From contig NMRA01000236.1 in assembly GCA_002633005.1 (NCBI GenBank), forward strand, positions 432,861 through 496,860: a DNA stretch of 64,000 nucleotides. The letters run 5' to 3'. Positions 1-64,000 of the stretch are shown here, piece by piece. Within the stretch, counting starts at the first letter, position 1, and each line of letters starts with the position of its first letter. The DNA comes from Phoronis australis. Taxonomy: Eukaryota > Animalia > Phoronida. The notes under the pieces were generated by a model that was not told the origin of the DNA, ran no database searches, and was given only the letters and a program-made list of their open reading frames with translations. The position numbers and the translations under genes are program-made.

Positions 1-136
1 TGATGTTGATGTTCAGCTTGGTGCACTTTGTGTTGTGTCATTCTGATGTTGATGTTCAGCTTGGTGCACTTTGTGTTGTGTCATTCTGATGTTGATGTTC
101 AGCTTGGTGCACTTTGTGTTGTGTCATTCTGATGTT
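1..136. repeat. 43-bp minisatellite, ~3.2 copies (cut by window start)
   Basis: Unit TGATGTTGATGTTCAGCTTGGTGCACTTTGTGTTGTGTCATTC repeated head-to-tail with no spacers. Confidence 0.95.
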
Positions 137-1068
137 CGGATTTTTGAGATTGATTAAGATTACGTAGGATCCTGGGAATATTTCCAAGGCAAACTTTGGA
201 ACATTATATTTTAGATATGACTGATTGGAATAATATGAAATGTCCACGTACCATTTTATGCAGTGCTCTTCGAAGATGATGTCAATAATTATTTTTAAAA
301 TGTTCCACTTTTGCACGAGGGGCTGTCTTAAATAGGACAAAAGTTGCACAAAACGAAAGTGAAATGATAGTTTAGAAAACTACTGTACATAACAGAATTT
401 TTTAGGTTTCATCTTAAACATTTATAGCTGACGAAATTTTGTTGTGTTTTGTTTTGTTATGGATGTACCTTTAGTTTCTTTTTTACTAAATTTCACTGAA
501 AGACATGGGCGCACAAGCCATTTAATAGACATGGGCATTCAAGCCATTTAATAGCTGATTGGTATAAAGTCAAACTTCAACAAGTTCTGCTGGCTTTCTT
601 ATTTCAGAAAATATTTACACATTTGAAATCTATAGTTTTATAGATATTTGGCTAAATAGGTACACAGAACTAGTTATTAAGGTCCTACAAAATCTTAATG
701 TAAGATGTTAGAAATATATTAAATGATTTGATTTACAGTACGTGCTCCATCTTTTATTTTACCAGAGATTTGAATGATCAAATTAGCTTCGTGGCACTAT
801 TCACAATTCCATTTCCTGTTGATGATTTTTTGCTCTAGATAAGTATGAAATATAAAAGCATTCTCAGTAGGGCTATATTAGGGCAGGGTTCTCTTCATAC
901 TTGGACTGTGTGGAGTAGCTCGTCTAGTGATTGTTGTTGTATGTGTTCAGTAGCTCGTTAGCGATTAGTGTTCATCTCCTGTCTAGCTTTTATTTATTAT
1001 CAACAATGAGTGAGCAGCCCAAGTGTGTCCTTTTCTACCTAGTCTTGCTCCTTAGTGCAATACACATC

Positions 1069-1178
1069 GGTAATGGTCACATATAACGTGCCAGCATTTT
1101 GAGAACCAGTTTTCTCCACTGAATAGCGGGCATCAACCTGGTTCTCAAAATATGGGCATGTTATATCTGACTATTGCC
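1069..1178. repeat. Imperfect 41-bp inverted repeat (hairpin/small MITE) in ABHD4/5 intron
   Basis: 1069-1109 vs reverse complement of 1138-1178: 34/41 identical, 28-nt loop. Confidence 0.8.
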
Positions 1179-2591
1179 ATACAGGTCTGATATCCCAGTG
1201 TTCATTGTATCAATGAGTTTTGCGGGTCTAACACTGACTGGGCATTTAAAACTACCCTCCCAGATATAAGACTTGGTAAATTTTCTCAATATAGACTCGT
1301 GAGCCTACTTTCCAAGCCTCAATTATATGTTTCAACAGTTCACATGCTTTCCCTAACAGTGTCATGGAATGTCAAACAAAAGCACGGCTTTGTGAGAAAC
1401 AATTTATTTCAACACGTTCTTGCCTATTTACAAAAAATTAAGTAAAGGTATCGTTTTAATAATCTTTCTTTACTACTTAATTTATATTGATCCTCATCCC
1501 ACGTCGATCTTGACATTTTCTGTTTACAGGCGCCTGTTTCCGGTACTTAACGCATAAAAATATACGCACAAGAATTCCCGATTCAGTGATATGGTTATGG
1601 TAAAAATCTGCAGTCTGGGATTGTGAAAATTAACTATTGTGCTCAAGGTCAGAGCTAATACCAAATTTTAGAAATGGGCAATATTGGCTGTTCCAAATTC
1701 AAGAATCATGAAAAATCATGAATTTTGCACTGGCAGCTTCTTTCAAAGATTTTATCTCCGACTTTGTTGATACAGAATGCACCGTCTGATCATTGAGAAA
1801 TATAATGAACACCATCGATGTTCAAATTTAAAGAATCAGGAAAGTTCAATTTTAACTTGAATTTCGGTGTTTTAAATGGAGAATTTTTATTGCAATATTA
1901 AATATTAATAATAATATACCAGTTATGGTAATTTTGTGTTGAAGTGTTTCAACGATTCGACGACCTGTCACTGTTGACATCATTAAAAAGAAAAACGATC
2001 AGATTTTAATTGATTCGAAGGCAGTGAAATTGATTCTGTGATCTTTCTAAAAGATATTGAAAATTCATGTCAAAGAGGCAAAATCTCCTCAGCCACACTG
2101 AAATCTTCGCCTAGTGTAGCTAACTTTTTCTAGAAAGTCATATACACAGGGCGAAATGTCCTTGGCTGCTAGTAGCAAATACACGGCCGAAATGTTCTTG
2201 GCAGCAAGCAAATCTTTGCCTGATAGTGTAGGTCAGTGTCATCTGTTGTTCACTAAGGAAACTGAACATTCGATGTTTGACCCAGTCACATTTCTCAGAA
2301 TGTTGGCTGATGAGTCCTCGGACATAGCTGTGTCACTCAAGACAGATTTAGAATAAAGTCTTGAATCGAAAAGGTTTGTGATTTATCAATTTTGAAAAAA
2401 AATGAATTCCCTCACTATTGTGTTGTGCCATGTAAGTGCCTGTTTGTGTTGTGATGGACGACCTTTCCTTGGTGATATTCTTTACTTTCTGGTAAATGCA
2501 GCATGTACTGCATTGTGTTGCAATATGTAACTGTTAGTGTTCATTTTGAAACTAAATACCTGTTAATTAAACTTCTGTGTATATTGTACAG

Positions 2592-2789
2592 GTGGTTCCC
2601 GGTGCAAGTCACCATGTGTACGCCGACAAACCTGAGCTGTTCCACAAACTGATGGACGGTGTGTTCGACAAGGCTGACAAAGACATACACAGTCACCAAT
2701 CTGCTGTTACGGAAGAGGATTCATTTGATGACAGTATCGACCACTCGGCCACGGATGACATACAAACATCGCTTGGCGTCGATTTTTAA
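2592..2789 (+). CDS. ABHD4/5: Last coding exon of ABHD4/ABHD5-like alpha/beta-hydrolase (upstream exons lie before the window)
   Basis: Acceptor ttgtacag|GTG, phase 0. VVPGASHHVYADKPELFHKLM matches the recalled ABHD4/5 C-terminal GAxHHVYADxP segment (catalytic His, HxxxxD motif). TAA at 2787-2789. AATAAA candidates at 4013 and 5442. Confidence 0.85.
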   Translation: MVPGASHHVYADKPELFHKLMDGVFDKADKDIHSHQSAVTEEDSFDDSIDHSATDDIQTSLGVDF

Positions 2790-2959
2790 AGGAGGTTCAA
2801 CAAATTTTTTGTTTGGCATGCCTAAGGGTATTTCCTCATGTGAAGTACACCTGCGGAGGCATGCGTCTTTGGTCATGACCAGCGGGGTTCTGATTGAAGC
2901 GAGAGATTATCGATTTGCGACTTGGAGGAATGCAAAGTACATGTAGAATGAGCCAGGGG

Positions 2960-3033
2960 ACATTTGAGGTCCCCACGAGGTTACATTTGAGGTCCCCACG
3001 AGGTTACATTTGAGGTCCCCACGAGGTTACATT
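2960..3033. repeat. 23-bp tandem repeat x3 in ABHD4/5 3' UTR region
   Basis: Unit ACATTTGAGGTCCCCACGAGGTT, exact copies. Confidence 0.9.
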
Positions 3034-4914
3034 CGTGGTAGTTCTCCTTTTATTCTGCACAAAAACAAAATTGTCAGTTTACATTTTTTCAAACATTTAT
3101 TGCGTTGTTGAAAATGTAAATTTTATAAAATGTTGTTTTATGTCATCTACACAGCACAAACCGTGCTAGTAATCAATCACTGATGTGTAGAAATTTGACA
3201 AAATAGAATTTTATTTGTCCGCCATATTGCTTGCTTAACAAGTGAAGAATTCCCATACTTTACACAAAATCATCTTTTTGAAGACATTTTAGTTTGCAAA
3301 AAAACCCAGAAAACTCCAGTTTTGTCACGCACACATTGGTTATTTAGCTAAAAGCTCTCCATTAACTTAAAAAATATGTCAGCTTATGATAGACTGTATG
3401 ATGCTGTTTTGGTAGTTATTTATCATAAAGCCATGGTGAAGCTGTTTTAGGGACATTGTGTGCTAATCAACCTTGAATTTTTGTAAGGTTCATTTTTTAT
3501 GAAGTGGAAGTGTAAAATATCACCCTTAATTATAACCCTTCTAATTTGTAAATATTGTGTTAAAAGGTAAACTTTGAATAATTGCATATTTATCATATCA
3601 AAACACAAATACTATTTACGACTTAATTTTTGAAGGTTTTGTAATTTTCCTCTTTTTGGTTTCAATTTCCTCTTATTTGATTTTCAATTTCCTCGTTTTC
3701 CGTTTCTTTTTATCATTACTTTGACTTTATTCATGCACAATGTTCATTTCACTTAAAAATTTTACAACACAGAAAGTATTTCTGTCACACAAGCCTATCT
3801 CTTTGTGGATCGATACATCATTTGGAAAGTTTTCCTCTTTTTTGTCATTTGTCATTCCAAGCCCTGTTTTTGATCTTCAAAACTATACCGATTTGAACCT
3901 AGCAAAACAGCTATTAGTCCAGTTCTAAAAATTTCAAACACAAAATGTGGTTTGATAACCACTGAAAAGCAATTGACATCGAAAAATCTATTGGTTTGCA
4001 AACTTCAACTCAAATAAATAAATTTTGCATCCATGAATCTTCCTATTAAAGATACCAATGAACATTTACTTGATGCAGTTTTCTACTTTGTGTTATGAGA
4101 GAAATGGTATCTGGCCTTATTGAAAAAATAAAGCAAAAGGTTCCACCCCAAAAAACACAAATCAAAAACTTAAATTCACAAAGCTTAACAAAATGCAGTC
4201 ATCTTAAAATTGCTTGTTAACCGTACATGTAACACAGTCCCAGCTTCACCACACGAAAGCAGGATATAAATAGAGCAACTACAGTATGTAATGCACCATG
4301 TGTTTTATCAATATATTAGAAGTTTTTAGTTTAAACAAAATTAAACTCATGCTTTCTATCAAAGAACAAGTTTTGCGTTTGGCCTCTTACCACAACATTG
4401 CTTGTCTTGTTTCAGTTGAGAATTGATCTCTGGGCAGGAACTGATGATTATTTCTTTATACTAACAGAGATTGTAAAATTTCAAGCCGTGCTTCATCTGA
4501 AGAAATAAGCTGTCAACATTTTCCAAGCCCAGAAATCAACACCTGTTTTGACACGGGCAATTTGACACCAATTTCACTACAGTAAGAGGATTAAAATATT
4601 TTTTGATTGAAGGTATAGGCTAAATGCCACATTTAAATGTTGATGCATGTTTAGATACAATATTGTTTGTTGTGTTCTTATAGTGTATTGTTTTGTAATC
4701 TATCTACACTTGTTGGTATTACAAAAAGGTTGTTTGTCAACACCACAAATTTCTTCAGGGATATTTGTTGTAGAATGCAGTGTTTGCTAGAGGCCGAGTG
4801 TTTGTGCAAGTCAACTCAATTAAGCTTAAGCAGACATTCTTTGAGTTTTACTTGTTGGGTGCACCATAAAGTACAGTACAAGTCAAAGACAGACAAAATG
4901 ACTTAGAATTCCCC

Positions 4915-5090
4915 GTTACAATGGCTGGGCGGAAGCCAAATTCATTGTCAAAATGTCGTCTTCCTCCACAACAGAGAATCATGAGGAATTAACAAGTTAT
5001 TAAGGTGACTGTGTGGATTAGGCCACCCAAATATTACTGGTAATTTCTGCAATTAACGGAATTGCCCTTCATGACGGGGAAAACGGTATT
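4915..5090 (+). mobile_element. Short dispersed repeat (unclassified MITE/SINE), also at ~7155-7330 (-) and ~25983-26125 (+)
   Basis: Shared core ATGGCTGGGC(A/G)GAAGC(C/T)(G/A)AAT and similar downstream sequence in three places. Confidence 0.55.
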
Positions 5091-8000
5091 TTGTCCGATT
5101 ACTTTTGCCTTGCAATGTGCATGCAATATCAACTGTTTATAGGTATTCTTACGAGATCTGCAGTCTTGTGCACAAGCCACAATGACCGTATTTACTAACT
5201 AAGGGAGTGAAGACCAATTATGTTCCTTGTATTTTCCATTTGTCACAAGATTTGTAGCTTTTTTCCATTGTACGTTTTACAGTATCCCGTTTTGTTGTCA
5301 TTAGACTTTTGATTTCACAGACCTTATTGGACCCCAGTGTTAGGAATTGCAGGGCAAACACTGAAATTGTACCATGTCAAGTGATTTTCAACTAATTTGT
5401 TTAATATTAGAATAATTTATTTATTATAAATATCTTAAAACAATAAAGTTGATATTATTTGATATCAGATCTTGCTCTTGATCTGTTATGAGTAACTAAG
5501 CTTTGATAAATAACAAAATTCACAGCTGTAAGAAAATAAAGCATTGTTTATTCTTAAAGCAGTTTATGCACCTGCCTTCCATCACAAAAGAAAACAATTA
5601 TTGATCTAAACCACTCACCACCCTGAAATCCCTTGGTCTCTTGTCAAAGCAGCCATGCCAGCTATGTTACAACTTGATGTCAGGCCAAACATGTTGACTT
5701 TTTTATTGCAGCATGCCATTTTATTCCCAGAACCTGTTCTTGGCAAACCCACAAATGCATGCTGTAAACATCCCCTTTAGAGATAAGGATCACTTTGCAG
5801 AAATTCTAAATATTTCTCCAATGTCACATAGTCAGCTGGACCAATTCTATCCACATTCCATTCACAATAGGAGAATAGTTATCAATAGTGACTATTCACT
5901 AGGTCACATAGTGAGGCTAATTGCTGTTTCGTATCAAATTGTATCTAAATAGAAGGCTTGAAAGCATTCAGATTCTATTTTTCTTTTTTAGACATGAAAA
6001 TCCATGGAAACTATAAAATTGGAACATGGGGGCTGGAGTAAAAATTAGACTACGTGGGCTCTAGAATTTTCGAAATCAGCCACGTAATGGCAATTTTGCC
6101 AACAAAAAACCAAGCCATGAGCTAATTATTGGAAAGTAGTTTCCATCATGGCATATAAATATAATTAACTGCAACACTAACTCACAGTAGAACCTATTCC
6201 TGAAATGTGGATAAACCAAATTCTGGTTAACTTGGATCTCCTAAAGGGAATGTTCACAACAAGTCATTTGTCTTGTAAATAATGAAAGAGTTGAGATCTA
6301 TGTTATAGCAGCCAGTAACTAGTCTTAATCCAAACTTTGTTTTGGGCGGAGAGTGGGTTCATAATTATTTTGAGATAATCTCTAGCTGCAGAAGTACCTG
6401 TCCCAAATATGCAACTCAAGTGACATGAAATGTTTTATTGTGAACAGAAAACAGGTCACAAAAGCCTTTTTAAAACCTGAAGACTTGACAGATGATGTGT
6501 ACAATTTGCTCAAATTCAGAATAGCCCATCAATCTACTATGATCTCAGTATAGAATAAACTCTTGCAAATCACTAAATAGTGATTAAGAAATCTGCACAA
6601 CAAAAGCTGAAACCAACCCTACGAACCACTGACTCGTGTCAAAGAGAATACTAGCATCTTAAACTGCTGCAGAATCGCTCAATTTCTATAATTCTGATTT
6701 TGGAAATTCAACATAGGTTGTTAAGACCATGAACTTCTTTAAAACATCCAAGAGTTGAACTTTAAAATCAGCAGAAGTTAAGTTAAACCCTAGGATGTTT
6801 TATAAGAAATTCATAGTCAGCAGAAGTTAAGTTAAACCCTAGGATGTTTTATAAGAAATTCATAGTCAGATCATGAAGACATCCACATCGGAGTTTTTTC
6901 GGTGAGAAACATTGGTTTCATTTCGCGAAACTAGTTTTTTAGTTCGAGACTTGATTCAGTGGTTCTGGTGAATGATTTTAGCACTCAATACATCAAATAA
7001 ATTATACTTATAACACCTCAACTGAAACGCGCAGTACCATAGAGAATATAGAATACTTCATTGAGTGTACCCAGTAAACAAGACATTACCAGAAAGAGAC
7101 AATTATACTAAGCATTGCAATTAAAACTTCAAAGTCTTTACCATAAAATTATACCGGTACAGTTCTGTTGACCGGAAAACTGACTGGTAATAACTATTAG
7201 GGCAGCAAAATGCCAATTGCAGAATGGCTTAGCCACTTTACAAACTTTCCTGCCAATTACCCTGCATTCTTGGTCATAACGGAAGACTGCTCTGGTGAGG
7301 CATTCGGCTTCTGCCCAGCCATCATGACGAAGTATTTGTGGTCATTGAATATGTACACTTTTGGTTAGTACTGTAGACTATTAAATAACTCAAAAATATT
7401 TTGTAAATCCTTCAGGCACATTACATTGTTGATTGTAACTTACTAGTAATGTTTTTGGGGGCTAGTCATACAAGGATGCAATTAATGATGCAGGGCGTTT
7501 TGAGGTTTGGCACGTGCTGGTGATTGAGATGGTTTGGCAATGTGCTGGTGATTGAGATGGTTTGGCAATGTGCTGGCGCTTGAGCCATTGATGAAATCAA
7601 GGTTAACTTTTTAAGTTTCAAGAAGAATGAAGATTGGAAATCAACTGTCACTGCTGATATGTTTCATTTTCCATCAGCTAAACACAGACTACTGACGGTA
7701 ATGCAGTAACACAGAGGTAAAGCAGTAACACAGAGGTAATGCATCCCATCACAACACCTATAGCACTACTGTAAGGCAAAACATGGGCCTTGTAAAAAGT
7801 TGGAAAGGAACACAATTTGATTATTACAAATTGAAACTTTCATGATGTAAAGCATGGTGATGCAGGTCATGTTACGAAAGTCTCATAAAGGTGAGGCTAT
7901 GTGACATGTCACGGAGACAAGCTGATTGTGACAGATACACACAGAAGATGGGTGATATCCATCAACTAAAAACTTTTCAAGGCTTTTGTCAAGCATGACG

Positions 8001-9652
8001 CCGAAGGTAGAGTAACTAAGGTCTCACACAGGTGAGGCTCTGCTACATGTCATGGTGACAAGACGATTGCATGGTCTAAGATTCCAGTTCCCACGGGTAA
8101 GAGGAGTACTCACATTACTATGTGTGTGTGTGGATGAGAACTTGGGAATTTTTTGGTAAGTCAAGATGACACAGGTAGTGTACATGTGATTGACTGCACA
8201 TACCCAGTTGCCTGCATGTGTGGATGAGACTTTGAATATTTGGCGATATCAGGGTGACCCACACGTGTGTACGTGATTGACTTCACACAGACTATTTTCT
8301 GCACACCAAGAACTAACAATGTGTCAGTCTCAATTATGAATCTGTACTCACAAAAATGAAAGGTCAATCCCCAGCTTTTAAGGCTACTACGTGGAATTAA
8401 AACAAAAATTTGCTCCAGTCATGTCATCCACAAGAGCGTGTCTGCATGAGCAGGGAAGACAGCATAATGCACCCGCATAAATTACGTGCAATCTATGGTA
8501 AAATCTCGACCTGAAGACACAACATGGCCAGAAAGCGAAACCTTCTTCATTTCAATACTCCACTGCGCCATATTATGAATGTATGTCTAAGGCACTTGCT
8601 GCCTGGGGTTAACCAAGTACTCAAATCACCATCTACGCGTCTATGAGAACACACAGATAAGAGGATTTAACAAGAACTGGCTCATAATGCCAGATAGGCA
8701 ATGTAAAAGGAAGATGTGCACTGATTACAACAATTAATATGGTTGCAATATATGCGTAGATGAGAACAGAGAACATCTGGTGTCAGGGAAAGCCCCGGTC
8801 GTGTCCATGTAATAGACTGCACACGGCTCTAATTTTGGATTGGAACCTTGCACTCATCAAACTCAAAATATTTTTAATAAATCACATCTTCATTAAGAAT
8901 CTGTACCAATAAAAATCCAGGGTCAATGATCCTTGACATCCCTGGCTCTTGAACCAAGTGATCGTCAGGTATTACTCAACACGAAAGACCATTTTTGAGA
9001 CTAGGGGATGGAGTTCAAGGCATTTATCATCACCATTACTATAGTAAAAACAAATAATGGGTATTTGAACAAACTGGAAATGTGCCGCTATCCATTGTTA
9101 TAAAATGAAATTTTCTTGATATTGGCAACTACGATGTGTTAAGTTGTTTTGAGGTCTCACATATGTGAGAGCATATTACATGTCACACCGATCAGCTCAT
9201 AGTATCAAATAGTCACAGGGGGCGCTTGAAGTTCATTCTTAATAATGAACGACTGTATTAAGACACCATCTGTCTGGAGCTAAAGGAGGGCTCACGTGAC
9301 TATTTATGTATGGAAGAGAACTGGTGACGAGTCAAACGTAACCTCACTAATAACTAATTTTTGTGATCATTTCAAGTATGATGCCACAGGTCAACTGGTG
9401 AAGATCTCACACAGGTGTGGTGTTATTACATGTCACATTGACCATCTCATAGTAAACAGAGTCAGTGTGAACGGTTGAAGATCACAGATTGTGAATGTAC
9501 CGTCCAAGACACCTGCTGGCTGGGGCTAACTAAATATTCATGTCAATATGTACATGTGGATGAAAACAGGTGTGAGTTCACCGATTATGACTGTACAGTC
9601 TAGTTGCTTGCTCCTTGGTAAATTGGGTACTCACATCTCTATGTATTTATAG

Positions 9653-10190
9653 GTGAATTTAAACAATGATGCTTTGATATTGACATAGAGGATTGGAGAA
9701 ACAATATTTTTTCTCAATCTTTAGATGTTGACAAAACAATTAAATGTAACTTTGTAGTAGAAAAATACATAACATGTTTAGAAAATAGACTTCATAGAAT
9801 AGCCCTTGCAAGGTTTAGATGCTCCGCACATTCATTAACGTTTATCCAGGGAAGGTTCAGTGGATTTGACAGAGAAGACAGATTATGTCCCTGCTGTGAC
9901 AATGGGAAAGTGGAAACAGAATTCCACTTTCTTCTCAAATGCAATTTATATTCGGATCTACGAGTGCGGTTTTTACCAAGGCACGATAAGGTGGAAGATA
10001 TAGTATTCAGAAATTTTCTAGACTCATGACTTAAATGTTCTGAGAAAAGTTGCTAGATATTTAATTAATGCGGAGAAACGTGGAAACGAGTTCCTTGATA
10101 TGAATTAATTTAGACCTTAAAAATTATTGTACCCTCTTTGTGTTATATGCTGTAATGTGGGCCGGAGGCCTGTTACATGAAATAAACCTA
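9653..10190 (+). mobile_element. 5'-truncated non-LTR retrotransposon 3' end (RTE-X-like C-terminal CCHC domain)
   Basis: From 9781: ENRLHRIALARFRCSAHSLTFIQGRFSGFDREDRLCPCCDNGKVETEFHFLLKCNLYSDLR, followed by AATAAA at ~10181. Interrupts a repeat unit that is intact at ~11341-11375. Clade assignment is from recall. Confidence 0.8.
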
Positions 10191-13100
10191 CATAGATGGG
10201 AACACAGAACATCTGATCATAAGTCAGGGGAAGCCCCGGTCGTGTCCATATAATAGACTTCACACGGCTCTAGTTCTGCAGTCTGCAAGCCTTGTACTCA
10301 GCAAATTCAAACACTTTAGATTTAATCACTTCATTAAGAATGTATAACAATTAAAATTCCGAGGTAAAAAATACTTGACATGCCCTGGCTCTCAAATAAG
10401 GTGACCATCAAGCACTGCCTAACTCGCATGTCCAATATCAAGACTAGGGTAGGCAGTTCAAGCCATTTATCATCGCCATAACTATGATACGAATAAATAA
10501 TGGGTCTTTGAACAAACTAGAAATGTACTGCTCTCCACACTACACACCACTCTAATTTTACAAGATTAAAACCTTGATCTCATCAAACTTAAAAATTTTA
10601 AATTAAATCACTTCATAAAGAATTCTCATTCTGTACCCATAAAACTCCAATGTCAATGATCTTTGACATCCCCTGACTCTTAAACCAAGTGATTGTCAGG
10701 TACTGCTCAACACGAAAGACCATTTTTGAGACTGGGGGATGGAGTTCAAGACATTTATCATCACCATTACTATAGTAAAAACAAATAATGGGTCTTGAAA
10801 CAAGCTGAAAACAAACTGCTCTCCATTGTCATAAAATGAAATTTTCTTGATGTTGGCAACTATGATGCCCTAAGTTGTTTTGAGGTCTCACATATGTGAG
10901 AGCATGTTACATGTTGTGTCGAAAGGGATGCACCACTGCTTCAAAGCGCGTGACGTTGTAGCAAAGCGAGAGGAAATGGACCCAAAGAACTTAACTTTAG
11001 GAATTACTGGGTCCAAGTGCTATAATCTCTGTAGAAAGAAAGCTGTAAAGGGGGGCATTGACAATGAAGATTTGGCACGTGGGCAATACATTGAGTCAAA
11101 TAGGGGTGACCACAGAAAGACCCCTGCTGCATGGGGCTAACTGAAAGCTAATATCAAGACGTATAGGTGAATGGGAACAGGTAAATGTACATAACATGTC
11201 ACATGGGCTGGATCACAATGCATACAGAACATGTCACATGGGCTAGATCACAATGCAACCTATGCAGTAAGGATGTGGGTTAACCGATTATGACTGTACG
11301 GTCTAGTCGCCTGCTCCCTTGATAGATTGAGTGCTCACATCTCTTTGTATTTATAGACGGGAACACAGAACATCTGATGGTAAGTCAGGAGAAGCCCCGG
11401 TCGTGTCCATATAATAGACTTCACACGGCCCTAGTTCTGCAGTCTGAGAACCTTGCACTCAGCAAATTCAAACAATTTAGATTTAATCACTTCATTAAGT
11501 ATCTACACCTATAAAAATTCGAGGTCATGACTATGTATGTGTGGAAGAGAACTGGTGACAAGTCAAAAGTAACCCCACAATCCTGTCAATTTTTCATGAT
11601 CATGTCAAGTATGATGCCGTAGGTCAACTGGTGAAGATCTCACACAGGTGTGGTTTTATTACATGTCACATCGTCCAGCTCATAGTAAAATCAGTCAGGG
11701 TGAATGTATTGTCTAAGTTTCCTGTTGCCTGGGGCTAACTGAATATTCATGTCATGTGCATGTGGATGGGAACAGGTATAAGTGTAGAAAGAATGTCACA
11801 TGGGCTGGATCACAATGCCTTCTACACAATTTGGATGTACGTTCACCGATTTGACTGTACAGTCTTGCTGCCTGCTCCCTTGGGCAGAATGAGTGCTCAC
11901 AACTCTATGTATCATGTATGTACAGATAGGAACACAGAACAGCTGGTAGTAAGTCAGGGGTGACCACACTTGTGTGAATTTTTCCTGATGATGTCTAGTA
12001 GGTTGCAGTGGGATATAAAACACCGGTGTGGTATCAAAACATGTAACATTGGCCAGCTCAAAATGATAGTCAGAGTGGACGGTCAAAATTCACGGATTAC
12101 GAATACATGGTCTAAGAAATCTGCTGCCTGGTACTGCATGAGTACTCACATCACTAAGTGTGTATGGGGGATAGGTGGATGAGAGCTTGGGCCACCTGGT
12201 GGTAAGTCTAGGTAACTCCGGTCGTGTACATGTGATTGACTGCACATAGCCAGTTGTCTACCGTCTCAGAACCTTGACAAAATAAATTCACTCAGATTTA
12301 GTTCATTAAGAACATGTACTGAGAAAGAAGTGACAAGTTGGAAAGGAACGGTGTTCCATTGTTAAACATTGAATTTTTCATGTTGTCTACTCGTGAGATA
12401 AAGGTCTCAAACATGTGGACATAGTACGTGTCACATAGTCCAATTCATTGTGACAGTTACACCCTGTGGACAGGTGATGTTCACAGATTACGACTAACTG
12501 GGCGAAGACGCCCGGTTCCTCAGGCAGAATGAGTACCGACATCGCCATGTGTGTATGAATAACTCAGGACGGCTGATGGTTACTCAGACTCCTCTCGTGT
12601 GTATGTGATTGACTACACACAGGTTGTCTTAAGTCTCCCTAACACACAGGTTGTCTGAAGTCTCCCTAACACACAGGTTGTCTGAAGTCTCCCTAACACA
12701 CAAAAAATACACTGTTTGATCACTCTTCATTGGGCCATTTCAAATTTCGCATGTAAGAAAAGGAACGATTCAATAGAAAGATTGCCTGTAATTGTTAGAT
12801 TAGTTAACTTTAGTTAGTAAATTGAAAATTTTTGAGAGACATTTTCACTTAAGTGCTGTAGACTATGATAAGTTTCAGAAAGATTAACAAAAAGGCGAGT
12901 GCCCTCATTTACGACATGTAACCAAGTGGACCAATAGAATTTCAAATTTTGAGAAAGGAAATATATTTGAAGTTACTCAAAAAAATCAAACCCATTGCAT
13001 TTAATTGATGAATCCAATTGTCATCATGTGACATTGATGCTAAAAGTAACACTTCTTGCATTTTGGGATAAATCCAAAAAAAGCTGAAGCCACTTAGTGT

Positions 13101-14324
13101 AATGGAGGGAATGTTACAGAGGGTATATTTTTGTCACTTTGGCAAAATGGAATATTTCAGCATTAAAACTCACTCACTTCCACTGTTTCTATAAATGAGT
13201 ATATAATAATGAAATAAACTTTTCCCTCCCATTTCGTAACGGAGGGGACATTTTGAAATTGATCACGTCTCATAATAAGTATGATCATAAATTATTTCTA
13301 AAAAAATCTATCCTGCCACAAATAAAATTGAGGCTAAACATGGCACAACACTTTTAAATGAATTTCAATTGCACTATAGAAAGTTATGGCATTAAATAAA
13401 ATGTCCCTTCCAATAGTCTTTTAGGGTTGTGTGCAACCTTTTGTGATGTAAAAACCCCAAACAGGTTTTTTAATTACATCACGAAAATTCAGGGTCTTGT
13501 TAATGCAGAACCAGTTTCTGAAACGAGTTTTCCAAAATTATTTTCAATTTTCTATGCTCATTTTACTGCGGAATCACCCCATTATGAATCTGTATACCCA
13601 CAAAAATTCGAGGTCAAGGGTCCTCAACTCCATGGCTATTACACTACAAAATTTCACGCACTAACTCACCTGGACAGACACATAATTTTATGCAGTACAC
13701 TCTTAGTTAAAACCGCAGAGGTTAACAAAATCACGACATCAGGTTTTGATAGTGGATTTGCCCATTTAGGAAAATGCGTTGTCTACTTACATTGGGAAGT
13801 GACTGAAATCATTGAAAACATTTCTACTCAGACAATCACTATTACTATCATGTCAGTAAAAAGTAACCACGGCTCTTGAAACAAGTTGGAAACTAACACC
13901 ATTCCAATTTTAAAAATTTAATTTTTATGATATTGTCGAACATGATGCTTCAAGTCGTGTGATGAAGATATCACACAGGTGAGGGTATATCACGTTACAT
14001 GGGCCACCTCACAGTGCTACGTACACACTGCATACGGGTGATGTCCACTGACTTTGATTGTAAGGTCCACAGCAACTAAGGCTGAATAAGTACTCATATT
14101 AATAAGTGAGGATGAGAACTTAAAACATTTGGTGACAAGTCAAGATGGATCCGGCTGTGAATATGCGATTGGCTACAACTAGCCGGTTGTCTGCAGTCTC
14201 ACAACCTTGCACAAACCAAATTTACTCAGTTTTGGTTCATCAAGAACCTGTACCCATAAAAAGCAAGGTGATTCATTCTCGACTTCCCGTGAGCCATGTG
14301 ACCATCTGGGGGTAACTGCAATGA

Positions 14325-15350
14325 GGGTACATCACATATCAAATTGACCGGATCATAGTACCCAGTACACACTGTGGACGGGTGATAATTACAGATTATG
14401 ATTGTAAGGTCCAGCAACTGCTCTATAGGACCAAATGAGTACTCACATCACCATGTATGTGTGGATGAGAACTCTGGACATCTGCTGGTAACTCAGGATA
14501 GGGCATGTCACATATCACATCAGCCGATTCTTAGTGCCAAGTAGACACGGAGGACGGGTGCTTATTACAGATTTTGACTGCACGATCCACAGCAGCTACT
14601 TTCTAGGACTGAATGAGTACTGACATCACTATGTATGTGTGGATCAGAAATCTGGACATCTGGACTCAGGCAAGGGTATATCACATATCACACCGACCGA
14701 CTCATAGTGCCACGTAGACACGGAGGGAGGGTACTCATTACAGACCTTGACTGTAAGATCCACATCAAATATTCTCTGGGACTGTATGAATAGATATTAC
14801 TACGTATGTGTGCATGAGAACACTGGTAAATCAGGATAAGGTATATCACATATCACCTCCACCGATTCATAGTGCCAGGTACAAACGGAAGATGGGTGAT
14901 TATTACAGATTTTGACTGCAAGGTCCATATTAACTGCTCTCTGGGACTGAATGAGCACTAACATCAATACGGATGTATGGATGAGAACTCTGGACATCTG
15001 GTGGTAACTCGAGATAGGGTATATCACATATCACACCGAGATTCATAGTGCCAGGTAGACACGGAGGACGGGTGATTATTACAGATGTTGACTGCAAGAT
15101 CACAGCAACTGCTCTTTGAGACTGAATGAGTGCTGACACCACTACTCAGGATAGGGTATATCACATATCACACCGACAGATTCATAGTGACAGAGAAACC
15201 CTGTGGATGGGTGATGAGTACTGACTATGACTATAGTATACAGTGACTGCTCTCTAGGACTCATATCAGTATGCATGTGAGGATGAGAACTCTCGACGTC
15301 CTGTGGCAATCAAGGTGGCCTCACTCGTGTGCATAGGATGGACTATATAG
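14325..15350 (+). repeat. Tandem array of six 137-178 bp units derived from the propeller-coding segment
   Basis: Units start at 14325, 14501, 14674, 14839, 15017 and 15154 with GGGTATATCACATATCAC-like sequence. Confidence 0.9.
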
Positions 15351-16268
15351 ATGGTGTGTACAGTTTCAGAACTTTACATTAAGTCCAAACAGCGCATCAC
15401 TGTTCAGAAGAAATACATTCACAAAAATGACTATACGAGACTACTGGGTATATTTGGCTTCAAGGCCATATATACACCAACGGTGTACCTGGGATTGCCT
15501 ATGATATGCATTGGAGTCAAGGTCTTGAAAGTGGAATTGTGCCGTTAATGAAGATCATTCTATAGTAAAGGACTAGCACTCTTTCTAATGCCTTAAAAAT
15601 ATCTTCTCGTCAGTGAAGCCATAACTCTTGAATTACTTTCAGAACATAACAAAGGCGCGAGTACACACACCACACTGCCCCGCATACACAGACAGACACA
15701 CACTTTCTTGGTAATGGCTGCCCGACACAATTCATAATAACCCTCTTACAGCATACAATGTCCTTCTACAACTTCTCCTCAAGATGGGGGTCTGGCTAGA
15801 TACAGAACACACCATAGGTATTCAGACAAAATGACCAGTTACTTCCCGACATGACAGCTGAGTGCAAGCTATAGTAGCCTACAGAGATGCGATACTATAC
15901 CCGTCATGACAACTAAGTGCAAGTGTAAATTTCTGTAGTGGACTGGACCATTAGCAGAAAGTCTCAGCTTTAAATCCCGGTCGGGACAGACGTCTTTTCA
16001 GACTTAACTATAGGTAATAGGATGTGACCAACATATAGCGTGTATGAAGACTAGTGCAAGTAACGTAGCATTTGTTTCACTATGATCCACTCCACAGAAA
16101 TTATTACATATTCCCTTATCAGATACAAACGCCAGACTTTGCAGTACGCATACTATCTAATGTGTACATGGAACACATGTCATTGTCACAGTCACCCACC
16201 ACTCAACCATGAAAAATGTTGCCAATAGCATGCCAAGATGTAATGAAGCACTGTTGGACTCTTCACCC

Positions 16269-19200
16269 TCAGTAGCGTATAGTCTTCTCAGGTGCTTGTT
16301 TATGGGCTATGTACAAAAAGCATATACTGGATACAGCACTGACTAGAAAGATGACGTCAAACCATCGGTGGTAGAAGTTGAACTGCAGATCTCCAAGCAC
16401 TTCAGTGATTATACTCCTATGAACAGAAAACAGATTTCCACTTAATTGGCATTGAAAGGTCATCAACACAAAGCCAACATGGGAGATGCTCCTGTCTCCC
16501 AATATTTAAGAGCTGAGGTTTAACATTTCCCCGTCAGTGCTAGACCCTCTAGACTTCTTCATAACTTGTGAATGAACTAGTATGGAATGAATATGTTCGT
16601 TAAATTGACTTGTGCCAAATTCACTAAAACCATTACTATAAAAATTACCCAATTTGGGACAGTAAAAAAACAATTATTGTGTTCAGGGTCGAAACTTGTC
16701 CCAAATTCCAGAAATAGGCAACGTTAGTCATTCTAAATTTAAAAATCCCTGGAAAGACAGCAAAACTGACCGCTATGTAGATTAAAACACATCAACTGAA
16801 ATTTGAGAAATACGGTGAATGCTAAAATTGCCCTTAAAGAAATTAATAGAATCAAGAAATTTCAATTTTTGCACGAGTTTCTTTGTCACAAAATCTGGAG
16901 AATATCCAAAATTGGAAAATTTTGACCCACGTGGTTCTAAACCATATTATCTTCCATATTATCTTATAATAAATTTACCACGAAATGGTATTTTCCCATG
17001 AAAGAGGCTTAACAGCTTGGCACAGCAAAGTAAGAACAATCAGTATGCTGGAGCATAAGTTGAACAGAAGGTGATTAAAAAGATATTACAATATGACAGA
17101 TATTCGACAGTCAAATGGTCCACTGGAAACCAGTCGACTCAACTCAGGCTTCACTTCACAATTAAAAGCAGATTGCTAAACATCATTAAGTATCCATGTG
17201 GTGCTAATACAGGGTGACCTTAAATGTACTCACACTTGGCCTACTGTGTGTAAGTGTGGGATCTAATCTCTGTACTCAAAATTTGACTTAAAAATTGCCC
17301 AATGGCATGGCACGCTTAGTTATCAATTTGCTCTAGAACCACGAGATATGATTGTTTATAATTGAAGCCTGAGTCTAAGTAGTGTCTGGGTTCTGAGATT
17401 ATATCTTCGGCCTTCGCATAAGCAATAATACATGGTCACGTGGTCTATAGCACAGCAACGAATTCTAATGTTGGTTAGAGCACGATGACTGTAATTAACA
17501 AGTGGTGAGTTGTCTTGCTCATGAATATGTATTTCTAACTTTGAAAAATGCCAAGTTGTTTTGCTGCTTTAAGTATTTATTTTTTATTACTTAAAAACAA
17601 GTGTAATGTGCTAAAAACAAGTGTAATGTGCTCTTACCTATATTGTGACGGCATGTTCATCCGCATCAGCAGTACTGATGAAACAAAATACATCCCCTGA
17701 AATTAAAATTTACTGTTAGGTCATATCATCACTACACTGAGTGGTTATAAAACATGCTTGAAGCTCCCGACCAGAGTTGGATATCACGAGTGCTCAGAAT
17801 CCAAGCTGTGAACACATAAGGTATACTACCACAAGGGCGTGGGTTTAATGTCCACGTCTTGACAAGCATTTGTTCACATGACTCATATCAGAATCTGTCA
17901 ATTTCCAGTAAAAGCACAGTCCATTCCTTCATTGAAATTAGTGTCAGTCACCAAAATCAAAATCCGTTACATAGGCATGGAACTAACAAGTGGAATGTTT
18001 TAAATACTAAATGCAAAGGGCCAATTATGACACTATCAAAACATCACAAGTGACATTCTCTTGTTTCCCTTTCCGCCAGTGGTATGCCGTTGACTAGACA
18101 GTATACCAAGGAAAGTTAGTTCAAGTAGATCGAGCACAGGCATAACCACACAATATACAACATAGGTCTCCGGCAATTACCACACACAATCAGTGCCCTA
18201 GGTCTAATCTCTGCAAAACTAGTAAACATACAAATCTGTACTCCAATCTTGTTGCATGTTTTCCAGAGTTTGAGTCGAGTCCTCTTTGTTCGGAGATTAC
18301 ACCTGGGGCCCAGAGATTGCTAGCCTGTTCACCTACATACATACACCCAGGGCCCAGAGACTGCTGGCCTGTTCACCTACATACAAACACCTAGACCCAG
18401 AGACTGCTGGCCTGTTCATCTACATACATACACCCGGGGCCCAGAGACTGTTGGCCTGTTCATCTACATACATACACCCGGACCTAGAGATTGCTGGCCT
18501 GTTCACCCATATACATACACCCAGGGCCCAGAGACTACTGGCCTGTTCACCTACATTACATACACTCAGGGCCCAGAGACTACTGGCTTTTTCACCTACA
18601 TACATACCATTATTTGAGCAAGGGCAAGTACGATGATATTGGATGATTTACTACTGGCGATGGCATAGAAGAACTTGGTGAGCGTGATGAGAAGACCTCG
18701 GATGGACGTGACAACGATGATGCCGACTAAAATGAAGGAGATGTGTTGAGACCAGAAGAGGATCTGAAACCAACACAAAATGGTATGAGAAAGAAATAAA
18801 CATTGTCACAAACAAAGACTTTCAAATTTTCCATGCTTTGTAGAACACCTCAATATGGTTCAAACGATACGTTTTGAGTATCACTCTGACCACACCAATG
18901 TCATTTTATTACAAATAAAATAAAGTGTAAGACTTATTTACCTATTCATCTATGCAATACGCACAAATGTGGCAAAACAGGATCTCTGTTACAACAATAG
19001 CTGCTGTTTTTTAAATACAAATTCAAATTCAAACTGTGAGTACCAAAAGAAACTCAAGCAACAGGAGTCGACATTAGCTGTATGCAAGAAATGAACAAAA
19101 TTCGGAAAACCAAATTTCCTAAAACAAAAAACAAAATAAAGGTATTAGATATTCAGCAGATCAAACCTAAATCCAAATCTTAAGTTCAGTTACCTGCTAA

Positions 19201-22200
19201 TAATGGGAGATTTTCAAATAGAAACTTGACGACTGGTCACGTGTGACCGGATACCAGAGACCTTTAGAGGACGAGGAGGCATTTTATGACTTTTGTTCAA
19301 AACACATTTTGTGTAAATCACATGCCCTGTAAAATGGTCTTTTCACGAAGTCGAACTGTTCCACTATGCCACCTGCCGCAAAAACAAAGTCCTTCCTGGT
19401 ACAGCTAGTGGCGATATGAGTCAGCAGTCCCGCGTGATCAACCCCATTGTTCCCTCAATTCAGTCATTTCAACTTACATCAAACTTGATGCCAAGGTAGT
19501 TGACAGCAATTTCAATACCTCGAGTGACTGGATCTGTCTTCCCCACTCTGTCAAATATAATGTTGATGGTGGCCTGAAGTATCAATAAAATGTAGATATA
19601 AACATTTAAAATAGTTATGTCAGGAGCAACAAATCATTCTTCACTTGTCCAAGTCTGCACTGAAGTGTGTAGCAAACCAACTTATTGAAAACAAGATTAA
19701 TTGCACAATGTGTTTTCTACTCCCGGAAAAGACAAGAGTTGAATCCGCGATGTGGGAATTCATCATGACAAAACAATAAAATACAAAAGCCACAGATATG
19801 AAATCGTTTAGTACAGTAAAATGTTCAGCAAATATCAAATTTTGCCTCCTATAAATTTTGATGACTGCAGTCACAGACCAAAAAATGCCTGTCAACATCA
19901 ATATCACCCAAAGTCACATGCCTTCTTGAAACACCATGATCTGCCTAACGCTAACTAGAAAACAATTTCACATTTTTGCTGTCTCGGATCGATATACTAT
20001 TTCCAAAAAGTGAGCAACAAAAAATAAAACTGCAAGTTTCAAAAAAAAAAAATGATTTCAGAACCAACTATGCTCTTTTAGCCTAACCTTTGAAACTAAA
20101 CTAGAGTAAAATTAGTCCCTAAGCTAGAGTAAAATTAGTCCTACTCGATAATGTTTTACCATGTTGCACAATGTGAAGAACAGTTGTTGATAAGAATAGC
20201 AAACTTATAAGTTATTTTAGGAATTAACGAAGAACCCATTTGCCTGCCACAAGATAAGTTGCATAGAGTGGTTATTAATTGTTTATAGTGAGCATTCTGA
20301 CTCAACAGTTGGGCTTCTGGGACGAGCTTACCGTAACATAACTGAGCTCACATTTATGCGACATCTACATTTTATATTCTTTTATGTTGGCAGGTCCTTT
20401 GCTGGAACGAGTTGACATCTGTCAACAAATTCATCAGGTACTGCCAGCAAAGGAAAACCATAAATCAAAGGAGCCCAGCATAGACAATCACACAACACTT
20501 ACTAACAGAATCTTATGGCATAGCTGTTTATACAATAATGGGTTTGTTGAAGCCTTACTCGTCATAAAAGCAGTCAACTCACCATGAATATTTTCCACAT
20601 GCAATAAATAGAGAAAAAATAACCAAGGAAGTTGAAATATTTTCCCTTGAACGTCTTGGAGTACTGCATGCGTTCCTAAAATATGTCAAGACATAAAATT
20701 AATACTTTCTCAAATAAAGGTTCACAGGAGACGTTCCCAAAAAATAACTAAAATTCGTTTCCCATGAAACTGCATTTCACATTTATTCAGTTTTCTGTTT
20801 GTAATATGTAGGGTCAGGCATTGTTCGCTTATATACACACATACATCACATAATTACATGCGATGCGAATAAATTTCTCAGGCATGAAAAACTGAAGCTG
20901 AAAAATTGTATCACATCAATAAAGTTTCAGACTTTTGGAATGAACAAATTTTCATCCAGACCAATTTGAAAGTGGTGAAAAGCTTTAAACCCAGACATTT
21001 GATACACTAATTGCTTAATTATGAACCAATTACTAGTCAGTATTATTACAGGCTACTTTGTAGTCTGATAGCATTTAATTATATCAATAATTGCTATCTG
21101 TAACAACTTGACACTAATAATCTATATCACTATCCACTATTAGTAACTGCTACTTAAGTAACTGACTATAATTGCTAGATAAAGTTTTGCAACACTAGGA
21201 TACTCAACAACAAAATTATTTACCTGAGTATTGTGCAAGTCAACCGACTCCAGAAAAAGCTGGCGACTAAGTTCCTCAAGGGCCGCTGTCTCTTGTTTCA
21301 AGGCTGAAAGATCTAGAAAAACAATGATTTGAACCTATAGTTGATGCAAACAATATAGGATGGCCAAACTCCCACTCTGGTCTGATTACCATATCTGGTC
21401 ACGGCATAAATATCGTTGTTAGCATCTAAAACCAATCTACGTAGGACCCAACAGAAAAGTCCAAATTTGACTAACTTCAGAACATCACATCTCCGAAATG
21501 GCAGACCGGATTCATATGAAGCTTTGCGATACAATGGTTTATGCACTTTTTCCAATACGCTGTAAGGACTTGCTTTTAAAATGCTCCACTCTGCATGATG
21601 GGCTTTCAGAAATAGGATTTTTAGCATTACCACGGAAAAAAAAATCAGTTGCGTAAAACAAAAACAAAGTTAATTTGCTAAATTGCAACAGCATCTTTGA
21701 CAAATTAATATCAAATAGAATTTGGTCATGTTACTGATTGTGTTGTATTGTTATTAATGCTCTTTTCTTTTTGCAAATTTTATCAAAAAAACATTGCCAC
21801 TTGAACCAATTAATGACAAATTGCTAAAATAATCTGCAATCAAATGCTACAGACTTTCCACTTTCAGAAAACAAATTATTTTACTGTTATATAGCTCTAT
21901 AGATCTTTGACTAAGTACATACAGACATGGCAATGTCCCCAATAACGTGGTTTACTCACTCTCTGAAGTTCCTGTTCCCGAAGTAGTCACACTTTTCAGC
22001 ATGCCCCACAATCCCCTTCTTTCCTGCGTAGTGGCACGACTCCGTAAGTTCTCCCTTTCTGCAAGTGCTATCCTATAGAAATTCAAAGTTTGAGAGCTTT
22101 TGTTAATGGAACCAGCAGTCACGCATAATAAGATGAGAAAAAATAATGAAAAATAGTTTTAATCCACAAAATTTGCTTACCCCAGTTTAAGACAATATTT

Positions 22201-25200
22201 TGCTATGTTCTCATGAGTCAAAGCCTACCACAAACTTTTGCTATCTTTGTCTAAAACACCAACTGTGTTGGTATAAGAGTGCCCATACTTTACCTGGCAT
22301 TATTAATGGTGTTGCCCTTAATCTGAAAGCAAAATAGACTACTTACCTTTTCTTCTTCATCACAATCATTTCCATAGTTTGCATCAATCGTTTTTCTGAC
22401 GCAGCAATGTCGGAGTCGGTCACTTCCCTGAGAATTTAAAGTGCATCACAGTTTTATACAAGCTACACTATCAACTAACAAACCACGAGCATTTGACACA
22501 GACCTACAAATAGCTGTGTAAGAAAAGTAATCACTGAAAATGCTAGAAACAGGTAAATGCTTTCATTTATTGTAACTCCAAAGAGCATGTTACAAAATAG
22601 TATTCTAAGCCAGTTCATACCTAACAATATTAACAAGACAATGTTGTGATACATTCAAGTTCATTCTAAGTTTTTGAGACACATTATCATATTCCAAATA
22701 TGGTAATGCAGTTCCTACAACCTGGGCCTGATTACATAGAAGTTGTACACTAGACAGCAACAATGTCATCACATCAACAAGCGTCACATTGTCATTTTTG
22801 AACAACGCATTTGGCATCTTGCAACCATAAAATAGATAATTTTGAAATTCTCAGTATGCAACTCAGCCCTGGATACCAAATATAATTTCAGCTGACCAAC
22901 AAACACCTAAAATTAGCTGAGCTAATAATCACGCAAACCAGTCTAGTCTAAGTTGGCAATCAATATTATGAGATTCAGGTGTGGTGATTAAGGACACTAC
23001 AGACAGGTTGGAAAAACTTTAACAATTTCATTGAATTACCTGATAAAGTATACCATGTACGTGTACGGACAGTTGACAGCACCAAATCCAGACAGTAGCG
23101 CCATCAGAGTGACACCAATGACACCAACTCTGCCTATACACTGCTCTATGGACAGGATACCTACAGTAAAGCCATATAGCACTTTGTCTAGCAGATATCA
23201 TCCAAAGCACATATGCTACTTATAGACTTCAAGCCACGATGCAAAGCACGAGCTGCTAATTTGAAGCTGCGTGTGTGCAGTAACTGTGGCAGCTAATTCA
23301 TTTAGTGCCACTTCCCCAAATCGGCCAAACAGTGTACTTGAGGTGATTGGTTTTAGAAAGTCACCAGTTATTAACAGCAGCAACACTGCTAAATATCAGC
23401 ATCTAGTGTCAAGTATTTTCCCAGATTGAGGATGGCAAGAGCAACAATTACCCGGCGTCATACACTAGTCACTCAGCTGATATTATTAGTAATTATAGAT
23501 GCAGATATATCAAATAAAATGAACACCTTGACTTTACAAAGTACAAAGAACAGGAAGACATAAGACAAAACAAAACAAAACAAAAATTTGAACTGCATAG
23601 TGAAGAAGTCAAGTATATCACTTTAAATAGATTCTCCCACAACACCATTACCCTTGTCAATGAATCAGGAATATTTAGTATACTACTACCTCATCGCCCA
23701 ATTGACATTCACACAATTCCGAAATTCTGAATTAACACATTTAACTATTTAAAAAATATATTCATCAAATGGAATCGTCTCATGGTCATCATATCTCTTC
23801 TCGTCACTCTGCAGACTTTGAAACTAAAGCTATGAATAGTGCGTGGCTATGTTGAGACAACTCACCGTGTTTAGGGCTCAACATAGGGAAGGGGTCGCCG
23901 ATCTTCCAGAAAAAGTAGAGGAACACCAACCAGGTGAAACAGGTGAGGGTGAGGCGCACATGACCCTTTTGGGGAACTGGAAGGACACTTACAGAATCAT
24001 CACCAAAGTAATGCTATTAATTACACGATCATTAGCTCCGACCATTATGCCGAGAATTACACAATCATTTGCTACGACCATTATACCGAGAATTACACAA
24101 TCATTTGCTCCGACTATTATAACGAGAATTACACAATCATTTGCTCCGACCATTATACCGAGAATTACACAATCATTTGCTCCGACCATTATACCAAGAA
24201 TTGCAAATGCATGGCTACAATGTGGCTAACCTCTAAATGCATTTTCCAAGATTCAGTTTTTGTTTTCCGTGAATTATTAAACCCACTGAAGTAGGTCAAT
24301 CATAATTTTTTGCTCACAAATTCGATAAAGTGTTTTGCAGGAACTCTCCGCAAAGTTCTCTAGTAAATTTGCCACAAGCTTTGCCTCTTCATGTTGAAAC
24401 AGGTACGCGGATGTATGACCTTCAGATGTGATCTTGGACAATTGAAACACTCCTCATTCACTGCATAAATAGAGCCGCTCTGCAATTTTTTATCAGATAA
24501 TTCCAAGTTAGCACTTCCAGATAAATAGAGTCGAGATCCATCTTGCTGGTAAATGATCACTGGTAGTTGAAAACTTTCATTTACATTGCGGTACATTGTT
24601 TCAACAGGATTTCACCAAATTCACCATTTTAAGTGACTGAAGAGTATTCCAGTAGAAAGGCCAGATTCAGTTGCACACACACATAATAATGACCATTCCA
24701 AGTAAGAATTGGTTGGCAGATTGACAAATTCTGAACAAGACCTCTGTGTTCCTTGAAATTCTCGATTATACTACAGAACAAAATAACTGGCATATCAGGT
24801 GAGGGTTGTAATTTTTTGTTAAAAGACAGACAAAGTCTTTCGTCCTTTTGAGGTTCTACGGCTGTGTGTCAGTTTTGATAACCAAAAACAATACAGCATA
24901 GTGATACTACCGTCAAATTCACAAAAAACAAGTTCCATTAATCCCATTCCCAGACAATAGGTGACAGCACTGCACATAACATGGAACTTCCAAAAGAGTA
25001 GTCACTCTCTCAAAACTCAGCTTCTGGTTATTTAATAGAGGACAAATGCGTTAATGAACAGTCACGGTGGTCGCAGTTCATGCATACCATCAGATTTTGT
25101 GTATTGAAAGCTCGCATAGGCCCATGTCAGCAACAGTGCATGTGGTCAACTTACCAAATCGAATGTTACAGACAATGAAGTAGGCTATACAGAATGGCAG

Positions 25201-28200
25201 AGCGAATATTAAACACGTCAACATGGCATAGAGGCCCAGCTTCCAGTGGAAGTAACGAGAGCTGAAAAAATCATTACAAGACTATGAGTGACTTCTTGCA
25301 CATTCATAATAGAAATAATGTATAAAATATATAAAGAAAAGCATTTCACATTCGTTTTTGGCCAAAATATGAGTACGAGCTTTAAAACAAAATCAGCGCA
25401 TACATAAACAAAGACAATGTATTAGTCGATGTTTCGGATTATCATTAAAACCATTCTCAAGACAAATGTTCTTCACCTCCAGTCAGGTAACACAGAACAG
25501 TCTGCACAGGTACCCATCAAAATGTATTGTGAGGAGACAGACCAGAAAGCATCATAATTCGATAAATTTTGAGTCTGAGTTCTGACATTACAACCCTCCA
25601 TGGGAATGGTCCAAAGTAATTCAGAATCTGTAAAGACTATGAATGGTCATGTGAGATCAAATTAAAAAGCCTCCCGTAGATTCCACAGATAAAGTGCACT
25701 GATCACCAAATTCATCAGTATTTATAGTCTGCCACATATTTCATAATGTACGTACTCAAGACCGCAGAAAACAATAGGACTGAAATAGATACCTTGATTC
25801 CAAAACGCCGAGAATTTCAAAGATGATCAGCTCAAACATGGTACACGATAATGAGAAGGTCACGGAAAAGATGAGCAAGACGATGGAATGGTGGACCTGG
25901 AAAACAATGAGCATCGTGTTCACAACCAATCTTTGAGACCAAAAGTACAAGCCGAGAGTATTAAAAAAATGACCCATAATTCCGGTCATGATGGCTGGGC
26001 AGAAGCTGAATTCATCATCTTAGTCTTTCCTCGTTACTGAGAATAAAGGGGAATTAACAAAATACTTAGTAAGGTGGCCATTTTTGTTACTCACAGAATT
26101 AGCCGTCTTGACAGGTAAACGTTTTTTTGAGTAATTGTGTCTTGTACTACACTTGCTAATGATATAAACTCTAAATGTCATTAACTGTGCAGTGATTATT
26201 TATGTGTACTACATATTTGCTGAGTTGTATGCGGATCACTCGTAAAAGCTACATTTCGCTCGTTAAGACGACGGGAAAACATGAAAGGATAGGCCTTTTA
26301 CTATCTTAAAATATGTGTCATTTTCAAATTTACATTTTCATGTTTGGTCAATTTCACGACCAACTATAACGAATTCCATAGCCTTTTCCCCCCGCATCCT
26401 TCATAGTTTTGATGTCCTTGCTAGTAACAGAAATAAAATCTTATCACGGCAAGGAATATTATGAGACCTAACAGTTGTTCTCCAGTTTTACTATGACAAT
26501 GATTAGAAATATCTTTGTAACAGGACTGACATGATGTAGAACAAAACATTTGACATTCCATCAGTGACTGCATACATTAGCCCATCTCTCTTACTTAAAA
26601 GCCACCAGAGTGTACATCTATCACACAGTACTCTTTATTGATGAAAAACTTAATTCTTCATTGAATAATTACAGTGAGTTATCCAAAAATTCATCAATAC
26701 TCAACACATTCAAAAGTCAGAAATGTCTATCAGCATTTCATACCTCATAATCTCTAAACAACTTCTTTATGAAAAATACCCATCCTCCACCGAAGAAGAT
26801 GATCTGAAAAGATAAAAACATCTAAATATTACGTCTTAAAAATGCAAACAACTCAAAAATGTAATGTGATCTGTCAATATAAAAACTACCTTTAAGTACA
26901 TAGTAAATAAATGTAAAAAAAATCAAATTGCCACCAAGTGGCACATTCGTTGTCAGATACCTCCACCAGAGGCCGCTTCCTGCTCTCAAGTTCATATGAG
27001 TAGACTAGCTAAATCAAACATGGTTTTAATACAAGAACTCAGAAAATTGAAGTTTTTATAACTCTTAGCTCTAACCTAGGATCAGTAGTCTGAGAAACAG
27101 CAGAATATTACGTGTGTTTGTATATTAATCATCGAATATGATTCAGGGACCGCAATGCTACTACTGAAAAGCCGACACTGTTAGGGGTAGTTCCAGGAAA
27201 CTCAGACGACAGAAAAATCTGAACGAGTCTAAATAAATTTCAAATATAATAACAACCAAGCTGCATTACCACTAAACAAAATATTAATCAGGTCGTTGAT
27301 GAACAGTAAGAATTTATTTACCATCTCACTTAAATTACAACAAAGTTTCAGAACATATGACACATATTTAGCACCTTACTTTGTGTGGTGATTTTGAATG
27401 TCTGCGCTAAGTACACTCTCTTAGGTTATATTTAGCCCATGTCATGTAAATGAACATGAATTTACTTGACACTTAGATGGTTTAGCAATTTTGGCTAACA
27501 TCTTTAAAAGTCTAGCGCGAACCTAGTATATTTTGTAACTTTTCCACGTATTTTGCACCAAATTAAACGGCCTATTGTCGCCAATTCCAATACGGGACAC
27601 ACACTCAGCAGCAGCGTTCACACCTTCAACTTCATTAAGACATGAAAGCAAAGTTCCAAACATCAAATTTTTTGTATAAAGCAAACTACGCTTTACAATA
27701 AACATTGTGAAATTGCCTGATGACAATTGGGACGACTATTTAGACGACCCCAGTCAACCACCCGGGGACTCACATACAGTCAACCACCCGGGGACTCACA
27801 TACAGTCAACCACCCGGGGACTCACATACAGTCAACCACCCGGGGACTCACATACAGTCAACCACCCGGGGACTCACATACAGGCCCGTATCAGAATGTC
27901 AGCTAATTAATTGAATTAAAAGTTTTAAAGATAATGATTTTGATAAATTTGACTATTAATTGGTGCGAAATGAATAAGTTAGGTGTTTCCTTGGATTTCC
28001 ACGTATTTTGCACTAAATTTAACGGCTAGTCATCGCCTATTCTAATATGATGGAGACACGATGAAAGCCAATTTCGTTGTGTCCATGACGTCATAGACTT
28101 CGATTCGTTCGAGCGCCATCTCAACTTTTCTTAAACGGGGTTCACGATGGGGTTGTTGTATTGTTAAAGGCCTACTTAACTAACGACTGAGAAGTGCTAT

Positions 28201-31200
28201 GACACTGTATGTTGATGTTTTTCACCAATATACTTGGGAACCCAATGGCCGTCCGCCTAAGCATAAAACCGGTTTGTTGTCATACTCACCCAATTATTCC
28301 ACTGAAAAGTTATGCTCTGAATAGGATTTGATTTAACTCTCACAAATATATAGTATTCGTTGATTCAAACATTTTCTTTTACTCATGCCGAGTTGTTTCA
28401 ACTGTGCATTGCTTTTCGGCAGCCATTTTATAATTACTCCTATGGTCGTCATATGCTGCCTTCTTTTGAAAGAACAGAAAACCACGCAGAAAAAAGCCAA
28501 GTGGAAAGTGGTTTACAACAATTGTAGTTCAACCACAAACTGTTTTACTGGTATGATATCGATTTTTAAATCGATTAAAATTGGTTAAGAATTTCAGTTC
28601 TGGAAAATGAATCGCTATTGTTTTATATTCCAGACAGACCTTACTTATTTTCTATTTGTGACCTCTTTATTTGACTTTTTGCTCTAGTTGTACTTAACAC
28701 CACTTATCTATGCTGTCTTTCTGTTTCTTTTCAGTTTTTCTTCATTCTCTGTTAACATCTTGTCAGCCAAAACAGAACTGTAACCCTTTGAGACGAAGGT
28801 CGGCGGAAGTTGATCATTGAACCTCGATACAGTTGTTCTAATAAGTTACACAATATCGTATTGTTTGATTTTTTTCTCACCTTTAACAGGCAATCATAAA
28901 TAAATAAATAAATAAATACCCAAGTTGCATTTGCATTTTATTGCTCAATATCTTCTTTATTTTTGATTATGTTGTGTTGTGTTGTATGTAACAATGCAAT
29001 ATAGTGAAATAAAGTTAATGTTTTACAATATTTTGATGACCAAGGGGTGGGCCGAAACTGTTAAGCACACAGCGTGTTGCATTTCTCTACTGAGTTTTTC
29101 CTTTGGCCTAACAGGTGTCGGTTAGTGACTGGAACAAATAGATACATTGTATAAACAATGCCAGTGTTCATTTTTTGTTCTGTCTGAAGAAAATTTAATT
29201 TCGAAAATATCTTCTGAAAATGAACAAAAAAGTGCATTAGTAAATCTACAAATTTTTAAGTGGTTTCTAAAAAATGCACCGATTTTCGTCTCAGTTCTTC
29301 CATGCATGTTTCTCCTGAGAGGTTAGTACCTAATGTGCAGACGACCATTCTAGATTGTAACGCTCAATCCCGCGTGGCTGCACGCAAAGAAGATAGCGGA
29401 CGACCATTGGAGCCTGATGACGATAGGTATCCGGTCTATATATGTATTTTAGATAAAAAATAGTCATTTGGAACCATAGTAGGCCTTAAACAATTACAAG
29501 TAGTTTTAAAGCTACTCCTAATGTATTACGAGAAACAATGTCTTTGCTTTTATTTTGAATAAAGATGGTGAATTATTTTGAATTTTTTTATTTCAATTGA
29601 GATCACTAGGTAGGGAGGACGTTTTTTAATTTTTTTTACAATACCCATGTGTCATAGATTTTTGAAAAGCCCTTGGTGTGAGAAATGAAATGGTGCAAAA
29701 ATCAGAAAAATTGGATGATCGGTTGACGAGAAAATGGCCGTTGAAACGTGACGATAATGCGTAAAATATCTGCCTTTTTACCTAATTTCGTAAAAAATAA
29801 AGGAATATACATGTGCTGCATATAAAAAGATTCGTCTCATTGAGACAAACATGGTGGTGTGTATTACATAAATTTTGGATCGATTTCTACAGAGATATTG
29901 CTGTTTAAGTGTGTTATTATAGCATACAGAACAGGCTCATCATGTTCGATGAAAACAATGGATTACACAGCTTAAAAGGTAAAGAGCAAAAACACCACAT
30001 CAGCTCAGAAATAAATACATCTGAGGTAGGAGGAAATTTCACATCAAATCACAAGATCATATTGGTGGATTTGGGGGGGGCAAGGGGGCCTGGCCCGTGG
30101 CTCCCCTAAAACTCCCATATTTCATTTGGCAGTTTGAGAGTGCAAATATCTTACGGGTAAAATCCTGCATAATACTCTGCCCTCCCCCCCCTCCTATCTA
30201 AAAATCCTAGATCTGCCCCTGAATACTGCTACACGGGCAACACATCATTGCCTGACAGTGACAGGGGGCTGGGGAGGCTATAGCTCCCCCACTTTTTTCA
30301 GTGCTGGGTGCCACCCATGTACTATTAGATCGTATCATGGCAAAAAACATCAAAAAGTAGACAAAAGACCATTTGGGAAAACAAATCACTCTTAATATGA
30401 AGGATTTCATCATTTACGCAACAAAAACTTAGTAACAACTTTATTTCGAACGGTGAAGTTGCGATGCCATTGAACTTCAACCTTCAACGTAGCCGCTGGT
30501 GGCGCTGACATGCGGCGACTTAGTGAACTAACGACTGCTGATTGAAAAGTGCCAATGCGCAGCAGTTTGACAGAATTTCTGAAAATGAAATAATTACCAA
30601 TTAAAAGAGTGATAAATTCCTCATCTAAAAATCAGGGGGGGGGGCATGTTGCGCAACTGGAAAAACATCAATCTCCCGACCAACCAAAATTAGGCCTTCC
30701 GGACGATCGAAAACTCACCATGAAAACTTGGCCTTGACTTCGAGAAAACACCTTGAGGAGATGCGCATGCATCTAAACTACATCCTGTCCAAATTTCATG
30801 TTTGTATTTGAGAGTATAGTGCTCTTTTGGATAGGAGGAACAAGAGCCTAAGAGGTACTTTTTCGAAAGTTGATCGCATGGCGGAAAATCGTGCGCTAAA
30901 AAAAGCTTACAAAAAATGATTTATCAGCGATAACTTGAGACAAAAAGATTACAAACTTACAAATAAAGTCTAAGGTAACGATTTATAACACAAAATTGTC
31001 TTATAGTTAACTTTAAAATCTGGAATCGGGTAATTTACCGACGTGGGTTTTACACGGAGGCAGATATGGAGCACCGTGACCTACTTTTTGATTGTCCTCC
31101 CTATTTTCCGCCACTGGGAAGGAGACGAGATGTGGCTACCAATTTATCATCGCCTCTAAGAACAAGGCAGCAACTTACGGACTGCACTTTTACAAAAAAC

Positions 31201-31246
31201 TCACTTGTGAAAGAAACATCACCACCGAGTCCAGAACCACCGACAT
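16269..31246 (-). CDS. GPR89: Golgi pH regulator (GPR89/GPHR), complete 14-exon gene, 459 aa
   Basis: Exons on -: 31246-31205 ([14 protein letters not shown]), 26803-26744 ([20 protein letters not shown]), 25896-25793 ([14 protein letters not shown]), 25261-25155, 23976-23866 (FWKIGDPFP), 23160-23040 ([23 protein letters not shown]), 22427-22347, 22072-21960, 21312-21224, 20675-20583, 19573-19478, 18763-18608, 17696-17638, 16416-16269 ([14 protein letters not shown]). All introns GT-AG, phases compatible, CDS total 1380 nt. Confidence 0.97.
18290..18607. repeat. ~43-bp minisatellite x7 abutting the GPR89 exon 12 donor
   Basis: Unit approx. GGGCCCAGAGACTGCTGGCCTGTTCACCTACATACATACACCC. Confidence 0.93.
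24017..24202. repeat. 36-bp minisatellite x5 in GPR89 intron 4
   Basis: Unit ATTACACAATCATTTGCTCCGACCATTATACCGAGA. Explains the repetitive ORFs 23843-24229 and 23989-24189. Confidence 0.93.
27751..27883. repeat. 26-bp minisatellite x5 in GPR89 intron 1
   Basis: Exact copies of CAGTCAACCACCCGGGGACTCACATA. Confidence 0.95.
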
Positions 31247-31843
31247 TTTGGAAGACCAACGTTGTGGAAACGCCTTCCTCAAAATAGCTGCCGAAAACTG
31301 TTACGTGTTGGTCGCCATTTTCGTTACAAATAGGCTACTTGAAAGTCGAATTCTTATTGGCTATTCTATTGTTGCGCCAAACAATTTTTAATTAAAATGG
31401 AGGAACTGTATTTCATAGTTTTTAGAGCAGTAGCTAGTGTGGATAAGATTTGAAAAAGCGATGTAAAGTCAATTTGCAGATCTTTCATTTTTTAGATTAC
31501 TCGGAATATTCCGAGTATTTCCGTATTCTCAAATTTGATACTACGTAAGCAGCCGTGGTGTTCCGAATGGTTTCAGAAAAGCAAACGGGGATTCCTGGTT
31601 GTTACATCATCTTCTACCCTCCCTTTTAAAAATGGTATTTCCCATGAAAATCATTAACATACGAAATCTAAATGTAAATGTTTGTCGTTCTTGTTTTGTG
31701 TTTAAATAAAGAGTATGACATATTTTGCAAATTGATTAATAAAACTCTCTCTTTTGCAATGAGATTTAAAAAAAATTCACCTATTCTAGTGGCAATGTTC
31801 ACTGATTAGATTTGTACAAATAAGCCGCCATTTTCAAGAAAAC
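31247..31843. promoter_or_regulatory. Probable bidirectional promoter for GPR89 and USP25/28
   Basis: Divergent start codons 597 bp apart. YY1-like CGCCATTTT motifs at 31311-31321 and 31824-31834. ATTGG (CCAAT box) at ~31356. Confidence 0.7.
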
Positions 31844-34800
31844 ATGACGGTCGAGCAAGAGGAGTCCAGGGGTATTGTAAAAACTAAAACAGTTGTAAGT
31901 TTCGGAAACGTCCCTTTACGATTGTTACTACATTCTAGAATTACGATGAGCTACTCTTAATATATCCTTAATTGTTCTAAATACTGAGAGCACTGGTCTG
32001 ACATAGCGATCCCTGATAGAGATATAGAAATTCAACGTCAATCAAAAGGAAGGCAATGATCACCGTCTCTATTAACTGGTAATATAAGAACTTCATACGC
32101 CGGAAGCTTTTCCGTGAATTATGCCTCACACTGACTAACACATCAAAGTCACGTTTTGCGCATAGAGGGACACCTTAATTAGGTGGCTGTCGATTTCTTT
32201 AATTCCTTCCAACTCGACGACAACGAAATACTCCCGTTACCAGACTTTTTCTTCGAGCAGCCCCCCGTGTAGGCAATGACCATCGCCTCTGTTGGCCCGA
32301 AGCAGAGGCGATGTAGAGGCTATAGGCGCTCTGTACGCCGGAAGCTTTTCGGCGAATTATGCCTCGCACCGAGTAAACCATCAAAGTCACGTTGTTATAA
32401 ATACCTTTTGCGCATAGAGGAACACCTTAGGAGGTTGTCGATGTGTTTAAGTCCTTTCAACTCGAACAAATACTCCCATTATGAAACTTTTTCTTCGATC
32501 AGTCCCTATTTCAGTTCCCAAAATCGTGAAATCAAAATTTTTGTACTGCGCACGCTCCAACTTTTACCGCGCTCGCTAGGTGATGTGACTTCATAACCTC
32601 AATAATTTTTAAATAGGCCAAAGGTGAGCCATTGCGGTCTTGTCAGTCAAATGTTCGTTTCCAAAATGCCACCACTTATACTTGTCTTTAATTGGCGTTA
32701 CTTGAAACTGTTTGTATTTCAATGAATTATTGTTTGTATTTGATAAAAATAAATGCTGTTGATATGACATTTAAAAGTCTTTGTGCACATATTTGACATT
32801 TTAATGTTTAACAACACGGCAAATGCACGGCTGGTTCCCGGCAGCACGTACGCAAAGGGCGGGAACTTCAGCTTTCAAAGTTCGCCGGTAGGATCGCAAC
32901 TTCTGACCTTCGGCCTGGTTAAAAAAAATGAAAATTTTGATTTCACGATTTTGGGAACTGAAATAGGGACTGCTCGAAGAAAAAGTTTCATAACGGGAGT
33001 ATTTGTTCAAGTTGGAAGAACTTAAACACATCGACAACCTCCTAAGGTGTTCCTCTATGCGCAAAAGGTATTTATAACAACGTGACTTTGATGGTTTAGT
33101 CGGTGCGAGGCATAATTCGCCAAAAAGCTTCCGGCGTACAGAGCGCCTATAGCCTCTACATCGCCTCTGCTTCGGGCTAACAGAGGCGATGGTCATTGCC
33201 TACCCCCCGTGCAGTTCCCAAAATCGGTAACACGCCATTTTACACTGCGCACGTCAGGGTATATGACGTCATTCCACTTGCCGTCTATATAGTTACCTGT
33301 TATGATTGTTGTTGGTTACATGTGTTAACTTTGATTTATGGGCTTGGAAAGATCTGTGCCCGGTCTCTAATCTTTGTACTCGAAACGAACTCGAAACTAT
33401 TTTTGGCAATTTCTCTGCTCCTTCTGTGCGGACTTAAGATAATTGCTTGTCAGACTGTGCTCGAATACATTATAGTTTATGCATAGGAGTTTCTAGTTCA
33501 AGATTCCCCTTGAAGACTCTTATTAGTGAGAACAGCATTTTTCAAAAATTTTAGAAAATGTGCATGTAATATACATCACGAGACTAAAAGAACGGTGCAA
33601 AAAATTTTTAAATCGGACTTACGGTTCCGGAGAAAATGGTGTTTTTGTGTCAAATATTTTGGTAAAAATTCTGTCAAATCAAATTTGTGAGTTTGAAAAA
33701 AATGGTTACAAATCTCCGTAACCTAGACAGACATGTTATACATCATTTCAAAGAAAATTTTATGATGAATAATTTGCAAAAAAGAACATTCCTATTGGAC
33801 ATTCCTGTGCGAAGATATTGACCTTAAAGTCAACAAAGTCGACGAAGATAAGTCAGTACGTACAATTTTGTCGTTTCAAATTGGCATAAAATAACAATTA
33901 CTCAAGAAAAAAAAATAAGCTAGTATCATTTCAAGATTTTTCATCAGGGAAGTTGAAATCTCATAATTGGTTTGGGCAAATTATTAATATTATTTTGTGA
34001 CTTTTTTTGTTGACATGCAGTTTGCGACTTACTTAAATGTCAAAATGCATTACTTTAAAAAATTAAAGATAAACAACATCATTTCAAATATGTATTGATG
34101 AAAAGTATGATAAACAAAAATTTTAATACAAGCTTCACACAGTAAATAGAAATTAAACATGCTTTCCACAACAATGGAACAAAATGTAGACCTTGTCTTG
34201 AGCCATGCAGGAAAGTTCATGCTATGCCGGAAATGACAACTGCAATATTTATTTTCAAAGTTGTCTTGATATGAACACATAAAGGTATGTATGATGGGCA
34301 GATAAATAAAGTTCTCAAGGCATCCTCAAGGAAGGAAGGTCAAACCTTTTCACTGATTATTGACAGTGAGTACCTGCAAGTTAACAGACAGTCAGTGGAG
34401 TTCCTTACACAGACTTGTGGCCTCTTCAAGGGTCCAAACCCTTTCACTGACTATCGAAAGTCAGTGGAGTGCCTTACAGACTTATGGCATCCTCAAGGAA
34501 GGGGGGCCAAACACTTTCACTAAGTCAGTGGAGTACTTCACAGAGTTGTGGCATCCTCCAGGAAGGGGGCTGTTAAGACAGTGGAATACCAATACACAAT
34601 ATGGAGCACTCCAGCACTTCGAGGTCCTCTTGACCAAAATCGTCCATCACCTGAAAGGTGCGCACAGCCTCATCTTCATCGTAGTGGGTATTGAGCCAAA
34701 CTCACTTGCTGACTGCAAGTAGAATCGGTAGAAGCAGGAAAGAAGAAGGATCTGGACCAAGAGCTAGTCTGATGAGACAGAAATGCGAGCTGAGACATGA

Positions 34801-37800
34801 TGATATGTATTATAGTAAACTGACAAATAGGAATGAAATTATAAGTTAGAAAAAATGATGAAGAAAATAACAACTGGTTTGGTCCACAGCATTTTCCAAC
34901 AAAGGTTACCTGAAAGATGTAGGCCAGGCTGAGATATATAACAATCTAGACGAACCTCTGAATTGTTTTGTAAAAACTATATTCATGGTAAAAAAAATAT
35001 TGATAGCATGAGTTTTTCATGGTAGTAAACATAAAGTTTTGGTTGAAAACACAGCACTGGAGTAGAAATACATAGTTGTAATATTTGTTTACTCTAAAAT
35101 TAAAATGTTTTCATTTTCTATCTTGACATATGCTGGCTAAACTGTCTTTGCCAGTATGGGTGGTCCTGTCTGGCCACAAGTCAGGTCCCGTTTGCAACAA
35201 GTGTTTGAAATAGTTCATTGATGAACCCTTTAGTGCGCAATACGATTCATTATGTGCGCAAATTAGGAAATGTACCAATTAATTCAGGTCAAAGTTGAAG
35301 GTCGCGGGAACTGGCAACTTTTTCAACTTTTAAGACCACGAAAAAAGTGAAAAATACTTGCGTAATAACGTGCGCAAGGGTTTCTTCTACAAGTTCACGA
35401 AGTTTCTCGCCAAAATTCGAGAGTTTAGTCTTCTGAGTTGAAAATCAAATACCAGTTGTTTTTACCGGCGACCATTTTGCTTTGAAATGTCGGTCACGTC
35501 GCTGCAAACAACTCGTGCAAAGTATTATTAAATGGATTTTTCAACGAAAAAAGACTAACATTTAAGTAAAATAACGTATTATTTCATACTTTGAAGTAAT
35601 TTTTATTCACATTTATTGCATTTTTGAGTGATTTTTTGCCGATTGTAATGTGCAAATTTTACACGGTGACAGATACGCGAAGCGATTTGGTGACGTATGT
35701 TGTCCTCGCTACTCTTATTTTCGTGCTACAAACTCGAGTAAAAACTCGAAATTTCGAGTTCAAACTCGAACTTATTTCTGTAATACTGGGTTTACAAACT
35801 GTGAACTAAGGGCAATAAATTATCTACGTAAGTTATTGTGTACTCGAGCATAAAATAATAGACACTTATCTTGAGTTCGCCCAAAAGTAGAGTAGAAAAT
35901 GCCAAACCTAATTTCAAGTTCCATTTCGAGTAAAAAGATTGGAGACTGGGCCCAGTTTTATTATTGCTGGAGACCAAGCTCAACAAGCATGTATCCAGCA
36001 CAGTCTTGGCCTATAGCAAACTGACACAACTCTAAGCTCAACAAGCATGTATCCAGCACAGTCTTGGCCTATTATACAAACTGACACAACTTCCAAACCC
36101 CAAAACCAACTGTCACGTAAATAGAGCGATTTAAGTCAATTTGATGGCGGTAAATGCTCTAAATCAAAACTTCATTAATTTTGATAGGATATGGATTCGT
36201 AGGAGCTTTAAATTTACTAGTAAATAAAATCGTCCTTTATCAGAGACTGCCAAGTGCCATCAGTGAGCGTGAACAGAGCTACATATGCCAGATACAGGAA
36301 GTGACAGGAATTCAGAGCACGACCGTTATCAGAGAAGCTGTGAAGCAATGTACGACTGGGGATGGCAAGTTTGACGTGGCTGAAGTGATTAGTCTGTTGC
36401 TGCCAGAACACAACAAAGATTCCCAGGTAATATTATTTGAGTAATTTAAAGGTGAGAGCTAAGAGCTTTTGTATGACTCGTGAATATGAAACTGGGTTTT
36501 TTACATATATGTGAACTGTGGTGTGAAGATCATGTGAACGTATTCTGTATTTTTGGCTGCTATTGATGCTGAAGTGTTTGAGAATGGGGCTATTCGGAGA
36601 ATTCTCCTCGCGGTGTCGCTGCTGTACTAGTGGTGATTGAATTGCGCATGCGTGGCTGTCTGCATGTAAACAACTGGTAAAAGATGCAATTTTTATCAAA
36701 ATACGTCGTCGCGCTAAGCCTTATTACTGCTAATTTCCCTGGTGCAAGTCTTCGACAGGTGGCCACAAATTCCCAAAAGACCTAAGGTTACTATATTCGT
36801 GGACAATTGCGGTCAACAGGGTCAACTAACTGACAAAAAGTGTGTGGATGCTGAAGCCCCGTGTGTGCTCTATGTCTATGACTATGCAGTTCCATTCGGA
36901 GACTACACAACATTACTTGGTAAGTTTTTAGCAATCAGTTTCTATCAACATCGTTCGGTGATGTTATCCCCACCAGTTACCCCACTGAATAACAGTTTTA
37001 TTGAGTGGAACTAAGTGTTTCTTTTTGGAAACTCACCCGATGCCGGGTAGGCTAGCAGCACATATTCATATTGTCCTGGGTGGGAGTGCTCCCAAAATAA
37101 GAGGTGTATGGTACGTGATGCACAGAAGTCAAGAGTGACTTTTTCACAGCAGTTTCTCTTCAAAACTATGCTGTTTCCAATAAAATTCTCTAGATGAGTG
37201 AGTTTCCTTATTTTATCGTGGACCCCACCCCCAGGACCACCAGCTCAGTTATCGAATTAACATGAATAAGCATTAATTCAGTAAATGTCGTAACATTGCA
37301 TTGGAAAAAAATTGACACCTAGAATGAATTTTACTTGTTGAGATCAGAAGCACATTTTAAGTGTCATGAAAAATACACATTGTTAAATCACTTTTAGCCT
37401 GTTTCACATATTTTTATGCAGTTATTAAATAAGACTTGGGTACAAAGGTTATTAGTTTCTACACATAAACATGAAGATGAAATGTCAAGTATGTTCTGCC
37501 TTACAAAAGTAGTTTTGTCTTGCCTTTTCTTTTACAATTTGCTAATATTTCTATTCTGTTACAGGCAAGAAAAAAACAACTGAAACCAACCGCCTGACCA
37601 TCTATTTCACCGTTGGACAAAGTGAAAAGCAATCCTTCAGCAATAACCTGAGAGAATTGAATGTAATTCAGTAATTCAGCACCTGATATGCCTGATTATG
37701 GACTCCCTCGCAATGTTTCTTTCTGTGCTTTTTCAGTTTGCCATTTGTTTTTAAATACACTGATAATTGTTTATTCTCGAATCTTGTGCATAGCAGCTAG

Positions 37801-40800
37801 CTACAATTGAAAACATACAATAAGACAATCGATGCAGTCACTGAATGTCATTTCCCCATAATCTGTACCAAATTGAAAAGTTTTTACCAATAGTATAAAG
37901 CCTTTCTTCTGAAAGGAAAATTTAATGTCACTCAGCTTTTGGCTTTCATTTCACTGGGTTCTAGTTTCAATGGCCTATAGAAGCGCTTGTAAAAAAGGTC
38001 CAGTTTCAACACGTGGCTTTCTTTCATGTAACCTCATTCAGCCTCAATAACATCCACAATTAGACCCTTGAAGGTAAACACAGCAGCATATCACTTGAAT
38101 CGTTTTGAGCCCAAAATCAGACTCTGAACTAGACCAGAGTGTGACTAGGTCTTCTTTAGCTTCAGTCCCTCATGTTTCTTCCAGGAAAGGAAATAAGCTA
38201 TTGTCCACACATGACTCATTGCCTATGAAAGGGCATCCTCACCAACAAGGCTTATTTGTGTAGCAGTCAGATATAGTTCGTCTGGATACACAGACACTCC
38301 ACTGGCACATTGTCTTATGGTAACTTAGTACTGCGATTCACATTTCTCCAGGGCCACTGACTTGCACATTGTGCCATGCAGCACTGCTGGTGTGTGGAAG
38401 TGCTGTGGGAAGAGAACGGAGTAACAAAGCTTGTCTATGATACAGCTTGAAGTGGCCTTAAAATGTCACTGAACCTGGAACAAATATTGAAATATGAATA
38501 ATTAAGTACTCCAGATTGGATCAAAAATGTTATCCCTGTTTTTCAAAAATATATGGTGATTGGTCTACAGTTTCACATAAAAGTAAATAATTACTATTTT
38601 CAGAAACCAAGGGTGTATATAATGAGTATTGCATAAAACTGTGTCTTTATTTTTTATCCCTAGCCATAACAATTCTTTAAACGCATCACTTGTCTGTAAA
38701 ATATACAAGTTTTTTGAGACAACTTCAAACCTTTGTTACCCATTTTCAAGCCTTTTTAATTTTGATACTTTCAGCAATTTTAAACTCAGATTACAGGTTC
38801 ATGGGTCTGTCAAGCATACTTCTAGCCTAAGGTTGAGGGAACCGTATTTCTTCTAATAGAAGATATGAAGACTTGGGTCATTTAAAAATGATGGATAATC
38901 TTTCTGTTGTTTAAGAGTAATTACAAATCGTAAGGCACCATCAAAAATGCAATTTTCACAAAAATGGCAGTCATTTGAATTTATAACGACTTGCAACATT
39001 TCAAGGCATGAGTTAAGACTATTCAGTCACTGTGAATTCGGAAAATGTAATATATTTTCGTGGTTTTACAAGTGATACAAGTAGCAAAACAGTTTCATGA
39101 AATCAACTTGAAGGGACTTCGTAAAGGTTAAGAATTACCTCACCATGCTCTTTTCCCCAAACATGTATTACCTGTTATTTCCACACATTCAGTTGTACCA
39201 AATATTACAACCCCCCATGCCAATCCCCCCTCGGGACCTGAATAAGTAATTTTAAAAAATGTCTTTAAAAATAGCTGTTCCTTTTCAAAGGCTTTGTTCG
39301 TTGTCTCCAATATTGAAAGTAGGCTTTGACAACAGATCTGCACTGGATGGGAAGATCTTGTTGGTTAGCTGCAGTCAAATGCTAAAAACCAATTTTTGTC
39401 CATTCAGGGTCGGTGCAGAAGCGATGCATATCTCCTCTGCCCGGTACAAGCCTTCAAACCTAAAAACCAAAGGTTACGTGAAAACTGACGTGATAGATTT
39501 CCATTTCAACGTGTAATAGAATTCCAGAAGACATATGATGGGGAGTAAAAAAATAGTCTAATGCAATGGATATTTATCTCTCACGTACCCTTTGCTATTG
39601 GGATTGGTTTGTAATCTTCATTAACCTGTATCGAGTTGACAGCATAAACATTCAGCATTGATTGATGTAACTGTCACCGATAAACTTTTAGAAACCATTA
39701 CAAACAATAATAATGCTTTGATGTACGAAAAGATCCCGATTGCTACGTCAAGTATCGTATCACATCATCACAACATACAAAGATTAACCAGACTCTGGCT
39801 GGCGACTGACTGCCGCGAAGTCGACATCGGCGAGTGCCTGAGTTAACAGGCATCGGTAGAATAATCATGGAATAATCGTTAAAATAATCACAAACCTTAC
39901 CTTTGTATGAGGTCGTGCTTACTTCCTCTCATAGAAGCACCCTTTTTACGCAATCTTGGATTCAGTTGGCACGGCTGCAAGCCATTTCACCATGTATTTA
40001 AAGGGCTCGCGAAATCGAGGCTGTTAATCTATCACCACTAGTACACGCACGCCCTCTAGTTATTGTAGATTTTCCGAATAGCCCCATTGGGATTGGGGCC
40101 ACCAGGCAGAGGAACGATTATTGGTGGCCAGGATATAATTTGTTGTAGTGGAAGAAAACTGATGGGAACAACCTTTGGAGAAAATATGAATTTGCCATAT
40201 TCTGTGAAATCGATAATTTTAATTTCCTGGTTTGTGATGCAATCCCCCCAACCTTCACCTCGTTAATTACTGTAATCGTAATTCATTTGGTCCCATTTAA
40301 TCATGAAGTTCTTTTGGGTTTTCTTGATAAGTGTACAATTTGGGTTATCAGTGACATAGTCAGCCCTGGAGGTTCATCATTCTGTAAGATTTACTTTGTT
40401 GTCTGCACTTCTTTTGCTATCCAAAACTTCTTTCAAAGTAGGGCCATTTCTGAGCATGCAGCAATTTTTGTTGCAGCCCAGTCTTAACATTAGGCCATGT
40501 GTCACGTTTATCCCCGTGCATATGGTGGGTGCAGGATGTTACTGACTGGTGCTAAAAGCTTTTGGCGTGACGAAAGACCTTGAAGACTGGTTCGAGTTAA
40601 CCACATTATTATTCTCGACCGCATGTTCACAAGCCTACACAAACACGTAATGTCTATGCTCCAGTCAGTGCTGCGAAGCCTTGACTTGTGATGAACTTCT
40701 GAGACAATTTCAGCTACTGTTACACTGTTGATTCTATAACTTACTGCCTCTATTGCTGGCCCTCTGTTGACTATCGATGTAACTGCTGATTCTCTTCACA

Positions 40801-43800
40801 GCAACTCCACTATAAGTTCAACTGACTTTAACTGATCTTCAAGTCCACTCAACTTCAATTCACTTTTAACTCTTTTCAAGTCAACTGACCCATGCCTTGG
40901 TATTTATAGTCTCTTACAATTTACTGGAATTTTTCTCCAATTCAAGCATATTCTAGAACTATGCGGAATCTACCGAATCATTCTACAAACATATACTAGT
41001 CTTTAGTATGTTCCATACTACATTAATCACTAACATAGTATCGTCCAGAATGTTCCATGACACTCTTTCAAATTGCTTAACAAATTATATCATCACTGTC
41101 TTGTCAATCAAGTGGTATGTGCTGGTAGACAAACAACACTAAAATTAAACTGGTTAACCCAATACCAGTGTCAGTCCACTTTTGACACCCTGTCAGTTGA
41201 TCTTCAGCCAACTCCACCTGTAATGTAAGCTTTAACCTCACTCTGGCGAAGGCACCTCTTTCCAAAATTCCATAACTTCTGCTCTGTTCATTTCAGGTTG
41301 TCCCAACCACTGTAGATGCCTCATGTTCCAGTGATACATCAACGCAGCAGACCGTCTATGGCCCACCAAATAAAGGTGAAGATCGTCTAGTGCTTGGCTC
41401 AATCTAACCTCCCGACACATTTGCTGCTAGCAAATCTACAGTTCATCTTCAGCTGTAAAATTCGTGTTACGCGCGTTATCTTACTACTGCACAAGACAAT
41501 CTTCAACTTAAAGGAAGATTGTGCCTACTTTCAGATAGAGGCAGATAAATTTCCAGTTGTAGACCAGTTTTGGTAGTATCTCAGAAGTTTCCAAACTCTA
41601 ACGAAAAAAATGCAGGTGGTGTGATGTCATCCGCGGTGCATCAGACGTGCACAGGCCTCATGGTTGGGCCCATTGCACTAAACAACAGACTTGCGCAGGC
41701 CTCATGGTTGGGCCCATTGCACTAAACAACAGACGTGCACAGGCCTCATGGTTGGGCCCATTGCACTAAACAACAGACGTGCACAGGCCTCATGGTTGTG
41801 CCCATTGCACTAAACATCAGACGTGCACAGGCCTCATGGTTGGGCCCATTGCACTAAACAACAGACGTGCACAGGCCTCATGGTTGGGCCCATTGCACTA
41901 AACAACAGAGCTAAAAACATGAGAGCCCCATTATTGATCAGCAGGTTCCTTGTGAAGGAAGTCTTCAAGTATGCCCGTCTGCTTTAAAAAAGCGGACAGA
42001 TTTCCATTTGTTGCCATGCACTATATGTTGTAGGCATGTAACAGTGCCATCCAGTAGCTTGATCATTAGTTTATACATAAAAAGCTGGCAAGACTACCAG
42101 GTGCTTAGGCGTTCATACGTCAGTACCATACTTGAGACTCACTAGGGTCCAGTTATGCCTAGTGATGTTTCTGTGTTGGGCTAGGTTACCGTGCCCGTCA
42201 AAATTTGAATGACATGTCATGTGCTTAAGATTATCTCAAACCTTATTTAGTAGCCTCCATTCTAACTGGTATAACTAAAAAATGAGCTTTGTCAACTAGT
42301 AAAAGTATATATTTTCGGAAAGAAAAAAGATCAGGGAATGTAAAAATTAATACTTTTTGTATTTATGTACCATTATTATTATTATTACATTAACACCATT
42401 TTTAAGTCAAAATTTCATTTTTAAGAAAGGTACATTCATAGCTAAATAACCCCTCGGTCAATTTTAATGAAACCTTTTTAATGAAAACTTCATCAATTAA
42501 CTCAAAAACTATGTTAGGAATTTTCGATTAGTCCTTTCGTTTGATTTCTATGACGAATCAAAACGTAAGGAATTTCTGTTAAAAATACAAGACCTTATTC
42601 GTCTTTCTTACATTTCGCAAAAACTAGGCCTTTTTATCGAAAATCGTATTAGTATTTTTTTGAGATTGAGGAATAAATTTTAAGTTTGGAAAGTTTTAGC
42701 GAATTCCACTGAACCGTTTTCGAAAACTCATGTTCCCAAGTTCGAATAAAGTCGACTTGCCAAAGCCGAGAAAATGCCACTTAAACTGGAACAAGTGAAT
42801 ATCTCAGTCTTCGGTTGATTATTTGGTAAATATAACCTATACATGCCTTAACCACGTGAGCTATTTCAACGTTAAGGAATTTAGGTGAGTATATATCTCA
42901 TTTCACAACTTCCTGTATTCATGACCACAGAAGCATGAGGCGACACATAGCATTCGTTCTCAATGCTCATATTCATGCTGTAGATGCACTACTCCCTTAG
43001 GATCAATACTACATTTTGTCTTTGTTTTCTCTGGCACCGTTCTATCATAAGTTCGCCTCCTTGACTCTATTATGGCAACTCCGTGAGTGAAAGAACGGAG
43101 GGTACATACGAAGATGCTCTGCGCCTGCCAGGATATTCGATTTGAGTGACCACCCTGTAACTTTTGACCTTGGATAAGTAGTAAACAAATATCCACGCAG
43201 GTGTGCGGTTCCAAGGTGGTTCTTCTTAATCTTTTTTCTCATTACACAGTATATATTTTGTATTTGAAGTTCCCCTAGAATGAAGATAAGGTATTTTGCT
43301 AGACACGTGAAATATTGCAAAAATGGCCAATCTTTGTGAATAAGGTTTGAGATTTCCTGCAGCGATGCCCACTGGGCTGCAAACTTGGTATGTACCCTGT
43401 TGTGTACACTCATCCTGCATCATCTGTAAGGTACCGGGATTGTAGGTTCAGGTACACAATGCAGTACGCTGACTCCTATCTTTGCGAGTATGTCTGCATT
43501 TTCACTGCCGTCACTTCCTACATGGGCCCTGATCCAGTGTACATTGACAGTTCTTCTAATTGCAAGCTTGTTAAGCTCATTAATGCAAGCATTAACACAA
43601 CTAGAGTTTACCCTTGGTTTCTTTAGGGATTTTATTGCCACTTGGCTATCTGAAAGGATGGTAATTGGCTGATTGCCCAGCTCGGTGTTATACTGTCGTG
43701 CCAGGTGAGCAGCTCTGTTAATTGCAGTGATCTCAGCCTGGAACACCATGACAAAATTGCCTGGCGATACCCAGCTTTCTGCATCAGCGATAGGAAGGCT

Positions 43801-45849
43801 TGGAAAATGATTCCAGCACCTGCCTGGCCATTTTCCATTTCAAGCCATCTGTATAACAAACCACCTCATTCTGCGATAGGCCATCCATCACCATTTTCCA
43901 TGAAGAAATTGTTTGTATGATTTAAAGCAGTGATCTGGAAATCTCTAGGCTTCTTAATTAATAACCCTAGGAATTTTTGCATTTTAAGTTGCATCATTTT
44001 TTTTGGGTGGTGATTTGAACAGACTATCTTGAAATGAATGTTGCACTCGAAATTTTAATTAAAAGGATTTTTGAGTACTCTTTTGGACCCCCAGGGACCA
44101 AAGCCCCTTTACTTCAATGGTAGGCGATGTACAATTGAACTATGCAGTCAAACTTCTTGCTCTCAAAAGTAAAATTCGGCTGACTTTCCAACTAATGGCA
44201 AGTACTGCCTGTGACAGGTGAACGTCTTTGGTAAGTATCAATGAAAACTACTTCTGATCACCTGCTCTTGTTTTTACTGTTTCCTACTTTTCACTTCACA
44301 GTTCCTACTTTTTCCTACTTTTTTGAATATGTGTCCTACTTTTCTCCTGTTATTTGTCTGTATACTTGGAAATTAGCTTTTGAGAGTTAATTTAACAATT
44401 ACTATATTTACTAATGTTTTGTGAATATCTCCTGAGGATTTGACGAGTCCTTTTTCAATTGCAACTTTTTACTTTGCAGATGGTGTGATCGACTTAACTA
44501 ATGAATCCAGCGAACAAGATGATCTGATGAAAGCCATTGCTGCCAGCTTACAGGACTCTCAGGGCATTCTGGGTAGCCAGGTAGTTTCTAAGGAAGACAT
44601 TGAAGTCAGCAGGTAATGGGCACTTAATTTCACATGGTAAACAACTGAGACGCATTAATTATCAACATTAAATTTACAAAAATCACTTCATAAATATTTT
44701 TTTTCTTTTTTGAATGTTGTGTGATTTATTATTTGTCCTTATAGCCATGTTTTGACAAATGGTAACATTGTTAACATCATTAAAAGGATACTAAACCTTG
44801 TTTTGGTGATTTTTAACCAATTCTCGTTCTGTCACCTGCAAGTGCACCAGGAGGATTTAACAAAAAACATACTGTTTGTGTCAGACATTGGATATTGCTG
44901 TTCTTGGTGGGTAGTTTTTCCCTACAGTTGTGTAACTCGCCTGAAGCGTAATTCACACTTGTCTGTTGAGCAGACTTCGTAAGATGTTTTCAGTCTTTGT
45001 TCCAAACTTTTGAGGGTTAAAGGGCATTATTTTGTCCAAAGAACTGGCTGGAAAAGTCATTTAATAGGTCAAAGTTGGGTTTGGCGTCCTCTTAAACTTT
45101 CCTTTATGGCACTCACAACTGTGAATTCAATAGTCGAAAATGAGAAAAAATACTTATGTCACAACATCATTGCCTTAGTTATGGGGACACGATGTATGAC
45201 TCGGCTATTCTTAGCCATCTATGGGCTACTGGACATGATTTTAATACTGATGATGTCACCCTCCTAGACTGTGAGGAAGATTGGTTCAGAAGGGGTGTCA
45301 AAGAAGCTCTCTATGAACACATTGAGAGCCCCTCTATGAATAAACAAGGTGGTTTAAGGTTCCATCTGTCACACTTGTGGGATGGTGTCCTGACCTCGAT
45401 GATACGTTGTCTGGTTAAAACGCCACCTATTGGCCAGAACAATAATGACATCACTAGCCAAGCTGGAGTCCATGAGAGACGGACACAATATCGCTAACTC
45501 AAGAAAGCAAATTCCAGTATTTGACTCAGTTATTCTGTATTTTGTTACCTCAACTGGATGTCTCAAAACTTTCATTCATTTGTTTCTTTGATTAGATTAA
45601 TAACTTCTCTTTCACTGGATTTCCAATTGGTGCGCTCCCGGTATTACAAGTTATGAATACGTTATGATTTTGTTGCCCTGCAGAATTCTGGAAGCAAGTT
45701 TGGCTGACAGCAAAACTGGAACAAAGAGAAGACATGGGGACCTGTGGTTCAGAGACCCAGTGAATCCACACGAGAGGATGCGCGAGACAGGCTGGCCCGT
45801 TGGTCTGAAGAACGTGGGCAATACCTGCTGGTTTAGTGCCGTCATTCAG
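31844..45849 (+). CDS. USP25: Ubiquitin carboxyl-terminal hydrolase USP25/USP28 family, 5' partial
   Basis: Exons: 31844-31894 (MTVEQEESRGIVKTKTV|gtaagt; MTVEQ as in recalled human USP25), 36244-36426 (UBA-like QIQEVTGIQSTTVIREAVKQ), 44480-44612 (SIM VIDLT plus UIM DDLMKAIAASL), 45684-45849 (ILEASLAD and Cys box PVGLKNVGNTCWFSAVIQ). One linker exon and all later exons were not identified. Confidence 0.9.
32270..33202. mobile_element. Young non-autonomous Mutator-like (MULE) element with ~272-bp TIRs
   Basis: 32270-32541 is a near-perfect inverted copy of 32931-33202. Exact 9-bp TSD CCCCCCGTG at 32261-32269 and 33203-33211. Confidence 0.88.
33357..35952. mobile_element. PIF/Harbinger-like MITE split into halves (33357-33524 and 35711-35952) by a later insertion
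   Basis: Imperfect ~85-bp TIRs starting (G/T)GCCC, flanked by CTG and CAG. An uninterrupted sister copy at 53944-54160 joins the two halves. Confidence 0.8.
33525..35710. mobile_element. 2.2-kb non-autonomous DNA transposon with short TIRs
   Basis: Termini AGTGAGAACAGCAT and ATGTTGTCCTCGCT (11/14 inverted match). ACTCTTATT is duplicated at 33516-33524 and 35711-35719 (or a 7-bp TSD if the ends are TAG...CTA). Internal degenerate tandem repeat at ~34315-34570. Confidence 0.75.
40500..41062 (-). mobile_element. Probable solo LTR
   Basis: TGTCA...TGACA inverted termini, 563 bp, TATA-like CTATAAATA on - at ~40901-40909. No clear TSD. Confidence 0.5.
41642..41908. repeat. 44-bp minisatellite x6
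   Basis: Unit CAGACGTGCACAGGCCTCATGGTTGGGCCCATTGCACTAAACAA. Confidence 0.95.
42229..43357. mobile_element. Non-autonomous TIR element (possibly Kolobok-like)
   Basis: Perfect 15-bp inverted repeat ATCTCAAACCTTATT at 42233-42247 and 43339-43353. TTAA precedes the left end only. Confidence 0.55.
43360..43900 (-). mobile_element. Non-LTR retrotransposon RNase HI remnant (I/LOA/R1-like)
   Basis: YTDG...GQAGAG, then frameshifted into VFQAEITAI...ILSDSQVAIKSL...VHWIRAHVGSDGSENADILAKIG...PEP, the RNase H motifs of non-LTR elements. Confidence 0.88.
45130..45580 (+). mobile_element. Penelope-like element remnant (GIY-YIG endonuclease C-terminus)
   Basis: SAILSHLWATGHDFNTDDVTLLDCEEDWFRRGVKEALYEHIESPSMNKQGGLRFHLSHLWD matches the recalled PLE GIY-YIG C-terminal pattern. 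Confidence 0.85.
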
Positions 45850-48800
45850 GTAGGACACATCATCAAATAGTTACACTTCATGGCTCATACTTGTGATGGT
45901 CAAACTTGGAAGTCGATGAAATTAATTTCCATGCACGAAAAAGTCATGGAAATTGAAAAGAGAGTTAAAAAGTTCTGGCAACTTATTTTGCGAGTCGTAT
46001 TGCAAGTTTGGTTATGCCTTTCAGTTACGTAACTCATGGAAGAGGAAAGTTTGATGTAAAAAAGTGTGAAGATTTTATTGTATCTTCGATCTACACAATT
46101 CAACCGAGGTAGCTGAAAAGCACTGTCAGTGCGTATATAAACTTGTTCAGTGTTGGGAGTAACTGAAGTTGTTTTGACTCAGTCATGGTACTGTTTTGTC
46201 ATTTTATTACAATAACTTATTTTAATTATCAGTGTGAATGTGTAATAATAATTGGTGAATGAGATTATGAGAGGTATTTTTGTCATAATGGTGTCATATA
46301 TTTGCAAATCTCTCATCCTCTTTTGTAACACATATGTCTCTGATATATAATGCTATTGGTGGATTATAATATACATATAAATTGCAAATTTTTCGTAGTT
46401 TATTGCTTGGTCGGGAATTCACTGCTTTGTGCAATTCTGACGTTAATGTCAGTCACAGATTTAATATGCATGCTTGTATGTGTGATGCCTTTTTCCATCA
46501 GTCCAGCAAACATCAATAAAACTGGTAAATAACTGGGGTGTCAATAGATAATGCATTTACATAATAAATAAAAGTGGATATTAGCAATAGAACTGGTGGC
46601 ATGTGATTTATTAAGGTTTGTTTCCTGTAAATTCATGCATTATTAAGGTTTATGATTTTCGAAATGTAAATTTGTGGATGTGTAGTGGGCAATTTAGAAA
46701 TTAATATCTGAACTTTGTTCTATGCTAACCAGCTGCCTTAAATCGCTCTGTGTAAAGTATGTTATATCATACAAAACTGAATTGTAATGTTTGATTATAA
46801 ATCTCCCAATAGATGTCAGTTCAATAGCTTGGTGCCCTGTTCATTGCTGTTGCTGATAGTGTGGTATGTGCATATAGCATTTTCATTATATCACTGTCAC
46901 ACCCATCACTTGAATTAGATGAGAAATGAAATTACCATGTTTAACAAAAATGTTCCAATCTAATTTCAAGTGTTTTAAATGCCTGAATACAAACATTTAC
47001 ACAAATTATTACAACTTTTACAAAGTTACAGAGTTTCAAATTAATGAAAAAGTAACAAGTAAAACTGCATTAAAATTCAATAAAATACACACACTGCTAA
47101 AGATGAAACTTTAGTGTAGCATTCGTCACAGAAATTTTATAACATTTCAAAAGATCTCTCAAACTTTTGCATGCATCCAGTTGGGATTTCACAAGCATTT
47201 TCATCGACTTCTATGATACAACATTTTCGTTAAAAAACTCAACTTTGTGAAATACATAATAATGGGCTTCACGTATTTCTCGTGGCAACTCAAACTGACC
47301 GCTTCTGGTTTATTTAATTCTTTTCTACAAAACGCGTCTCAAAAAGTGTTTTGTCTGCAGCTGTAAAAAATCATGACTTAAGTGAATCAAGGACATGGAC
47401 CACACTGAAAAATGTAGTTTAACGTTTATGCTAGTTTGGTGATATAGTGTATTGAATTTTCCAATGATGTATTTTTTTCCTCTATCAGCTGTCTGCGTGA
47501 TATTTATTTTTCACCAGCAGTTTTCAATTTGGTGTCACGTCAAAGCATAATGAGCTGTAAAGAAAAAATCACATAATTTGTAAAGAATTAACCAAATTGT
47601 ATTTGCGCAGTTTCAAAATTGTTGAATGTACAAGCCATAGATTCTTAAATGTCACTGTTTTTGGATACTTGCTTGTGTATTAGTGTGGGTCATAATTCTT
47701 ATACTGAAGCATACTTTCACTACCATTTTGCACATTTCAATGTCTGTAATCTCTGAATTGCAGTTTCCCATTTACGCGATGATAATTTCCACTTCTGTGC
47801 ACTTAATTATCATAATTTTAAACATGGAAATCTAGTTGTGGAATACCAACTTGGATTTTGTGCTGCTGCGGTTGCATTGCACATGTGTGGCTTTTGTTTA
47901 CATTCGTTCGTTCTGGTTATTGCTATGGGATTTACTGTCACTAAAACTTTTCGCAACTCTGCCGTTTTTCAACCAAATTGCATTAAAGTCGCGTCATTAG
48001 AAAGCCCTTCGTCGATTAGTGACGCTGTATGATTATAGCAGAAGCTAACGATAAATAATTTAATTCATAAGTAATTATCATTTCGCATATCTGACTGGTT
48101 TAAATATTAATTCTAAAAACCAAGAGTGTTACCGAAATGCGAAAAATAACAAGATGTAATAGTAACATAAATAGGAAGTGAAAAAGAGAGGTTAAATGAC
48201 TAATTAAACCAGCAGGGAAATAAGTTCATTGATTCAAAAGATTTCTACTCTACCAAGGCAAGATTTTAGAATAGGGATCCCTTACAATTGTGAAGAATTT
48301 AGTCGGGCATTCACATCTTTGGTGCCGTTTGATGCAGTTCTTAATTACTCCAACTTCCTATCCTAAATTTGCAAATAGAGGCTTTCTGAGAGGTAAAAAA
48401 GAGCAAACATCTATTGCGTAGGTTCGAAATGCACTGTGGATATGTCATTACATAGGGTGCAGTCTAGGACTTTTCCATAGTAGTTAGTAAAAAAAAACTC
48501 ATTTCTTCATAAAATAAAGTGATACTTGTGTTACCATAAACAAGAGACATTGAAACATATTTTTACAATTGTTATGTTATTAAAGACAGTCGACTCTAGA
48601 GAATAACACCTGTTCCGTAGTTGTCAACATTTGAGAATGCAAAAACAGGACAAGTGGATTAAAAATTGGGACTTACAGCAGGCTATCTGGGTATATTGCG
48701 GAAACACATTGGGTGAAATATTCACTACTTTGTTGAACGGGACATATTGCAGCCAAAAGCGTGTTACGGTGCTTTTTGTGTTTGTTTTCTAAGTTAAATG

Positions 48801-49019
48801 ATCAATTGCGGGTGCCTCAAAACCCCATGAAATGTCCCGTTTTTTCCTAAAAGTTTTTAGTTGAATGGAAAAATAATGCTATGTTGTGTGGGAAATTACA
48901 GTACCATAGTCAGGGCTCGACACTATGAAAATTGCCAGATTGTATTTTCGAAATCCAGCTTGCATTCATAAATGCCAGGTCACAAAATTTTCAGGCCAAT
49001 TTTACTGGCCGGAAATGAT

Positions 49020-50750
49020 TTTTACTGTGCCCACATATTTATATGTGGACGCATTATACCGTCATCTCCGTCTGTCTGGGGTCCGCTGCTCTATCCCCAA
49101 AACCCTTTGATGTATGTTCATGAAATTTTGCACATATCCTTTCATGGATGGGATTGCATGAGTGCACTTTTGGATGAATCGGACTACCGGTGTGTCCCCT
49201 AGTGGCAATTTTACTTTTTTGCGTTTACCTCTGTATCTTTAAAGGTACTCGACGTATCTTCATAAAATTTAGCTTATAGGCATCTGTTAGTGGGATGACA
49301 CTATCCTCCTGCTGTTTGGATTCAACGTAGTTTGCACCACCTAGTGGCCATTTACTGTTTTCGTTTTTTGGCGTCCACCTCTTTATCAACTAAACCGCTC
49401 TAAGGACGATTGTGAAAATTGGCATGTATGTTCTTCCTATGAAGAGGACGGCTGAGGATGAGTTTCTGACAACTTTGACTAATGCGGCACCTCCTAGTGG
49501 CAGTTTTGTTTTTTTTGCCCAGACGGCATCTTTTAGGCAGATCCAACGAATGCTGTGCCCCTTAGTGGCAATTTCATTTGTTTTCGTTTTCCTTTGTTTT
49601 TCTGACAGATTTTTATGAAATTTAGTGAATAGCTTTCTATTAAAGAAGCGATGGCATGATCCCATTTTAAGATGTATTGGACATTTTTGCGCCATCTAGT
49701 GGCCATTTTCATGAAACAAATAAACAACCCTAGAAGCACACCATTTGCGGTGCATTCGATGATTTTGGGAAGGTCTGATACTGTGCTGTCCCCAACTCTC
49801 TATTTTGTCTGTGCTTCAACATCTACCATGCTTATTGATGGATGGATCCTCATGAATTTTTTTTTTCGTTCCTACTGAGGAGAGTACGGATGGTGTTGAT
49901 TTCGCTCTGACTGCTATGACATCCCCTATTAGGTTTTCTTTGTGTGTTCCAGGATATCTACCAAGTTCTTACAGTTGGAAATTTACAGATGGTCATCTGC
50001 CCAGTGTTAGATGAATTCAACCTAATTGTGCTCTATAACATCTGTCATTTTGACATCTTCCTCCCTGTTTGCTTACCACTTGATAAACCGTCATGAAAGT
50101 TGGCAGATGTGTTTATATCGAGTATAATGTCTGGTCTACACTAGAATTCAGGACAAATCTACTGTGGCATCCTTTAGTGACAATGTTAGTTCTCATATCT
50201 TAGCAAGTTCTTCCATGGATATTTATGAATTTTGGTATACGGTATTTATCAAATTAGGAGAGTACAGCTGCAGTTTATTTTGGACTTTTCTGACTCCTGT
50301 GGTGGCCTATAGTGGCATTTTTTGTGTATGCCTTGGTACTTGCCAGGTTTCTAATGGATCTTCTGAGAAGAAAAAGCTCAGAGCCTGTCTGGTGTTGATT
50401 TTGCAACTGTTAGAACCACTGTCAGTGGTACCCCTTGTGGCAGTTTGGGTTATCTGGAGTTTATTGAATATTCATAGTCTTGAAATTTGGCTCTTGAACT
50501 TCTATTGAAAGCATATTTTTGATTTTTTTTTGGACTGATGTGACTACTGTGATGCCCCCTAATTTGACTGATATGGCTACTAGTGCCCCCCTGGTAGCAA
50601 ATTGCCATTGTATCTGCCTTTCTATTTTCCAAGTTCTTCATTGACCCACATGTTCATAATTTGGAGAGCTGTTACTGGTGTGGATTTTCAATGGGTCTGA
50701 CTGCTGTGGAAATATTTGAAACATGGGTACATCCTGCATTTTTTCTCTTT
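49020..50750 (+). mobile_element. Probable Helentron-associated (HINE/DINE-like) non-autonomous element with internal ~140-150 bp degenerate repeats
   Basis: 5' short hairpin CCACATAT-TT-ATATGTGG followed by CCGTCTGTC-type microsatellite, then repeated units each containing C(C/T)TAGTGGC. Confidence 0.55.
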
Positions 50751-51072
50751 GTGATGTTTGGTGGCCCACCACTGCCAAGCTAAATTTAATTAATTGCTAA
50801 GGAAACAATGTTTTTTAAAAGAAAAGAAAATTATTGAATGTGAGTTGTTTTAATTTTAAAACCAAAATAAAATCACTATTTAAAGCAAAATTCAGTCTCA
50901 TCCCGTTTCCACTTTCAAATGATTTTAAAATGAAAGCAGACTTTGGCAGCCACAGCCTATCATTTATGATAGGTATTGGTGTTCATTCAGTGTCAGTTGT
51001 CAAAGGAATGTTGATCTTTTTGTGTCCATATTATGTACAATCATTCATTGATAGTTTAAGCTGACTAAAGTT

Positions 51073-51581
51073 GCTTTCCCATTAAGGCGAAACTTCACTT
51101 TTACCGAAGTTTCGATAAGTGGGTAAGATTAACTCCAGTAGCGAAACTTCGCTGAGAATAGTAGGATTTAAAAGTGAAGCTTCGGTACTCTCCAAAACTT
51201 TGGTGTAGTGGGAAAGGTCAGAGCAAAGCTTCGCCGAAGTTATCGGTAGAGGTCGCGCTAACAATACATGGTCACGCGAGGCTTGCAAAAGGTTTCCTTG
51301 TTAATGTAGCATAGCCTACGTGCTCTCAATAGACACACGTAAATAAATAAAAGAAAGCGTATCTGATGAAGAATGACACTGATCATTTTCATAAACACTC
51401 ATAGATGGCAGGAGAACAATTTTAAGTTAGCCTCAAACCCACTACTCAATATCCGTTTGAGAGTACGAATGAACTGTGTGATATGGTATTTTATCAATAA
51501 CTTGTCTTTCATGTTGCTGTTGGAAAGATAAGCGAAGTTTCAGCAAAGCTTGGGTAAAGGAAGTTCCCCTAATGGGAAAGT
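51073..51581. mobile_element. MITE (Harbinger-like)
   Basis: CTTTCCCATTA near 51074 and TAATGGGAAAG at 51570-51580 form inverted termini. Internal CGAAGTTTCG-like subrepeats. Confidence 0.7.
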
Positions 51582-53943
51582 GCTTGTAAACAGAAAGTTA
51601 ATGAGCCTGCAGTAAAAGGGCCCCACACAATGGACTAGGTTGTGATTAGTCTGCACTGTGAACACTCATTAGAGAATAACTGATCATATTGGTTCCAAGG
51701 AAGTTTCACATAACAACAGTGACAAAAGAGTAATTTAGAAATGAATTCTAAGATTGGTTAACAACAAAAAATAATACAGAAGTTTTATAATACTGGACAG
51801 ACTGTCCCGAAATGAAATATGAAAATGAACCCAGCAAATTAGCTATATCTTATGCCTCCTGATTGGTTGGATAATATTTTGAAACTTATTCTGATTGGTC
51901 AGCTGCACTGCTACTTAACATGAAATACAGCATTTGTGCACTGATTTCTATGGGAGATTCCTCGCGTCAACAAATCAAAATTTTCTATAATTCAGTCTAC
52001 TTCTGTAATTATCGTGGGGGGTGGAGTAGAAAGAGTATACAAAAGGATGAAAAACAAGAGGACAGGAAACACATCCCACAAGTCTTGCAATCTTGGACAA
52101 GGAGGTAAGGTACCGTATTCGCCGTAATAACCGTCCATGCCCCTATAAGCGCCCCCCCGCGCGTTTTCAGACTTTGCTGAAATAACCGCTCAGTCCATGA
52201 ACGTGTACGTGTGAAAAATGCCTCACCTACAGTCTTAAAATTGACCTTACGCCAGAAAATGAATGACAGGTTTGATTGACCAATCAGAATGTTGCATTCC
52301 GGACATTCCTCCAGACTGCAGTTCAAGTTGACATCTGTCCGACAAACATTAGCGTCTGTAGGACAAAACACGTTCAACTACAATGTGCATTTTAAATGGT
52401 CAAGAGGTGTTGTTGTGGTGTGTGTAATTCAGACTGTCGTTATACCGACAGAGATGAAAGTCCTGTCAATTTTTGTCCTTTTCCAAAGCCTAAAAGTGAC
52501 GTTGATATAAGCAAACGGTAGATTACTTAAACTTTGTGTACTCCCGCACGAGCAGCCTAACCTAGATCTAAACACAAGTATGTTCTAAGGTATGCACTAT
52601 TTTTAATATTTCTTCCCAATATTGCAATTTTGGCTCTGGATTACAGTCTTTGTTAAGTGTGTGTTCCACCACCTCTGCGATCACTTTCTGATTCATTATA
52701 ACCATACATGACGACCATCCCGAATAGCACTGACGAAAACGAGTTAAAATATAGTCAATCAATTAAAAAAGAGTCAAAATGCATTGCAGGCCTACCTACT
52801 TACCTATTAGAAGCTCTTACATCTATACTGATTGTGAGTGTTGTTACAGGCCTATTCCTTCGTAACTCCAGTCTTGGCCCTGTCGACTGCGGGCTCGTGA
52901 CTGCTATTATCTCAACAAAGATTGCCAGTAAAAACCAAAGCGAAGGATTGAAAACTTTATTATGAACATCGGAGAAAATGCACGTTAATTACCGAAAATA
53001 TGTAACATTTTGGCGCTACGCCGTGGCACTACAGAAATGGCAAGCACGTACTGGGTAAATGCGCAGTGCCCGCACTGGTTGACATGTACGTAGGCGCATA
53101 TAACTCAGTCAGATTGGCAACAGTCCGCAGTCGGCAAGTGTGTTTTGTTTAGTCTGTCTTCGGAGGTCATAATCACGGTCATCGCTCAAGTACTGACCGG
53201 GTTAGGCTGGTGTTGCTTCATCAAAATCACTACCTTTGAAATGTTAACTTGAATGGTTAAGTGGGACTCCGAATTTCGACTTGTTACGTGTGTCTGTCAT
53301 GGCGCCGGCTCGACCATCGGCGATCACTGGACACGAAATTCTCGGCTGAACTTACAGTTACAGCTTAGTAGGTTTCTTGATCCCCTAAATATTTCAGTAA
53401 AACATTCATTTTGCTTTGAGGGAAGAATTGTTACTCATTAAGGATTGTTGCTATTATTTTTAACCGCATTCGTGCAGTTTTTGTCGACGCTGATGTCAAC
53501 TCTATGAGGCTCATAGGCGAGATTTGCGCTGACATCTGAAACATCCGCGGCCGGTTTACGTCAGGTGTTCTCGACATAAATCTTCACCCCGTTCCCGTAG
53601 GAACCTTTTCTGAAGGCTGTTGCCTTTTGTCTTTGTCATGGCGAGATTCATAGGGAAGATAATGTTCGCCAAAGTCTGCGTGAATATCAGTTACCACACC
53701 GGTCTTGCTTGACGAAGCCATTCTCTGATGTCGGACTTCCGCATCTGCTGGCGTAAGGTCAATTCTACAGTAACTTCACCAATTTATCAATAATATCCGA
53801 CAGTCTTGAAAAATTCATTGTGTGCAGAATTTGTAGACCACGAGCCTCGCCGCTATGTCGGTATTTAGCCGTGACTATACACTTCAAAATTCCGCCATGC
53901 CTCAAAACGAACACAAAAGTTGCTGATCTTGCGAGGACCACTG

Positions 53944-54160
53944 GGCCCGGTCTCTAATCTTTGTACTCGAAACCAACTCGAAACTATTTTTGGCAATTTC
54001 TCTGCTCTTTTTGTGCGAACTTAAGATAATTGGTTATCAGACTGTGCTCGAATACATTACAGTTTATGCATAGGAGTTTCTAGTTCAAGTTTGCCCTTGA
54101 AGACCCTTATATTCGTGCTACAAACTCGAGTAAAAACTCGAAATTTGGAGTTCAAACTCG
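53944..54160. mobile_element. Second copy of the Harbinger-like MITE, truncated by the gap
   Basis: High similarity to 33357-33523 continuing directly into 35720-35768. Confidence 0.85.
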
Positions 54161-54269
54161 NNNNNNNNNNNNNNNNNNNNNNNNNNNNNNNNNNNNNNNN
54201 NNNNNNNNNNNNNNNNNNNNNNNNNNNNNNNNNNNNNNNNNNNNNNNNNNNNNNNNNNNNNNNNNNNNN
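54161..54269. other. Assembly gap (109 N)
   Basis: Run of N. Confidence 1.
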
Positions 54270-57200
54270 ACTAATTTCCGACATTTTCTAATGCTATAAA
54301 AAATGTTTACGTTATTTTTAAGATGAATTGTTTGCTTAACCATAATTGGTGTTTTTAAGCCAAATATCCGATAAAATGACCATTGCCAGTGAATGCTTAC
54401 ACACCCTTACACCGAAAAATAACTGTCACCTACGCATCCAGCCACACGGCGACTAATATGGCCTTACCGAGACAAATGTCAAACGTTTTTAGCACATGAG
54501 ACCGGCAAGTGCTGAATGAAACACGCTCTGGTTTAGGCCTAAAGCTTGTGCAAATTTCTTTAGATACAATGCACATCTAGCTCGTTAGATTGCGTAGCTC
54601 TGGCCAAAAGACTATCTCTGCTCTGGCAAATGAACTCTGGTGACACGCACGCGCTCGCTTACTCACTCAACGCAGACGAACTTCAAAACAAACGTCACGT
54701 GACAACAACGTGTGTTCGTACAGACATTTTTCTCATGTTGCCGATCATACATATAGATAGCACGATGTAGCACAGATTTGTACTTAAGCCTGCCGTTAAT
54801 CCCGACTCCACGGGAACTTAAAAATCTTAGGGGTGCTACTTGGAAAACTTCAGGAGGATTTCAGGTAATTTGCTTGAGTCGAAACTGTAGCATTCAAGTC
54901 GCCATATTGACGATTGCAAGGCAGTCAGTCAGCGAGTTTTCGTCCTGGGATTTCAGCACAATTATCTGTAAAATGATCGTAATTTAGCAGCAAAGTTTGA
55001 TAGCAATGCACCACGATTTTGTAGGAAATCTTACCTTCCGATTTCACCCGTTTCGGAGACCGGGTTTCAATGGCCTTGGGATATAATAAGTGCTCCCCCT
55101 GAAACGAACTTTTCTAAGCGCCCTGGGCGGTTATTACGGCAAATCCTTAAGACTTATAGTTTGATGCGATACTTGATTCTTGCAGTGTCGGAATATTCTT
55201 CAGCAGTTTCTAATTTGTGCCATTTCTTCCCATGACTTCTATATTGTAGCGCCAGTGTAGGAGGAGTGAGAGTTCCCGTAGACATTGTTTGACCTGTTTG
55301 TATTAAACTGCTAGCGTACGCAGCCTGTCATTCAGTGAATTACTTGGATGCATCATGCAAATACATGCAGACGGGACAATTTCTCCATGGTGACACTGGT
55401 TTCTATCACACCAGTGATAATTTTCAGCTATGGAACAAATTTTCCGCAGATCTTCACGCAAACGTTCGGCGTCATCCTAGTGAGCCATATTTCGGTCACA
55501 AACATCTGTGGTCGACCGCGGTGGCATAGGTGGTGTTGGCTACAGTGGCAGAGAGGAGGTGCTTTTATTTTAAAATCACTTGGCTCAGAATGGTGATTTT
55601 ATTTTTGCTTTAACTTTTAAATTTAGAGTAATCATTCTTTTAAAATTTTTGACACTTGATTTTCTTTTAAATATGTGTAACTGTTATTTTCAAAATATTT
55701 TTGTTTTAAAACAAAAATATTTTAAAATTGGTTTGCATCAAATTTTCTTTTTAAATTGTTGTACTTTAAAAAATATTTTAAGTTTTTTCTATTAAAAACC
55801 TTTTTTTTTCCAAAATTGTTTTTTGTCAGATTTTTTAAAACATCTTTTAACTTCAAAATTACTTCATTTTTAATGTTAAATTTATCGTGGCAGCCATGGG
55901 CCACCATAGTGATGCACATGGTGTTCTGCGTTGCTCATGCATCAAATGTCTAAACAAAAATGCTTAACTAGAAAATTTTACCTTGTTAGTGATTTGTCTC
56001 TTGTGTCCAGTCTACCAGAAAATTCTGTGTGGTTTTTGGTAAATCCATTGCTAACGTGTTTTTCCTGTAGCTTCACTCCTCATAGATGAGTAGAAATGTA
56101 ACTAAAATGGGACACTTATGCATACTGCAAAAATTCATTTCATCAATGTTTTAAGTACAAAATTGTGGTTTCTCCTTGTTATATCCCATTTAAAGTTAAT
56201 TTAGAACATTGCAGACCTGAGTTCTGTTGCATAACAGTGCTGCACGGAGCTGGATACAAAACATAAGATCACTCCATCACTTGTCATTTTACTATTGTTG
56301 AACTACGACCTGGGCATCATATCAAGTGGATCTTACCTCCCAGAATAACTGACGTTGCTGTAAATAATGATTTTGGTGATGCCGCAAACCCAGTCTTGAT
56401 TTGTTCAAAGTCTTTACACATTTTCGTTTGAAGTTGCAGTCTACCGGCACCTGCAGGGAATTTCTAGCATGCTGGTTGAATTGTAGCTCATTTGTTGCAA
56501 ACAGTTCCAGGCTTATTAGGAATAATTTAATTTACTAGTTTAACTCGTCATGATTGGCAACAGCAGGACTCCATAACTAGTGAAAATAGAATGTTGGGTA
56601 GAAACTAATTTTTTCAATTTTTCGTCTGTTTTATTTTCCGTTTGGCACTTCTTTCCCCTGCGTGTACATAGTTAAAATGTGAGGCCTGCCTTTATTTTGT
56701 ACTCTTTCCTTTGTGCTTGGTTCTATTTTTTTCCCAAACGATGTGACGTAGGACTTCAGAAATCATGGGAGTTAAAAGTTACTTGATGACTGAAAATTGA
56801 TTTTCATTGTACTAGTGTCAAATTATCCTAAAGTGTCAGCCACTTATAAATTGCAAATGCCAATGTGTTCTGAGGGTTTCTAATTAATTTTTTTGTGGAA
56901 AGGCAAAGCTATTTTTGATAGAAATGAAAAAAGCTTGGACAGTTGTGTGTTCAATGTTAAATAAAGTTGATTTTGCAGTATACTTGTTTTTGTAAAATCT
57001 TTGTATCCAAAAATTTTAACAAAAATAAGAGGCGGAATATTTTAACCTGCTACATCAAACAATTTTTTGTGATCTGTTGGATTTGTCGACATAGTCAGAG
57101 ATTCTCAAATATGAAAGAGTTTAACTTAATTTGAAATCTAAAAGCCAAGCATGCTCTGCAAATGGAAAAGCCCTTGCTTCAAGTAGCCATGAATGCTCGA

Positions 57201-58647
57201 CTGAAGGACATGAGGATTACTATTTAACCTTCACATTGCAAAGTAAAAATACCCGATACCACACCAATTTCTAATTTTGATTGTGAAATATTAGGTAATG
57301 TATAAGTATGAGTGTGTTACTTGATTCTTATCTCATTGTCTTGATTACGATTAAAAACTCCAGTTTGGGACAGTGTATAATTTGGGACACCAAAATGCAA
57401 GTCGAAATTCTACATTCTTGATTCTGAAGATTTAGACATGGATGATTTTTGCGTTCATTGTGTTTCTCAAAATTCGCACTGCAGCCCCATTGTGTGTAAC
57501 CTTGAAGTGAATGACTCTTTGTCTTTGATTGTAATTCTTCAATTTGGGACGTCCAATATTGCCCGATTCTAAAATTTGACACCCGCTCCAACCTTGAGAA
57601 AAGCAATGAATTTTTCGTTGTCCCAAACAAGAATTTTTATCTTGTGTCTGGATTACGGAGGTTCTCTTCCACACAATGGGTGACACATTCAAAATCCAAA
57701 CCACGCATTTCTTGGGAAGCAGAAAATAGGCAACCAAGACAATAGCAGAATTGCCAAAAATCATATATAAGTCAACACCATTTCCACCCACTCCCAAAAA
57801 ATCCCACTCGAGCTTGTAGTACATCCCCTACCAACCCCCAATGAAAACCCCAATGCCAAATTCACACGAGGAGTGGTGGTTGGTTGCCATTCTTGCACTG
57901 TATAACAAAACATTGAGCTCTCACTTGAAGTTTATACAGTGAAGCTTCATATTCGAACAGTTTTGTGAAACAGTGAAATTGCAAGAAATATTAATGAAGA
58001 ATCTGCTTCATTAGTAGTACAGTTTTCATTGCTGTCATCAACCAACGCTTTGTGCTTTTTCAGCAAATGCAGTGCACTCTTAACAGTGACACTATAAATT
58101 AGGCAATTACTTAGGTTGGAATATGAAGATATGTTACTGTGCAAAATTCAAGATGGCGGTTGAAACATTTTAACTGACAGTGGAAGTTTAGAGAAAAACA
58201 AGACAGTAATTAAAATGCAATGTAGTTGTATTCTCGTTCTAAACACTACAGACACAATGTTTTGTTTGTATCTACGTCCATTTTCTAGTTATGGCCTCTT
58301 GGGACAATAATACTTTCTCAACTGCCTTTGAGAGATTGCAATGTGTTTTCTTATAAAAAACTTAAATTATCAATCATCAAACTGTGTATTCTAGTTGTTA
58401 TCCTTCAGTCTGTATAATTCCTTATTCACAGTTAACCATTTGTCAGTTTGAAGCATCATGAAAATTGAACTTAAAACCTGGTTACTCACAACCAATAGTT
58501 AAATTGAAGTATCTGTTTTAAAAATTTTGGCAAAACTATTAACCCATATACCATTTTTTGATCTGAGCCACATTGCAATTTTCATAATGCTTCAGTTGTC
58601 TTTGTCCGTTATAAGTGAAATTTTCAAAACCTAAACCGAAGCCATGC

Positions 58648-58892
58648 TTATCGTTCGTACTCGCAAAGTGAGGGAAGATAGTAGTTGCAGTTGATGTCAA
58701 CCCAGTTTCCGAAGGAGCTGGATTTAGCAGCAAGATACATGGACATGCAAGTATTCTCGTTGTTCCGTGGATAACCACTTCTCCAAGATTCATCGCTCAT
58801 TGGCTGATCTTTGTTCGCCATCCATTCCCATTGGCCAGATTCTGTTTTATGTCCTCCGGTGAAAATGTGAGTAGATTGTTGCTTAGCTTGTG
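58648..58892 (-). CDS. C-type lectin gene, alternative terminal exon D (C-terminal half of CTLD)
   Basis: Acceptor tttcctaacag|CA, phase 1. HIFTGGHKTESGQWEWMANK...WRSGYPRNNENTCMSMY...GNWVDINCNYYLPSLCEYER*. Confidence 0.85.
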
Positions 58893-59418
58893 CTGTTAGG
58901 AAAAAATGCAGATACAACTTAGTTCAATGCAAAGATGCGGTCATCAGAGGCATAAAAATCATTCTTGCCATTTGGAACGTTACTTGTTAGCAAGTTATCG
59001 AATCCCGGCTTCGTAGCTTCTTTGGGCAGCCTGTATTGTTGAAGTCTAAAATATGAAGCAGTCATGCTGTAAATTAAATGTTACTGTATTGCAGATTCCC
59101 TGCAAGTATTAGCTGGAAGTACTGCAAAAACTCAAAAGTACAATGTGTTTAATTGTTACTTAGTGTTAGTGACAATTTTAACTTGTCTACAACACTGAAT
59201 TTTAAATAGTTAAACCAGTAAGATTTAGAATTGCCAGTAAGTAAGGAAAATAATGTCCATTTCAAATTTCATGCTTTGTTACCATGTTTAACAATCAGTT
59301 GGTGCCAATGATTAAATATCTGGATTTTCTCTCTGTGCCACTTGAATCATTAAGTAACAATTGTTTTTAAGATTTGATAGTAATGTTAATGTTAATGGAA
59401 TTATCTGGATTGTCTTGT

Positions 59419-59687
59419 TTAGTGTGCTGTAGCACAGATGAATGCATTTGGTGTTCTGCAGTCCATGTCGAACCACTGGCCAAAGTAGGAAGGAGATCCC
59501 AAGTTGATCACCATACAGTCGTCTGCGGCACGTGCCGACCGAGGGTTCATTCGGCCCCAGTTGCTATAACGGACAGGAAGACGAGAGTCCCTCCATGTCC
59601 AGTGGTGTTCCCCACGAAAGTTTCCATCACCCATAAAGTCAAATCCTCCCAGATACGCGTAATAGCTGTAGCCATTTCTGGCTTGGG
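59419..59687 (-). CDS. C-type lectin gene, alternative terminal exon C
   Basis: Acceptor ttgtattttag|CC, phase 1. YAYLGGFDF...WTWRDS...YSNWGRMNP...DDCMVI...GQWFDMDCRTPNAFICATAH*. Confidence 0.87.
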
Positions 59688-59747
59688 CTAAAATACAACA
59701 GAACAACAAACATGACTAGGTGTTCACCGAAACACATCCACACCATG

Positions 59748-60010
59748 TTAGTAATAAAACTCTCCTTTGTCAGTTTGGCACATTGAAGTGGCAAATGTTT
59801 CACACCGGGTGTCTACCCATTGTCCATATTTTCTCGCCACTGGATGTAGATACATGGCCATACACCGATAGGCTCCGTTATAGCTGCGAGGGTTTCCTTT
59901 CAGCCAGTAGAGTGGTCTAAACATATAGTCCTTTGATGTATACCATCTCCAGTGTCCGTTGTCATCTTTTTTGCCATCAACATAGACGTAAAAATCGATA
60001 CCCTCAGCAT
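59748..60010 (-). CDS. C-type lectin gene, terminal exon B, copy 2 (probably allelic duplicate)
   Basis: Same protein as 60195-60457, with 7 synonymous differences. Confidence 0.75.
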
Positions 60011-60194
60011 CTAAAAGGACAAAAGCGAAGTATTAGAGGCCGCTTGCCCTCTGAAAGAGAAAGGTGTTAGTTATAAGGGCAAGCGACTATGGCNCCCAGA
60101 TACGCGTAATAGCTGTAGCCATTTCTGGCTTGGGCTAAAATACAACAGAACAACAAACATGACTAGGTGTTCACCGAAACACATCCACACCATG

Positions 60195-60457
60195 TTAGTA
60201 ATAAAACTCTCCTTTGTCAGTTTGGCACATTGAAGTGGCAAATGTTTCACATCGGGTGTCTACCCATTGTCCATATTTTCTCGCCACTGGGTGTAGATAC
60301 ATTGCCATACACCGGTAGGCGCCGTTGTAGCTGCGAGGGTTTCCTTTCAGCCAGTAGAGTGGTCTAAACATATAGTCCTTTGATGTATACCATCTCCAGT
60401 GTCCGTTGTCATCTTTTTTTCCATCAACATAGACGTAAAAATCGATACCCTCAGCAT
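60195..60457 (-). CDS. C-type lectin gene, alternative terminal exon B
   Basis: Acceptor tgtccttttag|AT, phase 1. AEGIDFYVYVDGKKDDNGHWRWYTSKDYMFRPLYWLKGNPRSYNGAYRCMAMYLHPVARKYGQWVDTRCETFATSMCQTDKGEFYY*. Not in the ORF track. Confidence 0.85.
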
Positions 60458-62007
60458 CTAAAAGGACAAAAGCGAAGTATTAGAGGCCGCTTGCCCTCTG
60501 AAAGAGAAAGGTGTTAGTTATAAGGGCAAGCGACTATGGCAGGTGAAAAGATCAGTCAACTCATAAAGGAGAACCAAGAACTGAAAATAAACAAAAAGGG
60601 TACAGATTAGTTTGTTGTGACATCAGGTTGTTTCTGCAGATAGAGCCTATCCAGTTTTTGTCTTTGGTTATGATAAATCATGCGTCCAGATTTTGGGAAA
60701 GTGTCATTTGAAAGTCGAACGAGTAGGGTAAACTCATAAGAAGAGAAAGGTACAGAAACAACTCATAAACAACGAAAATTAACAGATAAGTCAGTTGCAA
60801 ACAGAACCGGAATACAGCGTGCATGAGTCAACAATAGCGTATGAAATTTTGTAGTTCAAGAAAGTTGTTGATTTTAAGAGTAGTCTTACATTTTTATATG
60901 TTGAGTTAGGAAATGTTTACATGTGTTTGGGTAAAACAATGTTACAACGTAAATGATGAAAATATCCTTACCTTTTCTTGAAATAAGTTCTCTTGTTGAA
61001 GTCAGGTATACTTGACTATTTTTGAGCCAATAAGCCATTGCAGTGGTAAGCAAAGGGTTTAGAATAGAACTCAAAGATATTTTATCTTTTTATTCCCAGT
61101 TTGCAAGTTGGAGGCATTAAGAACAGAATTATTACATGGACTAGCAGTATCCCAACCCTTTGCTTCCCATTACATGACGCTCTGAAACAGCTAACTTACC
61201 ACTCATTTGTCTTTTCCATGGTAACTTTTTATTGGTTCTTTTTCAATTGCAAATAAATTTATCCTATGCTTTCACCATAATCTTTACATTTGTTATGAAT
61301 GTTATCTCCCTCGGTTGATATATGTAGGGTGTTTTTTATCTTTGCTTGTAACTTGGTTTAAATTGATCAAAAATTGATATCTATCATGTGTAGGAAGCAT
61401 AGGATTAGGTTTACAATGGTGGACTATACACTGAGTGTTGGACAATGATCATAGGTTTTAATAACTGCATGTCTATCTTCTAATTTCTCTTAGTACTGGT
61501 TTTTATCACAGATAGCTTCCAATGAATACTGAAATTGTGACATTAATTTATGGAAATACAATCCAAACTTATTTGCATGACTGCTGCAATTTTTTGTCTC
61601 TCTGTAAAATATTTAACATAGTTGCTAGACACATATTAGAAACTTTTTAACAGAAAAATACAATCCTTGTTTTGTTAAGACCTAGTAGTTAACACTTAAG
61701 TAACGTTACAAGTCCAGTCCTCGTTTTTGTTAGACCTAGTTGTTAGCGCTTAATTAATGTTTCGACATCAGCTGATCAACGGTACGTCAACCTGGTTTAC
61801 AGGCCTCATTGCACACCCAACTCTCTGCTCCTTAGCTATTTTGTAGACTATATATGTAATGTAAACCAATTTTATTTTCCTGCTTACATAGGTTGACTAG
61901 TTGAAAGTTTGAAACGGTTCTGGCCGAAAATTTGTTCATTGCAAAACTTCAAGTTGGGCTGTCAATCATCTTCATTTCAGAAACATTGTCATGAACGTGT
62001 TAATAAA

Positions 62008-62375
62008 TTATTTTTTATGCTGTTCTCCCATCATGACATAGATGGACTTCGTATGTGCGCTGCTGCCACGATTCATCATTCCAAGAGCTTCCATCTGCTC
62101 CGCAAGGAGACGGTCACTCTCTGCTAGAAGTGCTGCCATGTTGGTTGGTGGATGTGAGCACACAAAGCCAAGGTCAATATCACATGGCATGCCCAACCAT
62201 TTTCCCACTTTCTTAGGATGCTGCATGTACAGTGTTAAACAACTGTCTTTTTCACCCTGCACTGGTTTGCCATGGTACCAGTTGTGATAGTCACCAAAAC
62301 CAGACCCTGTGACCCACTGCCATTGGCCGCGCAACTCTTCGCCGCCGACGTACAAATAGTTATCGGTGACGTGCA
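62008..62375 (-). CDS. C-type lectin gene, alternative terminal exon A (CTLD C-half plus ~45-aa tail)
   Basis: Acceptor ttttaatcgtag|TG, phase 1. YLYVGGEELRGQWQWVTGS...YHNWYHGKP...DSCLTL...GKWLGMPCDIDLGFVCS...*. AATAAA on - at 61876-61871. Confidence 0.88.
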
Positions 62376-62689
62376 CTACGATTAAAAGACAACTTATTGA
62401 TTAGTCAAGTATCTGTGAAAAGATACAAAATTTTCTGTTTTATATCTATTGTTTGGTTGATGATTCATTGTTGTGATTTTCAAAATGGTTAATACCAGGT
62501 GGCAACACTTCGTTGAGTTGCACAGACATCTTTTTTTGATCTAAATGAACTTGTTTATCAATATTCTTTTAAAAGCAGAAACATACAAACCTTATCAAGA
62601 AGTTGAAGTTGGCAGAAGGTGCTGTTTATCTTGTAATATACTAAATCAACAGAATCAACCGTAGCTATATTCATGGTGTGGATACTTAC

Positions 62690-62863
62690 TCTCGGACTTA
62701 AGGTATTGGACAATGTTCTCCTGCTCCAGTTTGCTGTTGATGGAGGCCAGGTTGGCTCTATCCTTCATGCAGTATTCCTGTGCATCCTTCCATTGCATCT
62801 TCTGTGGGACATATTTGTAGCATTTGGTTCCATACAGACTGTAACCATCGGGGCATGGGCGGG
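62690..62863 (-). CDS. C-type lectin gene, shared exon encoding the N-terminal half of the CTLD
   Basis: ttcacag|...|gtaagt, phase 1 to 1. RPCPDGYSLYGTKCYKYVPQKMQWKDAQEYCMKDRANLASINSKLEQENIVQYLKSE, a long-form CTLD N-half. Confidence 0.92.
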
Positions 62864-63031
62864 CTGTGAAGAGAACATTGTATTCATGTCATTTTTGTGT
62901 AATAAAAAGTATTAATTAGGAGTGGTTATAATGAATGGAATTGATAGAGATGACTGTCGGGTTTACTCAAGAAAGCTTGAGTCAACAAGTAGCTTATTAA
63001 TGGTTGTCGTTAGTCTAGTGTTTAGGCTTAC

Positions 63032-63953
63032 CTTCACAAGCTTCCTTCTGCCTCAGCAGGTCTGCTGCATAGTTTGTCATCTCTTCCTTCTCAGTTTTTA
63101 GTTTCGCGTTCTCGGCATTGAGTGTGTTGATGTTGGCTTGGAGATTGGCAATTTCGGAGTTCAGATTTTCGATGTTGCTCCTCAGGTTGTCAACTTCTTT
63201 GTTGCAGTTGTCGAGTTGCTCACGTGTTTCGGCGAGTTCAGCTGTCAGCTCTTGGTTGGCTGTTTGCAGAGCAGCGACTTGAGCTTCTAGTTCAGCAATT
63301 CGTTCCTTAAGAGCGTTGATTTCCCCATTGAGCTGTTCGACTTGTTGGTTCAAGTTTGCGATCTCGGCCCTTTTCTGTCGGACTTCAGTTTCGAGTTGTG
63401 ATCTCCTGGCCTGGCAAGATTCTAGGGCAGCGTTGAGGTTGGTAATTTCGGCATTGAGGGAAGCCACTTGCCTGTTGAGGTTGACTATCTCGGCAAGGTT
63501 AGCCTCTACTTGTTTTTCCAAGTTGGCCTTTTCGGCACGCAGCATGGTATTCTCAGCCATCATGTTCTCATTCTGACGCTCTAGGTTTTGGATCTTGGCC
63601 TCTTTCAAGCCCTTTTCGTTATATAGGTGTTCGTTGATTTGCTGTGTGCGAGCATTGTCAGCTTCTGCGGTGTGCTGCCGGGCCTGAGCTGCGTTACGCT
63701 GGCGCCTCAGATCATTGTTGGTTTTCCTAAGAATCTCGAGATCTAGCTTCTCAGACGCACACTGCTGCGAAGGCTCTCCAACTTCCCTTTGAAGTAAATG
63801 CTGGCGCATTTGACCTTTGCTGTTGCTTGGTCTCGCCTCCCGTTGGGTAGCTGTTGTACCTTTGCTATTGGCGGGTCTTGCCTCCTGTTGGCTGGCTGGT
63901 GAGACTCCTTTATAGGCTCTCATTCCGACCTCTCTTTGCATGTTCTTCAACAT
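63032..63953 (-). CDS. C-type lectin gene, 922-nt exon encoding a long coiled-coil stalk (further exons probably beyond window end)
   Basis: ttgtag|ATG...GAA G|gtaagc, ends in phase 1 and joins the CTLD exon. Heptad pattern, e.g. EIVNLNRQVASLNAEITNLNAAL. Confidence 0.88.
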
Positions 63954-64000
63954 CTACAAAATAGCATTACATCACTTGTACCTGCAATCAATCCACAAGT

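Follow-up and report, generated by a model that had tools for sequence, protein, structure and literature searches.

The window analysed here, a 64,000-nt stretch of Phoronis australis DNA, contains part of a gene on the minus strand whose 5′ end lies beyond the window (past 64000). The first residues encoded within the window are hydrophilic, and any signal peptide or membrane anchor would be encoded farther 5′, outside it. A coiled-coil exon is followed by one exon encoding the N-half of a C-type lectin domain (CTLD) and by an array of exons, designated A–D, that each encode a C-half (Table 1). All four are preceded by AG, open in phase 1 and have their own stop codon. The array thus has the layout of a 3′ cassette, with tandem homologous terminal exons of equal phase and a single common donor upstream. 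An earlier note, made from the sequence alone, had described this arrangement, and its coordinates for the N-half exon and A–D were all confirmed. Its description of good phase-1 AG acceptors held for the AG and the phase in every case, but the acceptor of A is weak, with a pyrimidine fraction of 0.55 as against 0.70–0.80 in B, C and D. GC content was 44–52% in A–C, whereas the three long introns have 31–34%. B lacks its own poly(A) signal; the AATAAA and ATTAAA motifs after A and C were rejected as evidence, being expected by chance in AT-rich DNA.

Table 1. Exons and predicted RNA elements of the lectin gene, in window coordinates
Feature	Position	Strand	Remarks
Coiled-coil exon	63032..63953	-	307 codons; acceptor at 63953 inferred from sequence and partly aligned reads
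Shared CTLD N-half exon	62690..62863	-	174 nt; phase 1/phase 1; AG/GT
Candidate docking element	62672..62695	-	flanks shared donor; predicted pairing
Terminal exon A	62008..62375	-	CTLD C-half plus ~42-aa tail; AATAAA at 61876
13-bp hairpin	60486..60534	-	encloses decoy acceptor 60497; 40 nt upstream of B acceptor
Terminal exon B, first copy	60195..60457	-	Pfam Lectin_C match
Truncated exon C start	60095..60134	-	stops at N 60094; end of first 447-nt copy
Terminal exon B, second copy (B′)	59748..60010	-	protein identical to B
Candidate selector	59727..59747	-	directly after B stop, 40–60 nt upstream of C acceptor; predicted pairing
Terminal exon C	59419..59687	-	Pfam Lectin_C match; ATTAAA at 59153
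Terminal exon D	58648..58892	-	RNA-supported ending in runs examined
3′ UTR of D	58201..58647	-	end near AATACA at 58232

The five domain halves (N and A–D) all passed the curated cut-off of Pfam Lectin_C (PF00059). The N-half matched profile positions 1–36, and the C-halves matched positions 39–106 (A), 41–107 (B), 52–106 (C) and 35–106 (D); LOX-1 and NKG2D chains were among the PDB matches of the N-half. Since the profile halves are complementary and the final Cys is kept in all four, we infer that each joined N- and C-half would form a CTLD. A six-frame Lectin_C search of the window returned a single N-half together with five C-halves (A, B, B′, C and D) and no further halves, the next matches having E-values of 4.2 and 0.97, in agreement with the earlier observation that no other N-half exon lies between the endings. 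The C-halves are also as divergent as had been noted, with pairwise identities of 21–37%. Eleven columns are invariant across A–D, and 10 of these are identical in L-selectin as well.

Exon B occurs twice, within a 447-nt repeat joined at a lone N at position 60094. Most likely, two haplotypes were overlapped here by the assembler; a true tandem duplication of B is less likely, the lone N marking the join. Because haplotype overlap predicts identical flanks around B and B′, these were discounted as conservation. The gap of ~60 nt between the stop of B and the acceptor of C, previously taken as too short for separate genes, does hold, though it is counted from the second copy. This local flaw might suggest that A–C are parts of other genes in a tandem row, with their own coil and N-half exons missing because the assembly collapsed or lost them. 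We regard this as very unlikely, as the error at 60094 is an overlap rather than a gap, the A–B, B–C and C–D spacers contain no other N, and the reads aligned to the coil and N-half exons show 95–100% likeness and no listed variant site.

RNA evidence came from four sets, namely three raw-read runs, of which 18–19% of reads were examined, and one contig set, with reads matched at 88% and 80% likeness. The coil was joined to the N-half exon (63032 to 62863) by four reads, one in X2 and three in X4. The N-half exon was joined to D (62690 to 58892) by four reads with four starts and GT-AG borders, all in X4 (one of the four runs), and this joint bypasses 3797 nt holding three intact exons (A, B and C). 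An mRNA consisting of coil, N-half and D is therefore made. D was covered in all four runs, with one silent variant at 58840, and depth in X4 was 9.76 at 58201–58401 and zero at 58000–58200. The earlier note had considered that the junction 62690–62375, into A, might be the only one ever seen; instead, the joint to D was the sole one listed from the N-half exon, and A is not the sole ending, because RNA joins N to D.

No joints from the N-half exon to A, B or C were among the junctions listed in the four runs, and A, B, B′ and C had zero depth in all four at both levels of likeness. Coverage of D amounted to about 11 reads' worth, which caps A, B and C each at roughly 0.3–0.65 of D; with coverage this thin, minor use of these exons could therefore have escaped detection. 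Of the proposal that one gene makes at least four proteins, the splice into D was thus seen in RNA, while the other joints were unseen and are inferred from signs of selection. The same data raise the question of whether D is the sole working last exon, with A, B and C being recently silenced duplicates left in the last intron. The joint to D as the only one listed, the zero reads on A–C and the weak acceptor of A are consistent with this. It would, however, need the death of all three exons within about 1–2% of neutral divergence, while the two copies of B differ at silent sites with zero replacements, and structured elements adjoin the acceptors of B and C. Silencing of all three is accordingly judged unlikely.

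The signs of selection are as follows. The frames of A, B and C are open and their core residues are retained. Between exons, identity was 51–59% at second codon positions and 30–37% at third positions, which are near random between the endings. Judged from the sequence, A–D appear to have been under long-term purifying selection. Recent selection is apparent for B alone, in which all seven differences between the copies were silent (7/7, P = 2.7 × 10−5). In simulations of neutral drift, A, B and C all stayed intact with P = 0.19 at 1%, 0.04 at 2% and 3 × 10−4 at 5% divergence. A and C may have been lost during the most recent 1–2% of divergence; overall, A, B and C look maintained.

Unspliced sequence across the D acceptor was present in three of the four runs (564 letters in X4, 124 letters in X2 and one X1 contig). 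Upstream of D it ends by 59004, and the next 1.8 kb are at no depth. Such a pattern might be left by trans-splicing, in which short transcripts starting just upstream of a variable exon are joined to a separate constant transcript, as in the mechanism of Drosophila mod(mdg4) (excerpted text of PMC6237743). No pile-up of read starts was listed, however, and the reads of X4 are 3′-biased, so that about three fragments could stop here by chance. The fragments might also represent RNA with a retained intron, or else the 3′ UTR of a form ending in B or C. Moreover, all exons lie in order on a single strand, and therefore cis splicing suffices. Trans-splicing is thus very unlikely.

Predicted pairings suggest how acceptors might be chosen. 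In the candidate docking element, exon positions −6 to −1 and intron positions +6 to +18 are predicted to be paired, with +1 to +5 open. Its putative partner, the candidate selector, has a second occurrence at 60194–60174. The predicted duplex of −28.4 kcal/mol was matched by 0 of 600 dock shuffles in pre-acceptor windows and 1 of 120 over the whole array, in a window picked after the stem was seen, and the docking site ranked 2 of 200 among real GT[AG]AG sites. For the 25-nt intronic dock, the best partner lay before C (−22.1 kcal/mol) and the next (−16.4 kcal/mol) inside exon C. The search for pairings in the array found no selector of comparable strength for A, B or D; the dock has one strong partner only, not two or more. 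Strong stems (≤ −18 kcal/mol) were not in excess in the array (3, versus 0–4 in 25 shuffles), a whole-intron duplex test gave 273 of 2000, and loose duplex tests of the whole N–A intron against the spacers were non-significant (9, 5, 16 and 22 of 30; 3 of 10 shuffles). Two further stems, 62412–62402/61018–61008 and 62511–62500/62138–62127, were within chance and were rejected. Before B, the predicted hairpin (−22.4 kcal/mol; z = −3.7 over 88 nt, 1 of 200 shuffles; z = −5.1 over 61 nt, 0 of 200) contains a decoy acceptor that would open a 15-aa dead-end frame.

Residues ~110–307 of the coil exon form unbroken heptads with 3.5-residue periodicity. Modelled as a dimer, they gave a parallel dimer score of 0.55, compared with 0.00 for the best of three controls, with 99% of contacts agreeing between runs and a pLDDT of 92. 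Of 30 solved pairs, 21 attained the score mark, as did none of 23 single chains; a pass may reflect memory of solved coils (7 of 16 for animals; 1 of 7 where an older relative was lacking). Cys180, 250 and 306 lie inside the predicted interface. The prediction for the stalk is therefore a two-stranded parallel coil, ~200 residues long, that has three cysteines in its core. This backs the earlier suggestion of an oligomerising coiled coil. Given this prediction, co-expressed forms would pair through the stalk as homo- and heterodimers.

At positions aligned with the EPN/WND motifs of L-selectin, the endings carry KPV/WLG (A), NPR/WVD (B), NPR/WFD (C) and YPR/WVD (D). The canonical EPN/QPD and WND motifs of Ca2+ site 2 are absent from all four, and a sugar held via the classic Ca2+ site is improbable as the ligand. 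In the available portion of PMC12842671, WVD and WFD are present in Ca2+-dependent bivalve lectins, and sugar binding is still possible with a non-canonical first motif; A–D could therefore bind sugars nonetheless. A role in recognition, at a surface or in a matrix, is our guess.

The best explanation is that splicing links the coil and N-half exons to D, and probably to A, B and C as well. As many as four proteins would then share a stalk and differ in their binding face. We consider this reading likely, the number of proteins resting on the signs of selection that A–C carry. The C-halves would go back to ancient duplications of the terminal exon, under continued selection at the protein level. 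The shared 5′ splice site would select one acceptor, and the selected exon would be terminal. D would be the apparent default, C would possibly be switched when the donor flank pairs with the spacer that follows the B stop, and B would possibly be aided by the hairpin masking the decoy acceptor, its transcript ending after C or D. A–C would be used at a low level, or in tissues, stages or conditions outside the sample. A more elaborate version can be put forward only tentatively: a constant/variable CTLD receptor with four endings under RNA-structure control, forming disulfide-locked dimers in up to ten two-headed combinations for non-self or matrix recognition, PGRP-LC- or Dscam-like but independent, in the largest invertebrate lectin family.

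[quoted passage not shown] What splicing would apparently exchange in this gene is the ligand-facing half of a single CTLD. Since the same N-half would fold together with four C-halves of such low identity, the gene would provide a natural experiment to show which of the two CTLD halves determines specificity. It may also offer a compact test case for 3′ cassettes under docking/selector control, a mode of control with no described example in this gene family. Gene predictors would label A–C as fragments or pseudogenes, and similar arrays may therefore go unnoticed elsewhere.

No related locus was found in homolog, metagenome and HMMER searches. The homolog searches gave 0 of 6 candidates for the N-half, 0 of 3552 for the coil and 0 of 538 for the C-half profile. 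Two metagenome loci (31–38% identity over ~60 coil residues) were set aside as generic coiled-coil matches. HMMER against 1.84 billion representatives gave 1393 matches; each of the best 150 had at least three matched stretches, with a best identity of 45%, no ortholog was among these 150, and the coil never went beyond E = 0.004. In overall build, CD72, LOX-1 and CLEC4F are similar, with a coiled neck and behind it a single CTLD at the C-terminus; dimeric proteins of this kind lack the classic Ca2+/sugar site. We know of no alternative homologous C-halves in CD72, LOX-1 or CLEC4F. Hydra nematogalectin A/B reportedly combines a fibrous collagen stalk with a gal-lectin fold, alternative splicing supplying two whole-domain alternatives.

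The literature search found no C-type lectin with swappable C-half endings. The PaSCLec isoforms of cockroach were rejected as a precedent, the CTLD being unchanged between them (PMC12864434, in the sections available), as was a long-read study of crab, the consulted part of which has no such array (PMC9021376); the accessible portions of PMC514892 and PMC13428168 were likewise without precedent. Among tandem duplicated exon substitutions in human, homologous C-terminal regions are exchanged in 77 of 236 events, and the substitutions are mostly conservative and tend away from ligand sites, whereas here an entire ligand-facing half would be swapped; 'lectin' and 'CLEC' have no occurrence in the main text of that article (PMC9741552, partial text).

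Drosophila PGRP-LC, CG42235 and Pip have duplicated 3′ tandem cassettes, in which a dock at the intron-exon boundary of the common exon pairs with selectors upstream of the cassettes, and an unpaired dock leads to the distal cassette (PMC6191721, as excerpted). The donor-spacer pairing predicted before C resembles this docking/selector control of PGRP-LC, and the duplicated 3′ cassettes and the dock at the common boundary, predicted here, are shared. The Drosophila cassettes swap whole domains, whereas the Phoronis gene would swap C-halves; they have two competing selectors, retained across 12 species and demonstrated through compensatory mutations, where we predict one. The cassette layout itself is already known from PGRPLC of Anopheles gambiae, in which one domain is likewise built from a common first exon and swapped, isoform-specific later exons, by exon re-duplication, and whose isoforms have been modelled to dimerise mutually (PMC2715215, extract). 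That gene encodes a transmembrane Imd receptor of PGRP fold, with three isoforms, two variable exons each and function tested, whereas in the Phoronis gene the fold is that of a C-type lectin, the four terminal exons are single and 21–37% identical, and there is a ~200-residue coil.

Analysis of the lectin gene bore out the earlier note's claim of one N-half exon and an array of four divergent C-half exons with their own stops. The shared N exon, encoding the front half of a CTLD (C-type lectin domain), matched positions 1–36 of the Pfam Lectin_C profile, and exons A–D matched from positions 35–52 to 106–107, all above the cut-off. Each of A–D followed an AG and began in phase 1; pairwise identity among them was 21–37%. 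A six-frame search of the whole 64 kb found one N-half and five C-halves, and no further CTLD half below E 0.97. The array is a real feature of this stretch of an intron-rich animal genome. The fifth C-half (B') was a second copy of B, inside a 447-nt repeat whose copies were 98% alike and joined at a single N at 60094; we infer that two haplotypes were overlapped in the assembly. Exon A carried a tail of ~42 aa past the domain (62136–62011, − strand) with exon-like GC (49%), whereas B, C and D ended 3–9 residues after the last Cys.

Features of the lectin gene and of the rest of the window
Feature	Position	Strand	Remark
Coiled-coil exon	63953–63032	−	307 codons; first, then N exon
N exon	62863–62690	−	174 nt; then A, B, C, D
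A	62375–62008	−	C-half, own stop
B	60457–60195	−	C-half, own stop
B'	60010–59748	−	second copy of B
C	59687–59419	−	C-half, own stop
D	58892–58648	−	C-half, own stop
USP25/28-like deubiquitinase 5' exons	36163–36441, 44425–44613, 45604–45867	+	PDB match E 4e-4, weak UIM match
Two ABA_GPCR exons	16272–16505, 18599–18805	−	Pfam match
Degenerate repeat tract	7790–15310		units ~140–180 nt and 1.4–2.3 kb, 60–90% alike
Retroelement RNase H fragment	43423–43839	−	
Inverted repeat pair	32269–33203		273 nt, 97%, transposon-like
Minisatellites	18265–18614, 23983–24248, 27725–27909, 41595–41946		units ~44, 36, 26, 44 nt
Scaffold gap	54161–54269		109 N

The RNA data, three raw runs that bear the same species label plus a contig set (X1–X4), were aligned twice, with 18–19% of each raw run covered and splice joints listed from three reads upward. 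Reads were 95–100% alike to the window. The coil-to-N joint was crossed by one read in X2 and three in X4. Splicing from N to D was observed in four reads with four different starts, in X4 only, indicating that the shared donor passes over three intact exons to the farthest one; A is therefore not the sole ending. The D transcript ended at ~58210, beside AATACA at 58232. As for the proposal that one gene makes four endings, the N-to-D joint supports it, but A, B and C were without reads at this low coverage; depth on A, B, B' and C was zero in all four runs, at both 88% and 80% likeness. Since D itself drew only ~11 reads' worth, each other ending could amount to roughly 0.3–0.65 of D at most in the samples read. 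We consider it fairly probable that A–C, unseen in RNA, also serve as endings.

Unspliced sequence over D's acceptor (58893–59004, − strand) was present in three of four runs (X4, X2 and one X1 contig). Unspliced reads, six of which cover 58945 in X4, were about as numerous as spliced ones, and their upstream coverage ended within 112 nt, by 59004. This sequence could be intron, an internal start or a 3' UTR belonging to another form. In X4, roughly four reads in the sense direction (61264–61559, − strand), just upstream of AATAAA at 61233, could likewise be a long A 3' UTR, intron, or an internal start. A few opposite-strand reads lay at 60820–61263 and 62448–62743 (+ strand) in X3 and X2.

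Eleven columns were invariant across A–D, ten of them also identical in L-selectin. Codon identity between exons was 51–59% at second and 30–37% at third positions, indicating prolonged selection at the protein level. When neutral decay was simulated with 55% of substitutions being transitions and an indel rate one tenth that of substitutions, the probability that none of A, B and C loses its acceptor, frame or invariant residues was 0.19, 0.04 and 3e-4 at 1, 2 and 5% divergence. All seven differences between B and B' were silent (P = 2.7e-5, given four transitions and three transversions), a result that holds for alleles and for a young duplicate alike. GC was exon-like in A–C (44–52%), compared with 31–34% in long introns. 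Any working C-half requires an N-half, and a single one was found in the window. Conceivably, A or C died recently.

Residues ~110–307 of the coil exon repeat with a period of 3.5 residues: one core position holds Leu and three Cys, and the other Ile/Val/Asn/Lys, as in two-stranded zippers. Modelling of two copies predicted a parallel dimer in register, which scored 0.55 against 0.00 for the best of three controls, with 99% of contacts in agreement and pLDDT 92. The score mark was attained by 21/30 solved pairs and none of 23 single chains, but by only 7/16 animal pairs and 1/7 pairs lacking an older relative; the coil dimer's pass may thus reflect the predictor's prior exposure to solved coils. 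On this modelling, which covered the dimer state, the stalk may be two-stranded and parallel, and mixed dimers of different endings would be predicted. At the EPN/WND positions, aligned to L-selectin, the endings read KPV/WLG (A), NPR/WVD (B), NPR/WFD (C) and YPR/WVD (D), the canonical motif occurring in none of the four. Bivalve lectins with variant motifs still bind sugar (PMC12842671). The signal peptide or anchor falls beyond the window, and a role in immunity would be a guess.

The strongest Watson–Crick stem between the donor-side intron and the array was 12 bp, pairing intron +7..+18 with bases directly after B's stop. With the last six exon bases, it gave a predicted duplex of −28.4 kcal/mol, flanking the donor and ending 40 nt before C's acceptor. 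This energy was reached by 0/600 shuffles against pre-acceptor windows and 1/120 against the array, and the duplex ranked second of 200 among real GT[AG]AG sites. The 12-mer alone was matched in 3/5000 (first 40 intron nt against pre-acceptor regions), 16/2000 (against the whole array) and 273/2000 (whole intron against whole array). Because the test window was selected only once the stem was known, and no excess of strong stems was found in the array, the duplex is a lead; control of ending choice by RNA structure is a prediction. A decoy acceptor 40 nt upstream of B's own lies within a 13-bp hairpin (60534–60486, − strand; z −3.7 and −5.1), and no poly(A) hexamer was found between B and C.

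Elsewhere, the USP25/28-like exons also carry a Cys-box-like motif; frames of at least 45 aa up to 50 kb yielded no later catalytic exons. The ABA_GPCR exons probably belong to a GPR89-like gene. Frames tested in the degenerate tract gave no convincing Pfam match.

In the full-text literature (main texts, few subscription papers), we found no C-type lectin gene whose C-halves are homologous alternatives, nor did we find any ortholog in homolog and profile searches of sequence databases (for HMMER, among the best 150 of 1393 matches). By analogy, the array would operate like a 3' tandem-cassette gene. Human tandem-exon swaps lie at the C-terminus in 77 of 236 cases and are mostly conservative (PMC9741552). 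The closest system is Anopheles PGRPLC, whose domain joins one shared exon to variable ones (PMC2715215). In Drosophila PGRP-LC, a dock sits at the intron boundary of the common exon, and the distal cassette is chosen if that dock is left unpaired (PMC6191721). Unlike that gene, only one selector (the spacer after B's stop) was found here, but the predicted geometry of dock, at the shared donor, and selector matches it.
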